Shown piece after piece: positions 1-64,000 of a stretch of DNA of 64,000 nucleotides. The stretch spans positions 6,858 to 70,857 of the forward strand of contig PLLJ01000038.1 in NCBI GenBank assembly GCA_003140935.1, given 5' to 3'. Numbering within the stretch: position 1 is the first letter of the stretch; each line of letters opens with the position of its first letter. Position numbers and translations under genes: made by a program. Source of the stretch: Candidatus Omnitrophota bacterium (lineage in GTDB: Bacteria; Omnitrophota; Omnitrophia; Omnitrophales; Aquincolibacteriaceae). Below the pieces are notes generated by a model. The model did not search any database. It worked only from the letters and a program-made list of their open reading frames with translations, and had not been told where the DNA came from.

Positions 1-1062
1 GCCGAGCACTTTGAGTCCGGTCTCAATATCCTGCTTCGTGATCGCGCCCATGTGACAAATGCGGACGACCTTTCCTTTCATCTGATCGCCCTGCCCGCCC
101 GCCATCGCGATCCCTTTTTCATCGCGCATCACCTGGCAGAGCTTCTCGCCATCGATCCCTTCGGGCAGCCAGGCGGCCGTTACGGTCGAAGAAGGCGCCT
201 TCGAAAAAAGTTTCAGGCCCATCTTTTGGAGCGACTCGCGCGTGAAAGCCGCGTTCGCGGCGCAGCGCTTGAAAACATTCTCGATCCCTTCCTGTTCGAT
301 CAGATCGAGCGACTTCTGAAGCCCGATCACCAGGGTCAGTGCCGGTGTCCAAGGCGTGTCGCTGTCTTTCAGGGATTTTTCATAATATTTGAGATCGTAG
401 TAAAAGCGCGGCAACTTGGCGGTCGCCATACGCGCCTTTGCCTTTTCACTCACACTCAGGAACGCGAGTCCCGGAGGCAGCATCAGCGCCTTCTGCGAAC
501 CGGCGATCACCAGATCCACATGCCACTGGTCCGTCTCGAGACGATCGGCTCCGAGGCCTGAAATGGCGTCCACGATCAAAAGTGCGTTCGTTTTCGCCAC
601 GATCGCGCCGATCGTTTTGATGGCGCTTAAGACCGCGGTCGAAGTTTCACAAAGTTGGACACAAACGCCCTTGATATCCGGGTCCTTTTGAAGCGCTTCC
701 TCGATCTTTTTCGGGTCCGGGGCCTCTCCGTACGGAACTTTGAGGCTGATCGGAACGAGCCCGAACGCCTTCGCGATCGCGGTAAAACGTTCGGCGAATT
801 TTCCGTTCTCCACCACGAGGACCTTGTCTCCCGCGGAATGAAAATTGACCAAAGCCGCTTCCATCGCCAAGCTGCCCGAACCGGTGAAGGTATAAACGGG
901 ATTCTTTGTCAGGAACACTTTTTTCAGGCGCTCGGAAACATCCCCGAAGATCTTGCGGTATCGCGGCGTGCGATGATGGAAGATCGGCTCCGCCATCAGC
1001 TTGCGGGTGACTTCAGGAACGGGAGTGGGACCGGGAGTTAAAAGGATCGCGGGCTTCGTCAT
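1..1062 (-). CDS. Class V aminotransferase (serine-glyoxylate / alanine-glyoxylate aminotransferase family), partial; N-terminus at 1062, C-terminus runs off the window start
   Basis: Minus-strand translation from ATG at 1060-1062 gives [18 protein letters not shown]..., the typical class V aminotransferase N-terminus (LLxPGPT), with PLP-fold-like sequence downstream (..[11 protein letters not shown].., ..[15 protein letters not shown]..). The frame is open to position 1. Its ATG overlaps the clpP stop as ATGA. Confidence 0.75.
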
Positions 1063-1667
1063 GGTTTTTGAACCTCCGTGCGGGTTGTGATCACTGCGTC
1101 GACAATACCATAATTTTTTGCCTCATCGGCGGACATGAAATAATCCCTGTCGGTGTCCTTCTCGATCTTTTCGAGCGCTTGTCCGGTGTGACGGACAAGG
1201 ATCTGATTCAGTTGTTCTTTAAGTTTTAAGATCTCTCTGGCCTGAATATGGATATCCGAAGCCGTCCCCTGCGTGCCGCCCCAGGGCTGGTGGATCATCA
1301 CGCGGGAATTCGGCAAAGAGTACCGTTTTCCCTTGGTGCCGGCCGCGAGAAGCAGGGAGCCCATGCTTGCGGCCTGCCCAAGACAGTAGGTCGCGACGTC
1401 GCATTTCACGAAGCGCATGGTGTCGTAGATCGCAAGACCTGCGGTCACGGACCCGCCGGGGGAATTGATGTAGATGTTGATATCCTTGCCCGGCTCTTCC
1501 ATGTTGAGGAAAAGGATCTGAGCGATAATAAGATTGGCGATCACGTCATCGATCGGCGTTCCGATAAAAACAATGCGGTCTTTGAGAAGCCGGGAGTAGA
1601 TATCATACGCCCGCTCCCCTTTTCCGGTCGTTTCAATCACCATCGGGACCAAATAGCTCATATTCAA
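1059..1667 (-). CDS. clpP: ATP-dependent Clp protease proteolytic subunit ClpP
   Basis: 202-aa ORF with canonical ClpP sequence (..[24 protein letters not shown].., [17 protein letters not shown].., [16 protein letters not shown].., MIHQPWGG). The Ser-His-Asp triad context is conserved. Confidence 0.95.
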
Positions 1668-1740
1668 CCTCCGTTATCAGCGTGGAGCGTACAGCGCAGA
1701 GAAAATAGAAAAGCTCATACTATTCACTCTACGCCCTGCG

Positions 1741-3084
1741 CTATTTTTTGGCGTGCTGTTTTAAAAATTCAATGACCTTCTCGTTCCGGACCTGGTCCAG
1801 CAAAGTTTCCCGGGCTTCTTTGTGTTCTTTGTAATATTTCTCGATCGTTTCTTTCGGCTGGCGGTACTGCTGGCTCAACGCCTCGTATTTCGTTCCCAGG
1901 TCCGCCTCTTCCGCCTTGATCTTTTGGGTATCGGCGATCTCATCCAGGAGAAAGGCAATGTGGATCTGACGGCGGGCCTCGGTCTCGAACTCTTTTTGCA
2001 TCTTTTCTTTCTCTTTATCAAAGACCTCGTCCGTGCCTCCCTGTTGAAGGAAACGCTGACGCGCCTGGTCCATCAGGTATTCCGCCCGCCGCTGCAAAAG
2101 CCCGCTCGGCAGATCGATCTTATTGTGTTTGACCAACTCGTTTAAGAGTTCCTGTTCAAAAGCAGCTTCTTTGGCGACGGCGTCCTGCTTCTCAAGATCC
2201 TCCGTGAGCTTTTTCTTGAGATCGCTCAGGTCCTTATACTCCCCGGCCTGTTTGGCAAGATCGTCGTTAAGTTCGGGAATTATTTTTTCCTTGATCTCTT
2301 TGATCTTCATTTTGAAGACGGCTGTTTTCCCGGCGGCTCTTTTATCCGCCATATCCTGAGGGAAAGAGATCTGCACGTTCTTTTCGTCGCCCACACTGGC
2401 GCCCACAAGCTGCGCGGAGAACCCTTTGAGGTATTCTTCTTCTTTGAGCTCGATCCAATCATCATTGCGCTTTTCCATTTCCTTGCCGTCGACCGTGCAG
2501 ACGTAATCGGTGATCACGAAATCTCCCAACTTGGCCGCACGGCCCTCGACCGCTTTATATTGAGCGTGCATCTCCTGGGTCTGTTTGAGCGCTTTTTCGA
2601 TATCTTCAGGTTTCGCCCCGGGCTTTTCCTTTTTAGCGCTCAATCCGGCGACACGGGAAAGTTTGACCTTGGGACGGATCTCAATATGCGCTTTATAGGT
2701 GAGCTTTTCCTTGGCAAATTGGATATCCTTGATCTCGGGCGTCGTGAGCGGGCTGAGATCTTTCTCGCGAAGGGCTTTGGGCAGTGATTCCGAAAGGAGT
2801 GCTTCCAGCACCGAATCATTGGCGTTTTTCTCATAATGCATGACCAGCACGTCGCGAGGGATCTTTCCGGGACGGAATCCCGGCACTTTGGCGCGCGGAG
2901 CGATCGAATTATAAAAAGACTCGTATTCTTTGCTGATACGGTCCTGGGCCACTTCAATGGTCAGGATCTTTTCGCAGGTCTTGCCATCCTGCAATTTGAT
3001 CTTGATCGAAGAGTCTTGAGGTTGTGAGGTTTCGATACCAGAAAGGTCTTCGGATGTTTCTTCTTTCTTCTTTTTCAGTAACAC
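1741..3084 (-). CDS. tig: Trigger factor (ribosome-associated peptidyl-prolyl isomerase/chaperone)
   Basis: 447-aa ORF; the N-terminal ribosome-binding region contains GFRPGKIPR (trigger factor signature motif), with an FKBP-like middle and a helical C-terminal arm. It lies immediately upstream of clpP, the conserved tig-clpP order. Confidence 0.9.
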   Translation of the reverse strand: MLLKKKKEETSEDLSGIETSQPQDSSIKIKLQDGKTCEKILTIEVAQDRISKEYESFYNSIAPRAKVPGFRPGKIPRDVLVMHYEKNANDSVLEALLSESLPKALREKDLSPLTTPEIKDIQFAKEKLTYKAHIEIRPKVKLSRVAGLSAKKEKPGAKPEDIEKALKQTQEMHAQYKAVEGRAAKLGDFVITDYVCTVDGKEMEKRNDDWIELKEEEYLKGFSAQLVGASVGDEKNVQISFPQDMADKRAAGKTAVFKMKIKEIKEKIIPELNDDLAKQAGEYKDLSDLKKKLTEDLEKQDAVAKEAAFEQELLNELVKHNKIDLPSGLLQRRAEYLMDQARQRFLQQGGTDEVFDKEKEKMQKEFETEARRQIHIAFLLDEIADTQKIKAEEADLGTKYEALSQQYRQPKETIEKYYKEHKEARETLLDQVRNEKVIEFLKQHAKK

Positions 3085-3120
3085 AAGTACCGCCTTTATC
3101 TATTGAAACATGAAAAAACA

Positions 3121-3194
3121 TGGAGCGAGTGGAGGGAATCGAACCCTCGTAGCTGCCTTGGCAAGGCAGAGCATTACCACTATGCTACACTCGC
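3121..3194 (-). tRNA. tRNA-Gly (anticodon GCC)
   Basis: The reverse complement folds as a cloverleaf: GCGAGTG acceptor, TAGCATAGTGGTAATGC D-arm, anticodon stem CTGCC/GGCAG with loop TTGCCAA (GCC), T-arm GAGGGTTCGATTCCCTC, and a CCA end encoded. Confidence 0.85.
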
Positions 3195-3394
3195 TTGTTA
3201 GATGAGACTTTACGACTTCCGGGAAGGCCGTATTCTAGTCCCAACACTTATCAATTTCAACAAAGTTGAAATTGGGGCAATCCTTGTCAACCATTTGAAA
3301 AACAATAATGGACAAGGATAGAAGCGCGTCCTACCTTTGTCAATTAAAGTACCGCCGAACCACAGCTTCTGTGCGGTGATAGAACCCCGAAAAA

Positions 3395-3497
3395 AGTGCG
3401 GCCGGAGGGACTTGGCGCCTCCGCTTCGCTACGGTCGGCCACCCGCGCTATAAATATGACCCCTGTCATATTTATGAACAGCGCTCCCTTCAAGCCC
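3395..3497 (-). repeat. tRNA-Leu 3'-half-derived element fused to a long hairpin (tRNA-like remnant / possible structured RNA or terminator)
   Basis: The first ~20 nt (agtgcggccggagggacttg) match the T-arm/acceptor 3' end of the neighbouring tRNA-Leu gene exactly, then diverge into a ~16-bp near-perfect hairpin (ataaatatgac-cccT-gtcatatttat). On the minus strand it ends ...CGGCCGCAC followed by TTTTTT. There is no D-arm or anticodon arm, so it is not a functional tRNA. Confidence 0.5.
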
Positions 3498-3574
3498 TCT
3501 ATACTGCCGAATATAATATCGTAGAAGACCTTCCTTAGGTCTTCACGATAGCGTACTTTTTCATTGAGAAAAAG

Positions 3575-3656
3575 TGCGGCCGGAGGGACTTGAACCCCCA
3601 CACCTTACGGTACAGGATCCTAAGTCCTGCGCGTCTGCCAATTCCGCCACGACCGC
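3575..3656 (-). tRNA. tRNA-Leu (anticodon TAG), class II with long variable arm
   Basis: Reverse complement: GCGGTCG acceptor, D-arm TGGCGGAATTGGCAGACGC, anticodon stem CAGGA/TCCTG with loop CTTAGGA (TAG), variable arm ACCGTAAGGTGT, T-arm GGGGGTTCAAGTCCCTC, 3' acceptor CGGCCGC. No CCA is encoded. Confidence 0.85.
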
Positions 3657-3680
3657 AAACCTAGTAATAGTAACAAGAAA

Positions 3681-3795
3681 AGTGCGCCCTGAAGGACTTG
3701 GCTCCTTCCCCGCCACAATCCGGCGGGTTCGGTAGGCCACCCGCCCCGCTATACAATGCTCCTTGAGTCGCATCGGCGGGGCTCCCTTCAAGTCC
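3681..3795 (-). repeat. tRNA-Lys 3'-half-derived element fused to a GC-rich structured region (second member of the same element family)
   Basis: The first ~20 nt (agtgcgccctgaaggacttg) match the T-arm/acceptor end of the adjacent tRNA-Lys exactly. The rest parallels element 1 (ggccacccgcNctataNaat ... gctcccttcaagNcc shared). The minus-strand sequence contains mutually exclusive stems GGCGGGT/ACCCGCC and CCCGCC/GGCGGG. Confidence 0.5.
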
Positions 3796-3817
3796 TTTTC
3801 AACATATTGAAAAAAAG

Positions 3818-3890
3818 TGCGCCCTGAAGGACTTGAACCTTCGACCCAGTGATTAAGAGTCACTTGCTCTACCAACTGAGCTAAGGGCGC
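3818..3890 (-). tRNA. tRNA-Lys (anticodon CTT)
   Basis: Reverse complement GCGCCCTTAGCTCAGTTGGTAGAGCAAGTGACTCTTAATCACTGGGTCGAAGGTTCAAGTCCTTCAGGGCGCA: canonical cloverleaf, anticodon loop CTCTTAA (CTT), U33 and A37 present. Confidence 0.85.
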
Positions 3891-4030
3891 AAAAACTCAA
3901 AGATCAAACCAAAAGTAACGGGTATTGGCGGCCATCAAAAGCCACCAAAGAGCGGGTATTCTACTCAAGAAAGCCTTATTTTACAAGAAAGGGATTCTTG
4001 ATTTTTCTGGAAAAGGAGGATAGAAAACCG

Positions 4031-4882
4031 TCACCTCGCGGTCTTATAGATCTCGCGCACTCCGCGGGTCATTTCCTGATATTCCACGGCATCGGTGATC
4101 AAAGATTTTCCGTTGAGCGGTAATTTCTCGAACCCCTTCTTGATGGCCAGAATACGTTCTTCCGTGATGGGGCGGGATTGGTAATAATCAAAAAAGTAAG
4201 GCGTCATCTTCTCCCCGGCTTTCAGGAAATGTTCCTGTACATCCAACAAAGCCTCCGGGTCGTAGCCGGCGTTCATCAGATACGTCATGGCGGCAGCGTC
4301 ACTTGCCAAAAGCCGTTCCCCGGGAGTTTTGTACGAATTCTCATTGTAAGCCTGTAAAAGCACGAGCCCTAAACTTGCCAAAGACCCGATAGGGCCGAAC
4401 ATGGGACCGACCGCCGAACCGATCTGGGTTGCGGCATTGATCGCGCCATCCCGTTTCGTAAAACGCCGGTCCACGGTCTGCTGCTCCCCGATCTCATGCG
4501 CGAGCACTGCGGCAAGCTCCGCTTCATTCTGAAGAAAACTCAGCATACCGGTTGTGATATAGACATAACCTCCCGGCGCCGAAGTTGCATAGATCTTTTC
4601 GCTGTAAAGGATCGTGAACCGGTATTTGAGGTCGTGGCGTTTAGCCTGGGCGGCAAGCGCATGCCCCAGATCATCGACATACTTCACCACTTTCGGATCC
4701 GTATAAGGATAAAAAGCCGTGAGGATCTGCTGGTGGAGCATCTCACCCGTCTTTTGCTCCTCGGTCAGATGCGAGTTTTGGGAAGGGGTCACCGGACGGT
4801 CGTATTCCGATGTTGTCGCGCAGCCGCTTAAAAGGACCGAACAGCCCAGAAACAGCGATAGAAAATCCGGAAAGTTCCTCAA
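4031..4882 (-). CDS. Lipoprotein, M48-like metallopeptidase-related (HEIGE in place of HExxH)
   Basis: The 4031..4957 ATG-start form of the ORF overlaps tRNA-Arg. A TTG at ~4882 preceded by AGAGGGA gives (M)RNFPDFLSLFLGCSVLLSGC, a classic lipobox signal. The body contains AVLAHEIGEQQ and a C-terminal helical region. The second His of HExxH appears substituted by Glu, so it may be a pseudo-peptidase. Confidence 0.55.
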   Translation of the reverse strand: MRNFPDFLSLFLGCSVLLSGCATTSEYDRPVTPSQNSHLTEEQKTGEMLHQQILTAFYPYTDPKVVKYVDDLGHALAAQAKRHDLKYRFTILYSEKIYATSAPGGYVYITTGMLSFLQNEAELAAVLAHEIGEQQTVDRRFTKRDGAINAATQIGSAVGPMFGPIGSLASLGLVLLQAYNENSYKTPGERLLASDAAAMTYLMNAGYDPEALLDVQEHFLKAGEKMTPYFFDYYQSRPITEERILAIKKGFEKLPLNGKSLITDAVEYQEMTRGVREIYKTAR

Positions 4883-4942
4883 ATCAAAATCCCTCTTGAA
4901 CTTGAATGAAGTTTCGGGATACGATGAACCTTCTTCATACGA

Positions 4943-5016
4943 GCGCCCGTAGCTCAACTGGATAGAGCATCAGCCTTCGGAGCTGAGGGTTGCAGGTTCG
5001 ACCCCTGCCGGGCGCG
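4943..5016 (+). tRNA. tRNA-Arg (anticodon TCG)
   Basis: GCGCCCGTAGCTCAACTGGATAGAGCATCAGCCTTCGGAGCTGAGGGTTGCAGGTTCGACCCCTGCCGGGCGCG: acceptor GCGCCCG/CGGGCGC, anticodon stem TCAGC/GCTGA with loop CTTCGGA (TCG), T-arm GCAGGTTCGACCCCTGC. Confidence 0.85.
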
Positions 5017-5017
5017 C

Positions 5018-5986
5018 TTACTTTTTAAGCGCTGAACGCTTGAACACGAGAGCCAACGCGCCGTGATCGCCGACGTGCCCTTTGAGGAGCGAGGGGACGA
5101 TCTTCGCCGTGCGGAACGCCTCGGGCCACGCATGCTGCTTCACGCTTTTTATCATCGTCCTCCAAAAGATCTTGGGTGCGGTTTTCAAAACGCCGCCGCC
5201 GATCACGATCTTTTCCGGATTCAAAATATTCAGCAGGTTCGCGATCCCGATCCCCAGATAATAACCGGCACTTCGATAACTTTCGATCGCCAGCTTGTCC
5301 CCTTCGCGCGCGGCCATACCGACTTGCTTAGCGCCCACTCTTTTATTTCCGCGAAGAAATTTCCAGAGGCTTGTATTTTTCGAGGTCATCCGGTCGCGGA
5401 CATTGTTCACGATCGCGGTCCCGGACGCGTAGGCCTCAAGACATCCCCGTTTCCCGCAACCACACCGCCGCCCCTCCGGGACAACGCTCATGTGACCGAT
5501 CTCGCCGGCCACACAGCCCGCGCCCTCATGAAGTTCACCGTTCATTACGATCCCGCCGCCGACGCCGGTGCTGACCGTGATATAAATAAGGTCTTGGACC
5601 TTCTTACCCGCACCAAAAAACTTCTCGCCCAAAGCCGCGGCATTCGCGTCATTGGCAAGAAAGACCGGAAGCCCCGTCGCTTTTTGAAGGATGTTCCGGA
5701 GCGGGATCCCCTTCCATCCGGGAAGGTTGGGAGAACGCGGAAGCGTCCCTTTCGAGGAATCGACAGGGCCGGGGCAGCCTACACCGACGCCGAGGATCTT
5801 TTTGGGAGGAACGCAAGCATGAAGGATCAAGGCGCGAAGATTCGAAACGAGTTCTTTGATACAGGCTGCCGTTTTTGTCCGGATCCCTGTCGCAATCTCA
5901 CGCCGCGCAAGGATCTTCCCTTTTTCAGTTCCGAGGACAAGCGAGATCTTTGTCCCGCCGATATCAATGCCAATTGCGTATTTCAT
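5018..5986 (-). CDS. ROK family sugar kinase (glucokinase-like)
   Basis: MKYAIGIDIGGTKISLVLG N-terminal ATP-binding motif, VSTGVGGGIV, and the ROK zinc motif GHMSVVPEGRRCGCGKRGCLEAYASG. ATG at 5986 with a GAGGT RBS; the longer 6094 start adds a non-conserved leader. Confidence 0.85.
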   Translation of the reverse strand: MKYAIGIDIGGTKISLVLGTEKGKILARREIATGIRTKTAACIKELVSNLRALILHACVPPKKILGVGVGCPGPVDSSKGTLPRSPNLPGWKGIPLRNILQKATGLPVFLANDANAAALGEKFFGAGKKVQDLIYITVSTGVGGGIVMNGELHEGAGCVAGEIGHMSVVPEGRRCGCGKRGCLEAYASGTAIVNNVRDRMTSKNTSLWKFLRGNKRVGAKQVGMAAREGDKLAIESYRSAGYYLGIGIANLLNILNPEKIVIGGGVLKTAPKIFWRTMIKSVKQHAWPEAFRTAKIVPSLLKGHVGDHGALALVFKRSALKK

Positions 5987-6064
5987 ATACTGAGACCTCA
6001 GACTGGAGGAGAAAATTTGGGCAGAGGGTAGTCCAAATTTTTTATTTTGTTTTTGAAAAAAATT

Positions 6065-6137
6065 TGGGCAGGGAGGGAATTGAACCCCCGACACAGGGAT
6101 TTTCAGTCCCTTGCTCTACCGACTGAGCTACCTGCCC
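6065..6137 (-). tRNA. tRNA-Phe (anticodon GAA)
   Basis: Reverse complement GGGCAGGTAGCTCAGTCGGTAGAGCAAGGGACTGAAAATCCCTGTGTCGGGGGTTCAATTCCCTCCCTGCCCA; anticodon loop CTGAAAA (GAA). Confidence 0.85.
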
Positions 6138-6262
6138 ACGAGAATGCGGCTATGTTAGGACGGGTGAAAAACTTTGTCGAGTTGTTTATCGAACAGGCAG
6201 GGATTATAAGGCAGCCTTTGGGAATGTCAAAGATTTTGCGGTGCCGTGCGCCTATCTTTGCG

Positions 6263-6706
6263 TCAATGCCCGGAGTGGTAAGGCCGGTGATGGAGGATGG
6301 TGAGTGCCCGGTAGATCTGCTCCGTCGCAATCACCGCGGCGAGCTCATGAGGCAAAGTCAGAGGACCAAAACTCCAACGGAAAGAAGGTCTCATCGCATC
6401 CAGATCTTTATCCGTGAACCCGTCCGGGCCCCCGATCACGATCTCAAGAACCTGAACGCCGGAGTTCATGCATTTTTGGAGTTCCCTCGCAAGATCCTCG
6501 GAAGAGGCCGCCGTGCTCTTCTTGGCTCTCTCGCAAACCCAAACACAGGATCGGGTCTTAGCGGGATAAGCGCCGGCCTCGCAGGGCAGAAAATGCCCGA
6601 TCCTTTCTATATATTCCCGGACCAGGGAAAAGGCCGCGGAGGATTTGAAAGCCTTGGCCGGAGCTTGCGCGGGTTTCAGCCAGGCCAGAGAAAACCGGAG
6701 ACGCAT
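6263..6706 (-). CDS. rlmH: 23S rRNA (pseudouridine1915-N3)-methyltransferase RlmH (SPOUT family)
   Basis: 147-aa ORF with the RlmH C-terminal signature ...LSFGPLTLPHELAAVIATEQIYRALTILHHRPYH and the GGPDG motif. Confidence 0.8.
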   Translation of the reverse strand: MRLRFSLAWLKPAQAPAKAFKSSAAFSLVREYIERIGHFLPCEAGAYPAKTRSCVWVCERAKKSTAASSEDLARELQKCMNSGVQVLEIVIGGPDGFTDKDLDAMRPSFRWSFGPLTLPHELAAVIATEQIYRALTILHHRPYHSGH

Positions 6707-7132
6707 CAGTTGGGACTCCTTTTAAAAACGAATAGTCCTGCAGTGCTAGTATCAACTTTTTGGCCGTTTCTTCAATGATTATTGGTGGAACACGAGGAAT
6801 TCCCAGGATCCTTCTGCGCCGTTCGTTTTTCCCCAGCGAGAAAAAATCTCCCTCGCACCTCGGGTCTTCCTCGGCGGGCAAAAGACCGGGAGGCAGCGTT
6901 CGAGACCCTGGGAGCTTGGCTCCGCCGTGTTTTTCAGGCGGATCCCAGGGGTGAGATCCGAAGGCGGTTGATTCTCGCAGGAAGAAGCGACCGCCGGTGA
7001 CGACAGGCCTTTTGCCCGCCACCTTGCCCGTTCGACCCTCGGAGCGCGCTTCAGGATCCTTGGGAAATTCAACCGGTTTGCTTCGCGCGCATTTCTCTTT
7101 ATCGGAATGAGAAATGCGGGGTAGAATGCGCC

Positions 7133-8290
7133 ATGAACTCAAAATCCATTCCCAGGATCGACCACATCTATCTGGATAGAAATGCCGCGCGTTCGCCTCT
7201 TGCCAAGCGCATCCTGCGGACCCTCCGCGGCATTCCGGTCACGCTCGTCACAAACAAGAACGCCTTTCTCAAAAAGATCGAAAAGATACCGCTTACCACC
7301 GGCAAGAGAAACCTCTGGCTCACGAACTTCAAAGGGGCATTCCTCAAACCCTGTCCCGCCACGGGGACGGATTACCTTTGCTGCGGCTACAGGATCCTCA
7401 ACGCGCAAACCCACTGCCCTCTCGACTGCACCTATTGCATCCTGCAGAATTATTTGAATGTCCCGTTGATCACGGTCTACGTCAATACCGGGAATATCGC
7501 CCGGGAGATCGACACCCTGATCGCAAGTGAGCCCCGGCGTCTTTTCCGGATGGGCACGGGAGAACTGACGGACAGCCTCGCACTGGACCGGCTGACGCGT
7601 TTGAACGAAACCCTTATCCGCCATGTCCTCGGCAAGAAAATGATCCTGGAGATCAAGACCAAGACCGCTCAGATCGATCATTTGCCGGAGATCCCGAAAA
7701 AGAACGTTCTCATCTCCTGGTCGCTGAATCCCGACGCATTCATCCGGACGGAGGAACACAGGACCGTGTCTTTGGAGGTGCGTTTGAAAGCCGCCCGCAA
7801 GGCCCTCAAAAAAGGTTACCGCCTTGGGTTTCATTTCGATCCTCTGCTCATGCTGCCGGGGTGGAAGAAACAGTACGCGGAGCTTTTAGAAAAGTTGACC
7901 TCGGCTGTCCCGGAAAAAGAAGTGATGTGGATCAGTCTCGGCAGCTTGCGCTATCCGTCTTCACTCAAAAAGGTCATCGAGGAACGCTTCCCGAAAACAA
8001 AGATCACGACGGCGGAATTTGTCAAAGGCCTTGATGGGAAAATGCGCTATTTCCGGCCGGAACGGGTCGGGCTTTACCGGCACGTTTACAGCGAGGTCCG
8101 GAAGCGCTGGAAAGATGTCTTCGTTTATTTCTGCATGGAGAACAGCACCGTTTGGCGAGAGGTGACGGGAGATGCCCCAGAAGGCAATGATCATCTGGAT
8201 TACTTGTTCCACGAGAGCCTGGTAAGACGCTTCCCCGATCTCAAGCTTCCCGCTCCCGGCCTTTCTCTTTACCGGCAAACCGCTTCCTGA
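7133..8290 (+). CDS. Spore-photoproduct-lyase-like radical SAM protein (SplB family DNA repair enzyme)
   Basis: 385-aa ORF with the radical SAM motif CPLDCTYCILQ and an SplB-family-like N-terminal layout (short leader before the CxxxCxxC); ATG at 7133. Confidence 0.75.
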   Translation: MNSKSIPRIDHIYLDRNAARSPLAKRILRTLRGIPVTLVTNKNAFLKKIEKIPLTTGKRNLWLTNFKGAFLKPCPATGTDYLCCGYRILNAQTHCPLDCTYCILQNYLNVPLITVYVNTGNIAREIDTLIASEPRRLFRMGTGELTDSLALDRLTRLNETLIRHVLGKKMILEIKTKTAQIDHLPEIPKKNVLISWSLNPDAFIRTEEHRTVSLEVRLKAARKALKKGYRLGFHFDPLLMLPGWKKQYAELLEKLTSAVPEKEVMWISLGSLRYPSSLKKVIEERFPKTKITTAEFVKGLDGKMRYFRPERVGLYRHVYSEVRKRWKDVFVYFCMENSTVWREVTGDAPEGNDHLDYLFHESLVRRFPDLKLPAPGLSLYRQTAS

Positions 8291-8539
8291 ATCCCTCGAA
8301 ATTATCTTCTAAGGAGTTCGATCTCTTCCAGTGATTGTTTTATAGGATACCGCTATTCTATGATTTCGTCAAAGACGCCTTCGGCAGATCCGCTCTGAGC
8401 CATTCAAATATCGAAAGACCTGACCTTGCGCAACACAAATCCCTATTTAAATACTTCCCAATGCCCCTTCCTCCAGATATACTTTTAGAGGATTCTTTTT
8501 TTACACGGCGTGAACTTTCAAAATCCAAGGAGGATTTTC

Positions 8540-9700
8540 ATGGTTGACGATTCTATCTACATTCTCGGGGAACATTCGAACGAGCCCAATGGAGAATCTT
8601 CCAGGCAGGCCGGTCCCGCTTCCAAAAAACCGGAAGATGTGCTCGGCATCTTGAGAAGCGCCCTAGAACGCAACACCTCGGATATCCATTTTCAGGTGGG
8701 AAGCCAGCCGATCTTCAGGATCGACGGCATTCTGACCCCTTTTAAGCAGGCAAAACCCGTCACGAGCGATTTCATGGCCACCTGCACCGATGTATTCCTC
8801 AGCAAAGACCAAAAAGAGTATCTTTTTGAGAACCGCCAAGTGGATTGTTCCGTAACACTCCCGAATTTCACTCATCGGTTCCGCATTAATTTTTTCTATC
8901 AACGGAACCATTTGAGCGGTGTTTTTCGCGCCAATCCCATCCTTCCGCCCACCATGGAGCAACTCGGGCTTCCTCCCCTCATGGAAAAACTGGTCGCTTT
9001 GCCTCATGGGCTCGTGCTGATCACCGGAGCCACGGGCTGCGGCAAGACCACGACCCTGGCGGCGATGGTCCATCATATGAATAATAACAGGAATGCCCAC
9101 ATCATCACGATGTCCGATCCCATTGAATATATCCACAAGAACAAATGCTGCGTGATCAGCCAACGCGAGATCGGAGACGATGCGATCTCTTTTGCAAGCG
9201 CTCTTCGTGTGGCGCTTCGGGAAGACCCGAACGTGCTCGTCGTCGAAGAGATCCGCGACCTGGAAAGCATCTCGATGGCTTTGACCGCGGCCGAAACAGG
9301 TCACCTGGTCTTCGCGACGCTTCACACCAACGATGCCGTCCAAGCCATCGACCGCCTCATTGACGTCTTCCCTCCCAATCAGCAGTCCCAAATAAGGGTC
9401 CAGCTGGCCATGACGCTTCAGGCGGTCGTCTCGCAGGTCCTGCTCAAAAGAAAGGGGAGCGCCGGACGCGTGGCGATCTTTGAAACGATGCCGATCACGG
9501 TCCCGGTCCGTAATCTGATACGCGATAACCAAACCATTCAGATCTACAATGTTATGGCGATGAATCGCGCTCAGGGAATGATCTTGCGTAACGACGCCCT
9601 AAGGGAAGCTGTCCAGAAAGGTCTTATCACGCAGGAAGACGCTGATACGCATCTTCTGGATAACACGATAGTAAAGCACGATCATTGGCGTCGGCCCTAA
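8540..9700 (+). CDS. pilT: Type IV pilus retraction ATPase PilT/PilU family
   Basis: Walker A GATGCGKTTTLAAM, PilT-type motifs (IITMSDPIEY, His-box HLVFATLHTNDA), and an AIRNLIRE-like VPVRNLIRDNQ. ATG at 8540 is preceded by AAGGAGG. Confidence 0.85.
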   Translation: MVDDSIYILGEHSNEPNGESSRQAGPASKKPEDVLGILRSALERNTSDIHFQVGSQPIFRIDGILTPFKQAKPVTSDFMATCTDVFLSKDQKEYLFENRQVDCSVTLPNFTHRFRINFFYQRNHLSGVFRANPILPPTMEQLGLPPLMEKLVALPHGLVLITGATGCGKTTTLAAMVHHMNNNRNAHIITMSDPIEYIHKNKCCVISQREIGDDAISFASALRVALREDPNVLVVEEIRDLESISMALTAAETGHLVFATLHTNDAVQAIDRLIDVFPPNQQSQIRVQLAMTLQAVVSQVLLKRKGSAGRVAIFETMPITVPVRNLIRDNQTIQIYNVMAMNRAQGMILRNDALREAVQKGLITQEDADTHLLDNTIVKHDHWRRP

Positions 9701-9792
9701 AGCGATCGTTCCGGACCCCGGCAAGATACTGACCGAAGTCGCGCTTGGGTCTTTGAAAGTCCCGTGCTCCTGCCCGCCGGTCGGCCTATGCC

Positions 9793-10158
9793 TTATCCTT
9801 TTGCGTTCGATCCTTGAGGGTATGGGATCACCTCGTTCCGGAGCAAGGCATTTTCCTGGGCAAGATTCTTCACCTGGTCTGTCAGATTCGATATCTTGAT
9901 CGAGAGCTGAACCGCGATCATCATGAGAAAGATGATCGCCCCGATGAACAAAGTGGTCGTGGGGAGACCCGCGCCGATCAGACCGGTGAGGGCCACGAGC
10001 CATTCGTAGCGTATCACAAGAATGAACATCAAGAGGCTCGTTGCCAGCCAGAGGACGGAGTATTCCTCGCGGAGTTTTCGCCTCCTCACCAAATTCAGGG
10101 TATACACAAAAACGAAACAGCAGATCACTAAAGCGGATATTTTTTGGCTTTCAAGCAT
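9793..10158 (-). CDS. DUF2304-like small membrane protein (commonly paired with a GT2 glycosyltransferase)
   Basis: 121 aa with two or three TM helices and a C-terminal coiled tail (DQVKNLAQENALLRNEV). Its position directly downstream of the GT2 gene at 10210-10950 matches the known GT2+DUF2304 pairing. Confidence 0.5.
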   Translation of the reverse strand: MLESQKISALVICCFVFVYTLNLVRRRKLREEYSVLWLATSLLMFILVIRYEWLVALTGLIGAGLPTTTLFIGAIIFLMMIAVQLSIKISNLTDQVKNLAQENALLRNEVIPYPQGSNAKG

Positions 10159-10209
10159 GGTTCCCCCGTTTCTTCATAGGTTGACACCGCCGCACGATCG
10201 CAGGGCATC

Positions 10210-10950
10210 TCATTTGTTTTTCCCCTTGGCCCTCATGAGCGTCACGCCAATGGACAGCAGCATCTTGAACATATAGTAGACCGGCTTCAACCCGCCGTGC
10301 ATGGATTTTCCATCGCGGTTCTCAACCATCCGGACCGGGACCTCGATCATGCGAAAACCCGCGCGATGGAGCGTGATCAGCATATCCGCGTCCGGATAGT
10401 CGACCGGAAAAATGTCCGTAGAAAAAAAACGTATGACGTCACGGTTGAACGCTTGATATCCCGAGGTCGTATCCGTGATGAACTTGCCCGTGACCAGAAA
10501 TACGATCCCGCGGAAAAGCGCCATGCCCATCCTGCGCGCGAACGGTGGCCGGTAGCTCTGCCCTAAAAAACGCGAGCCGATCGCAAAGTCGGCCGTTCCC
10601 GCGATCACCGGAGCTAAAAGCGCCGGGATGCAGGACGGGTCGTGCTGGCCGTCGGCATCGAGTTGAACAAGATAGTCGTAATGGTGGGCAAGAGCGTACT
10701 TGTAACCGGTTTGGATCGCAACGCCGTATCCCATGTTAAACGGGTGCGTTACGACGATAGCGCCGGACATGCGGGAGACGTTTGAAGTGTCGTCCTTGGA
10801 GCCGTCATTGACGACAAGAACGGGCATTTCAGGCGCGGCACGCCTGATACTCTCCATAAGCCCTTGGATCCGCACAGCCTCATTGTAGGCCGGGATAAGC
10901 ACCAGTGAACGCGGACTCTTTGTGCCGTTCATCGCCTGATCCTTTCTCAT
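10210..10950 (-). CDS. GT2 family glycosyltransferase (polyprenyl-phosphate sugar transferase-like, Dpm1/GtrB type)
   Basis: LVLIPAYNE..VNDGSKDDT..QLDADGQHDP (DxD) motifs typical of GT-A fold GT2 enzymes. Confidence 0.8.
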   Translation of the reverse strand: MRKDQAMNGTKSPRSLVLIPAYNEAVRIQGLMESIRRAAPEMPVLVVNDGSKDDTSNVSRMSGAIVVTHPFNMGYGVAIQTGYKYALAHHYDYLVQLDADGQHDPSCIPALLAPVIAGTADFAIGSRFLGQSYRPPFARRMGMALFRGIVFLVTGKFITDTTSGYQAFNRDVIRFFSTDIFPVDYPDADMLITLHRAGFRMIEVPVRMVENRDGKSMHGGLKPVYYMFKMLLSIGVTLMRAKGKNK

Positions 10951-11025
10951 TATTTTTTTCCTGTGTGATGCACGTAAGGCATGAAAGCTAAAGCGTCCGG
11001 TGTTCCCGTCATGGGATGAAAAAAA

Positions 11026-11436
11026 TTATCCGCCCCGGGCACGAAAGAAGATCGCATGGATCAAACTCCACTTTCTACGGAGAAGCCCCCCGTCCAGGAT
11101 GCCTTGGGCCACATCGAACATCATATGCATGAGGCATCCGGCCGAGATCCAAAAGATGGCGCCGTGCATGAACAAGACGCCGGCGATATAGACCGCGATC
11201 ACCTCGACCGTATGCAAAACGCAAAGACAATAATAGTGGTCAGATTCTTTGGCTTCAAAAAAACGTATCGCCCGTCTGAACGATCTATCTTTGAATTTTA
11301 CGGCATACCATAAGTAATGGTCTACATCAATTAGCACGCTTCCGGCCAGCACTGAAATACCCGCCTGGGGCGATACGTACCAGCTTACCGCCGTCGCAGC
11401 CACAAGCCCGGTGAGAAGATGCTCTTTAAGGAACAT
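11026..11436 (-). CDS. Integral membrane protein, uncharacterized (LxDxDH motif)
   Basis: 136 aa with 4 predicted TM segments and an LIDVDHYLWY motif; sits inside the glycosyltransferase/radical SAM operon. Confidence 0.45.
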   Translation of the reverse strand: MFLKEHLLTGLVAATAVSWYVSPQAGISVLAGSVLIDVDHYLWYAVKFKDRSFRRAIRFFEAKESDHYYCLCVLHTVEVIAVYIAGVLFMHGAIFWISAGCLMHMMFDVAQGILDGGLLRRKWSLIHAIFFRARGG

Positions 11437-11553
11437 CGAGTACTTTTCTCCATTTTATTTTCCGCCACAATCCTTCAGGCGGATCCGTCCTCTGGCGGAT
11501 AGAGGTTAACGGTGCTCGCACCGCATACCCCTGATTTTAAATGTCATGCGGTG

Positions 11554-12564
11554 CTAGGATCTCGCTTGACCGGTTCCGGAATTCCCCGGATAACCCATGA
11601 AAAAACCCCGCACAAGACCCGCCGCGTAAAAAATATGCGTTCCGATCAAGATAGGCCCTACACGCAGGCCTGAGGCGGGATCCTTAGGCAAAGCCAGAAA
11701 ATAACCGGACAGCAGGGTGAACGGAATGTAGAGCCACACGAGAAAAGCCGGCCGCCACAGGATGCCCAGCAGGCTTGCGATGAATAATCCGGGAAGAAAA
11801 AAAAGAGCGATCACGTACGCCGGAGAAAAGAGGGTCCGGTGCTTCCGCATGATCCTGGCCCGGCCGATCCCGTAATGATACATATTCATGCACCAGGACG
11901 AAAACGACCGCCTCGCAGCATGCTCCACGAGGATCCCCGGAACAAAATACAATCCGTATCCTTTTTGGTCCAGGCGATAATTCATATCCGCATCTTCGCA
12001 CATATTTTCCAAGAGTTCATCGAATCCCCCGGCCGACTCCAGGGCGGCGCGTGAGTAGAGGGCATTCAGGCACGCGATACTTGCCACCCGGCGCCGCTCT
12101 CCAAAGATCTTTCCCTGTACGGAACCGAGGCTGCCGAGGAATGAATCAAGCGCAATGCCGAGAGCGGTCTGGAACGGGGTTTCCCCGGAAGGGGCTTTGT
12201 TGCCGCCGCCTACGCCGGCTAAACGGGGATCGCTTTTTTGGATCTCTTCGAAGGATGCCGAAAGCATTCCAAGCCAGTTCGGCGGCACGATGCAGTCCGA
12301 ATCCGTGAAGGCGATGGAGGGATGGAGGGCCTCGCGAAGGGCCACATTCCGGTTCGAGGCAATGGTCCTCTTCGGATTTTCGACGAGACGGACACGGCCT
12401 GCGAACCCGCGGACGATCTTTTGGGTATCATCCGTGGAGCCTCCGTCGACCACCAGGACCTCGGTCCTGCCGCCATGGGGCACCATCTCCAGGATCGATC
12501 TCAGACAGGCGCCGATATGTTCCGCGGCGTTATAGGTCACAATGCAAACCGATATATCCATCAA
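11554..12564 (-). CDS. GT2 family glycosyltransferase with C-terminal transmembrane anchor
   Basis: VCIVTYNAAEHI..VVDGGSTDDT..FTDSDCIV (DxD) GT-A motifs, with a C-terminal hydrophobic region (VIALFFLPGLFIASLLGILW...). Confidence 0.8.
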   Translation of the reverse strand: MMDISVCIVTYNAAEHIGACLRSILEMVPHGGRTEVLVVDGGSTDDTQKIVRGFAGRVRLVENPKRTIASNRNVALREALHPSIAFTDSDCIVPPNWLGMLSASFEEIQKSDPRLAGVGGGNKAPSGETPFQTALGIALDSFLGSLGSVQGKIFGERRRVASIACLNALYSRAALESAGGFDELLENMCEDADMNYRLDQKGYGLYFVPGILVEHAARRSFSSWCMNMYHYGIGRARIMRKHRTLFSPAYVIALFFLPGLFIASLLGILWRPAFLVWLYIPFTLLSGYFLALPKDPASGLRVGPILIGTHIFYAAGLVRGFFMGYPGNSGTGQARS

Positions 12565-12580
12565 GTGGTTTCTCCCGCCA

Positions 12581-14002
12581 TTACTCTGGAAGGACTTTAC
12601 GCTTCAAGACCTTTGCGATCTGATCGAACAAGGTCTTACGGAACGCTCCATCACTAAGAGCAAGGGCCCCTATTCTTAATGCCGTTTTCCAAAGTTTGCG
12701 TTTCCACGCATCCCGGATACGCGCCACGGCTTTCATCAGGTCCTCCGCGGTAAGCGTCTCCAGATGTAACGGATATTTTCCGGGCCAGACATGATAATAA
12801 TTAAACTCCTCAGGCGACTTTGCCAACACCTTCTCCTTCAAAGACTCATACAGCGGCGTTCCCGGCAACGGCGTGGTAAGCGTCACGGTGAGAACATCCG
12901 GATGCAGGCGGTCCACCATGCGGACGGTCGCCTCGATCTCCTGCCGGTCTTCATCCGGTTGTCCCGGTTGATCGCTCGCGGTACCGATCATGACCGAGCC
13001 CGTGGTAAGAAGTCCTGCTTTTTGCGCGGAACGGAATCCTGCTTCAATTTGGGAAACGGTCAACCCTTTTCCCAGGATCCCCAGGATCCGGTCCGAGGCG
13101 CTTTCCATCCCCATGCTCAGGCCCACGAATCCGCTCCGGCGCAGGGTGCGGCAAAGTTCCTCGTCGATAAGATCGGGACGGGTGAAGCACCAATAGGGCA
13201 TTTTCAGTCGAGCTTTTCTCAATGCGGCGCATAGTTTGATCACCCATTCCCTGTCTTCCGTGAAGATCTCGTCATGGAAAAGAAGTATGTAATTTCCGGG
13301 AAAACGTTTGCGCAACTGCGTCAGCTCAAGCAGAACGCGCTCGATGCTAAGACGCCGCGTGGATTTTTTCGCATAGATCAGCGGCGGCTGATTGAACTTA
13401 TCCTCATAGTTCAGTCCCCGCGAAGCCATGAAAACGGCGTTGTGGGTCGCGTCGATATACCGCCTGTATTCCACCAAATCCCAATCAGGCGGCGGGAGTC
13501 TTTCAACGCCCACCCGGGACGCCGGCCTGGAGTCCGGATTTTCCACGGTGGCGATCCCCGGCCGGGCCAAGATCGTCTTTCGCCTGACCATGTCACGGAA
13601 CATATCGGGGACCACTTCCTCAGGCTCCCCGATCACGCAGGCGTCAAATCCCATTTCCAACAATAACCGGGAAGGCTCCGTCGAGGCCTGGGGACCGAAC
13701 GCGATCGCCTGGAGCGAGGGACATTGGGACCGGAGCCGCCTGATCGCCTCCTGAGTTTCATTGCTGAACCGGATCTGCGTGTTGACGAGAACGATATCGG
13801 GTTTTTGGGAAAGCGCAAAATCCCATCGGCGCCAGTCGTCCTGCTTTTCCCACACATGGTCCACCAGAGAACACGTGTACCCCGCTTGTTTGAGGACAGC
13901 GCCCAAATACATAATGCCCATCGGCGCATCGAGGCCTTCCGGACGGTGCGAGCCGAAAGGCGGGTTCAGGAAAAGGATCTTCAAAGAAAGGCCCTCCACC
14001 AT
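12581..14002 (-). CDS. B12-binding-domain radical-SAM-like protein lacking the CxxxCxxC motif (degenerate class B rSAM paralog)
   Basis: The N-terminus (KILFLNPPFG...GIMYLGAVLKQAGYTCSLVD) matches the cobalamin-binding domain of class B radical SAM enzymes. The position that is TSRGCPFHCxFC in its four paralogs reads ASRGLNYEDKFNQPP, with no Cys triad. ATG at 14002; a TTG at 14068 is an alternative start. Confidence 0.65.
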   Translation of the reverse strand: MVEGLSLKILFLNPPFGSHRPEGLDAPMGIMYLGAVLKQAGYTCSLVDHVWEKQDDWRRWDFALSQKPDIVLVNTQIRFSNETQEAIRRLRSQCPSLQAIAFGPQASTEPSRLLLEMGFDACVIGEPEEVVPDMFRDMVRRKTILARPGIATVENPDSRPASRVGVERLPPPDWDLVEYRRYIDATHNAVFMASRGLNYEDKFNQPPLIYAKKSTRRLSIERVLLELTQLRKRFPGNYILLFHDEIFTEDREWVIKLCAALRKARLKMPYWCFTRPDLIDEELCRTLRRSGFVGLSMGMESASDRILGILGKGLTVSQIEAGFRSAQKAGLLTTGSVMIGTASDQPGQPDEDRQEIEATVRMVDRLHPDVLTVTLTTPLPGTPLYESLKEKVLAKSPEEFNYYHVWPGKYPLHLETLTAEDLMKAVARIRDAWKRKLWKTALRIGALALSDGAFRKTLFDQIAKVLKRKVLPE

Positions 14003-15042
14003 TGGCCGGGATTTAAAAGAAAATTCCGCGTCTGGAAATTGCTGTGCGTGCAGGCGCCGGCGGAACAAAGCCCCGTTTGCCTGGTTTTGCGCACGGCGGT
14101 GCTGTTCCAGAAAGCGGCAAAATCACCGTGCCATTTAAGAAGGTTGCCGATCACGGGGGTCATTTCGCACAAGCGTACGTCGCCGTTGGGTTCGATCACG
14201 GCGAATCCGTCGCCGATCTGACAAGGACGGGCCACCGCTCCGGTGCGTAAAAACTTGAGGAAGGAACGGTTGAGGTGCCGGTGCGCCCGGGCGGCAAGAC
14301 GGGCGGACACCCCCGGATAATGGCCGCCGGCCGCGTAATAACGTTGGGCATAATAATCCACCAGATCCAGGACCTTCTCCACCTCGTCAGGAGGCGGAAG
14401 TTCCAGGCTCTTGTCGGGAAAATCCCCCCTCAAGAGTCCCACATCGTGAAAATCAACGCCCAGTCCCTGGACATGCCGCAACAGTTCCGGGATCTCCCCC
14501 GCATTGTAATTGTTCAGAACGGTGCACACGTTCAAAGCCAACCGGGGATGCTTCGAACGGATCTGTTTGAGTGCTTCGAGTGCCGCCATCATCTTTTGAT
14601 AATTGCCGGGAACACCCCGGAGAAAGTCGTGTGTTTTCTCCGATCCGTCCAAAGACAAAACGATATTGAGCTGCGCCTCCGGACAAAGGTCAAGGATCCG
14701 GCGGGTGCTCTCCAAAAGGTCCTCCCCCGCGAGGCCGTTCGTGGGAATACCGATCTTGCGAACGCCGGAATGCCGGTAGAACTCCGCCACAAGTTCCGGC
14801 AGGTCTTTGCGCAAAAAAGGTTCGCCGCCCGAGAGATGCAGCCACAGAAGATGAGGCAACGAACGCGCGACCTCGGCATAAAAATCGAGCGGCAAGTCCG
14901 CGGACTCCGGACTTTCGATCTGTTCATGATAAAAACAAGTCCGGCACCGGGAGTTGCACCGGTAGGTGACGAAAACGATCATATAGAGCGGCAGGCGGCG
15001 CTCGCGCGAAGTCAGCTTCCACCGGAGGATATCGGTCAGCAT
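13981..15042 (-). CDS. Radical SAM enzyme with C-terminal SPASM/twitch-like Cys-rich domain
   Basis: VTYRCNSRCRTCFY (CxxxCxxC) near the N-terminus; the C-terminal region has additional Cys clusters (CQIGDG...CEMTP...CSAGACTHS). ATG at 15042 is preceded by AAGGGGA and overlaps the upstream GT2 stop by 7 nt. The ORF-track N-terminal extension to 15324 is not conserved-looking. Confidence 0.75.
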   Translation of the reverse strand: MLTDILRWKLTSRERRLPLYMIVFVTYRCNSRCRTCFYHEQIESPESADLPLDFYAEVARSLPHLLWLHLSGGEPFLRKDLPELVAEFYRHSGVRKIGIPTNGLAGEDLLESTRRILDLCPEAQLNIVLSLDGSEKTHDFLRGVPGNYQKMMAALEALKQIRSKHPRLALNVCTVLNNYNAGEIPELLRHVQGLGVDFHDVGLLRGDFPDKSLELPPPDEVEKVLDLVDYYAQRYYAAGGHYPGVSARLAARAHRHLNRSFLKFLRTGAVARPCQIGDGFAVIEPNGDVRLCEMTPVIGNLLKWHGDFAAFWNSTAVRKTRQTGLCSAGACTHSNFQTRNFLLNPGQWWRAFL

Positions 15043-15989
15043 CGGGGATCCCCTTGCGTGCGCGACCCGGCATCCTTGCCGAAGAGCCGCTGATAATCTC
15101 CGCAACCCGCTACGGTGCCAAGATACTCCCAAGTCCGTCCCATCAAGTGGAGGGGGCTCAGCCAAAGCACGGAGAGATCGCGGGGAAGATTGCGCAGTAC
15201 GGTGAAGGCGGTCGCCAAAAGGGCATAACAGGGCCAGAGCAAAGCCAGCAGGACCCGGCTGTTCGGGAACATCCAGGAATAAGGCGGCAAGGGCTTGTGC
15301 TTGAGCACCGTCTGAATGGTCCACCGGCCGTAATTGAAGCGCTGACGGAGAAAAGCGCCCAAGGTGGTACGCGGATGATCGTGCATCACGACCGCCCCCG
15401 GTTCAAAAAAGTTCTCATATCCGCCGCGGTGGATCCGGAACGCCAGATCGGAATCCTCACTCCCCCGGAGGCGGGGATCAAAACCTCCCACCGCGTTGAA
15501 TACGGCCCTGAAGAGGGCCATGTTGGCGGTGGAACCGAAGAGCGTGGGACCGGCGGGAGCTTCCGGCCCGATGGAATGCGCCCAGGCCTGGTGATCCAAA
15601 CGTTGCCAAAGATTGCTTGAGGCCGGAAGAGCGATAGAACCGCTGACGACTCCCCGGCGTTCGTGCTCCTGAAGTCTCAGAACCAATTTTTCCAACCAGT
15701 CTTTTTGAGGGACACAATCGGCATCCGTGAAAGCCAGGATCTGGGCATCGGATCCGGCAATGCCCCTGTTACGGGCCGCGGCCCGGCCGCGATTTTCCTG
15801 CTCCAGTAATTTCACTTCCGGAAATTCCCTGGCCGCTTCCGAAGTGTTATCGGTGGACCCATCGTTGATCACCACCGGCATGACGGCTCCTTGATACGTC
15901 TGGATGCGAAGAGCCCCCAGACAGGCCCTGAGCGTACCCGCACCGTTCAAAACGGGTATGATGACATTCACCGCCGGATGCTTCATCAT
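15036..15989 (-). CDS. GT2 family glycosyltransferase
   Basis: VNVIIPVLNGAGTL..VINDGSTDNT..FTDADCVP (DxD), with a C-terminal hydrophobic tail. The start ATGATGA overlaps the stop of the upstream B12-rSAM gene. Confidence 0.8.
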   Translation of the reverse strand: MMKHPAVNVIIPVLNGAGTLRACLGALRIQTYQGAVMPVVINDGSTDNTSEAAREFPEVKLLEQENRGRAAARNRGIAGSDAQILAFTDADCVPQKDWLEKLVLRLQEHERRGVVSGSIALPASSNLWQRLDHQAWAHSIGPEAPAGPTLFGSTANMALFRAVFNAVGGFDPRLRGSEDSDLAFRIHRGGYENFFEPGAVVMHDHPRTTLGAFLRQRFNYGRWTIQTVLKHKPLPPYSWMFPNSRVLLALLWPCYALLATAFTVLRNLPRDLSVLWLSPLHLMGRTWEYLGTVAGCGDYQRLFGKDAGSRTQGDPRC

Positions 15990-17539
15990 TTGCTGTTTTC
16001 TCCCGGTTGCAAAGAGGCCGGCCTCAAGGCGAATTGATTATACAATTTCTTCAATGCCAGCCGGCAAGTTTTCAAAGACCGGAAGGCCCGTAACAGTTTA
16101 CGCACGGCAGGCAGCCGGAAAAAAACTACGGGGTGCCAAAAGAGCAGAAGCCCGTACCATTGCCACATGGCTTTGTGCCGCCAACGGGCCAGATCCACCC
16201 CCGCGGGCATATCGATCATGGAAAACCGCATGGCACAGAGATAGTCTTCATATTGGGACGACCTCTGCCTGCGATCTTCCTGCTCCCGATAAGCGGGGTA
16301 AAGATCCGTTCCCGGATAAGGCGAACAGATAAAACAGAGCGGAAAGATCCCGGCGCGCGCCAACCGTCTTCCGAAGGTCAGGGTCCGGTCCAGTTCCTTC
16401 TCGGTTTCTCCCGGAAACCCCATCATCAGAAAGCAAGTCACCGAGAGACCCGCCTTGCGGATGATCGCTCCGGCGCGAAAAATGGATTCGAGATCCAGAC
16501 CCTTACGAATGACCTTGCTCAGGAATTCCTGGTCGCCGTGTTCGGCGGCCAAGGTGATCTCGTAACAACCGGCGCGTTTCATGGCATCGATCAAACGGGG
16601 CGTGATCCGGTCCGCCCGCAAACCATTGGGAGTGTTCCAGCGGATCTTGAGGCCTCGCCTGAGGATCTCCTCGCAGATGTTAAAAGCACGCTCTTCATCG
16701 TAAGTGAAATTGCTGTCCTCGATGGAAAAGGAACGGACCCCGTACTGACGGTAAAGAAATTCGATCTCGTCGACCACGCGGGTGGGAGACCGGCCGCGCC
16801 AGCGCCGTCCGTTCAGCCGGTGGGCGGCACAAAAGATACAATGAAAAGGGCATCCCCGGCTGGTGATGACCGGCACCGTCAGTTCGACTTTTTCCCCGCG
16901 CTGGATCACCGCCTTTTCCGCCATCCGGCGGTAAAGTGGAAGATCGAGAAGGTCGTAAGCGGGCATCGGCAGTGAGTCGATATCAAGTATCATCGCCGGC
17001 GGTCCGGAAGTACATATCATATTGTTTTCCTTCCAGTAGATCCCGGAGGGAACGTCAGGAGCTCCTTTGATCAGGTGTGAAAGAAGCGCGGTAAAAGTGT
17101 TCTCGCCTTCCCCGTGAATGACATAATCCACCGCGGGAATTGTGATACTCTCCTCGGGCGCGCAGGAAGGATGAACGCCGCCGAGCACGATCTTGGCATG
17201 GGGCAGGGCCTGCCGGGCCAGTGCCGCGCATTCTTGTGTGCCGCGGAAGATCCCGGTGAACATATTGCCGATGCCCACCACCCGGGCCCCGCTGGCGCGA
17301 AGTTTTTCCACGATGACTGGGTCTGAAAGACCTACGCGGTAAACACGGCGACCCGCGCGCGAAGTCCATTCCCGCTGTTCGTAACCCTCCGCCAAAACGT
17401 CCAGCATGGCAACCGAGTAACCGGACGCCCGGACCGCCGCAGCCACGGCCAACAGGCCGCCGGGCACCGGCAACCAAAGATCGTCCAAGTTGCCTTCGGC
17501 CATGTACCAGTGCGGGTTGACAAGGACAACATCAGGCAT
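15986..17539 (-). CDS. B12-binding radical SAM enzyme (class B rSAM)
   Basis: N-terminal cobalamin-binding domain (VVLVNPH...GYSVAMLD), TSRGCPFHCIFCAAH CxxxCxxC motif, and radical SAM core downstream. Confidence 0.85.
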   Translation of the reverse strand: MPDVVLVNPHWYMAEGNLDDLWLPVPGGLLAVAAAVRASGYSVAMLDVLAEGYEQREWTSRAGRRVYRVGLSDPVIVEKLRASGARVVGIGNMFTGIFRGTQECAALARQALPHAKIVLGGVHPSCAPEESITIPAVDYVIHGEGENTFTALLSHLIKGAPDVPSGIYWKENNMICTSGPPAMILDIDSLPMPAYDLLDLPLYRRMAEKAVIQRGEKVELTVPVITSRGCPFHCIFCAAHRLNGRRWRGRSPTRVVDEIEFLYRQYGVRSFSIEDSNFTYDEERAFNICEEILRRGLKIRWNTPNGLRADRITPRLIDAMKRAGCYEITLAAEHGDQEFLSKVIRKGLDLESIFRAGAIIRKAGLSVTCFLMMGFPGETEKELDRTLTFGRRLARAGIFPLCFICSPYPGTDLYPAYREQEDRRQRSSQYEDYLCAMRFSMIDMPAGVDLARWRHKAMWQWYGLLLFWHPVVFFRLPAVRKLLRAFRSLKTCRLALKKLYNQFALRPASLQPGENSK

Positions 17540-17553
17540 GGCGGATCACTCCG

Positions 17554-18990
17554 TTAATCCTTTGGCCGTTTTTCAAATAAAGACTGAAGAAGGAACAGGA
17601 CAATGAGATACGCGCCGCGGATCATGCCGAACAATGCGGCCGGGGAACGGACACAGAGCAGCTTCCGCCCGATATAACGGGGCCGGAAATAAAACCGCCA
17701 AAAAGCGCGCTTCTGGGCCGCCTGGAGTTCTTCGGGCGTCAATTCGCAAACACTGATCGCCGGGGCCAGCTTGGCATGCCCCAGATAACGGTCCCAGTGA
17801 CTTTCATCGATCAGCCCCTTCTTCATCAGGTCCTCAAAGATCTTGGACCCCGGCATCGGCACCAGCGCGCAAAAATTCGCATAATCCGAGTCCAGCTCCA
17901 GAGCCACGCGGAGCGTATCGTTCATCGTTTGACGCGTGTCCCCCGGATGGCCGAAGATGTAACTGCAGAGCGTGCTGATCCCGTATTTCCTGCACAGGCG
18001 GACCGCCTCACGGGCCTGGTCCAGGGTGATGCCTTTATCTATTTTTTTCAACATTTCCGGGTTCCCGGACTCAATGCCGAACGCCATCCCCGTGCAGTGC
18101 GCCCGCTTCATCGCCGAAACCGTTTCCTCGTCGAGGGTGTTGACGCGCGCGTGGCAATTCCAGCGCATGTTGAGCTTCAACTCACTGAAAAGAGCGCAGA
18201 ATTCCAGGATCCATTTTTTATGGACGGTGAACGTGTCATCCACGATCAGGACCTCGCTGTAACCTTCGCCTTCAAGAAGCCTCATTTCCTCGATCACGTT
18301 CTTCGGGGATCTTTGATTGAAATGACGCCCGTAGATCGATTTGGAGCAGAAAACACAACCGTAAGGACACCCGCGGCTGGTAAGCATGGCGGTGTTTTTC
18401 CCGGAAGTGGCGCGCCGGTTGACATTCATGCCGTATTTGGATGGATCGAAAAGATCGCGCTTGGGAAAAGGTATTTTGTCGATCTCCAGGATCGGGGGAC
18501 GCCTGGGATTGACATGGATCTTCCCGTCGCGGCGGTAAACAAGATTAAGGATACCCGACGGGTCCTTTTTTTCACGGAGCGCGATAAGGAGTTCACGGAA
18601 AGCCTCTTCTCCTTCCCCCACCACCCCATAATCGATGGAAGGTTCCGCAAGAGTGCTCTCGGGCAACGCCGAACAGTGGACGCCGCCCACCACAACGATC
18701 GCGTGAGGATGAATCCCTTTGACCACCCTCGCCATTTCCCACGCAGTCGATACGGTGGCGGTCATCACGCTGATCGCAACAATATCCGGGGCCTCGCGCG
18801 CGATGACCTCGCGATATTGCTCCGGCTTTAATTTCAGGGCATTATTATCCAATCCGGCCAATTCGATCCCCGGAATATCCTGAACGTACGCGCCAAGGTA
18901 GGACAGTCCCAAAGGGACCGATACCCCGCCCTTTTCGCTAAAAGAAGCCGCGAGCTCACTATCGTTGGGGCAGGCCAGCAGGACTTTCAT
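17554..18990 (-). CDS. B12-binding radical SAM enzyme (class B rSAM)
   Basis: KVLLACPN... B12-binding domain and TSRGCPYGCVFCSK motif. The ATG at 18990 overlaps the stop of the upstream paralog as ATGA. Confidence 0.85.
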   Translation of the reverse strand: MKVLLACPNDSELAASFSEKGGVSVPLGLSYLGAYVQDIPGIELAGLDNNALKLKPEQYREVIAREAPDIVAISVMTATVSTAWEMARVVKGIHPHAIVVVGGVHCSALPESTLAEPSIDYGVVGEGEEAFRELLIALREKKDPSGILNLVYRRDGKIHVNPRRPPILEIDKIPFPKRDLFDPSKYGMNVNRRATSGKNTAMLTSRGCPYGCVFCSKSIYGRHFNQRSPKNVIEEMRLLEGEGYSEVLIVDDTFTVHKKWILEFCALFSELKLNMRWNCHARVNTLDEETVSAMKRAHCTGMAFGIESGNPEMLKKIDKGITLDQAREAVRLCRKYGISTLCSYIFGHPGDTRQTMNDTLRVALELDSDYANFCALVPMPGSKIFEDLMKKGLIDESHWDRYLGHAKLAPAISVCELTPEELQAAQKRAFWRFYFRPRYIGRKLLCVRSPAALFGMIRGAYLIVLFLLQSLFEKRPKD

Positions 18991-20456
18991 GCGGAGGCCT
19001 TTCTCAACCAATGGTACATGTTCCATCCCGTCTGTAAGGTGCTCCGGAGCTGTCCGAAAGACCGGATATCGGTCAGGGTCCGTAACATGTTGGAAGGACG
19101 CAAATAAAAACGTCGCGTGGCCAAACGGACCAATGCCTCCATGCGGTCACGGGTCAAACGGCCCTCCACGCCGATCTCAAATGAGTCCTGGAAAGGCGAT
19201 CCTTTTTCACTGCCTTGCTTTGTTAACCGGCAATCCTCATATTTTCCGTTTTTAATATCGAAATAGAAAGGACTCCCCGGATACACGGTCATCACCGCCC
19301 AATTGACATAGTGCAACTTCAGCCGGTCGGCAAAATTCATGGTTTCTTTCACGGTCTCTTCCGTCTCGCCCGGGAGCCCGATCATGAAATAGCCGGTCAC
19401 CCGGATCCCGGCGCGTTTCGTTTCCCGGACCGCGGTTTCGATCTGTTCCCGGGTGACCCCCTTCTGCACGGTATTCCTCAAAGCCTCATTCCCCGATTCA
19501 ATGCCGTAACTGACCATCCAGCATCCGGCCTTTTTCATCAGGCCCAAAAGTTCCGCATCCACGAGATCGCACCGGGTCGTGCAGGACCAGATGAGGTCCA
19601 GATCCGCCGCGATCAGGCGCTCCATGATCTCCGCCGTCCTTTGACGATTCATCGTCAGGTCATCATCATAAAAATGGATCTCCCGCACGTGGTAACGGGT
19701 CACGAGTTCCCGGAGATCATCCACGACACGTTCCGAAGAGAATGCCCGGTAAGAATCCCCGAAGACACTTTTGGAACAATAGGCGCAATGAAAAGGACAG
19801 CCGCGCGAGGTGATCTCATTCATGTAGCGCCACCGCCGGCCATACGGCAGATGAGGACGATACGCATCGATCCGGAAGAGATCTCGGGCGGGACGCGGCA
19901 GACTTTCCAGATCGCGGATATGTTCACGCGGAGGCCCCAGGGTCACGATTTCGCCTTCCCGCCAGATCGTTCCCCGCAAACCTTTGGGTGTCTGGCCGGT
20001 ACGCAGATATTCTTCAAGAATTTCCTTCAATGTGATCTCACCTTCTCCGAAGACGGCGAGATCCGCCTCAGGGAATTCATAAAGGGTTTCTTGGGTCAAA
20101 GCCGAGACATGCGGACCACCGATCACCAAGAGCGTTTTCGGAAAAAGTGTGCGGGCCATAGTGACGGCTTGCCGGGCACCTTCCCGGTTAGGCGTTAACA
20201 CGCTCACTCCGGTCACCTGGGGCGGACGCAGTTCCGCAAAACGACGCTGTAACGCGTCAAGCGTATGGAGGCCTTCGGCCCAAGCATCCACGACCTGGAC
20301 AGAATAACCCGCCTCCAAGGCCACAGCAGCCAGGGACGCCAAGCCGAGAGGGATCATCGGATGAGGGTTCAATGAATAGGGATTGATAAGAAGTAAGTCC
20401 AAAATGGCTTCCTCAGGTTCCAAACATGGCGTATTTAAAAAATTTACGTCCCGCAT
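18987..20456 (-). CDS. B12-binding radical SAM enzyme (class B rSAM)
   Basis: LLLINPYS... B12-binding domain and TSRGCPFHCAYCSK motif. Confidence 0.85.
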   Translation of the reverse strand: MRDVNFLNTPCLEPEEAILDLLLINPYSLNPHPMIPLGLASLAAVALEAGYSVQVVDAWAEGLHTLDALQRRFAELRPPQVTGVSVLTPNREGARQAVTMARTLFPKTLLVIGGPHVSALTQETLYEFPEADLAVFGEGEITLKEILEEYLRTGQTPKGLRGTIWREGEIVTLGPPREHIRDLESLPRPARDLFRIDAYRPHLPYGRRWRYMNEITSRGCPFHCAYCSKSVFGDSYRAFSSERVVDDLRELVTRYHVREIHFYDDDLTMNRQRTAEIMERLIAADLDLIWSCTTRCDLVDAELLGLMKKAGCWMVSYGIESGNEALRNTVQKGVTREQIETAVRETKRAGIRVTGYFMIGLPGETEETVKETMNFADRLKLHYVNWAVMTVYPGSPFYFDIKNGKYEDCRLTKQGSEKGSPFQDSFEIGVEGRLTRDRMEALVRLATRRFYLRPSNMLRTLTDIRSFGQLRSTLQTGWNMYHWLRKASA

Positions 20457-21861
20457 GCCAGAACTTCACGGCCTCGCGGGGATCTTTCACGATCCTCCAA
20501 AGGGCGCCGGCCAGGTAGCCCGGCCGCAAATAGTAACGGACGACGATGCGGTGCATGGCTTTTTTCATGTCTTCGCCCGAAAGACCCGGATAATCCATCA
20601 TCACATTCTGCGCTCCCTCCGGGGTCAGGAATTGCGAGAAATCCTCGGTCTTTAGAAATTTATTCTCTTTAAGCCAGTCGTAAAATTCCGTACCGGGAAG
20701 CGGCAGGGCGATCGAGACCTGCATCGTCGCGGGCTTCAAGCGCAACGCCGCCCTGAAAGTCTCTTCGATCGTTCCGGGAGTTTCGCCCGGAAGACCGATG
20801 ATGAAATCGCCGTGCACCTGGATGCCGGCCTTGCGCGCGGCCCCGGCAAAATCCTCCATCTGCTTCAGGGTGATGCCTTTTTTGATCCGCTTCAGGATCT
20901 CCGGGCTCCCGGATTCGTACCCGGCCACCATCGCGCGGCAGCCCGCTTTTTTCATGAGCCGGAGAAGCCCGAGGTCGGTGATATTGGGCCGGACATTGGC
21001 GCACCAGTTGATCTTGTACCCTCCCGCGATCTTCCGCTCGCAGAATTCCCGGACACGCGGGAGGTCGAAGGTGAAAGTGTCGTCATCGATCATCAGTTCT
21101 TTGACGTAAGGCGCCCGGTCGCGGAAATAGTCCAGTTCGGCAAAAATACTGTCGAGACTGCGCTTGCGGTACTTCCGGCCCATCAGGGTCTGCGGCCACA
21201 GGCAGAAAACACATTGCGCGTAGCAGCCCCGTCCGAAATAGGTCTGGACCCACGGGTAAAGCAAATAATCCATGTGATAATGATAAATATTCAGATGTTT
21301 TTCGATGACCTGGATGGAAAAAGGCAGCTCATCGAGGTTCTCGATCGGGGGCGGCGGTTCATTGGCCGTAAATTTCCCGTCGCGAAGATACGCGAGACCC
21401 GCAAGCGATGAAGGATCGCCTCCCCGGTCCATCACGGCCGCCATATCACGCAGCACATAGTCGAATTCACGGCAGATCACGTAATCCGTCCCCGGTGAGC
21501 GGCGCAGGGAATCCTCGGGCAGGACGGAAACATGAGGTCCTGTGATCACGGTGGTCGCTTGCGGACACGCCCGCTTCAAGAGGTCCGTTATTTCCAGGTC
21601 GTTGACGATGCTTCCGGTCGCCGTGTAAACGACGATCATTTGGGGATCAAATCCCTTCACCTCGGCTAAAAGTTCCTCACGGGATTGCTTTTTGGCCGGG
21701 CTGTCGATCAGACGCGTCTCATGTCCGGCCTTGTCGAGCACTCCGGTCGCATAGATCAGCCAGATCGGCATCCACAGGGCCGTGCCTTTGCTGGAAGCTT
21801 GCCAACGGGCGCCGCGGCAAAACCGGTCCGTAAAGGGCGGATTGATCAGGCAAATTTTCAT
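20413..21861 (-). CDS. B12-binding radical SAM enzyme (class B rSAM), first gene of the operon
   Basis: KICLINPPF... B12-binding domain with a variant cluster motif FGRGCYAQCVFCLWP. ATG at 21861 with a GAGGTG RBS; a GTG at 21873 is an alternative start. Confidence 0.8.
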   Translation of the reverse strand: MKICLINPPFTDRFCRGARWQASSKGTALWMPIWLIYATGVLDKAGHETRLIDSPAKKQSREELLAEVKGFDPQMIVVYTATGSIVNDLEITDLLKRACPQATTVITGPHVSVLPEDSLRRSPGTDYVICREFDYVLRDMAAVMDRGGDPSSLAGLAYLRDGKFTANEPPPPIENLDELPFSIQVIEKHLNIYHYHMDYLLYPWVQTYFGRGCYAQCVFCLWPQTLMGRKYRKRSLDSIFAELDYFRDRAPYVKELMIDDDTFTFDLPRVREFCERKIAGGYKINWCANVRPNITDLGLLRLMKKAGCRAMVAGYESGSPEILKRIKKGITLKQMEDFAGAARKAGIQVHGDFIIGLPGETPGTIEETFRAALRLKPATMQVSIALPLPGTEFYDWLKENKFLKTEDFSQFLTPEGAQNVMMDYPGLSGEDMKKAMHRIVVRYYLRPGYLAGALWRIVKDPREAVKFWHAGRKFFKYAMFGT

Positions 21862-22193
21862 CTTGAATAGCACCTCAACTATGGGATCAAACCATGCCGG
21901 GCATCAACAGACTCGGACGCTCTTTCCCATTCGATCTTTCCCTTGGACACACCCCTCCTTCGCACTCGAAAGAGCCCGGAAGATAGGGCATTGAATGAGC
22001 TTCTCTGAAATTGTAATACATTTCCACGCAATCAAAAATCTTTCTTTTCGTTTCATGACTCTCTAGCGGAAAGTCACCGTGTGGGCCGGGACAGACGGGA
22101 AGAAGGGCCGTAGGGGTACCGGTCCTGAGAGGGAAAAGAAGGCGTGTGAGTCACGGGAGACACTCAAGGAAATTTGCCGGAAAGTGACGCGGA

Positions 22194-22598
22194 CTAACGT
22201 ATCTGAAGGACGTGTTCGATCTTGCCTCTGAGATTGGCCAGATCAAAAGGCTTCTCGATGAAACCGCTGATCCCCTCGAACTCGAAGAGGGGCCGCATCT
22301 TCACCCCCGCTCCGGTGATCACGATCACGGGAGTTTTTCTGATGCGGGTCTGTTTTTCAAGATCCCGGTGGCGATAAAAACGGACGTTGCGGAGATAAGT
22401 CAGTCCATCCTCGCCCTTGGGAATGAGAATATCAAGAAGCACACAATCGGGCTTTGCTTCCTCGGTCTTCCGGAAACCTTCCGCCCCATCGGTTGCGGTC
22501 AGGATCGTATAGCCCAAAGGCTCGAGCTTTTCTTTGATGATCTGGCAGACATCCTCTTCGTCATCGATGACCAGGATACATTTTTTATTCTCTGGCAT
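22194..22598 (-). CDS. Single-domain response regulator (CheY-like receiver)
   Basis: ILVIDDEEDV...DCVLLDILIP...PVIVITG...K receiver motifs. ATG at 22598 with a GAGG RBS; a TTG at 22640 is an alternative start. Confidence 0.7.
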   Translation of the reverse strand: MPENKKCILVIDDEEDVCQIIKEKLEPLGYTILTATDGAEGFRKTEEAKPDCVLLDILIPKGEDGLTYLRNVRFYRHRDLEKQTRIRKTPVIVITGAGVKMRPLFEFEGISGFIEKPFDLANLRGKIEHVLQIR

Positions 22599-22723
22599 TG
22601 CCGCCTCGCTCAAAGGTTTAAACGTCTTTACTATCGTCAAGAACGCCCGCGAACTGAACGAGCCCGGGCAATTCTATGACGCGCTCAGTGGGATATCAGA
22701 ATAATTCCCCAAAAAGCGCCTTT

Positions 22724-23230
22724 TTATTCCTTTTCACTCTTCGCATCCATTTGTTTTTCCAGTTCTTGCATTATTTCTTTCGTTAATGGCTCTTTCTGGT
22801 CATACCGCAACACTCCTTGGATATCCCCGTTCTTGTAAGCCATTTCGCCTTTCAATTCTCCGTTTTCGTAATACGCCTTAAAAGGCCCGTCCCGCTTTCC
22901 ATCCTTGTAAGATATCTCCGACCGCAATTTCCCGCTTTTGTAATATTCCTTAACGGTCCCCTCCTGCTTTCCGTCCTTATAAGGTGTCTCCGACTTCAAG
23001 GGCCCGCTTTCGTAATACTCCTTAACCGTCCACTCCGATGTCTTGTTCCCATAAATCTTCTCTGCAAATAATTGTCCGCTTTTATACTGCCACCTCACGG
23101 GCTTCCTGGCGGGTTCCTGAGCTTGTCCCGTCGCGGGGCCCTCCCCGTATCCCGCAGCATGAAAGAGGAGCACCGAAAAGACAACCCCTCCGATCAACCC
23201 GCCCATAAAAGTCCGCACTTTGATATTCAT
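22724..23230 (-). CDS. MORN-repeat variant protein (YwqK-like), membrane-anchored
   Basis: N-terminal TM helix followed by repeated ..KEYYESGPLKSETPYKDGKQEGTVKEYYKSGKLRSEISYKDGKRDGPFKAYYENGELKGE.. (YxxG.L...x.YKxGxxxG repeats). Confidence 0.65.
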   Translation of the reverse strand: MNIKVRTFMGGLIGGVVFSVLLFHAAGYGEGPATGQAQEPARKPVRWQYKSGQLFAEKIYGNKTSEWTVKEYYESGPLKSETPYKDGKQEGTVKEYYKSGKLRSEISYKDGKRDGPFKAYYENGELKGEMAYKNGDIQGVLRYDQKEPLTKEIMQELEKQMDAKSEKE

Positions 23231-23359
23231 CCCTACGACCCTCTTCTGCTTTCTTAATGGAACGCCTTAAAATAGATATTTGATAGCATTTTACGTCTAA
23301 AAATCAAAAAAGCCACAGAAAGGTACCGGGGACCTTGAGGATAGGTCGCTTGCGTCAGA

Positions 23360-23770
23360 CTAATTGTTTCTCCGCGAGTCCTTCGTATGCCCGGGTTTGT
23401 GCCGGACATAGAGATAGAACAGGATCCCCAGGGCCGTCCAGATCATGTCAGAGAGAGCGTCCTCGAGTTTGCACAATCTCCCGGGAACGAAACCCTGGTG
23501 CCATTCGTCCGAAAAAGCAAAGAGTGTTGTCAGGATCCAGGCGAGGACCGAGGACTTGAGACGTGAGGCGTCAGGCCGGCGGAGTAAGAACGCCCTGATC
23601 CAGAGCCCTGCTAAGACCGAGTATTCGCAGAAATGGGCCCCCTTGTGGAAATACGGCACAGGAATATCGGGAATGTCTTTTCCGGGGACCGAGGAAAGGA
23701 AGAAAATGAAGCCCATCCACAAAAGCACCGGCAGCCAAACTTGTGAAAAACTGTTCCGTGGATCGTTCAC
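23360..23770 (-). CDS. VanZ-like family membrane protein
   Basis: 4 TM segments with VanZ-like motifs (PGKDIP..HKGAHFCEY, DEWHQGFVPGR..D). Confidence 0.65.
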   Translation of the reverse strand: MNDPRNSFSQVWLPVLLWMGFIFFLSSVPGKDIPDIPVPYFHKGAHFCEYSVLAGLWIRAFLLRRPDASRLKSSVLAWILTTLFAFSDEWHQGFVPGRLCKLEDALSDMIWTALGILFYLYVRHKPGHTKDSRRNN

Positions 23771-23824
23771 CCCGCGTATCTCCCTGGCCGTGTTTGAAAG
23801 GCTTTTGCCCGCGAACCTTAACTC

Positions 23825-24331
23825 TTAAAGAATGTTTTGATAGATCTCAAGATCCCGCTCTGAAAATAAAACGAAGATCACTTTTTCAAAAGCGTCCGGA
23901 TTTTCCTCCAAGAACTTCTTGACCGTTCCCACGGCGATGGCGGCGGCCTTCCGGATGGGAAACCTGTAGGCCCCGGTCGAAATGGAGGGGAACGCGACCG
24001 TTTTTAAGTGCTGGGTTTGGGCGCATGCTAAGGAATTCCTGTAACAAGCGACTAAAAGTTCTTCCTCTTGATACTTTCCCCCGTGCCAAACAGGCCCGAC
24101 GGTATGGATGATGGCGCTGACCGGCAGCTGATACCCCTTCGTGATCTTGGCTTGCCCCGTCTCGCAGCCTCCGAGACTCTTGCATTCTTCAAGCAGCTCC
24201 GGGCCGGCGGCCCGGTGAATCGCACCATCGACTCCCCCGCCCCCGAGCAGGGTCCGATTGGCCGCGTTCACGATCGCATCGCAGATAAGACGGGTAATAT
24301 CGCCTTGAATGAATTGGATCTCGGTTTTCAT
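23825..24331 (-). CDS. Macro domain protein (O-acetyl-ADP-ribose deacetylase-like, YmdB/MacroD type)
   Basis: [37 protein letters not shown] macro-domain signature. Confidence 0.85.
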
Positions 24332-24339
24332 AGAAGTGA

Positions 24340-24777
24340 TTATTTTATCTTATACTGAGCCTTTATATTTTTCGAGACTTCCGGGGCATCGTAAACGATC
24401 CCAGAGGCATCGGCCGGTTTTTCTTTATAACATCGGATGATATAAACGCTGACGGGGTAATAGTCGGGAGCCACTCGCCGGTATCCCACCGAAGTCAGGC
24501 CCGAGACGGTTTCTGATTTATCATCGGAAATAGTGAAATACTTGTAGCCGTCCCTCAGCGTGACTTCGGCGCTCCTTAACATGGAAAGATCGGCCGCGCG
24601 GGAACTCGTGGTAAAGCTGTCCCCGTCAAAGCTGATCCGATAAAGCCCTTCCTGGATCTTGGTATCGGAATAGCCCCCCGAAGAAATAAGACCCGTTCCA
24701 TAAGGTTTGTAGGCTACCGGAACAGCACACCCGCTCAGGATCAGAAGGGTCATGAATCCCACGGCAAGTTTTCTCAT
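24340..24777 (-). CDS. Lipoprotein, uncharacterized
   Basis: [17 protein letters not shown] lipobox signal; the small beta-rich body has no recognizable motif. Confidence 0.5.
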
Positions 24778-25041
24778 ACCCGCTCCTTTTTCTCCCATCG
24801 AAAAACGTCTGAATCACCTTATCCCGCTTACGCGCGGGTCCGGTCATGGTGGATCCTCATCCTCCATACCAGAATATCCCCAGAGTGACCAAAATGTCGA
24901 GTGCAATAACAAAAAAATGTCTCCTCGACAGGATCCCCCGTCACCGCCACCGTAATTCCCCTACTCCCATTTCCGTTTTCACCTGATTCCGGAAAGCCCC
25001 CGTTTGAGCGTTAATAGTGGTGCCCGAAGGAGGGAGATCCT

Positions 25042-25446
25042 ATGCGACAGTTCTCATGGTTCGTTTGTATGTTTTGGCTGGGGGCGGGCATGTTCTTCGC
25101 AGGAGAGACCGCAAAGGCGTTACCCGAACAAGTGTCCTGTGTCATTGCTCCGGACAGGGCGGAAATTGCCGATTCAGGGGCGGGCTACAGCTCGATTCCC
25201 AGCGGCATCACGCCAGAGGCGAAGACAGAGGGTCTTCCCCGAGTCCGGAGCACTTTTTTTGACGCCCGGCAGGTCCGAAAACTCATCGAAAACTTCGATG
25301 GGGCTCTCGATTGTGAAACAGTCGAAACAACGGTTCTGCATGACGGGATCGCGGCCCCCCCGCGTTCTCAAGGATCGCGGAGACCGGACCTGAACGGGCT
25401 ACTGCTCAGCATGAGACTTCAACACGCCCTCGAGACCTCGGCCTAG
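25042..25446 (+). CDS. Secreted small protein, uncharacterized
   Basis: 134-aa ORF with an N-terminal hydrophobic signal-like segment; ATG is preceded by GAAGGAGGGAG. One of the few plus-strand genes here. Confidence 0.45.
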   Translation: MRQFSWFVCMFWLGAGMFFAGETAKALPEQVSCVIAPDRAEIADSGAGYSSIPSGITPEAKTEGLPRVRSTFFDARQVRKLIENFDGALDCETVETTVLHDGIAAPPRSQGSRRPDLNGLLLSMRLQHALETSA

Positions 25447-25511
25447 TAGAAAGGCGCCCCCGGTCGACGCCTTACGATGAACGCGATTTTACAACGGGAA
25501 GCAGGATCTTT

Positions 25512-26126
25512 TTACTGTCGCTGGCGAAGAACGAATTTTCCCATGCCGCTGTAAAAAACCACGCTGTCTACGTTCTGAGACAGGATGAGGCTCCGGATCA
25601 GGGGGTCTTTGTTGTAGAAAACTTTTTCCACGGCGCCGCCCGGGTTTATCAGTTGAATTGATTTTTGTTTAGACGCTTCTTCCAGTTCCTGAGTCAGGGG
25701 CAAAGATAATTTCTCAAAAGACGACGTTTTTTGAAGTTCCGGATGGTGGGCGACGGTATCCGCGACCTTTTCAGGGGTCACCTTCCCCGGGATCTCAAAG
25801 ATCCTTCCGTCCTTCAATTCAACCTCCCCCGAATACCAGGACATTTCATAGGTTTTCCCGTCTTTGGAAACGACCTCCGCTTTCTGAGAAAAGAACGGGT
25901 CTCCTTTGAGCGGAACATTGCCCGTATTGATAAATCGAAAGGCCGCTCTCACCTCCCCCGACGGTGAAGACTCGTCCGCGGAGAAGCTGACGGTACACAT
26001 GCGGGATTTATCGTCAGAGCCGAACCATTTGGTTCCATGCCCGGAGAAGGAATACTCGCCCGCGCAAACGCAACAGAGGTTTGCCGTCAGAAACCATATC
26101 AAGGCTGTCAGAGAAAGTTTTTTCAT
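25512..26126 (-). CDS. Secreted protein, uncharacterized
   Basis: 204 aa with an N-terminal signal peptide (MKKLSLTALIWFLTANLCCVCAGEY); no recognizable domain. Confidence 0.5.
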   Translation of the reverse strand: MKKLSLTALIWFLTANLCCVCAGEYSFSGHGTKWFGSDDKSRMCTVSFSADESSPSGEVRAAFRFINTGNVPLKGDPFFSQKAEVVSKDGKTYEMSWYSGEVELKDGRIFEIPGKVTPEKVADTVAHHPELQKTSSFEKLSLPLTQELEEASKQKSIQLINPGGAVEKVFYNKDPLIRSLILSQNVDSVVFYSGMGKFVLRQRQ

Positions 26127-26204
26127 TGTTCTGTCTCCCTATCCTTAAAAGCAAGCGTCCTGCAAACGGACATCCTGCATTTCTATCGCCGGCTTGACTC
26201 AACT

Positions 26205-27095
26205 TCAGGATGCCAAAAGATAATAGACCGATTGTGCCATACTGTGAATGTCTACTTTGCCATCCGCGGAGTTGGTATCGGTTTGAATTTTAGTGATCGC
26301 GGCCGCTCGAGCATGAGTTCTATAATCTAGATAAGCTGTTTCCTGCACTTGAGCCCGGTGATAAAGTATTTTATTTTTGAAAAATATTTTTGAACGCTGC
26401 GTCTCGATCTGCTTAGCGTTAGTTTCAATGACGGCACAACGACGCCCTTTCACTTCAGCAAAGCCCACGAGCTTACTTTGAGCTTCAAACTTATGTTGCG
26501 AAGGGACTGCCTTGGGATCGATCAGGAGAGTCATGGATTCTTCATAATGCCAGGTATCTCCGATCTTTACGGGTTTTTCAGGGAGTACCGGCGTGCGGGT
26601 CCAATGCGTTACCTTGAATTTCCCGGATTGAGTATCGTGAAGACCTTGAATTAATTTCACGATTTCATCGCGATCGGTGACTTCGAGTTCATCTGTAAGT
26701 TTATCCATCATGGCCCCGGACTGTTTTTCGATGACAGATTCGGAACGAACGCGATAGGAATCGGGCTGGCTCCCAAGCGCATAAAAAGAGGTCCGGAATT
26801 CGTTCAGCTTGACCTGGATGCCTTGGTTTTCCTTTTGCGGAATGAGCGCATACATCGTCGTTTCTTCGCGCGACTTCAGGATATTCGTCGGAGGAGGTTT
26901 AAGGCGCAGAAGGACCCCTCTTTGTTCTTCGGAATCCGGCTTGACGTTGACAACCTCCAAACGCTGGAAAGGGTTTTCGAACGCAACCTCCGTGATATGA
27001 AAATCCAGTCCTGCACAGCCATAGAACGGCAGAAGAACCATGATGAAAAGCATCCGAGGGAAAAACCGTACTAATATCTTCTTCATGCTCATCAT
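26205..27095 (-). CDS. Lipoprotein, uncharacterized
   Basis: 296 aa with signal/lipobox LLPFYGCAG; no recognizable domain. Confidence 0.5.
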   Translation of the reverse strand: MMSMKKILVRFFPRMLFIMVLLPFYGCAGLDFHITEVAFENPFQRLEVVNVKPDSEEQRGVLLRLKPPPTNILKSREETTMYALIPQKENQGIQVKLNEFRTSFYALGSQPDSYRVRSESVIEKQSGAMMDKLTDELEVTDRDEIVKLIQGLHDTQSGKFKVTHWTRTPVLPEKPVKIGDTWHYEESMTLLIDPKAVPSQHKFEAQSKLVGFAEVKGRRCAVIETNAKQIETQRSKIFFKNKILYHRAQVQETAYLDYRTHARAAAITKIQTDTNSADGKVDIHSMAQSVYYLLAS

Positions 27096-27194
27096 ATCTC
27101 TTTTTAATGCTGTGGTTCAAAACCCGCCATTTCCCTTCCCGGAGGTTTTTAGGATCGTGATGTTCGCGGGTCACGGCTCCCTTTTTCTTTTCTC

Positions 27195-27398
27195 TCAGTG
27201 ACTCGCATAGGGACCAAGGATCGGCTGGCAATCCCTCTTCATGGCCTCCCCGTTACCCAAATTCTTCTCAATGCACTCCCGGTACATCCGTGTTAATTTC
27301 GCTTCGTCCCGGCTTACTTGCAAGTCCACGGCTGACTGAGTACTGCAACAACCGCTTAATGTCAAAACCAGCAGGGCCAACAGAATCATACGCATCAT
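27195..27398 (-). CDS. Small lipoprotein (67 aa)
   Basis: MMRMILLALLVLTLSGCCSTQ lipobox; the short mature peptide contains Cys. Confidence 0.4.
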   Translation of the reverse strand: MMRMILLALLVLTLSGCCSTQSAVDLQVSRDEAKLTRMYRECIEKNLGNGEAMKRDCQPILGPYASH

Positions 27399-27408
27399 GG
27401 AGTCTCCT

Positions 27409-27915
27409 TTAGATAGTCACACCTTCCGCACTCAATATTTCCCATTCATAATGTGCATTTTTACTCCCGGAAAGGACCGGAAAGCCGAAATTGCCGACCT
27501 GAAGTGGGGCGATGGATAAATTATCATCCATATAAACCCGTTGGATCTGGCGATCTTGTTCATTGATCGTTAATTGAATAAAAACCTTTGTGATTTTAAG
27601 ATTATAATTACCATTATAAATCCTGCCGGAGTAATAATCGGGAGTATAACCAAGGCCTGTAGAACCGATCAACATTTCTAATTCCGCCGGAGATAATTTC
27701 CTTCCTTTCGGCTTTTTTTTAACAGAAAACTTATCGCGGCAGGCCAATGCTATCTGCGCCTCGCCTAACTGAGTGTGTACGCTGCGCATATTTCGTAATA
27801 AGCAATCGTCATAATTTTTGGGTTCGTAACCCACATAACTCAATAGGACCGCCGAAGTGACGACCACTCCGATCAAACTGCCGATGAAAACTCCCGTTTT
27901 AACATTCATCTCCAC
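27409..27915 (-). CDS. Membrane-anchored hypothetical protein
   Basis: 168 aa with an N-terminal TM helix; no recognizable domain. Confidence 0.45.
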   Translation of the reverse strand: MEMNVKTGVFIGSLIGVVVTSAVLLSYVGYEPKNYDDCLLRNMRSVHTQLGEAQIALACRDKFSVKKKPKGRKLSPAELEMLIGSTGLGYTPDYYSGRIYNGNYNLKITKVFIQLTINEQDRQIQRVYMDDNLSIAPLQVGNFGFPVLSGSKNAHYEWEILSAEGVTI

Positions 27916-28140
27916 GCCCTCCTCTTATTTCTCTTCACCATTCTATCTCCTCATCCTCAACTCGAAAACGTCTAAATAACTTCGATCTGCTCCGTTGGTT
28001 TGATCTCTCCCGGCTCAAGACGCTTACTTTAAAACGCTCACCGTTTTACTCACGCCCCTTATTCCGGGGGCTTTAAAAACACGAAGGCCACCGGGGTTAT
28101 CCCCCGATGGCCTTTTAAAATAAACGATAAACCCGTACGT

Positions 28141-28746
28141 CTATTTGAGCACGGGCACTGCAGCATTCTTCAAGAACCCGGCCTCGTCATACTCGCTAGC
28201 GGCTCCTATCAGAACGCCATTTTTGGTGTTTCGCTGGGCCTTCAGCTTTCCGTCCTCATAATATTCCTTGACGGTTGCTATGCCGGACTGACCGTTAAGG
28301 GAGGACTCTGATTTCAGTTGCCCGCTTTCAAAATACTCTTTAACGGTCCTCTCCACGACCCTCCCCTGCTGGAAGATCACGTATGTTTTTAATCGTCCGC
28401 TGTCGTAGTACTCCTTAAGCCATCTCTCGTCGATCTTCCCGTTTTTATACATGGTTTCCGTCTCCAATTTCCCGTCCGGGAAATAGGTTTTGCGCGGGCC
28501 ATCGAATACTCCGTTATCAAAAAACTCCGAGAGTCTCAATTGTCCGCTCGGATAATAAGTTTTACACAGACCATCGCGCTCTCCATTCTCGTAAGAGCAT
28601 TCAAACTCTAATTGTCCGTTGCTAAAATAGCTCTTTCTTGTCTCGATCTTTGCGGTCTTATGCGGAAGAAGAAACATGGCCAAAATAATAATGACAACCC
28701 CTATGATACTGCCAGCAAGCACCTTTGTTTTTATATCCTTCTTCAT
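28141..28746 (-). CDS. MORN-repeat variant protein (YwqK-like), membrane-anchored; paralog of 22724-23230
   Basis: MKKDIKTKVLAGSIIGVVIIILAMFLL TM anchor followed by repeats ..KTYYPSGQLR..KTYFPDGKLETETMYKNGKIDE..KEYYDSGRLK..KEYFESGQLK..KEYYEDGKLK. ATG at 28746 is preceded by AGGGGGA. Confidence 0.65.
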   Translation of the reverse strand: MKKDIKTKVLAGSIIGVVIIILAMFLLPHKTAKIETRKSYFSNGQLEFECSYENGERDGLCKTYYPSGQLRLSEFFDNGVFDGPRKTYFPDGKLETETMYKNGKIDERWLKEYYDSGRLKTYVIFQQGRVVERTVKEYFESGQLKSESSLNGQSGIATVKEYYEDGKLKAQRNTKNGVLIGAASEYDEAGFLKNAAVPVLK

Positions 28747-28888
28747 GGTTCCCCCTATTTTTCCCGCATGATAATGGTTATGGTTGATATCACCATGGCG
28801 CTCCCACGCTCTATATATTGTTCTAATCGGGGACAATCGTCAATAGAAAGGTGCGGGGTGCTGTTCGATAACGAAACGATAAACAGAG

Positions 28889-29125
28889 TCAGGATGGCTC
28901 TCTCATTTTCACCCAACCCATGTCGGGCCCCTCAAAACGCCATGTTTCGTCCGTCTTGGTATTAATACGGAAGAGCTGTTCTTCATCCCCCTTTTTCCGT
29001 GTGATGATATTGTCATCATCGCAACTGATATGGGCAGTCTCTCCCGCCAGCACCGGTTCTCTATCCTGAAATAGAACTATCGTGGCCGTTAAAAACAGGA
29101 GAACCAACGCGACGATTTTTCTCAT
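28889..29125 (-). CDS. Small secreted protein (78 aa), uncharacterized
   Basis: MRKIVALVLLFLTATIVLF signal-like N-terminus. Confidence 0.35.
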   Translation of the reverse strand: MRKIVALVLLFLTATIVLFQDREPVLAGETAHISCDDDNIITRKKGDEEQLFRINTKTDETWRFEGPDMGWVKMREPS

Positions 29126-29410
29126 TTCTTTTTCCTATTGCTCCTCTTGTTTTTATGCCTGATACCGCCCGCAGAAGGGTACGCGGTACCTTTTTACGGT
29201 TTTACCACGGAATGGCCATGCCAGCCTCAACCGTGATTTCCTTAAGCGGGAAGATACCGGGGACCTTCCTACAAGAGCCTCCCCATAACGTGGCCCCGCG
29301 TTTTTTCCCAAGGAGCTATTGCAAAAAGACGTTTCTGGTGTTAACTTTTCTACCGTCGTAAAAGAATTCCTGAGAATCGGGACTTATTTAAAAGAAAGGC
29401 GGAGATTGCT

Positions 29411-30646
29411 TTGATCCATGACCGGTTTGAGAAAGTATCTGCCGCAAAAAAGGGCTTCCTAGGGATCGCTGCCCTCTATTTTGTTCTCTCGCAAGCCGCT
29501 CTGCCGGGCTTCGCGGCAACGACGCAGCCTGAGGCCGGCATCCAGGCCGGATCGAACCAGCCTCAGACGGATGCCCTTGCGCAAAAAAACTCCGCGGCGG
29601 AAAAGGCCCCCGCACCTGGCACGATACGGCTTCCTCCCGCGATCCTTGATTTTTTGGCCACCGGCGCGCTCTCCGCTCCTTCGGCCGATGCAGAAACGCA
29701 GACCCGAACGGCTCCCGGAACGCCGGAGGTCGTGCCACCCCCTGGAGTCACGCCACCGCCCGAGACCGTCAGCACGAGAACGATCACACTCGGCGGGACC
29801 AAGGCCCCGGGACAAAGCCTCTGGATCTCTTCGAACGGCGGCAGGTCGTACACAATGTGTGTGGCGGAGAACACAGAGACCGCCTGGTCCGCTTCGGTGA
29901 ACCTTGTTGACGGAGCCAATGATTTCAGGATCGTCGCAGTGGATGAGTTTTTAAATCCAAGCACCGAAGTGAACGTGCCGACCATCACCTACAGTTATAC
30001 GGTGGCCACTCCCACGGTGACGCCGCCGCCCTTGTCCGTGTCGGACCGTCCATGGCTCATGTTAAGCGGAACGAAAGCGGCCGGAGAAAGCATCCGGGTC
30101 TCATCCAACGGAGGCCGGTCCTACACACAGCTTGTGCCCAAAACGACCGCCACGACGTGGTCCGCTTGGGTGAAACTGGCGAACGGTGCCAATGATTTCA
30201 TGGTTCTTGCCAAGGACAGGGCCGGCCATCCAAGCGCCGTGGTGACCCTTCCTCCGATCACTTATGCGATGAGCGCCCCCGCGGTGACGCCACCGCCCGC
30301 GACCGTGACCGCTCGTACCGTCACCTTAAGCGGAAGCAAGGTTATCGGAGCAAGCATCTGGATCTCCTCCGATGGCGGTCTCTCGTACACGCCGCTCGTC
30401 ATAAACGATATTTTTACGGCCTGGTCGGCTCCGGTAGATCTCGTCCGGGGGGATAATCATTTTACGGTCCTCGCGGAGGACTTGGCCGGCAATGCAAGCG
30501 CCCCCGTGGACATTCCCGCCATCCGGTGCACTTCGGTCATGCCGGCGCCGGGGAGCCACGAGATCCTGTTCCTGCAAGGTCCGACGCTGATCCCCGCCGG
30601 CACCGACAGAAACATGTGGCAGTCCCCTTTGGGGGGACAGACCTAA
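29411..30646 (+). CDS. Secreted repeat protein with four ~95-aa beta-sandwich-like repeats separated by TVTPPP linkers
   Basis: TTG start at 29411 (GGCGGAG upstream) gives a signal peptide KKGFLGIAALYFVLSQAALPGFAA. Four repeats of R(T/P)(I/V)TL(G/S)G(T/S)KA.G.S(L/I)(W/R)(I/V)SSNGG(R/L)SYT....T.TAWSA.V.L..G.N.F.(V/I)(V/L)A.D each follow a (V/A)TPPP linker. Confidence 0.6.
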   Translation: MIHDRFEKVSAAKKGFLGIAALYFVLSQAALPGFAATTQPEAGIQAGSNQPQTDALAQKNSAAEKAPAPGTIRLPPAILDFLATGALSAPSADAETQTRTAPGTPEVVPPPGVTPPPETVSTRTITLGGTKAPGQSLWISSNGGRSYTMCVAENTETAWSASVNLVDGANDFRIVAVDEFLNPSTEVNVPTITYSYTVATPTVTPPPLSVSDRPWLMLSGTKAAGESIRVSSNGGRSYTQLVPKTTATTWSAWVKLANGANDFMVLAKDRAGHPSAVVTLPPITYAMSAPAVTPPPATVTARTVTLSGSKVIGASIWISSDGGLSYTPLVINDIFTAWSAPVDLVRGDNHFTVLAEDLAGNASAPVDIPAIRCTSVMPAPGSHEILFLQGPTLIPAGTDRNMWQSPLGGQT

Positions 30647-30701
30647 CGGCATAGAAAAGTACCCGGGACCGCGTTTTAAGCCAAATCCTTGATCCGTTCT
30701 T

Positions 30702-32516
30702 TCAGGTGGGCTTGGTATGAAAAGCAGGAGGCGGCTGAACGCTAAAAGCAACGATCTTTAGGATCGCGCTTATAAAAATAACGAACGAGCAGAGGATCAT
30801 GAGCGCGATAAGCGCGATATTGAAATGGACCATGAACGGCGTCGCGGTCTCCGGCCAATAATGATGGGCGATCATCTGATAAGCGGCGGTCAGCGTGGTG
30901 ACGGCCACAAACACCCAGGGAACCGCGGTCGTCCAAGCGTACCGGCCCTTTCCCATTTTAACGAGCATCATCGTGCCGATGGCCAGCGAGATCGATGCCA
31001 GGAGCTGGTTCGCGATCCCGAACATGGGCCAGATCGTGTTGATACTCGCGTTCCAGATCAAAAATCCCCAGGCCAGGACCACGGCGAGGCTCGTGAGAAT
31101 GCTGCCCGGGACCCAGCGGGTATTCTTAAAGGGGGCATACACTTTCCCCAGCAGCTCCTGAAGAATGAACCGCCCGATCCTCGTGCCCGCATCCACCGTC
31201 GTAAGAATAAAGAGGGCCTCGAACATGATGAGGAAGTGATAGCAATACTTCATCAGAAAGCCTAGTCCCCTGATCGAGCCTAAAATGTGGGCCACTCCGA
31301 CCGCAAGCGATACCGCGCCCCCCGTCCTCCCCAGCAGGCTTTGCTCGCCGATCGCTTTCGTGAGCCAGGCGAGGTCCACGGGATGCATTCCGAGGGTGGC
31401 ATAAACAGAAGGAGAAACGTTGATGGCGTAATAATCGCCGGGGTGCATGGCGCAAGCCGCGATCAGACAGACAATGCTGATCAGGGACTCCGTCAGCATG
31501 CAACCATAACCGATCGGCCTGGCATGAAGCTCATTGGATAGCATTTTAGGCGTCGTCCCGGATGAAACCAACGCATGGAACCCTGATATCGCGCCGCACA
31601 TGATCGTGATAAAACAGAACGGCCACACCTTCCCGGGGACGATCGGCCCGCCGCCGTGAATGAATGGGGTGAACGCGGGAAATTCGATCTTGGGATTCAC
31701 GAGCACGATCCCGGCGACCAAAAGAAAGATCGTCCCGATCTTCATGTAGGAACTCAGATAATCCCGCGGCGCAAGGAGGAGCCAAACAGGAAGCACGGAC
31801 GCCGCGAAGCCGTAAATCGCCATGGCGATCACGATGCCGCCGCGGCTCAAAAGAAAGCAATGATTTAAAGCGGGGATCTCCGGGACCCATTTCCCGAAAA
31901 TGACCGCGGCCGAAAGGGCCGCCACTCCGAAGATCGTCGCCAGCTGGACCGCCCGGGGTGATCCCTGGTTCATGGCGTAGATATAGATCCCCATGGCCAT
32001 GGCGATCACGATCGAGGCCGCGATCGTGAAAGTCCCCCAGCTGCTTTCCGCCAGCGCATTGACCACGACAAACCCGAGTCCGGCAAGCGTGAGGGTAATA
32101 ATAAAAAGAAGCGCCACGGCACACGCGATCCCGGCGGGTTTCCCGAGTTCGGCGCGCGTGATCTCGGCAAGCGATTTCCCGTCCTGACGCGTCGAAATGA
32201 CGAGGATCACAAGATCATGGACCGCGCCGGCCAGCACGCTGCCGATCACCATCCAGAGAAGCCCCGGCATATAACCGAACTGGGCCGCAAGGACGGGCCC
32301 GACCAAGGGACCTGCCCCCGCGATCGCCGCGAAATGATGGCCGAAGAGCACCCACTTGGACATCGGATAATAATTGTGACCGTCGCGGAGACGATGAGCG
32401 GGTGTGACCCTAGCACTGTCGAGGGCGAGGACTTTACTTGCCAGAAAAGCGCTGTAATAACGGTAAGCAAGCGCGAAGATGCAAAGAACGATGATGAGGA
32501 TCGGAAGTGCTCTCAT
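30702..32516 (-). CDS. cstA: Carbon starvation protein CstA (peptide/pyruvate transporter family)
   Basis: 604 aa, polytopic; the N-terminus (ILIIVLCIFALAYRYYSAFLASKVL...FGHHFAAIAGAGPLVGPVLAAQFGY) is the conserved CstA N-terminal signature. Confidence 0.9.
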   Translation of the reverse strand: MRALPILIIVLCIFALAYRYYSAFLASKVLALDSARVTPAHRLRDGHNYYPMSKWVLFGHHFAAIAGAGPLVGPVLAAQFGYMPGLLWMVIGSVLAGAVHDLVILVISTRQDGKSLAEITRAELGKPAGIACAVALLFIITLTLAGLGFVVVNALAESSWGTFTIAASIVIAMAMGIYIYAMNQGSPRAVQLATIFGVAALSAAVIFGKWVPEIPALNHCFLLSRGGIVIAMAIYGFAASVLPVWLLLAPRDYLSSYMKIGTIFLLVAGIVLVNPKIEFPAFTPFIHGGGPIVPGKVWPFCFITIMCGAISGFHALVSSGTTPKMLSNELHARPIGYGCMLTESLISIVCLIAACAMHPGDYYAINVSPSVYATLGMHPVDLAWLTKAIGEQSLLGRTGGAVSLAVGVAHILGSIRGLGFLMKYCYHFLIMFEALFILTTVDAGTRIGRFILQELLGKVYAPFKNTRWVPGSILTSLAVVLAWGFLIWNASINTIWPMFGIANQLLASISLAIGTMMLVKMGKGRYAWTTAVPWVFVAVTTLTAAYQMIAHHYWPETATPFMVHFNIALIALMILCSFVIFISAILKIVAFSVQPPPAFHTKPT

Positions 32517-32649
32517 AGGGGGGAAGGCGATGCCTGTATGCCGTTACCTTTTTTAAGAAGTTCAAAGCGGCCAACATTATAGACTCATTGAAATCTCTTG
32601 GATAGACGAGTTTCAAAATGAGCCGGTTCACCGACAGGGTCTGCGTTCC

Positions 32650-33375
32650 TTAATAATGATGCGCCCAAAAAGTGACCGCATACGCTTTGGCGAAGAAAAG
32701 CCGGGGATTTTCCAGCATGGCCGAAGGCGGATATTTTTGCACATGCTGTAATGAATGTTTGCGCCAATCAAGGGGGCACAACAAATCGCCCGGATGGATT
32801 TTTAACTCATTTTTAAACGGTTTTCGGGTCATCCACGATTTGAGCCACAAGCCTCGATATTTTGAAACAGCATTTTTGAGCATGATAGGCCCCGTCGCGG
32901 CTTCAACTTGTGGAAGCATTTTATGGGCCGTAAGCTCTTTAAAAACAACCTCCCAAAAACGCGTTTTCCTTGCCGAGGCCATAATCGCATTCGAGATCGA
33001 ATGGGCCCACATCCTGGATTTTCCGACAAAAGATAAGATGACCTCATGATCGTTTAATAAGGGTTCGATGTTTTTCAGACACACATAATCGAGGTCCACA
33101 TAGAGCCCGCCATAATGGTAAAGAATAAAATAGTGGACCGCATCGGCCCTGAATATCTCCCGGGGATAATGATCATAGATGTCCAGGAACCAAGGGTATT
33201 CTTTTTCAATAAAACGCCTGTTGTCTTCATCCGTCCAAAGCCGGTATTCCCAATCGGGATGAAATTCCCTCCAAGAGTTGATCCATTCCTTTTTGTACAC
33301 ATGGTAAGGGATCTCTTTCGTTTTCCATGTCTGGTGAATGATTTTCGGAATTTTCATGGTAAAAGACTTTAACAA
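32650..33375 (-). CDS. Glycosyltransferase sugar-binding region protein (GT32/Och1-like, DxD motif)
   Basis: IPKIIHQTWKTKEIP... followed by YGGLYVDLDYVCL (DxD); this Gly_transf_sug-type architecture resembles capsular/mannosyltransferase enzymes. TTG at 33375 or ATG (MKIPK) at ~33357. Confidence 0.65.
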   Translation of the reverse strand: MLKSFTMKIPKIIHQTWKTKEIPYHVYKKEWINSWREFHPDWEYRLWTDEDNRRFIEKEYPWFLDIYDHYPREIFRADAVHYFILYHYGGLYVDLDYVCLKNIEPLLNDHEVILSFVGKSRMWAHSISNAIMASARKTRFWEVVFKELTAHKMLPQVEAATGPIMLKNAVSKYRGLWLKSWMTRKPFKNELKIHPGDLLCPLDWRKHSLQHVQKYPPSAMLENPRLFFAKAYAVTFWAHHY

Positions 33376-33567
33376 AAAGCGATGAGAATGTCTTTAGAGA
33401 TTTATCTTAAAATAGTTCGGTGCCGGTGAGTGTCCGGCCGCATTCGCAGGTATCAAAATAAATATAATTCCAGCAGGGGGAGATGGGTTGGGTTTCGGGG
33501 GCAATAACGAGGGTATGATGTTTAACTTTTAACGGGGATGATATTCGACGGAACGCAGAAGCTTCTT

Positions 33568-33897
33568 CTATGTTTCCATTTGAAAGAACCCTTCGATACA
33601 TGCGATCGCGCTGTCAGCATCTTCCCCTTCAGCTTCGATATAGAGTTTTGATTTCCAGGCAGCCGCCAGGAGAAGGAGGCTCATGATATTTTTACCATCG
33701 ACCGTGATTTTCCCTTGCCGGACACGAATGGTCGAGCTGAACCGTTTCATGTGGACCACGAATTTCGCTATCACTCGCAAGTGAAAACCAAGATGGCTTG
33801 GCATCGTAATCTCGATCGTCCGGACTAATAACTCAGCCGTTTTTTCCGTCGCGGCTTCGGTCCGTTGTCTGGATTCTGCGGTGCTTTGTGCCGTCAT
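33568..33897 (-). CDS. HPr-like phosphocarrier protein
   Basis: ..TIEITMPSHLGFHLRVIAKFV (His-15-region analog GLHARP -> GFHLRV) ..VDGKNIMSLL..AEGEDADSAIACI, the HPr family pattern. The N-terminal 20 aa are probably a leader or mis-called start. Confidence 0.6.
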   Translation of the reverse strand: MTAQSTAESRQRTEAATEKTAELLVRTIEITMPSHLGFHLRVIAKFVVHMKRFSSTIRVRQGKITVDGKNIMSLLLLAAAWKSKLYIEAEGEDADSAIACIEGFFQMET

Positions 33898-34268
33898 AGA
33901 GCACCTCCGCTGGTTTTAGGCTGCCAAGGGCTTCGATCGACACTCCAAAACTCACCGAAGGCTTCATTCTGCTTTCAGCGCAGAGGTTCGACCGCCTTTC
34001 AGCGAGAGCGTAGGAAAGATAAAAGATACGTTCTTCGTAGGCATTTATTATACACCTCAAAATATCTCTCATGGCAATTAATACCTCTCCTAAAAATCGT
34101 CTCGAAATGAGCCTACTTCCAGCATCGGGGAATGGGGAAAATAAGAGTCGGGACGGACATAAAAGCATTTCAGCGCGTACAAAACATTGCCGTTAACATG
34201 ATCGTCTTATACTCATAGCTGTACCACCGTTATGAACACAGCCATCGTGGGAGCCTAGATCTATTAAG

Positions 34269-34730
34269 ATGAATCAACGAGGTTTTACATTGGTTGAAAT
34301 CACGATTACAGCCGCAGTCATTGGACTTTTAGCGGCGATCGCTATTCCCAACTTATTGCGCGCCAGGATCAATGCCAATGAAGGCGCGATCAAAGCGGAT
34401 TTGAAAACGTTCAGTGAGGCGTGCGAAAGTTTCCGCTCTAGTCAAAATCCGCCGGCTTATCCGGCCGATATTGCGACCCTTGTGGTGCCGGCGGTTGGAC
34501 CCGGATATATCGACGCTTCATGGAATAATCCGACGAAGCATGGTTTTAACTTGACCTACGCAGTTGCGACCTACACCTATTCGTTACTAGCGGCTCCTGC
34601 GGTCGCTAACAAAACAGCCATTAATACCTATTGCATTGACCACGGAGGTGTCATTGTTGGGTCCGTGAACGGTGCGGACGCCCCAACAGCAACAGAAACG
34701 GGTTGCGCTGGAGGCACTCCGATTGTCTGA
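34269..34730 (+). CDS. Type IV pilin / pseudopilin-like protein (prepilin-type N-terminal cleavage/methylation domain)
   Basis: MNQRGFTLVEITITAAVIGLLAAIAIPNLLRAR: the GFTLVE prepilin motif plus a hydrophobic alpha1 helix. Confidence 0.75.
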   Translation: MNQRGFTLVEITITAAVIGLLAAIAIPNLLRARINANEGAIKADLKTFSEACESFRSSQNPPAYPADIATLVVPAVGPGYIDASWNNPTKHGFNLTYAVATYTYSLLAAPAVANKTAINTYCIDHGGVIVGSVNGADAPTATETGCAGGTPIV

Positions 34731-34874
34731 TGAGGGGCGTGCCCTGATTCGCCCCATGCAACTCCCAGCGCGCCCCGGGAGGGTGTTTTACTTATATCCT
34801 CGCGGTACCCCGTACCGTTCTATGATCAAGCAACTTGCCGCAAGCCTTTTCCCAGGACGCCCACTTTAGGACGC

Positions 34875-35117
34875 CTACTTTAATTTCGCGATCTTACCGC
34901 CGAGAAATTGCCCCGCAAAAAACGCGCCGACAAGGACCGGATACGTGACGGGATGAAAGCCGAGCCGCAAGAGGAAGCGGATCGCGATCACCAGCGGAAC
35001 GGGAAGATGCACCGCCAGGAACCAGGCGAGTGAAAATTTCCGGACGCGGGCGCGCCAATATCCGAAGGGAAGATTCAAAAGCATGACCGCGATTCCCGCA
35101 AGCCATAATGGATTCAT
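34875..35117 (-). CDS. Small membrane protein (80 aa, 2 TM)
   Basis: Hydrophobic ORF downstream of and adjacent to the 2H phosphoesterase gene; no motif. Confidence 0.4.
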   Translation of the reverse strand: MNPLWLAGIAVMLLNLPFGYWRARVRKFSLAWFLAVHLPVPLVIAIRFLLRLGFHPVTYPVLVGAFFAGQFLGGKIAKLK

Positions 35118-35132
35118 GAGTGTTAGGTATTC

Positions 35133-35858
35133 CTATCGAGAAGAGACTGTCGAAGCCCAAAGCTTCTTCCTGGCTGTCCCGAAATTTCCGAGTTGATAAA
35201 CGCCCACGCTTTCAATCTTGAAAGTGAACGGGGCATAAGGAGCCGCCATCATTTTTTTAAGAAAGTCCTCCTTGCCCAGCCCGATGGTAACATGCGGACG
35301 GTAATGATCTCCGCTGTGATGGATATAAGCTTCGATGTCAGCCACGGTCGTCTCGCCGATAGGAGCGCCGTTCTCGTTCGGAACAAAAGCGTCAGCAGTT
35401 CCGTTCGCAACCATGAACGGGCGTGCGGCATCGATCACTTCCTTTTGATATTCGAGCAGTTCCGGCGTTCGGGCGATCGCGATCACGGCCAGTCCCACCC
35501 CTTGTTCGGACGAGTAGGTATAATAACCCGTCGTCTTCAGTTCCATCCCGACAGGTTTCTGGGTATCCACCACCCGCTTCACAACAGCGGAAACCTTGTC
35601 GAGATCATTGGTGTGAACGTAGCACTGGAGGACAGAGATGTGCGCGATGTGTGTCGCATCCAGGGCAAAACCCTCCGGGTAGTGTTCCCGAAGGCGGGCG
35701 TTGTCGGCCTTGGCTTGTACGAGCATAGCATCATCGGGTTCGAGCAGAATGTCAATGGCGGTAAGGGCCTCGGATCGGGTTGAAACTTGCGGATCAGCGG
35801 AAAAGGCAACGTAAGGCAGTGAGAAAAATATCACGAGAATGAAACAGAATCTTTTCAT
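35133..35858 (-). CDS. Secreted 2H phosphoesterase superfamily protein (LigT-like, two H-x-[ST]-x motifs)
   Basis: ATG at 35858 gives an MKRFCFILVIFFSLPYVAFSA signal peptide. HISVL and HVTIG motifs are spaced ~100 aa apart, as in 2',5' RNA ligase / cyclic phosphodiesterase folds. Confidence 0.5.
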   Translation of the reverse strand: MKRFCFILVIFFSLPYVAFSADPQVSTRSEALTAIDILLEPDDAMLVQAKADNARLREHYPEGFALDATHIAHISVLQCYVHTNDLDKVSAVVKRVVDTQKPVGMELKTTGYYTYSSEQGVGLAVIAIARTPELLEYQKEVIDAARPFMVANGTADAFVPNENGAPIGETTVADIEAYIHHSGDHYRPHVTIGLGKEDFLKKMMAAPYAPFTFKIESVGVYQLGNFGTARKKLWASTVSSR

Positions 35859-36033
35859 GAAGGAATGATACCTTTCCTCTTTTTCACTACCACGGGATCG
35901 TGATGCCGGCCTCGAATCGGACGAGATTATCAAAATCTCGCCGAAGCCGTACCAAACCATTGGAATTTGGTACCGACCGCGTTTCCTTGAGCGATTCCCG
36001 AGGGCGCCTATTTTAGCGGCTCGATTCTCTGGG

Positions 36034-36867
36034 TTAAAATAGAAAAAACGCGCCTAAAACAAGACATACCAACAAAAATAATATATAGAGACCCATTAAA
36101 AACCAAAACAAATGCACGACCCAGGCGTTTTCTCTATTTGCGCCTTGAGATCCCACGGCGAAACTCGGGACCGGACGATGGACTGCGCCGGTTATTATAT
36201 CGTTCGCACCATACGGAATGTTTTCCGGGGTCCCTCGGGGCCGGGAGGCTGAAGGGTGAGCGGAGCTGAACGACATTTTGATTTTTTTTAGAATATCAAG
36301 TAACGCCACGACTCTGATCCGTTTACGCCGCCCCGGGTCGATCCCGTCTTTGAATCCGGGCGGTTCCGTGTCTTCTTGATCTTCAGTCCGCCATCTGAAT
36401 TTAATTTCAATGGAGTAGCTCATTTCTATGGCATAGATCACGATCCTGACCGCCAGGACGCTCAAGACCCCTGCGAACAAGAATCCCCAGGGGATCTTGT
36501 CGAATAGATCAGGACCGGAAGGCGTTGGGCTCAGGGGGCCCGGCGGCGGAGAGTTCTCCCCGGGCTTCGGCGAAATAACTGCCGTAGCGCCCTGGACCGC
36601 CCGGGGCGGTTCTTTCACGGGCGCGACCCCGAATGTTTTTTCGAGTTCCTTCCATCCTTTTATATATTCTCCGACGCGCACATATTGAAAACTCCGCACA
36701 AAAAATTCGCGCGTGGGTTCTGTCGCGAAATAGGCGAAAACTAAGGACAACCCGAGCATGACCGCGAGAGTGATCCAAAATTGGGGCACTTTGATCAGCG
36801 CCCGGGTGTGCGCCCACCAGCGCGAAAAGAACCAGGCCACTTGCTCCATGATCTTCTTAACATTCAT
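36034..36867 (-). CDS. Membrane protein, uncharacterized (last gene of the giant-protein operon)
   Basis: ATG at 36867 with an AGAGG RBS; 3-4 TM segments, a Pro/Gly-rich cytoplasmic loop and a C-terminal hydrophobic tail. Confidence 0.5.
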   Translation of the reverse strand: MNVKKIMEQVAWFFSRWWAHTRALIKVPQFWITLAVMLGLSLVFAYFATEPTREFFVRSFQYVRVGEYIKGWKELEKTFGVAPVKEPPRAVQGATAVISPKPGENSPPPGPLSPTPSGPDLFDKIPWGFLFAGVLSVLAVRIVIYAIEMSYSIEIKFRWRTEDQEDTEPPGFKDGIDPGRRKRIRVVALLDILKKIKMSFSSAHPSASRPRGTPENIPYGANDIITGAVHRPVPSFAVGSQGANRENAWVVHLFWFLMGLYILFLLVCLVLGAFFLF

Positions 36868-36916
36868 CCCCACAACCTCTTTTTTCTGTTCTCATGTAAA
36901 CTGGACGTTATCCGGC

Positions 36917-37687
36917 TTACCACGGAAAATAATCGGACTGGATGAGGGCTTTCGTCGCTCGGCCCATGCAAGCTTCGCCGGGTTTGGCCTCCAAACAACC
37001 CTTGAATCCTTCGGCTTTGTCCTGTTCGAAGGCTTGCCGGATAAGAAAATATTGATTTTTATTACCGAGTCGATGTAAATTTTGGCCTGATTTCTTCTCC
37101 ATGTATTTTAGGATCTCATCGCAAAAAGCAATCCCCTTCTCCACATCACCTATGTGATCGTAAAGATAAATGATTTTGCTGGTAATAATCGGCGCATAAT
37201 TCCCATCATATTTAATCGGAGGAAGTAATTTTTTGTATTTTTCTCGAAGATATTTGATGTATTCAAAAACGGGTTGTTCCAAGTGTGTGTTTTGAGCTTT
37301 GCAAAGTGCTTCGAGTTCGAGTTTGTCATTGATATATTCTTCTTTTTTTGGATTTTGATGAATGAACCAATCCATTTCATTTAGGGCATCTCGATATTTT
37401 CCCTGCAACCGATGAACATGCCTTATACGTGCTAAAGGCTGACATTTATCTTCTTCTCTTTTGATAAATTGAGGTGTCAAAGCTTCCTGATATTTATTAA
37501 TAGCATCTTCATACAAACCTTGTTCAACAAGTCGGTCGCCTTTGCGTTCAAGTTGAACTCGGCCGCCAATGACTGCAACCGATTGAAAAGATAGATCTTG
37601 TTTATCAACGCCATTAGCTAAAAGACACGAAAGAAAGAGAGTATTTGCTATCAAAAAAAACAAAAGGATAAACATAAACCGTTTCAT
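36917..37687 (-). CDS. TPR-like repeat lipoprotein (paralog A)
   Basis: MKRFMFILLFFLIANTLFLSC lipobox; helical repeat body (GLYEDAINKYQEAL.., YRDALNEMDWFI..). The C-terminal 60 aa are nearly identical to paralog B (..KKSGQNLHR.GNKNQYFLIRQAFEQD..G.KGC.....G..C.GRATKALIQSDYFPW). Confidence 0.6.
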   Translation of the reverse strand: MKRFMFILLFFLIANTLFLSCLLANGVDKQDLSFQSVAVIGGRVQLERKGDRLVEQGLYEDAINKYQEALTPQFIKREEDKCQPLARIRHVHRLQGKYRDALNEMDWFIHQNPKKEEYINDKLELEALCKAQNTHLEQPVFEYIKYLREKYKKLLPPIKYDGNYAPIITSKIIYLYDHIGDVEKGIAFCDEILKYMEKKSGQNLHRLGNKNQYFLIRQAFEQDKAEGFKGCLEAKPGEACMGRATKALIQSDYFPW

Positions 37688-37705
37688 GGATAAACAACCC
37701 AAATT

Positions 37706-37720
37706 TGACGTGTCACGTCA
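37706..37720. promoter_or_regulatory. Perfect 15-bp palindrome TGACGTGTCACGTCA in the promoter region of TPR lipoprotein A
   Basis: Inverted repeat TGACGTG/CACGTCA seen directly in the sequence, ~20 nt upstream of the 37687 start codon; candidate dimeric regulator operator. Confidence 0.25.
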
Positions 37721-37808
37721 TAAGTAACTCTTTGGTTTGTTTCTAGAAAAGCAGAAAGTTTTGTTACTGAATCGCTATTGATAAGCAATTCCGTCACAAA
37801 TGCATTTA

Positions 37809-37892
37809 CCGTTGGCTGATTAAGAGAAGGATCCATCCCGGCGCATATAGCTGGAATGATCCCTCTCTTACTATGATCTTTTTAATATTCAT
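37809..37892 (-). pseudogene. Gene-start remnant (duplicated 5' end of the 36034-36867 membrane-protein gene)
   Basis: The segment 37870-37915 is near-identical to 36845-36890 (ttaaNattcatccccaNaacctNttttttctgttctcatg), including the ATG and RBS, but the frame terminates after 27 codons (MNIKKIIVRGSFQLYAPGWILLLISQR*). Confidence 0.35.
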
Positions 37893-37940
37893 CCCCATAA
37901 CCTTTTTTTCTGTTCTCATGAAAACCGGACGCCATCCGGT

Positions 37941-38678
37941 TTACCACGGGAAATAGTCGGACTGGATGAGAGCTTTCGTTGCTCGACCGACACATCCAGC
38001 CTTCCCCATGCAGCCTTTCTTGCCTTCTTTTTCGTCCTGTTCAAACGCTTGGCGAATAAGAAAATACTGATTTTTATTATCGGGACGATGCAAATTTTGA
38101 CCGGATTTTTTTTCCCAATATGCAAGCGCCTTGTCCATAAAAGTGATGCCGCCCTTATAATTTCCTATTTGGTCATAGCATCGAATAAACGCTGAAGCAA
38201 CGGTTGGGGTTAATCCTGGATTATATTTTGAGGGTGGCAAGATATCTTTGTATTTGCTTTCCATGTACTTGATAAATTCAAGTATTGCCTCGGGAGATTT
38301 CGCGTCTCGTATTTTTATGACTGCTTCCAACTCTGTTTTTTCGTTCTGCCAATTCCATTGCGTAGGGTTCATTTTGACCATAGGGTTCAAGACGTCTAAA
38401 GCTTTTTCATATTCACCTTCCAAGTAATATGTTTCAACAATTAACCCTTTCACTAAAGAATCTTGAAAGGCTTTCATCTTAAGGGCGGGATTATCCGCCT
38501 CTTTGAATTTTGAAAGCGCTTCGTCGTAAAAACCTTGTTTGAGAAATGACTGCCCTTCTCTCTCAAGTTTGTCCTGACGAAAAGCCTTCCATAAGTCATC
38601 ATCCGGAATAGCCTCTGACCAAACGATAGGAACAACATTAAGAAATAAAAAAATAAGCAATACAACTAGTCGCTTCAC
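37941..38678 (-). CDS. TPR-like repeat lipoprotein (paralog B), translationally coupled to the giant gene
   Basis: GTG at 38678 (AGGGAA RBS) gives (M)KRLVVLLIFLFLNVVPIVWS, parallel to paralog A, and overlaps the giant gene stop as GTGA. An alternative TTG at 38699 is possible. TPR-like helical repeats and the shared C-terminal Cys-containing motif are present. Confidence 0.6.
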   Translation of the reverse strand: MKRLVVLLIFLFLNVVPIVWSEAIPDDDLWKAFRQDKLEREGQSFLKQGFYDEALSKFKEADNPALKMKAFQDSLVKGLIVETYYLEGEYEKALDVLNPMVKMNPTQWNWQNEKTELEAVIKIRDAKSPEAILEFIKYMESKYKDILPPSKYNPGLTPTVASAFIRCYDQIGNYKGGITFMDKALAYWEKKSGQNLHRPDNKNQYFLIRQAFEQDEKEGKKGCMGKAGCVGRATKALIQSDYFPW

Positions 38679-41600
38679 GTTTGTTCCCTTGTTTGCCAAC
38701 CCGGCAATCTAATTACCCAGCGATTATTTTCATAGCTAAAACAACCGTCATACTCGAGAGGTGGCCATGTAAGAAAATATGACAGTTCTTCAGTAGAATC
38801 AGCTTTCAACATCAACCGTGTTACAAAATCGCTGACGGTGGTATTCCATCCGGGATCTGAGAGATCATTGCGCTTCATGTAGTAAAGATGTTCGGCCCCC
38901 ACAATTTCAATATTAAAAAGCTGTCGTGTAATTTCTCCATTGGGACCGATGACGCCATCCACAGAAAATCCGAACAAACTATCCCGATATCCAGCAATGC
39001 CTGTCTGGTAAAGAATATCTTTTGTCCCGTAGATATTTACGAATGTCTCGGCTCCACGATTGGCCAGTGTCGGGAAATTCCATGCTGGAACTTTCGGCAA
39101 CACACTGATGATCTCACGCAGCTTGTCTATTGCCAAGCTTGAACCTCTGGATACCAAATCCACAAATTCGTCAGCTAAATGTCCGACATTCAGCACATCG
39201 AGATGCAGCTTCCCTAAAAGGGATTTTAGCATCGCATTCAAAGCGCCCGTAAGCCATCCGAGCACTTTCCCAATACTGCTTTGTGCAAAATCAATGAGAG
39301 AAAGCACCACATTTAATAACTCTGACGATGCTAAACTTAACGTTGCCGCACCAAGACCAACAAGACTTTTGACATTATAAAACTCTGTGGCCAGGCCTTC
39401 AACCAGCGGAAGCAATCCCCCTGAAAATCCCATACCGACGATGGGTCGCACCATGGCTTGTACATTGCTAGCAAGTTGTCGCATTACATCTATAACTAAT
39501 AGCGAATGGAAGCTACCGCTCTGTGATTCAAGAACCCACTTAAGAATATCGATGCCACCGTCGACCACATCATCACCGATAGTTGAGTGATACAGTTCGA
39601 TAGGCAAGGTATCTTCTCGCGGGACAATCGTCTGATTACTTTTTTGGAAAAGATCATATTCCAAATTTGTTATATAAGCCGGCACACCTCCCGAATCGTT
39701 ATCAATCCCGTTAGCCAAAGCATAAAGATCTCCGGAGTCATTCTGCGACGCTCCGTTTCCCGTGTTGACCTGAGTATTAACCTGTTGTAGAAGTCCGTTT
39801 TTGAACACAAAATCCATGGCCATCGGCAAAAACTTGAAAACCATGTTCCAAAAGCTTGGCGAAGAATCAAATTGCTGAGCATCGGGGTGACTACCGTCGA
39901 TAATGATCGTCCCGTCATTGTTCTCTGGTTCAAATTCACCCATGAGTGCTCCATTTTGATAAAGTTTCCCTCTTTTGAGTTGGCCATTACTCACCTCTCC
40001 GGCGAATGCCCAATCGGCTACGACATTACTGATGAAAGTTCCGGACAGAAGGGCCCATTTGCCGGCAGCATCGAAACCAAAAGTGCCGAGTTGCGTAACA
40101 CCATTTTCTTTTTTACCGATAAAATTGCCCGCAAGGTCATAAAAAAGAGATGCTGTGCCGTCGAGTTTCTGTTCCAGGACGCTTTGTCCGTTAAGCGTGG
40201 CGGGGATCTTTGCCGCAGAACCGATGAATCCTCCGATACCCCCGAAACTTAACAATTTCTCTATTGTCTGGCGACTAAAAATGGATGTCACCATCGATTC
40301 CAACGCCCCGGCAAGGCTTTTTTCCTGGATCAAAGAAGCAAAATCGCGTACCCCCTGAAGCGCTGTCTGGATAATGCTGTTCACGGCGTTAAATGGGGTG
40401 AAGACCGCCATTTTGAGAATATCCAGAATGCTGCTGAAGAGACTTCCGCTACCCACAGCGCTCCCTATAGAACTTAAAATATTTCCACTCAGGAGCGAAC
40501 CGAAAATTGGATTACTTGTCGCGCCTCCAAAATCGAATCCTATCGACTTCGCACCGGCGGCAAAACCGTTTTTGATCGCAGCGGAAAGACTGGTGAAATT
40601 GATCGTGTTCGCATGAAATAAACTGTCAAAACCAACACCGACACCGGCTCCAAGTGGCAGAGATATGAGTGAGGTCAGACGCGGGTCGATGCCGAGGGCG
40701 TTTCCCAAGGCCCAGACACCGGAGAGGGTTAATTCTTTCATCAGGTCCGGGGCGACGGTCTTGAAAGCCTCCGGGAGACTTGCCCCGCCTTCCACGGAGC
40801 CGGTGATAATACTCGCAAGAATGCCCAGGTTCGTTGCTATTGGGGGAGGAAGACCGATATGCAGGGCAAGCTCATTAACGCCCGACATGGCAAGATTGGC
40901 CACGGCGGAGTTTAAAAACGTGGTTCCCAATCCAATCTGACCACCGGCAAAGCCAAATACCCCGCCCGTGATGAAACTGCCGATCAGGTTTTTAATCACC
41001 GGGCTTTTGATTCCGATCTTATCCAGAACGATGCCGGTCCCTTTACTCAAGGCGATGCTTAAGACTTGGAAACCGATTACTTGAAGCGGGGCCAACCCGA
41101 GAAATCCACCCGCTGCAGCAAAAAACAAGAAATTCCCAAAATGACCAACCGCTCGCTGAAGCGACTGAAACCCACCATTCAGATCCCCGCTCAAAATGGC
41201 CCCGACAAAGCGAACAGCCTCAAAAAAGAACTGACCGAACGAGACGAGGCTTTTCCCGAGCTCCAACACAAAATCCGTGAGCGACCGGACCACATCGACC
41301 ACAAGATCGACGACATAACGCAATACTGTTTTCACCGCTTCAAAAACAGCCTTCACCACCTGGATCACCGTATCAAAGATCTTCTTCAGGATTCCGAAGA
41401 TGAAACCGAAGAATGCGCCTGTGATCTGCTGCGTCTCCCGGCCCGTCATGATCTTGGCGTTGTTCGAAACTTGCGTCGGCGTTAGCGCGATCCCCTCGCC
41501 CTCTACGGTCACCATCCATATTTTTTCAAATTCCGATCGCGCAAGCGTTTGCGCCTCGCCTGACGGCCCCACGTTTTTTTCGATATAGGTCACCACCTCG

Positions 41601-44600
41601 ATCATGACGGGAGCGCCTTGTTCATCTAGTACCGGATCGCCGTTTTCGTCTATTTGTGCCGCAAGTTCGATTTTCGTGACCACAACATAATGGTTGCCAT
41701 TCATATGAACCAAAACCCCTTTGCCCAGGGCAACTTCGCGCTTGAGTTCATCAAAAGTGACTTTGGCGGGGGTTAAGAGTACGTTCCGGTTCTCGGCAAC
41801 CCGGTTGAGGGCGAAAAGGGAAAGCTCAAGATCCCCGGTCGTGAGCGGATGGATCACGCCTATCATAATGTCAATCAGGATCGCTTCGCGGGCGATATCA
41901 AAAAGCGTCGCGTGAACGTTGCCTTCTTCGATCAACTGCTGGATCGCGAAAAAGGCGGAATGACCGAAATGAAGGTCTCGGGAATCGAGCCAGGCCAGGA
42001 TCGTTTCTATTTCAGGAGCCGTGACGGAGATGACCTCATCCAAAGCCAGACCCAAGGATCGTATCTTGGCAGAACGTTCCGCTTCGTCTGACGCGAGATA
42101 CTGTTCCAGAAAATCCCGGACCGCCGCTTTGATCGCGTTTACTTGCTCCAAACGGGCACTGTATTCTTCACTGCCGCTCAATTCGCCGGCAAGTTTCGGA
42201 ACATTGGCCCGTTCAGGATCGATCCCAAACGCTGATTTGAAATATTCCACAAGGATATCCCAGGAAAATAATCCGGAGATGGCTTTCGCCTCATCGGCCG
42301 TGATCAGAACGGAACCCGGCGCGAGCGGCTGATCGGTGAACACCGCTCCTTGAAGGCTGTTTTCCTTAAGCCAGCGGCTCAAGAACTCGCTTTCAGTCAC
42401 GGTTACTTTTTCTCCGCCAAAGCCGTCATCTTTGGGAACGAAGACATATCTTTCAATATAAATGATATTGCCACCGGCATCCGGAATCGGCACCCCGTTT
42501 GCGTCGAGCCACGGCACGAGCTCGATCTTCAGTTCCTGGGTCCGGTTGCCAAGACTCCGTTGGACAAAAGTCACATTCCCGCCGCTCACGTCTGTCACCA
42601 TCACAAAACCGACATCCTTAAGAAAGGCTAAAACGCCCTCTTGAGACAAACCCGACAACGCTTTCAGCTGATCAAAATTCATCCAAACTCCTGTAAAATT
42701 CAATCCGCGAGCCTCGACGACCTTCTCTAATGAAAAGAGACTCACTTGATCGTCTCCGATCTCGCGCTCAATCCATGCATTGATCTCGTCTTCGGACGGG
42801 TCTCTTCCGAGGATCTTTCGGTAGTGATGGAAAAGAACGGGGCTTAATTCTTGTTTCAGGATCTCGCGGTAGGTGACCAGCTGCTGTTTCTCCAACTCGA
42901 CAAATGCTGTCTTGGCATCTGTTTCTATCTCCATTTTCTTCTGGGCCACGACGGTATCCAGTCCGGCAAGCGCCCCGACCGTTTGTTCGCGGAGGTCCTT
43001 CTCCATCCGATCCAATTCCGAAAGAGGTGCGCTCACATCAACTTGAACGTTCTCGCAAGATTTAAAAAACAGGATTGTATGGCAGACCTTCTGAGAACTG
43101 AGCTGCCGAATTCTCTCACGCTCGGCGTTGATCGCAGCCAAGCCTTCGTTCAATTTGTTCTGGATCGCCTCGATCGCGTAACCGCGCTCAACGGCAAGCG
43201 TCATCAATGCTTCCGTTTCCTGACGCGAAACTTGCGTCTGAGCGGCGATGATCTGTTCCTCTAGTTCTTTCCTTGCATCAATGAGATGGACGGCGATCAG
43301 ATCCCCGGAGGCGTCATACTCGTGATCGATAAGCAAATTCCCGTCCAAGTCCGTAACGTAGTCGATTTGATCATCGACGTAGTGCGCCACGGTGTTATTG
43401 GCGCGGGCGGCCATCAAGAGTTTGCTGTCAGAGGCCCGATAAGCCGCCGCGATGATCGTTTCAGGGTCGAGCACCGCACCCTTCACGATGCCGAGAGTTG
43501 AATTATAGAGCGTCTGCGCTTGGCCTTCATCAAGCTGATCCGGCGACCGGAGAGAGAATTGGGCCGCGGCCTGGGTCTCAAGAGCCGCCTTTTTCAAAAG
43601 CGTCTCATTGATGATCGACGGCACTTCCGGCCTGTCTTTTTGATCCTTAAACGCGATTGCGATCCCGGTCCAATCTATGGCGGGCATATCCCCACTCGAA
43701 AAGACGAGCGGAGCATCCGTGATATCCATCGCAACATTCCCTTTGGGAGAAATCTCGATCGCGTAAAGATATTTTACGGAAAGGTCGGGAAGTGGAATGT
43801 AGACATAGGGAGACCCGACTGCGGATTGGTAAGTTTGCTGACTAAAAAGAGAGTTCGTGAAATTCGTGGCGTAGAAACTCACCGTGAAATTCGAACCCGT
43901 CATTTTAATCCGGAGATAATTTTGATTCGCACCGTGTAACGGGATTGAATTAACGCTTCGCCAATAATCACCGTTGAAATCAAAAAACTCATTAGCAGTC
44001 CCGACCTGCGTCCCTGGAGCTTGAAGAACCCCGTTCACCAGCGGTCTTTCCTTGGACCCGATCCCGGGAAGCGCTGCGTTCAATACCGCTCCGTTAAATA
44101 GAGGCGCGTAAATGATCGCGTTGACCAGGTTGTCTTGAGAATCAACAGTGATCTGACGCGCTCGGGAACCGTCTGCGCGTTCAACCGCGGTCAAAACTCC
44201 GTTCGCGTCATAGATCAATCGGTCGCAACCCGCACCCACCGGTTTCCGGATCTCGGACACTTTCCCGGAAGGGCCGTAGAAGAAAAGAGTGCCATCCAAC
44301 GTTTTTTTGCTGGTAACAACGCCGTTTTGAAGGGTGGTAACGATACCGTCCTTCGTGTAAATGCAGGATTGCGCGTTTCCTGCCGCATCTAAAACGATCT
44401 GCTCAATCTTTCCGCCACCCCCCGTCAAGGTCACCGAACTTAAACTTCCTGAGGAGTATTCCCAGATTTCTCCGCCCGGAGTCTGGAGCCGGAGCAAGCG
44501 GCCGTTTGCATCATAATCGATCTGCGTGGTGTCCGGAAGAACCGCACGGATCAATAGGCCGTTCTTATCATAAATTCTCTGACCGTTTTTGTCCTCAACG

Positions 44601-47600
44601 CCGATTGATTCGATCTCCCCGGAAGCGTTTCTCGTATAAATAAGATCCGTGATCTCGCTCTGGGCGTTGATCAATCTTTCCAAAAATCCATTCTCAAATT
44701 CCTGGATCTCTCCGCCTGGAGAGCTCATATAAAACACTTTCCCGTTCTCGATCAAAGCGACCCTTCCGTCTGGAACTGGCAGATGTACTTCGGCCCGCTG
44801 GATCACCATTTGAGTTATATGATTTTCGTCCACGAAAGATTGAACGATCAGGTTTTTGATCACGGTGCCGTCTGTGGTGATGATCTCGACGGGTTTTTCC
44901 CTGCTGTATTCGATCGTGCCGCGGGAATCTACGATCTTCACCAGTTCCTGAAGCAGGAGATCCTCGGCTTGCCCGTCCGAAAGAACGGAATATTTATAAT
45001 ATTCGCCTTTGGCCGTGATCAGTTCTTTCAAGAACCCGTCAGCGCCGTAACGCCTCGAAATGCCTGTCGCTTCTTCCGTGATCAGGGTATCGTCGCCGGA
45101 GTAAGCGTAAGCAAATGAACCGAAAATGCGGCCCGAACGAAAGGTGACCGCTTTTGCGATCCGACCGGAGCCGTCGTAATCATAGGCCGTCTGAAAACCA
45201 CTATTTATATTGTTGATCGAGATGAGTTTGCCTTTCAAGAAACGACGGATCTGATTTTCCACCGTATCTTCAATCACGGTGATCTCGTCCCCTATTTCGT
45301 TGAACTCGTAGGAGTAAAGATAAATAAGCACCCCGGCTTTTCTGATCTCGCGTATTTTTCCGTACTCGTATTTCACTTCGGTCGTTTCGGGATCGATCTG
45401 ATCGGGATCAAAAATCACCCGATTGACATCACTGGACCCGGCAGCATAAGAGTAATGAACGGCCTTCCCTTCCGGAGTGATGATGGTCTCAATGCGATCG
45501 TTTTGATAGATGGCCTGGGATGCGTTTTGAAAAGACACCGTTGCATTTCCGCCATTTGAGGTATATTCGATCTTAAGCGGAACGTCCCCGGACGGTGTAG
45601 TGACCGCGGGCGCAAATTCAAATCCGGCATCCTCCCAGCCTGACACCGATTTTTTCCATGCTCCGTTTACGTCTACCGAAGGATCAAAAGCAGGATCGCT
45701 GTGAACCGCGGAAAGGAGGTTCATATTCCGGTCATAAACAGCCGAGAGAACAGTGTCCGGCGATAGTCGCGCTTGCAGCACTCCGTTCTTGAGACTGGTT
45801 ATTTGAAATTGGCCATCACTCACTTTAGATGAGTTGAAATTTTCAGCAGCAGTAAAATTTTGAGAGCTGCTTTCCAAGGCCGACTTTTTAGACAGAGCTA
45901 CGCCGATTCTTGCTGGAAAACCGGGAGCCGTCTTTTGATTTACGAAAGATGTAGCTGTATTGACCCACGCCACTGGCTGATAATTTGCACTCGAGCAGGC
46001 AAGTGGAGTGTCCGTGATATCCACCGTGGCATTCGCTTTTGGAGAAATCTCGATTGCGTAAATATAGTTCGTGGAAAGATCGGGAAGCGGGATATAGACG
46101 TAAGGGGACCCCGCCACAGACTGATAAGTTTGCTGGTTGAACAGAGAGGAAATGCTTGAAGAGGAGTAGAATTTGACTGTCACGTTTGAACCGGTCATCT
46201 TGATACGGATATAATTTTGGTTCGAGCCATGCAGCGTGGTCGAATTAACTTCACGCCAATAAAGCCCGTTAAAGTCAAAAAACTTACCGGCAGTCCTGAC
46301 CTGCGGCCCCGGAGTTTGAAGACTCCCGTTTACCAGCGGTCTTTCATTAGATCCTATCCCGGCAAGCGCCGAACTCAACACCGCGCTGTCAAATGAAGGT
46401 GAGTAAATAATCGCGTTAACGAGAGCATCCTGAGAATTGGTGGTAATTTGACGAGCTCGAGAACCGTCCGCCCAAGTGATCTGAGTGATCTGGCCGGAGG
46501 GACTGTAGGTGATCCGATCGCCATTCGTTTTGACGATCTGAGTGACATGTCCTCCTGAGTAATAAAGAGTATTTCCGCTTACATCCCGGATCTGGCTTAT
46601 CGCGCCGCCCGCAATCGTCCAGAGTGAACCGTCCTTGGGATCGTACGTCCCGCTCGCAAGATTGCCGTTCGTATCAAGAACAATGCCGGTCAGCATTTCC
46701 CCTGTGGAAAACTTGATCGAAGATAAAGTTTGGCCTGAATAATTAAATTCTTCATTAGCGTTCGTTTTGACTTTGATCAAATTTCCCGAAACATCATAAG
46801 TAAAAATATCGCCGCTCGGATCGACCGCAGAACTCAAAACCCCCGCCGCCGTATAGGTCCTGGAGCCTAAACCGTCCTGAACGGTGACGGTGGTGACATT
46901 TCCCGATCCATCGAACGTATAACTGAAGTTCATCGCTTCAAAAGTCGGAAGAGTGATCTTCTGGAGAAGACCGGCCGCATATTCTTTCTTTGTTCCGTCT
47001 GTTTCAATAATTTGTTTCAGCTCGCCCGCTTCGATAAGACCTTCCGCGCCGCTGGGATAGACCAATACGGCACTGAGAAGCGAGCCGCCGAGATTGAGAA
47101 CAATATTCTTTATTTCGATCGAGTCCGGCCGGACGATCCGGACCGGTTTCCCATTTTGATAATTGATCGTCCCTTCGAGTTGGCTGACGACTTTTACCAA
47201 TATTTGAAGGAAAGTAACAGCCCCGCTCGGATCTGTAATCTGACTAAACGAGTACTCCTCCCCACGGGGCGTGGTCAGTTTCATGAGTTTCCCAGCCGAG
47301 TCGTAATAACGGATCGATCTCACATCGTTCGTGACGACGGTTCCACTAGTCTGATAGTCATAGACAAACCGCGCAGTCCGAACACCGTCTTGATCGATGA
47401 CGGCCTCAATGATCCTCCCCGAACCGTCATAAGTAAATCCTGTCTTGATCAGCACACCGTTGCGGGTTTCTTCCATACCGTTGACACGACCGTTTGCGAC
47501 GAAAACGTGGTTTCCTTTGTCGTTGATAAATTCCGTTAAATCCCCGATAAAAACGGGGTTGCCGTTTGCATCCGTCGACTCATGGTACTGATAGACTCTT

Positions 47601-50600
47601 CCGTCAGCGGTCAGGGATCGGGCTGGTCTGTCATTTTGGATTTCAAGGATCGTTCCGTCGACCGCCTTGATCTGCGTCAGTTGCTGATTCGCGATAACAA
47701 GCTCTCTTCCGTCCGGTAGTTTCACTAAAGCATTTTGCAGATTTCCTGTCGCGTCATAAGCCAGGTCCCGGTATAAGGTCCCGTCCGGTTTTTGAATCGT
47801 GACGACCTTGTCCTGATCGATTGTAAAGACCGTTCCGTCCGCATCTTTCAATTGAGTCAGCTTACCCTGCTCGCCGTAAACTCTTGTAATGCCGTCGCGG
47901 GTTACTGAAAAGCTATGGAATGCGCCGAACAAATCCTTCTCGGGATCATAAAGGGTTTCTTTGCCGGTAGAGTCCACCACGCGGGTCACCGCACCTGAAA
48001 GATCAAATTGATAAATGGTTCCGTCCGGCATCACTGTTTGAGAAAGCGCTAAATCAGATGTGTAATGAAGCGATGCGGGATAAGAAGAATCGGCAGGTAA
48101 GGGATTAATCGATTCGGAGATCCATTCGCTGCCTACTTGCCGGAGATGATAGGGGTATTCGCCTGCGTCCTTTTTGATCTTGGTCAGACGGCCGGAATCG
48201 AAGGAAAACTCGGTGCCGTCTCCTTTTTTCCAGAAGAGGGCTAAACCGTTACTATCCAGATCAACCTGATCATTTCCTTCTTCAATATGCGTGCTTAATA
48301 AATTGCCTGCACTGTTGACCTTATACTGATAATTGGTAATCTTGCCGTTTTTATCTATTTTTGAATGAATGCGTCCCAAGGAATCATAATAAATATGCGT
48401 GCTATCGGGCCGAAATTCCTCCGAGAGCAGGCCTCCCGAAAGCCGGTAAGCAGTTCCATTCTTGGATTTGATCCATCCCCCTTGGATCAATCCTGAAGCG
48501 TCGAAGCTTGGATTAACGAGCGTAGCGTCGGTTCCGTTCAGATTGAAAATGAGTTCGGTCTCTTTTGCCGGGAAAACGGGGTCGGTAATCGCGTTGAGCA
48601 CCACCAGATAATGCGCAGTTACTTTACCGGAAGCGTTGGGCTCCTCGATCGTAAGAAGATTCGCGCCTTCTTGCAAAGCGTAGATCTCTCTTTTTTCCGT
48701 TCCATCCACGGCATAAACCAATTCATAATTCGAGGTTGTAACGATTTGAGGAGAACGAAACTCAAGAACGGGAAAGGTCGTGTTCGTGGAAGGCGTATAG
48801 GTTACGCTATGGGTCAAGGTCGTTATGTTCCCCGCAAGATCGGTTTCTGTAACGGCAAGTGTATTCTCCCCTTCTGTTAGACCAGTAAAGGTCTTTAATT
48901 TCGACGTACCATCTGCGGTATAGCTGATAGTGAACGTATTCGTATTTGTCAAACTGGGTGTCGCGGGATCGATCACGATCGCGGGGGGAACTGTATCCAG
49001 CATCACCTTGGATAGGAGGACTGTCCTTGTATTCATCGCAGCATCCACTTCCGTGATGGTTAACGCGTCATTGTCACCCTCCGCGAGCGTAAAGATCTGT
49101 TGCTTCACAATCCCATCCGCCGTGTAATCCACCACGAGTGCGGCTTGATTCGTCAGGCTAGGAATCTGGCTCGTTACAACGATCACAGGCGGAACCGTAT
49201 CAAGCACCACCTTCGCCAGCGTGATCGTCCGGATATTTCCCGCAGCATCTGCTTCTGTGATTGTCAGGCCGGTATTATCACCTTCAGCAAGTGTGAAAGT
49301 CTTCTGCTTCGCTACGCCGTCCACCGAATAGTCCACGACCAGCACGGGTTGATTCGTCAAGCTTGGCACAGAACTTGTTATTACGACTGCAGGAGGAACT
49401 GTATCAAGTACTACCTTTGGCAGTGTGATCGTCTGCGAATTGCCTGCAGCATCCGATTCCGTAATCGTTAATCCTGTGTTATCGCCTTCCAAAAACGTAA
49501 AGATTTTCTGCTTTACAACATCATCTGCCGTGTAATTCACCACTAACGTCGGACTTTTTGTTAGGGTCGGGACTGTGCTCGTTACCACAATCACTGGCGC
49601 GATCGTATCCAGTACAACTTTCGCTAACGTGACCTTCTGGATATTTCCCGCAGCGTCCACCTCCGTAATTGCCAGTCCGATATTGTCGCCCTCTGCTAAT
49701 GTGAAAGCTTTCTGCTTTACGACACCATCTGCCGTGTAGTCCACAATCAGGGTCGGATTCTTCGTTAAGTTTGGTACCGTGCTCGTCACTATGATCGCGG
49801 GCGGGATCGTATCAAGCGTAATGGCGCTTGAATAGACGAGGCTGGCATTTCCCGCCTTATCGAAAAATTTTGCGTAAACGGTTTTATGGCCATCGTCAGT
49901 GGATAGTGTAAAAGCCTTTGAGGTCGCATAAGTTTCTGCCGCGGTCCATGTCATGTTATCCACTGAAAAACTCATGGCGCCGATCCCGCTTCCAGAATCG
50001 CTTTCCAAAAGGTTTAAAGTCACATTTTCTGAATTCGTATAAGCAGCGCCCGAATTGATATCGATTGTCCCGGTCGGTTTCACTGTATCCAAAAGCACGG
50101 TCACAGAAACAGGGCTAGACCACTTCCCGAATTTATCCATGAATTTGGCATAAACGGTTTTGTTCCCATCACCGGATGCAAAGGTCCAGGACTTTGAGGC
50201 GCTGTAAGTTTGCGCTGCTGTCCAGGTCACGTTATCAGATGAGAAACTCATTTGCGACAAGCCACTCCCCGCATCCGCGGCCGAAAGGTTCAAGGTCACA
50301 GCCGTCTGTTTGATGTACTGCGCGCCACTATTTATAGTCACGATCCCGGTGGGCGGAAGCGTGTCGAGAACAATTGATTTCGAATAAACAGAACTGGCCT
50401 TGCCGGCCTTGTCATAATATTTCACGTACACCGTCTTACGACCATCGCCGGCAGAGAACGTAAAGGTTTGGGTGGTTGCGTAGGTCTCGGCCGTCGTCCA
50501 ATTCGCGTTGTCCTCGGAAAAACTCATTTTATCGATGCCGCTTCCCGCGTCAGTGGCGGAAAGATTTAAAGTCACGGTTGGAGACGATGTGTAAGTTGCG

Positions 50601-52783
50601 CCGTCATTAATGTTGATTGTGCCGGCTGGTTTTGTGGTATCGAGCTGAATGGATTTCGAATAGACCGCGCTTACATTACCAGCCTTGTTGTAATACTTTA
50701 CGTAAACGGTCTTATTGCCGTCGCCGGATGAAAAGGTCCAGGACTTCGTGGCGTTGTAAGTTTGCGCCGTTGTCCAGGTCACATTGTCTGTTGAAAAGCT
50801 CATCTTACCGATTCCGCTGCCAGAATCACCCGCGGAAAGATTCAAGGTCACGCTAGTTGAAACGGTATAAAGCGCACCGGAATTAATATCGATCGATCCG
50901 GCGGGAACCGTCGTATCCAAGATAATGGATTTGCTGTAGACATTACTCGCATTCCCAACCTTGTCGTAATATTTGACGTATACCGTCTGAGGACCGTCAG
51001 CGACGGGAAGCGCAAAAGTTTGGGTAGTTGCATAGGCCTCGGGAGCAGTCCAGTTCACGTTGTCCGTGGAAAAACTCATTTTGTCAATACCGCTTCCTGC
51101 GTCAGCGGCGGAAAGATTTAATGTCACGTTTGGGGACGCCGTGGTGGCAGCACTTGAATTAATATTGAGGGAACCGGTGGGGATCACCGTGTCCCGCTTG
51201 ATCGTAATGCTTGTAGCCAGGCTGACAAGGCCGATCGAATTCTTTGAGGTAATGCTTAACGTGTTGTTCCCCTCGACCGTGAGGTTCTTCGTCGCGGACC
51301 AGGTTGTGGAGCTGTTGGGCGCCACCATCTCCACGCCATTAATCAGGATTGAGGTGTTAGCTTCTTTAGTGCCGGAGATTGTGATCGAAGTTTCTTTCGT
51401 GACCGCGGGAAAGCCCGTAGTCACAACCGGCGCCGAAGGCACGTCCGTATTAAGCCCGTAGCTGCGGATCACCAGGGTGCCCGTGCGAGTGGTGGAAGTG
51501 GTGTTCGCCTGTGTCACTATAAAATTCATGGATTTGATTTTTGCTTTATCAAGCGTCTTTGCAATCGCGGCAACAGGAATCTTCCAAAACCGCTCCGAAT
51601 TATTCGATATCCCCGTCAAGGTGAACGTATCCTTGATATTGTTGATATCAACCACTTCGAAGCTAAGTGACGTGTCGGGGCCTTTTAATCCGAAAACGAG
51701 GTCCTCTAAAAGTGAAATGTCACACGATTCGATCTCTGGCGTCGTCGCATTATCAAAGGAAACCGTGAATCCTGAGCTATCCGTAGTTCCGGGAACACTG
51801 TAGACAAACGAAAATTTCAGGGTTGAAATGCTGTAGGAAAGCTTGGTGGCAACACTGGAGCCGGTTGTAACGTAAGGATACGGGCTACCAGGCAAAGCAG
51901 TGACATTTGCCGAGGTCAGACCTGATGCGTAAGAAAGAGTCCCTCCCATACGAAAGGTTTCGCGTTCGTCTTCTTGAGCGCGGTTATACTCATCCTGCGC
52001 CTCAACAAACTGATTAAGATCCTTTCTCGCCTCAATCTGATCTTGTTCCGTTTTTGAAGCCTCCAAAGCTTCCTTAAACTTTGAAAGAAACTGATCATAG
52101 CCATAGAGATTACTGTTATTCAAAATCCCTTTGTTGTCATACGCATAGACCCCGGTATGCGTGATCACATATTCCTCGCCCGGAGCTGCAATGGCCTCGT
52201 TAATGTCCTCACCGCTCGGACCTTCGTTGGAATAAATGCTGCTATGCGTATGTGAAATCAGGTTAGCTTTCCCGGCCAGTTCCTTCGCTGCAGGTAGAAC
52301 GCCTATCTCATCCGCGCTCCCCGAAGTGAATAAAACGATTTCGCCGTGAAGCACGATAACGCCAGTTTCAAACGGCAACTCGGCAAGTTTCTTCAAATCT
52401 TCGGCTGAAATTTCTTTCACAATCACAGCACTTGCAAATTCAAGCCTTAAAAGATCAAGCGCTTCTTGAAAATCATAACGTTCATATTCATAGTGAGTGG
52501 TGTCCGGAGAAGCGATCGCCTGGGGAACAGTTTCAGCTATGTCTTGAGTCGCGGATGATAAAGGACCTTGCTTATTCGTTAAAAAATCTATTGTTGTGGA
52601 AGGTTGGACGGTCGGGTTGGAGGAATTGGTTGAAACGGAAGTGATAGCCACGACCGGCTGATTCGGATTTGGCTGATATTCCCGCGGAAGGATCTCACCC
52701 GCCCAAACGATCTGGTTCCAGCCAAAGATCAATGTAATGCAAAACGCAATCAATCGAAGAGAGAATGAAAAGGAACGTTTCAT
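38675..52783 (-). CDS. Giant secreted multidomain protein (~4700 aa): signal peptide, N-terminal domain with HxH..SxxD motif, ~6 Ig-like 92-aa repeats, ~6 68-aa beta repeats, two YD/RHS-repeat blocks each followed by a duplicated ~180-aa module, coiled-coil, C39-like peptidase-fold domain (Ser at Cys position), long Gly/Ala-rich hydrophobic (glycine-zipper-like) region, C-terminal ~500-aa domain
   Basis: Single uninterrupted frame of 14.1 kb. ATG at 52783 with an AGGAAA RBS gives MKRSFSFSLRLIAFCITLIFGWNQIVWA (Sec signal); the ORF-track start at 52966 adds a basic non-signal leader. Repeat families are visible at both protein and DNA level: period ~276 nt from 49810-51430 and ~204 nt from 48790-49810. 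YD-type repeats include ..YDSLGRIHSKIDKNGKIT.Y.Y.., ..YDATGNL.., ..YDGSGRI... The duplicated modules are WADGSRARQIT...DITDTPLACSS and RADGSRARQIT...DITDAPLVFSS. The C39-like segment is ..LHFGHSAFFAIQQL.. and ..VHMNGNHYVVVTKIE. The Gly-rich hydrophobic segment is GAFFGFIFGIL...GGFLGLAPLQVIGF...GSFITGGVFGFAGGQIGLG. Confidence 0.85.
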   Translation of the reverse strand: MKRSFSFSLRLIAFCITLIFGWNQIVWAGEILPREYQPNPNQPVVAITSVSTNSSNPTVQPSTTIDFLTNKQGPLSSATQDIAETVPQAIASPDTTHYEYERYDFQEALDLLRLEFASAVIVKEISAEDLKKLAELPFETGVIVLHGEIVLFTSGSADEIGVLPAAKELAGKANLISHTHSSIYSNEGPSGEDINEAIAAPGEEYVITHTGVYAYDNKGILNNSNLYGYDQFLSKFKEALEASKTEQDQIEARKDLNQFVEAQDEYNRAQEDERETFRMGGTLSYASGLTSANVTALPGSPYPYVTTGSSVATKLSYSISTLKFSFVYSVPGTTDSSGFTVSFDNATTPEIESCDISLLEDLVFGLKGPDTSLSFEVVDINNIKDTFTLTGISNNSERFWKIPVAAIAKTLDKAKIKSMNFIVTQANTTSTTRTGTLVIRSYGLNTDVPSAPVVTTGFPAVTKETSITISGTKEANTSILINGVEMVAPNSSTTWSATKNLTVEGNNTLSITSKNSIGLVSLATSITIKRDTVIPTGSLNINSSAATTASPNVTLNLSAADAGSGIDKMSFSTDNVNWTAPEAYATTQTFALPVADGPQTVYVKYYDKVGNASNVYSKSIILDTTVPAGSIDINSGALYTVSTSVTLNLSAGDSGSGIGKMSFSTDNVTWTTAQTYNATKSWTFSSGDGNKTVYVKYYNKAGNVSAVYSKSIQLDTTKPAGTININDGATYTSSPTVTLNLSATDAGSGIDKMSFSEDNANWTTAETYATTQTFTFSAGDGRKTVYVKYYDKAGKASSVYSKSIVLDTLPPTGIVTINSGAQYIKQTAVTLNLSAADAGSGLSQMSFSSDNVTWTAAQTYSASKSWTFASGDGNKTVYAKFMDKFGKWSSPVSVTVLLDTVKPTGTIDINSGAAYTNSENVTLNLLESDSGSGIGAMSFSVDNMTWTAAETYATSKAFTLSTDDGHKTVYAKFFDKAGNASLVYSSAITLDTIPPAIIVTSTVPNLTKNPTLIVDYTADGVVKQKAFTLAEGDNIGLAITEVDAAGNIQKVTLAKVVLDTIAPVIVVTSTVPTLTKSPTLVVNYTADDVVKQKIFTFLEGDNTGLTITESDAAGNSQTITLPKVVLDTVPPAVVITSSVPSLTNQPVLVVDYSVDGVAKQKTFTLAEGDNTGLTITEADAAGNIRTITLAKVVLDTVPPVIVVTSQIPSLTNQAALVVDYTADGIVKQQIFTLAEGDNDALTITEVDAAMNTRTVLLSKVMLDTVPPAIVIDPATPSLTNTNTFTISYTADGTSKLKTFTGLTEGENTLAVTETDLAGNITTLTHSVTYTPSTNTTFPVLEFRSPQIVTTSNYELVYAVDGTEKREIYALQEGANLLTIEEPNASGKVTAHYLVVLNAITDPVFPAKETELIFNLNGTDATLVNPSFDASGLIQGGWIKSKNGTAYRLSGGLLSEEFRPDSTHIYYDSLGRIHSKIDKNGKITNYQYKVNSAGNLLSTHIEEGNDQVDLDSNGLALFWKKGDGTEFSFDSGRLTKIKKDAGEYPYHLRQVGSEWISESINPLPADSSYPASLHYTSDLALSQTVMPDGTIYQFDLSGAVTRVVDSTGKETLYDPEKDLFGAFHSFSVTRDGITRVYGEQGKLTQLKDADGTVFTIDQDKVVTIQKPDGTLYRDLAYDATGNLQNALVKLPDGRELVIANQQLTQIKAVDGTILEIQNDRPARSLTADGRVYQYHESTDANGNPVFIGDLTEFINDKGNHVFVANGRVNGMEETRNGVLIKTGFTYDGSGRIIEAVIDQDGVRTARFVYDYQTSGTVVTNDVRSIRYYDSAGKLMKLTTPRGEEYSFSQITDPSGAVTFLQILVKVVSQLEGTINYQNGKPVRIVRPDSIEIKNIVLNLGGSLLSAVLVYPSGAEGLIEAGELKQIIETDGTKKEYAAGLLQKITLPTFEAMNFSYTFDGSGNVTTVTVQDGLGSRTYTAAGVLSSAVDPSGDIFTYDVSGNLIKVKTNANEEFNYSGQTLSSIKFSTGEMLTGIVLDTNGNLASGTYDPKDGSLWTIAGGAISQIRDVSGNTLYYSGGHVTQIVKTNGDRITYSPSGQITQITWADGSRARQITTNSQDALVNAIIYSPSFDSAVLSSALAGIGSNERPLVNGSLQTPGPQVRTAGKFFDFNGLYWREVNSTTLHGSNQNYIRIKMTGSNVTVKFYSSSSISSLFNQQTYQSVAGSPYVYIPLPDLSTNYIYAIEISPKANATVDITDTPLACSSANYQPVAWVNTATSFVNQKTAPGFPARIGVALSKKSALESSSQNFTAAENFNSSKVSDGQFQITSLKNGVLQARLSPDTVLSAVYDRNMNLLSAVHSDPAFDPSVDVNGAWKKSVSGWEDAGFEFAPAVTTPSGDVPLKIEYTSNGGNATVSFQNASQAIYQNDRIETIITPEGKAVHYSYAAGSSDVNRVIFDPDQIDPETTEVKYEYGKIREIRKAGVLIYLYSYEFNEIGDEITVIEDTVENQIRRFLKGKLISINNINSGFQTAYDYDGSGRIAKAVTFRSGRIFGSFAYAYSGDDTLITEEATGISRRYGADGFLKELITAKGEYYKYSVLSDGQAEDLLLQELVKIVDSRGTIEYSREKPVEIITTDGTVIKNLIVQSFVDENHITQMVIQRAEVHLPVPDGRVALIENGKVFYMSSPGGEIQEFENGFLERLINAQSEITDLIYTRNASGEIESIGVEDKNGQRIYDKNGLLIRAVLPDTTQIDYDANGRLLRLQTPGGEIWEYSSGSLSSVTLTGGGGKIEQIVLDAAGNAQSCIYTKDGIVTTLQNGVVTSKKTLDGTLFFYGPSGKVSEIRKPVGAGCDRLIYDANGVLTAVERADGSRARQITVDSQDNLVNAIIYAPLFNGAVLNAALPGIGSKERPLVNGVLQAPGTQVGTANEFFDFNGDYWRSVNSIPLHGANQNYLRIKMTGSNFTVSFYATNFTNSLFSQQTYQSAVGSPYVYIPLPDLSVKYLYAIEISPKGNVAMDITDAPLVFSSGDMPAIDWTGIAIAFKDQKDRPEVPSIINETLLKKAALETQAAAQFSLRSPDQLDEGQAQTLYNSTLGIVKGAVLDPETIIAAAYRASDSKLLMAARANNTVAHYVDDQIDYVTDLDGNLLIDHEYDASGDLIAVHLIDARKELEEQIIAAQTQVSRQETEALMTLAVERGYAIEAIQNKLNEGLAAINAERERIRQLSSQKVCHTILFFKSCENVQVDVSAPLSELDRMEKDLREQTVGALAGLDTVVAQKKMEIETDAKTAFVELEKQQLVTYREILKQELSPVLFHHYRKILGRDPSEDEINAWIEREIGDDQVSLFSLEKVVEARGLNFTGVWMNFDQLKALSGLSQEGVLAFLKDVGFVMVTDVSGGNVTFVQRSLGNRTQELKIELVPWLDANGVPIPDAGGNIIYIERYVFVPKDDGFGGEKVTVTESEFLSRWLKENSLQGAVFTDQPLAPGSVLITADEAKAISGLFSWDILVEYFKSAFGIDPERANVPKLAGELSGSEEYSARLEQVNAIKAAVRDFLEQYLASDEAERSAKIRSLGLALDEVISVTAPEIETILAWLDSRDLHFGHSAFFAIQQLIEEGNVHATLFDIAREAILIDIMIGVIHPLTTGDLELSLFALNRVAENRNVLLTPAKVTFDELKREVALGKGVLVHMNGNHYVVVTKIELAAQIDENGDPVLDEQGAPVMIEVVTYIEKNVGPSGEAQTLARSEFEKIWMVTVEGEGIALTPTQVSNNAKIMTGRETQQITGAFFGFIFGILKKIFDTVIQVVKAVFEAVKTVLRYVVDLVVDVVRSLTDFVLELGKSLVSFGQFFFEAVRFVGAILSGDLNGGFQSLQRAVGHFGNFLFFAAAGGFLGLAPLQVIGFQVLSIALSKGTGIVLDKIGIKSPVIKNLIGSFITGGVFGFAGGQIGLGTTFLNSAVANLAMSGVNELALHIGLPPPIATNLGILASIITGSVEGGASLPEAFKTVAPDLMKELTLSGVWALGNALGIDPRLTSLISLPLGAGVGVGFDSLFHANTINFTSLSAAIKNGFAAGAKSIGFDFGGATSNPIFGSLLSGNILSSIGSAVGSGSLFSSILDILKMAVFTPFNAVNSIIQTALQGVRDFASLIQEKSLAGALESMVTSIFSRQTIEKLLSFGGIGGFIGSAAKIPATLNGQSVLEQKLDGTASLFYDLAGNFIGKKENGVTQLGTFGFDAAGKWALLSGTFISNVVADWAFAGEVSNGQLKRGKLYQNGALMGEFEPENNDGTIIIDGSHPDAQQFDSSPSFWNMVFKFLPMAMDFVFKNGLLQQVNTQVNTGNGASQNDSGDLYALANGIDNDSGGVPAYITNLEYDLFQKSNQTIVPREDTLPIELYHSTIGDDVVDGGIDILKWVLESQSGSFHSLLVIDVMRQLASNVQAMVRPIVGMGFSGGLLPLVEGLATEFYNVKSLVGLGAATLSLASSELLNVVLSLIDFAQSSIGKVLGWLTGALNAMLKSLLGKLHLDVLNVGHLADEFVDLVSRGSSLAIDKLREIISVLPKVPAWNFPTLANRGAETFVNIYGTKDILYQTGIAGYRDSLFGFSVDGVIGPNGEITRQLFNIEIVGAEHLYYMKRNDLSDPGWNTTVSDFVTRLMLKADSTEELSYFLTWPPLEYDGCFSYENNRWVIRLPGWQTREQT
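43640..44183 (-). repeat. Internal duplicated module copy 2 of the giant gene
   Basis: See copy 1. Each copy follows a YD-repeat block, which suggests an ancestral duplication of a [YD block + module] unit. Confidence 0.7.
45965..46474 (-). repeat. Internal duplicated module copy 1 of the giant gene (paralogous to 43640-44183)
   Basis: Protein WADGSRARQITTNSQDALVNAIIYSPSFDSAVLSSALAGIGSNERPLVNG...YIRIKMTGSNVTVKFY...SPYVYIPLPDLSTNYIYAIEISPK.. versus copy 2 RADGSRARQITVDSQDNLVNAIIYAPLFNGAVLNAALPGIGSKERPLVNG...; DNA similarity is also obvious (e.g. ggagaaatctcgat(c/t)gcgtaaa(g/t)ata). Confidence 0.7.
48790..49810 (-). repeat. Tandem array of ~5-6 short beta-domain repeats (period ~204 nt / 68 aa) inside the giant gene
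   Basis: The markers ctgtatccag / ccgtatcaag / ctgtatcaag / atcgtatcc / atcgtatcaag recur at ~48993, 49197, 49401, 49614, 49808. Protein consensus: VVLDT(V/I)PP.IV(V/I)TS.VP.LT..P.LVVDYTADGV.KQK.FTLAEGDN.GLTITE.DAAGN..T(I/V)TL.K. Confidence 0.7.
49810..51430 (-). repeat. Tandem array of ~6 Ig-like domain repeats (period ~276 nt / 92 aa) inside the giant gene
   Basis: Recurrent DNA motifs (e.g. ..gg(a/t)atcgag.., ..tgaaagaaac..) and the protein consensus LNLSA.D.GSGI.KMSFS.DN..WT....Y...K..T.S.GDG.KTVY.K..DKAGN.S.VYS.SI.LDT..P.G.I.IN.GA.YT. Confidence 0.7.
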
Positions 52784-52824
52784 GACAGATTTCCTATGTT
52801 TCGTTCCACAGATGTTTTTTTCTT

Positions 52825-53007
52825 TCAAGATTTGTTTTTTATTTCTTCCAAAAATCCGACGACGCTTTCGCGGACAACATCGGAACGGGTCCGGTGTTCT
52901 TCTTCGGCCCGGTCCCAAAGCTTTTGGTAATGCGCGGGATCGAGCGTGAAGGTGATCTGGATCCACGTGCCTTCCGTCGCCTGGGGTGCTACCTGAATGT
53001 TCTGCAT
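52825..53007 (-). CDS. Ribbon-helix-helix (CopG/Arc/MetJ-like) DNA-binding protein, immediately upstream of the giant gene
   Basis: ATG at 53007 preceded by a strong AAAGGAGGAAGCC RBS; 60 aa with ..WIQITFTLDPAHYQKLWDRAEEEHRTRSDVVRESVVGFL.., a beta-strand then two helices as in RHH repressors. The stop lies 42 nt upstream of the giant gene ATG. Confidence 0.55.
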   Translation of the reverse strand: MQNIQVAPQATEGTWIQITFTLDPAHYQKLWDRAEEEHRTRSDVVRESVVGFLEEIKNKS

Positions 53008-53233
53008 GGCTTCCTCCTTTAAAACTTTTTTCCTGTTTGGCTGTCTCAACCCTAACTCCGGGAGGACGAAAAGAAAATCGAAAGAGGAGAAAATTTTGGA
53101 GGAAGTCGACTCAGGAGTGATAAATATCTTCTAATGATAGGAGGCAGCGGATGGGGCACTGCCCGTCTGAGCTTGCGGGGACAAACTTATCCATGGTTCT
53201 GTGGCGTAAATAAGATCCCGTCGATCAGGAGGG

Positions 53234-54556
53234 CTATGTCTTTCTCCCTAGGGGGCGACTGATCTCACGGTCACGGTCCTTAATATCGCTGAAACGGTCC
53301 GCAGATGAGGGAATGCCATTTCCCAGGACCACACCCCCAAAACCCAGCGGCCTGCCTCCCGGCGTGTAAAGATTTTCCGATAGCTTCTGGCCCTTCGCGT
53401 CCACAAAAGTCCGGCGCTGCAAGCCTCCGACAAGGTACGTGACGAGCATATGCGTTTTCAGGGCGCCGTTTTCCGGGTCCCAGCTTTTCCGCATCACCAG
53501 TTTTTCCTTGGAGTTATACCAGTCCGCCTGGAGCTTTTTCCCTTGAGCATTCTCGTACTCCACGAGTCCGCCGGTTTGTTTCCCTTGACTATCAAAGATG
53601 CGGTTGACCTTCACCCTTTCGCCGTTTGCCTGGTAATGCCATTCCGCGATACGGTATTGTTGAAGTTTTTCCTTACGGTACTCATAAGATTCATAGCCCA
53701 TGATCCGGCCCTTAGCGTCCGGGTCGAAGATCCAACGTTCGATCAGGTGCCCCTTGCTATCCATGAGGCTTTTTTCCGTTCTTCGATCCTGGGGATCCAG
53801 GATCTCAAGGCCCAGGCTTCCGTCCGGCTGCGCCGTCCGGCGTTCTTTTTGATGAAGCACCGGCATAGCCTTAGGGACAAGCGCCCCTTCATCGGATTTC
53901 GTACCCGTTTCATCCAAAGGCCCGGGGATCTCTTGCTTTTTCTCAAGTTTTTTCGGGACGACATTCGACAACAGCGCCCCGGTGTCAGGGTCCCATGTTT
54001 TCCTGTCTGTCAGACGGCCTTCGGGGTCGAACCATTCTTCCTTGAATTTGATGCCGTTCGGCCCGGCATACTCCACATAAGAATTGGTCAAATGCCGCTT
54101 TGAATCGTAGACCTGATTATTTTTAACGTAACCGCCTTTTTCATCATAATCCCAAAAAGCGACGCGCTCATCGAGCAGCTCCATATTATTATAATGCACG
54201 ATCTTATAACGAAGGATGCGGTTACCCGCCGACGGACTAAAAAACCATTCCTCCACAAGCTGTCCCGACGCATTTAAAAAACGTTTTGCCGTCCGGACCT
54301 TTTTTTCGTTAAAGATCTCCAAAGTCACCGATCGGTCCGGATGGACGGTTTTGTGTTCAAAATCTCCTTCGAGCGCCGGCAAAGCTCCCCCTCCCAAAAC
54401 CGTGGCGGTATCCATGCCGCCTGTACTCTGGGGGACTACTGCGTGACCCGGGCTTGGGTCTGCGAACCCGGTGGGGACCGAAGACATACTGCCTGAAAAA
54501 AACACGAGCACTCCTGTCAAAATCAATTTAATCGTTGATTGGCAGATGCCGTTCAT
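53234..54556 (-). CDS. Secreted protein with two internally duplicated ~100-aa repeat units (W..DP..G.L, YxY-rich; MORN/YwqK-like flavour)
   Basis: 440 aa, with an N-terminal signal/TM (ILTGVLVFFSGSMSS). The repeats are ..EEWFFSPSAGNRILRYKIVHYNNMELLDERVAFWDYDEKG..SYVEYAGPNGIKFKEEWFDPEGRLTDRKTWDPDTGALLS.. versus ..ERWIFDPDAKGRIMGYESYEYRKEKLQQYRIAEWHYQANG..GLVEYENAQGKKLQADWYNSKEKLVMRKSWDPENGALKT.. Confidence 0.55.
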   Translation of the reverse strand: MNGICQSTIKLILTGVLVFFSGSMSSVPTGFADPSPGHAVVPQSTGGMDTATVLGGGALPALEGDFEHKTVHPDRSVTLEIFNEKKVRTAKRFLNASGQLVEEWFFSPSAGNRILRYKIVHYNNMELLDERVAFWDYDEKGGYVKNNQVYDSKRHLTNSYVEYAGPNGIKFKEEWFDPEGRLTDRKTWDPDTGALLSNVVPKKLEKKQEIPGPLDETGTKSDEGALVPKAMPVLHQKERRTAQPDGSLGLEILDPQDRRTEKSLMDSKGHLIERWIFDPDAKGRIMGYESYEYRKEKLQQYRIAEWHYQANGERVKVNRIFDSQGKQTGGLVEYENAQGKKLQADWYNSKEKLVMRKSWDPENGALKTHMLVTYLVGGLQRRTFVDAKGQKLSENLYTPGGRPLGFGGVVLGNGIPSSADRFSDIKDRDREISRPLGRKT

Positions 54557-54914
54557 AACCCACCTCCTTATGAAGAACTTTTTGTGCCTCGCAGAGCTTT
54601 TATTTTTATGACTCCGGAAAACAAAGAAAGTATAAATATCAAAATCTTGCCGGCCCAGAGCCCCATGATTCTTTTTTCTGACTTTTTTCTACCCCGCAAA
54701 AACGCGCCTCTGCGAGGAAAAACTTTAGGCGGGATAGCGACTCAGGAACGTTTAGATAGGGACCCGGGGCGAGGGCACAGGACGTCCGGGAGGGGGGCCA
54801 GGTGAGTTTCTCTAAAACAGATTGAATCGTACAGCTGAGTCTTTAAACTGCAAATTCTTTTCCGTAATGGATCTTCCTGCGGCAAGAAGCACGCACGCGA
54901 ACTTTTCTCTCATA

Positions 54915-55499
54915 TTAGCGTCTGAAATAGGCAACCACGCGGTAACTGGAAGTTTTCCCCGGCGTTCTGTTGGCGATCGTCACACGTAAATATTTTCCGT
55001 AAACAGGCGTGTGAAGCGCCCGGCCCGCTGTCAGCCCTGTGGTAAGTTTCGTGAAATTCGAATGCCCTTCGACGCTGTCTCCGACAAGATAAGCACCAAA
55101 CTCCTGAACGCCTTGATCCACCAGCCGCTTTTCCTCACCTCCCATCGCACGATGCTTCGTCGTCGACGCCGTCATCGAGAAATAGGCGTTCAGCTCATAC
55201 ATGGGCCTAGTCAACTCTTCGGTGAAAATGGATTCCGGAAAAGTTTCGACAAAAAGCGTCACCTGTTCATATCCGCTTACATCAATATATTCGGACTCTT
55301 TGCTCTCGCCGCCTTTAAGCTGGACTTTGGCGAGAACCTCCAACTCAACTTTGTCTTGGGATTTGATCTCAAGGGGCTGCTTCGCAACAATCACTTCCGT
55401 GGCGGCTGCATCCGCAGAGTTCGGAGCGGCATAAGCGTGTGGAGCGGAGAAAACTGTCAGAAGAAGCAAGATTGCGAGGACGGATATTTTCTTGATCAT
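54915..55499 (-). CDS. Secreted protein, uncharacterized
   Basis: ATG at 55499 preceded by an AAGGGAGG RBS; MIKKISVLAILLLLTVFSAPHAYA signal peptide; 194 aa with no known motif. Confidence 0.5.
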   Translation of the reverse strand: MIKKISVLAILLLLTVFSAPHAYAAPNSADAAATEVIVAKQPLEIKSQDKVELEVLAKVQLKGGESKESEYIDVSGYEQVTLFVETFPESIFTEELTRPMYELNAYFSMTASTTKHRAMGGEEKRLVDQGVQEFGAYLVGDSVEGHSNFTKLTTGLTAGRALHTPVYGKYLRVTIANRTPGKTSSYRVVAYFRR

Positions 55500-55733
55500 G
55501 GTGAGCCTCCCTTGATTGGAGGACATTATAAGCTGAGTCGATCGGACTGGCTAGGCGGGTTTTACGAGGAAAACTGCGATGGTATAGACGAAGACTTTTC
55601 GGAGCGGTTGTTGTTTGTTAACGCATGGGTGGAGAAAGGGAGAAGTCAGGCGGGTTTCAGGGACTCAAGGGAGCCACACCGGAAAGCAGAGGTCCCCTGC
55701 GGCAGATCCTTCTCAACATCCCGCTTTATGTCT

Positions 55734-55868
55734 TTAACGTCTAAGAAACGTTACGGTGACCGTGGGATGGTCTTGGGACGGATGCGGTCCATTGGCGTAG
55801 ACAAAGGCCTCTGCGGCAAATACGCCAAGCACTACGAGGGTGAGTAAAAAAACCATCATCTTTTTCAT
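55734..55868 (-). CDS. Small secreted peptide (44 aa)
   Basis: ATG at 55868 preceded by GAAGGAGCCCC; MKKMMVFLLTLVVLGVFAAEAFVYA signal followed by a ~20-aa mature peptide. Coding status is uncertain. Confidence 0.3.
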   Translation of the reverse strand: MKKMMVFLLTLVVLGVFAAEAFVYANGPHPSQDHPTVTVTFLRR

Positions 55869-56095
55869 GGGGCTCCTTCTCGCGCCCGGTTTTATTGGAT
55901 TTCCCGCAGAGAAAGCTAGGTGGGAGTCCTGCTGCCCGAAGGATTCCATACAAACCTCACTTTGTCAAGATTCCCCCAATAGAAATACCCCGCAGGGGAT
56001 CTGAAAAGCGGGCCCCATCAAGAATACAGGCTCATGCTACGGATGCCCGGGGTAGGTCAGGGAACTACTATTTGCAGAGAATAGAAACTTTTCTC

Positions 56096-64000: not shown

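Follow-up and report, generated by a model that had tools for sequence, protein, structure and literature searches.

A putative serine-type C39 peptidase domain with a built-in leader-like motif in a candidate giant polymorphic toxin of Omnitrophota

Results

Organization of the giant protein

The window, i.e. the whole 64,000-nucleotide stretch of DNA that we analysed, belongs to an uncultured Omnitrophota bacterium and contains a giant ORF on the minus strand (38675..52966; 4763 aa as listed). Its true start is probably Met62 (nt 52781-52783), which opens a Sec signal peptide predicted by sequence reading (MKRSFSFSLRLIAFCITLIFGWNQIVWA, followed by G; 52697..52783, minus strand, aa 62-90) and corresponding to the first hydropathy peak of the protein. 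The signal peptide is followed by OmpL47/Big-type Ig-like repeats, two YD-repeat blocks, a conserved coiled-coil region, a C39-like module, a hydrophobic tract, a linker domain and, at the C-terminus, an alpha/beta-hydrolase. Domain searches matched RHS_repeat (1e-22), Big_13, five OmpL47-type domains and YD_repeat, and neither the DPxGL aspartyl self-cleavage motif nor an Rhs core containing it was found in the protein. The conserved C-terminal module includes a helical region upstream of the peptidase (42767..43279, minus strand, aa 3230-3400), which is present in 141 of 155 related proteins; conservation then drops along the module to 82, 55 and finally 24 of them.

A C39-type peptidase domain and its active site

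The original prediction of a C39-like domain was based on two short motifs. Both are found as quoted in this single minus-strand ORF, DLHFGHSAFFAIQQLIEEGN at aa 3664-3683 (nt 41918-41977) and VLVHMNGNHYVVVTKIE at aa 3751-3767 (nt 41666-41716), within a domain located at 41477..42085 (minus strand, aa 3628-3830). With the window sequence alone, the Pfam Peptidase_C39 model scored 17.8-23.8 bits for a cut-off of 22 and covered only the His half, a marginal likeness that became solid once homologues were added. Of 40 family members, 36 hit Peptidase_C39 (PF03412), the strongest at 1e-12. In the PDB, a family profile matches the C39 domains of PCAT1 (E=2.4e-7), LahT150 (2.4e-6) and ComA (0.014), and these alignments pair the His as well as the acidic residue ('vtYvE/Dp' versus 'vaDP'). 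The AF2 model of the domain (pLDDT 93.1, pTM 0.89) has the Ser at the N-terminus of a helix and the His where a strand begins, and its top Foldseek matches are the C39 peptidases 8ssk/8ssm, 9l5u and 5xe9 (probability 0.99-1.00). The domain is a C39-type papain-fold peptidase, in a serine variant.

Its key residues, all on the minus strand, are His3666 (nt 41969-41971), Ser3670 at the nucleophile position (nt 41957-41959), Asp3699 (nt 41870-41872), His3759 (nt 41690-41692) and Glu3796 (nt 41579-41581). We computed their conservation over 161 homologous domains, of which almost all belong to Candidatus Omnitrophota. At the nucleophile position, 139 domains (86%) have Ser, 21 have Cys and one has Val, and Ala comes directly after it in 159 of the 161. 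His3759 is conserved in 131/140 domains and Gly3703 in 160/160, and position 3796 is acidic in most of 75 domains (E47/D26). The His at position -4 relative to the nucleophile, His3666 in the window, accompanies Ser in 138/139 cases and Cys in 0/21. Since five Ser codons (TCC/TCG/TCT/TCA/AGC) occur across 72 loci, the serine is maintained in spite of synonymous change. The oxyanion Gln of C39 enzymes is absent: the window domain has Asp at position -6, where the family has S/D/N/G. The Ser3670-His3759 spacing is 89 residues, while the Cys-His spacing in ComA, PCAT1 and LahT is 74-79. These proteins were aligned through the PDB profile match, and the numbering of LahT follows PMC6363468.

The serine domain had been proposed to be either a serine variant of the peptidase or a non-catalytic recognition domain. 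The alternation of Ser and Cys, the way in which His(-4) tracks Ser and the conservation of the catalytic His and of the acidic residue point to a working Ser/His site rather than a dead recognition domain, which favours the first option. To our knowledge, no natural C39 enzyme with a serine nucleophile has been described. For other serine-bearing papain-like families, activity has merely been speculated (PMC10318531).

Some related proteins hold two or three C39-like copies. The window protein has a degenerate, partial second one (42269..42757, minus strand, aa 3404-3566; 30% identical to the intact copy, E=4e-19), in which both the nucleophile helix and the catalytic His are missing. A leader-like motif of its own, ITADEAKAISGL (nt 42269-42304, minus strand), with Leu at -1, closes this copy. 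This copy is absent from the related protein P0001 and is kept in the orthologue encoded at locus L008.

A leader-like motif between the domain and the hydrophobic tract

About ten residues past the end of the C39-type domain starts a built-in leader motif of the double-glycine type, MTGRETQQITGA (41414..41449, minus strand, aa 3840-3851), which is followed by FF; the predicted scissile bond links Ala3851 to Phe3852. A GG-type cleavage motif, which was to be looked for near the domain, is present exactly between the domain and the tract, and it is conserved across the family. For the window protein, the motif can be written as L/M-12, T-11, E-8, I-4, G-2 and A-1. The family register is L-12, S/T-11, E-8, I-4, G-2 and A/S-1, with L3840 (L30/I6), E3844 (E26), I3848 (I26/V6) and G3850 (23/23) as conserved columns, in agreement with the register of PCAT leaders, Leu(-12)...Glu(-8)...(-4)...Gly-Gly/Ala/Ser (PMC6363468). 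Small residues are kept at -2 (G) and -1 (A/S/G), and position -7 is Ala or Thr, as opposed to Leu in classical leaders. Of the 161 domains, 111 are followed by a loose form of the motif, at an offset whose median is 199 aa (IQR 190-218), and these 111 sites make up most of the 160 matches in the 449,334 residues of all related proteins, although part of these statistics stems from the pattern itself, which fixes some positions. Cys-type copies in other proteins bear the motif too, even when no hydrophobic segment follows. In the AF2 model the motif has a pLDDT of 85-96, unlike a free linker. The predicted cut would free ~910 residues, comprising the hydrophobic tract, the conserved linker domain and the alpha/beta-hydrolase.

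The hydrophobic tract and linker domain

The Gly-rich hydrophobic or amphipathic tract (40397..41413, minus strand, aa 3852-4190) keeps a similar composition to about aa 4260. It had been described as ~500 aa long; the tract is real and GxxxG-enriched, but it measures ~410 aa (nt ~40187-41413; 72% G/A/S/L/I/F/V) and lies mostly outside the interval first assigned to it. It has 15 occurrences of GxxxG, where 2000 shuffles give 7.4+-2.3 (p~0.0005), and 55 of [GAS]xxx[GAS], where shuffles give 44 (p~0.01). Homologous tracts are present in the 82 related proteins mentioned above. In the window protein, aa 3946-3981 are the sole segment to reach a classical transmembrane hydropathy score. In most homologues, the stretch that comes right after the motif resembles a transmembrane helix (median hydropathy 2.0 over 20 residues), with 1-3 such segments per fragment, mostly in the first 50 residues. 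This post-motif segment fits an anchor in the membrane of the producer as well as a membrane-inserting toxin. The tract is followed by a conserved linker ('pre-toxin') domain, LIQEK..SIFSRQTIEKL..GKKENGVTQLGTFG (39947..40396, minus strand, aa 4191-4340).

A polymorphic C-terminal hydrolase and its downstream genes

The last domain (38678..39946, minus strand, aa 4341-4763) has an alpha/beta-hydrolase triad composed of Ser4515 in GFSGG (nt 39422-39424), Asp4650 (nt 39017-39019) and His4693 (nt 38888-38890), all on the minus strand. GYSGG, Asp and His are its invariant columns in A2, and GxSxG occurs only once in the entire giant protein, in this domain. Sequence searches matched it to none of the Pfam and NCBIfam families. 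Its AF2 model is of moderate confidence (pLDDT 69), and the top matches of the model are lipases, esterases and thioesterases (E down to 1.5e-5); the domain is probably a lipase or esterase.

The orthologue of L008 is ~88-90% identical to the window protein up to aa ~4330 and ~20% past that, which places a recombination breakpoint at the end of the linker domain (aa ~4327-4375, nt ~39842-39988). Immediately downstream, a gene that shares its first 25 nt with the 3' end of the giant ORF (37941..38699, minus strand) codes for a 252-aa TPR-like protein with a signal peptide, a candidate cognate immunity protein. Its homologues in L001 (63% identity) and L002 (30%) also follow a C-terminus of the same type. 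A second, paralogous TPR-like secreted protein (36917..37702, minus strand, 261 aa, 42-47% identical to the first) is a candidate extra or orphan immunity protein. Comparison of the loci shows that the C-terminal type co-varies with the downstream gene: type 1 goes with a ~250-aa TPR gene (window, L001, L002) and type 2 with a ~170-aa gene (L008, L003). L008 has in addition an orphan C-terminal fragment and a second copy of its ~170-aa downstream gene. The swap of C-termini, the change of downstream gene and the orphan fragment are as in polymorphic toxin-immunity systems. The original prediction of a released C-terminal effector is thus supported in that the C-terminus is an enzyme domain that is polymorphic and varies together with the genes downstream of it; cleavage is predicted from sequence, and the tract itself may be an anchor instead of a membrane-inserting toxin.

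Discussion

The C39 domains of PCAT/AMS ABC exporters (ComA, PCAT1, LahT, CvaB) have the same fold, detectable sequence kinship with the window domain, and a His and an acidic residue at equivalent places. In many class II bacteriocins and microcins, the cut is followed by a glycine-rich hydrophobic polypeptide, like the window tract. PCAT/AMS substrates have the same register, with L-12, E-8, a hydrophobic residue at -4, Gly at -2 and a small residue at -1 (PMC6363468). In contrast, the window family mostly has Ser, with the added His at -4 and no oxyanion Gln, and the window domain is not part of an ABC transporter (a scan of 20 window genes found none) but of a giant protein with a Sec signal, and hence presumably located outside the cytoplasm. 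Furthermore, enzyme and substrate are here a single polypeptide, with the leader downstream of the enzyme and a cargo of ~900 residues that itself includes an enzyme.

The top structural matches of the window domain, the StbD-CT/Cpe1 C39 toxins of CDI and T6SS (8ssk, 8ssm, 9l5u), are likewise found inside polymorphic toxins, and cis self-cleavage at Gly-Gly was demonstrated experimentally for them; StbD-CT, which cuts after a GG motif, is a precedent for the cleavage proposed here (bioRxiv 10.64898/2026.05.07.723447). However, in these proteins the C39 domain is the toxin itself, C-terminal, Cys-based and redox-gated, with the GG site upstream of the domain, whereas the window domain is conserved, internal and Ser-based, has its site downstream and is distinct from the variable toxin, a hydrolase. 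In position and logic it resembles the releasing peptidases of polymorphic toxins (HINT, ZU5, PrsW, caspase-like, PVC-metallopeptidase, Tox-PLOTU; PMC3482391), which also lie, conserved, between stalk and variable toxin, with a downstream immunity gene and orphan cassettes. In their survey, Zhang et al. 2012 (PMC3482391) listed C39-like domains solely among the toxins (Tox-PL-C39) and not among the releasing peptidases; serine versions and attached leader motifs are not described there. C39 domains were annotated on Omnitrophota giants by West-Roberts et al. 2023 (bioRxiv 10.1101/2023.11.21.568195) and in a 2026 preprint (10.64898/2026.06.07.730766), and they probably belong to the same family; in the portions of both preprints available to us, C39 is an annotation only, with no mention of a Ser/Cys switch, a co-varying His, a cleavage motif, a polymorphic C-terminal hydrolase or immunity-like genes. 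Rhs/YD-repeat toxins share YD repeats and a swappable C-terminal toxin with the window protein. T6SS Tle lipase/Tli immunity pairs similarly consist of a serine-hydrolase effector and a secreted immunity protein. Unlike these systems, the window protein has no DPxGL Rhs core, and no PAAR, VgrG or T6SS context was found in the window.

Other scenarios can be considered. The segments that follow the motif could be stop-transfer anchors in the inner membrane of the producer, and a cut at the GA site by an active or regulated C39-like domain would then shed an adhesin-like stalk, with the C-terminal part remaining in the producer and no toxin delivered. The signal peptide and the post-motif hydropathy of the homologues fit this idea, as do the Omnitrophota giants with C-terminal-proximal transmembrane anchors beside C39-like domains described by West-Roberts et al. 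(10.1101/2023.11.21.568195). It is nevertheless unlikely, as it leaves unexplained why the last ~420 residues are swapped in close relatives while the remainder is ~90% identical, why the downstream secreted protein switches with the C-terminal type and why L008 has an orphan fragment and a second downstream gene; moreover, just one segment of the window protein has TM-grade hydropathy.

Alternatively, the C39-like domain might have lost its protease activity, as in the HlyB-type domain, and act as a clamp or chaperone within the molecule, only binding the leader-like helix and so keeping the hydrophobic module export-competent or latent. The canonical Cys and the oxyanion Gln are indeed both absent from the window domain, RTX exporters have non-catalytic C39-like domains (cited in 10.1101/2023.11.21.568195), and the window has a second, clearly dead copy with its own leader-like motif. 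We find this doubtful to a high degree, since a dead site would not be expected to keep Ser/Cys in 160/161 domains, the His, the acidic third residue and the strict pairing of Ser with His(-4), and since the small -2/-1 residues needed by the protease pocket are retained; the truly degenerate copy, which lost such features, gives a local picture of decay. Finally, it is very improbable that the domain acts in trans as an effector or maturation enzyme on other GG-containing proteins (prey proteins as for StbD/Cpe1, or neighbouring giants), with the adjacent motif as a pseudo-substrate inhibitor: C39 domains serve as the toxin in CdiA and in effectors of the T6SS (Zhang et al. 2012, PMC3482391; 10.64898/2026.05.07.723447), several copies occur in some related proteins and the second window motif has an uncleavable-looking Leu at -1, but the domain is internal and conserved whereas the true C-terminus varies, its distance to the motif is fixed and no immunity-like partner tracks it.

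We thus prefer, with somewhat better than even confidence, a model of self-cleavage by a serine C39 domain that frees the C-terminal module. The domain lies near the C-terminus of the protein, behind a predicted Sec signal peptide and a lengthy stalk built of Ig-like and YD repeats. We infer that Ser3670 would replace Cys as the nucleophile, with His3759 and Glu3796 as partners and the extra His3666 special to serine versions, and that the domain would bind its own downstream leader motif in cis. A cut after Gly3850-Ala3851 would part the ~3,800-residue stalk from the ~910-residue module, whose glycine-rich front might insert into a target membrane. Behind this membrane segment would come the linker domain and the hydrolase with its putative Ser4515-Asp4650-His4693 triad, against which the two secreted TPR-like proteins may confer immunity in the periplasm. 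The locus would then encode that end of a giant polymorphic Omnitrophota toxin which handles processing and delivery.

The C39-like domain and the giant protein that carries it

Both motifs on which the original prediction of a C39-like peptidase fold rested are present on the minus strand of the window, DLHFGHSAFF... at aa 3664-3683 (nt 41918-41977) and VLVHMNGNHYVVVTKIE at aa 3751-3767 (nt 41666-41716), and they belong to a single ORF of 4763 aa (38675..52966). The true start of this giant ORF is likely Met62, which would open the signal-peptide-like sequence MKRSFSFSLRLIAFCITLIFGWNQIVWA. Profile searches matched five OmpL47/Big-type Ig-like domains and two YD-repeat blocks in the body of the protein (RHS_repeat, 1.1e-22; YD_repeat_2x also matched), the YD repeats being shared with Rhs toxins. 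Two copies of the segment ...ADGSRARQIT..NAIIYSP.F..AVL...LPGIGS.ERPLVNG.LQ.PG.QV.TA..FFDFNG.YWR.VNS..LHG..QNY.RIKMTGSN.TV.FY... are found at window positions ~45770-46700 and ~43370-44270 (minus strand), one 3' of each YD-repeat block. They are part of a large internal duplication that consists of a YD block and a ~240-aa domain without assigned identity.

The C39-like domain is internal (aa 3628-3830). Its AF2 model (pLDDT 93.1) places Ser3670 (model residue 46) at the N-terminal end of helix 45-57, and His3759 (residue 135) opens strand 135-146. C39 peptidases were the best Foldseek matches of this model, and a profile of the family matched C39 domains of the PDB at 2e-7. The papain-fold match expected of the proposed domain was thus obtained in the structure search and, with the family profile, in the profile search, and the domain is predicted to have a papain-like fold with the nucleophile at the N terminus of a helix and the His on a beta-strand. 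Against Pfam PF03412, the window domain alone scores 20.6-23.8 bits (cut-off 22) over profile positions 42-96 only, and PF03412 matches 36 of 40 homologues (best 1e-12). A phmmer search of PDB sequences with a 250-aa window segment gave a chance-level match only, and a word-indexed single-domain protein search returned one partial homologue; with the 40-sequence family alignment, this search gave no match at E<=1e-10, probably owing to a candidate list saturated at 8000. The family was found by an exhaustive search of representatives, which yielded 186 relatives at E<=1e-10.

The domain shares a downstream catalytic His and an acidic residue with peptidase family C39 (MEROPS C39, Pfam PF03412). 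In contrast to the catalytic Cys of that family, it has Ser3670, and it lacks the oxyanion-hole Gln that precedes the nucleophile by about six residues, with Asp3664 at position -6. Family C39 domains are the N-terminal domains of ABC exporters, whereas the window domain is internal and not on an exporter. No ABC transporter domain was detected in the giant protein or in the 20 neighbouring window genes scanned, and no T1SS genes were found among the latter.

A search of 185,579 species representatives identified 70 genomic loci with the serine motif, with multiple copies in several genomes; it was run with A3, a smaller family alignment whose pattern fixes the Ser, and hence these loci are unusable for a Ser:Cys ratio. 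Nearly all are labelled Candidatus Omnitrophota/Omnitrophica, and the others are 'uncultured Planctomycetia' or 'uncultured bacterium' MAGs and one 'Candidatus Taenariivivens baikalensis' MAG.

Active site: serine versus cysteine

In 161 aligned domains, the nucleophile column contains Ser in 139, Cys in 21 and Val in one, and it is followed by Ala in 159. The Cys-type domains read 'V-I-N-C-A' or 'N-F-G-R-C-A-F'. A His at -4 from the nucleophile is found in 138 of the 139 Ser domains and in none of the 21 Cys domains, which have Asn, Tyr or another residue there. The serine form is thus a distinct and coherent active-site configuration. Conservation extends to Asp3699 (156/160), Gly3703 (160/160), Ser3716 (157/160), His3759 (131/140), Gly3800 (74/74), Phe3813 (69/72) and Trp3817 (69/70). 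Position 3796 is Glu in 47 and Asp in 26 of 75 sequences, and Glu3796 aligns with the Asp of the PCAT1 'DP' motif. Position -6 is variable across the family (S80/D26/N25/G15). The putative catalytic residues are therefore conserved in the homologues, with Ser or Cys in 160 of 161 domains and His3759 in most.

The Ser codons of 72 genomic copies are TCC (32), TCG (30), TCT (5), TCA (4) and AGC (1), a synonymous spread indicating that the Ser is kept while its codon drifts; TCY is one step away from TGY, which codes for Cys. The idea that the Ser marks a decayed site was rejected on account of this spread, of a column restricted to Ser and Cys and of the pairing with His(-4). The giant protein does contain a degenerate partial second copy of the domain (aa 3404-3566; window 42269-42757, minus strand; 30% identity, E=4e-19), in which neither the nucleophile helix nor the catalytic His is left. 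The copy has kept a leader-like motif of its own, ITADEAKAISGL, whose residue at -1 is Leu. L008, a locus of a close relative with an orthologue of the giant ORF, has the copy too, and the related protein P0001 lacks it. Its possible roles are those of a pseudo-substrate, a decoy or an additional cut site through which the protease itself would be excised.

The original prediction left room for either a serine variant or a non-catalytic recognition domain. In the C39-like domains of the HlyB type, which belong to RTX ABC exporters, the nucleophile is lost without a conserved replacement, whereas 160 of 161 domains of the present family have Ser or Cys at this position and there is no exporter; both points speak against a domain of that type. 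The Ser/Cys column, the His(-4) pairing, the codon spread and, for contrast, the decayed copy favour the serine variant, that is, a working Ser/His(/Glu) peptidase rather than a binding domain. We infer this from sequence, since other papain-like families bearing Ser are known and their activity is unproven (PMC10318531).

A leader-like motif attached to the domain

About ten residues past the last strand of the domain, the protein contains IMTGRETQQITGA (aa 3840-3851), followed by FFGFIFGIL. In an unbiased alignment, the conserved columns of this motif are L3840 (L30/I6 of 36), T/S3841, E3844 (E26/Q4), I3848 (I26/V6) and G3850 (23/23). Searched with a loose pattern, 111 of the 161 domains are followed by the motif, which lies a median of 199 residues (IQR 190-218) behind the start of the domain; in the related proteins taken together (449,334 residues), the pattern has only 160 matches, including these 111. 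The consensus reads K-14, L-12, S/T-11, E/Q-8, A/T-7, I/V-4, R/K-3, G-2 and A/S-1, then F+1 and F/W+2. Leaders cut by C39 peptidases have Leu(-12)-X3-Glu(-8)-Leu(-7) and Val(-4) and end in Gly-Gly, Gly-Ala or Gly-Ser (PMC6363468). Except for the small residue at -7, the motif shares this register, and a candidate site of the kind that family C39 cuts, after Gly-Gly/Ala/Ser with L-12, E-8 and hydrophobic residues at -4/-7, thus adjoins the domain. The GG-type motif whose presence near the domain had been suggested as a check is hence both conserved and in leader register. In the AF2 model, it has a pLDDT of 85-96, is partly helical and forms a beta-bridge at -3/-2, and in this prediction the region is unlike a free linker. 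The double-glycine leaders of class II bacteriocins and microcins are short, N-terminal and carried by small exported peptides processed by a separate PCAT, whereas the motif described here is internal and on the same chain as the peptidase; only the register is shared.

A subgroup of related proteins (P0046, P0111, P0112, P0130, P0144, P0146 and P0153) comprises proteins of 2,000-3,200 aa with the N-terminus MLDWQNKKWIKVIA and two to three Cys-type copies ('VINCA') of the domain. The copies near residue ~580 of P0144, P0146 and P0153 have a leader-like motif, e.g. LSDAEMMNIRGA, near ~770-800 with no hydrophobic segment behind it, which indicates that domain and motif travel as a unit. No such motif was found after the remaining Cys-type copies of the subgroup. 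Members of the subgroup are possibly polyproteins that undergo cleavage at more than one point.

If the chain is cut after Gly3850-Ala3851 as predicted, 912 residues would be freed in the window protein, against a family median of 878.

The C-terminal part: hydrophobic tract and predicted hydrolase

From aa 3852 to ~4260, G, A, S, L, I, F and V make up 72% of the residues, and GxxxG occurs 15 times versus 7.4+-2.3 in shuffles (p~0.0005). By its composition and its GxxxG excess, the glycine-zipper-like tract announced after the C39-like domain is real; however, it is ~410 rather than 500 residues long, and most of it lies beyond the 41000-42700 region in which it had been placed, down to nt ~40190. 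The tract, the linker domain that follows (aa 4191-4340) and the C-terminal domain have no family match in Pfam or NCBIfam. Conservation decreases along the C-terminal module: of 155 related proteins, 141 share the pre-peptidase helical region, 82 the hydrophobic tract, 55 the linker domain and 24 the final ~420 residues.

In 15 sequences, the C-terminal domain has invariant LANGxxN, G-Y/F-S-G-G (Ser4515), Asp4650 and His4693. The sole GxSxG of the giant protein is in this domain, and the putative triad Ser4515-Asp4650-His4693 is in the Ser-Asp-His order of alpha/beta-hydrolases. When the PDB was searched with a profile of the C-terminal alignment, no meaningful match resulted. The model of the domain (pLDDT 69, with a well-predicted core) contains the strand-Ser-helix arrangement and matched thioesterases, lipases, monoglyceride lipase and carboxylesterases of the PDB, with E-values down to 1.5e-5; its 16 best matches (E<=1e-3) are all alpha/beta-hydrolases. 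In its elbow, triad order and modelled fold, the domain thus corresponds to a predicted alpha/beta-hydrolase.

C-termini vary together with the downstream genes

Up to aa ~4326, the giant ORF shares ~88-90% identity with its orthologue in L008, which comes from the MAG of a close relative (Candidatus Omnitrophota); past that point, identity drops to ~20%. The C-terminal domain of the L008 orthologue is a different one, bears the motifs AHSGF, NVWGT and GARH and belongs to the type seen in the related protein P0005. The genes that follow match the type of C-terminus. Type 1 (the window and loci L001 and L002) precedes the gene of a ~250-aa TPR-like protein with a signal peptide (63% and 30% identity), and type 2 (L008 and L003) precedes that of a ~170-aa protein (48-49% identity between both loci). 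P0006 has a third kind of C-terminus, followed by unrelated genes. In the window, the first TPR gene (37941-38699) overlaps the stop of the giant ORF, and a second one (36917-37702) is its paralogue (42-47% identity). Further downstream, L008 also contains an orphan piece (10259-10693) of a C-terminal hydrolase domain of type 2, which has 55% identity with the final 105 residues of the resident domain; a second, 169-aa immunity-like paralogue comes after it. This arrangement (10259-11199) is like the orphan toxin/immunity cassettes of CDI and Rhs loci. There is no orphan C-terminal fragment in the window, only the two paralogous TPR genes.

Polymorphic toxin systems combine a conserved stalk, a variable C-terminus and a sharp breakpoint between them, all of which are found when the giant ORF is compared with L008. 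A co-varying cognate immunity gene directly downstream is matched here by the candidate immunity genes, with overlapping start and stop codons, and the orphan toxin fragments and extra immunity genes are matched by L008 (both) and by the window (the extra TPR gene). Swapping, type-matched downstream genes and orphan cassettes are signatures of polymorphic toxin-immunity loci as described by Zhang et al. (2012, PMC3482391). The same authors list C39-like domains only as toxin domains (PMC3482391). The canonical release mechanism of Rhs toxins, self-cleavage at DPxGL, was considered and rejected, as neither DPxG[LWIV] nor PxxxxDPxG occurs anywhere in the giant protein.

Other genes of the window

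Directly upstream of the giant ORF, 53234-54556 codes for a 440-aa protein that matches no family and contains a signal peptide and internal repeats. Further upstream, a DUF488 gene lies between two hemerythrin-domain genes (56244-58357, minus strand). The product of 32650-33375 (minus strand) is a glycosyltransferase of 241 aa (Gly_transf_sug, 1e-22) that contains a DXD sugar-binding region; its similarity to the TcdA/TcdB glucosyltransferase domain is weak and sub-threshold (21.4 bits, cut-off 23.6). Five paralogous B12-binding radical SAM genes coding for 486-517 aa each occupy 12581-21873 on the minus strand (12581-14068, 15986-17539, 17554-19026, 18987-20456 and 20413-21873). They could be part of a gene cluster for modification or biosynthesis.

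Proposed mechanism and implications

We propose that Sec would export the giant protein, which would then be displayed in the form of a long stalk. Its serine-type C39 domain would hold the leader-like helix in cis and cut after Gly-Ala. The new N-terminus would be the glycine-rich hydrophobic region, which would enter a membrane and carry or position the hydrolase, and the secreted TPR proteins, as putative immunity proteins, would shield kin cells in the periplasm. Cleavage in cis has an experimental precedent in StbD-CT, a C39 domain that cuts its own chain at a GG site (10.64898/2026.05.07.723447). This cysteine enzyme is inactive under oxidising conditions (10.64898/2026.05.07.723447); a Ser nucleophile would escape that constraint, a possible rationale for the switch in an extracytoplasmic domain.

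Alternatively, the tract could be the membrane anchor of the producer itself, with cleavage shedding the stalk. In most homologues, the 20 residues past the cut site are indeed of transmembrane grade (median hydropathy 2.0), with one to three such segments per released fragment, and regions of this kind are interpreted as anchors in passages of West-Roberts et al. (10.1101/2023.11.21.568195). However, anchoring leaves the C-terminal swapping and the co-varying downstream genes unexplained. The two views are not mutually exclusive. Autoprocessing or effector release by a protease-like domain placed before a membrane-active tract, as first suggested, is supported computationally by the leader motif, the swappable C-terminal hydrolase and the type-matched downstream genes.

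The toxin-delivery reading can be tentatively extended, in a form that we regard as possible rather than probable. The 'HFGxSAF' domains would be naturally active serine proteases on the C39/papain fold, in which the change from Cys to Ser and a recruited His(-4) gave oxidation insensitivity and hence firing outside the cytoplasm. Each would have its own double-glycine substrate. At the tip of a giant surface filament, the cut would set free a bacteriocin-like lipase toxin of ~900 residues that inserts into membranes, and the producer would be a nanobacterium with a predatory or epibiotic way of life.

Passages of West-Roberts et al. note C39 domains on giant Omnitrophota proteins and suggest possible cleavage of these proteins (10.1101/2023.11.21.568195), and a second source mentions a PF03412 group of 24 proteins in the part retrieved (10.64898/2026.06.07.730766). 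The keyword-retrieved passages of these two sources and a literature search did not turn up the serine switch, the His that co-varies with it, the leader motif next to the domain, or an interpretation of the C-terminus as a polymorphic hydrolase toxin that has immunity genes. The C39 peptidase, the releasing peptidase and the polymorphic toxin are known kinds, here apparently combined; the surprise could be a conserved Ser nucleophile on a C39 scaffold with its substrate attached. Natural papain-fold activity with Ser in place of Cys has been called 'especially intriguing and poorly explored' (PMC10318531). With Ser and Cys versions side by side, a co-varying residue and a built-in substrate, the family offers a ready test of this question. 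It also provides a concrete, conserved predicted cleavage site and a C-terminal part of ~900 residues that may be read as a swappable toxin with immunity genes. The logic of bacteriocin maturation, i.e. a C39 peptidase, a GG leader and a Gly-rich hydrophobic cargo, would thereby be joined to giant Rhs-like surface proteins. If true, this would link uncultured, possibly predatory bacteria to the polymorphic-toxin systems of cultured bacteria.
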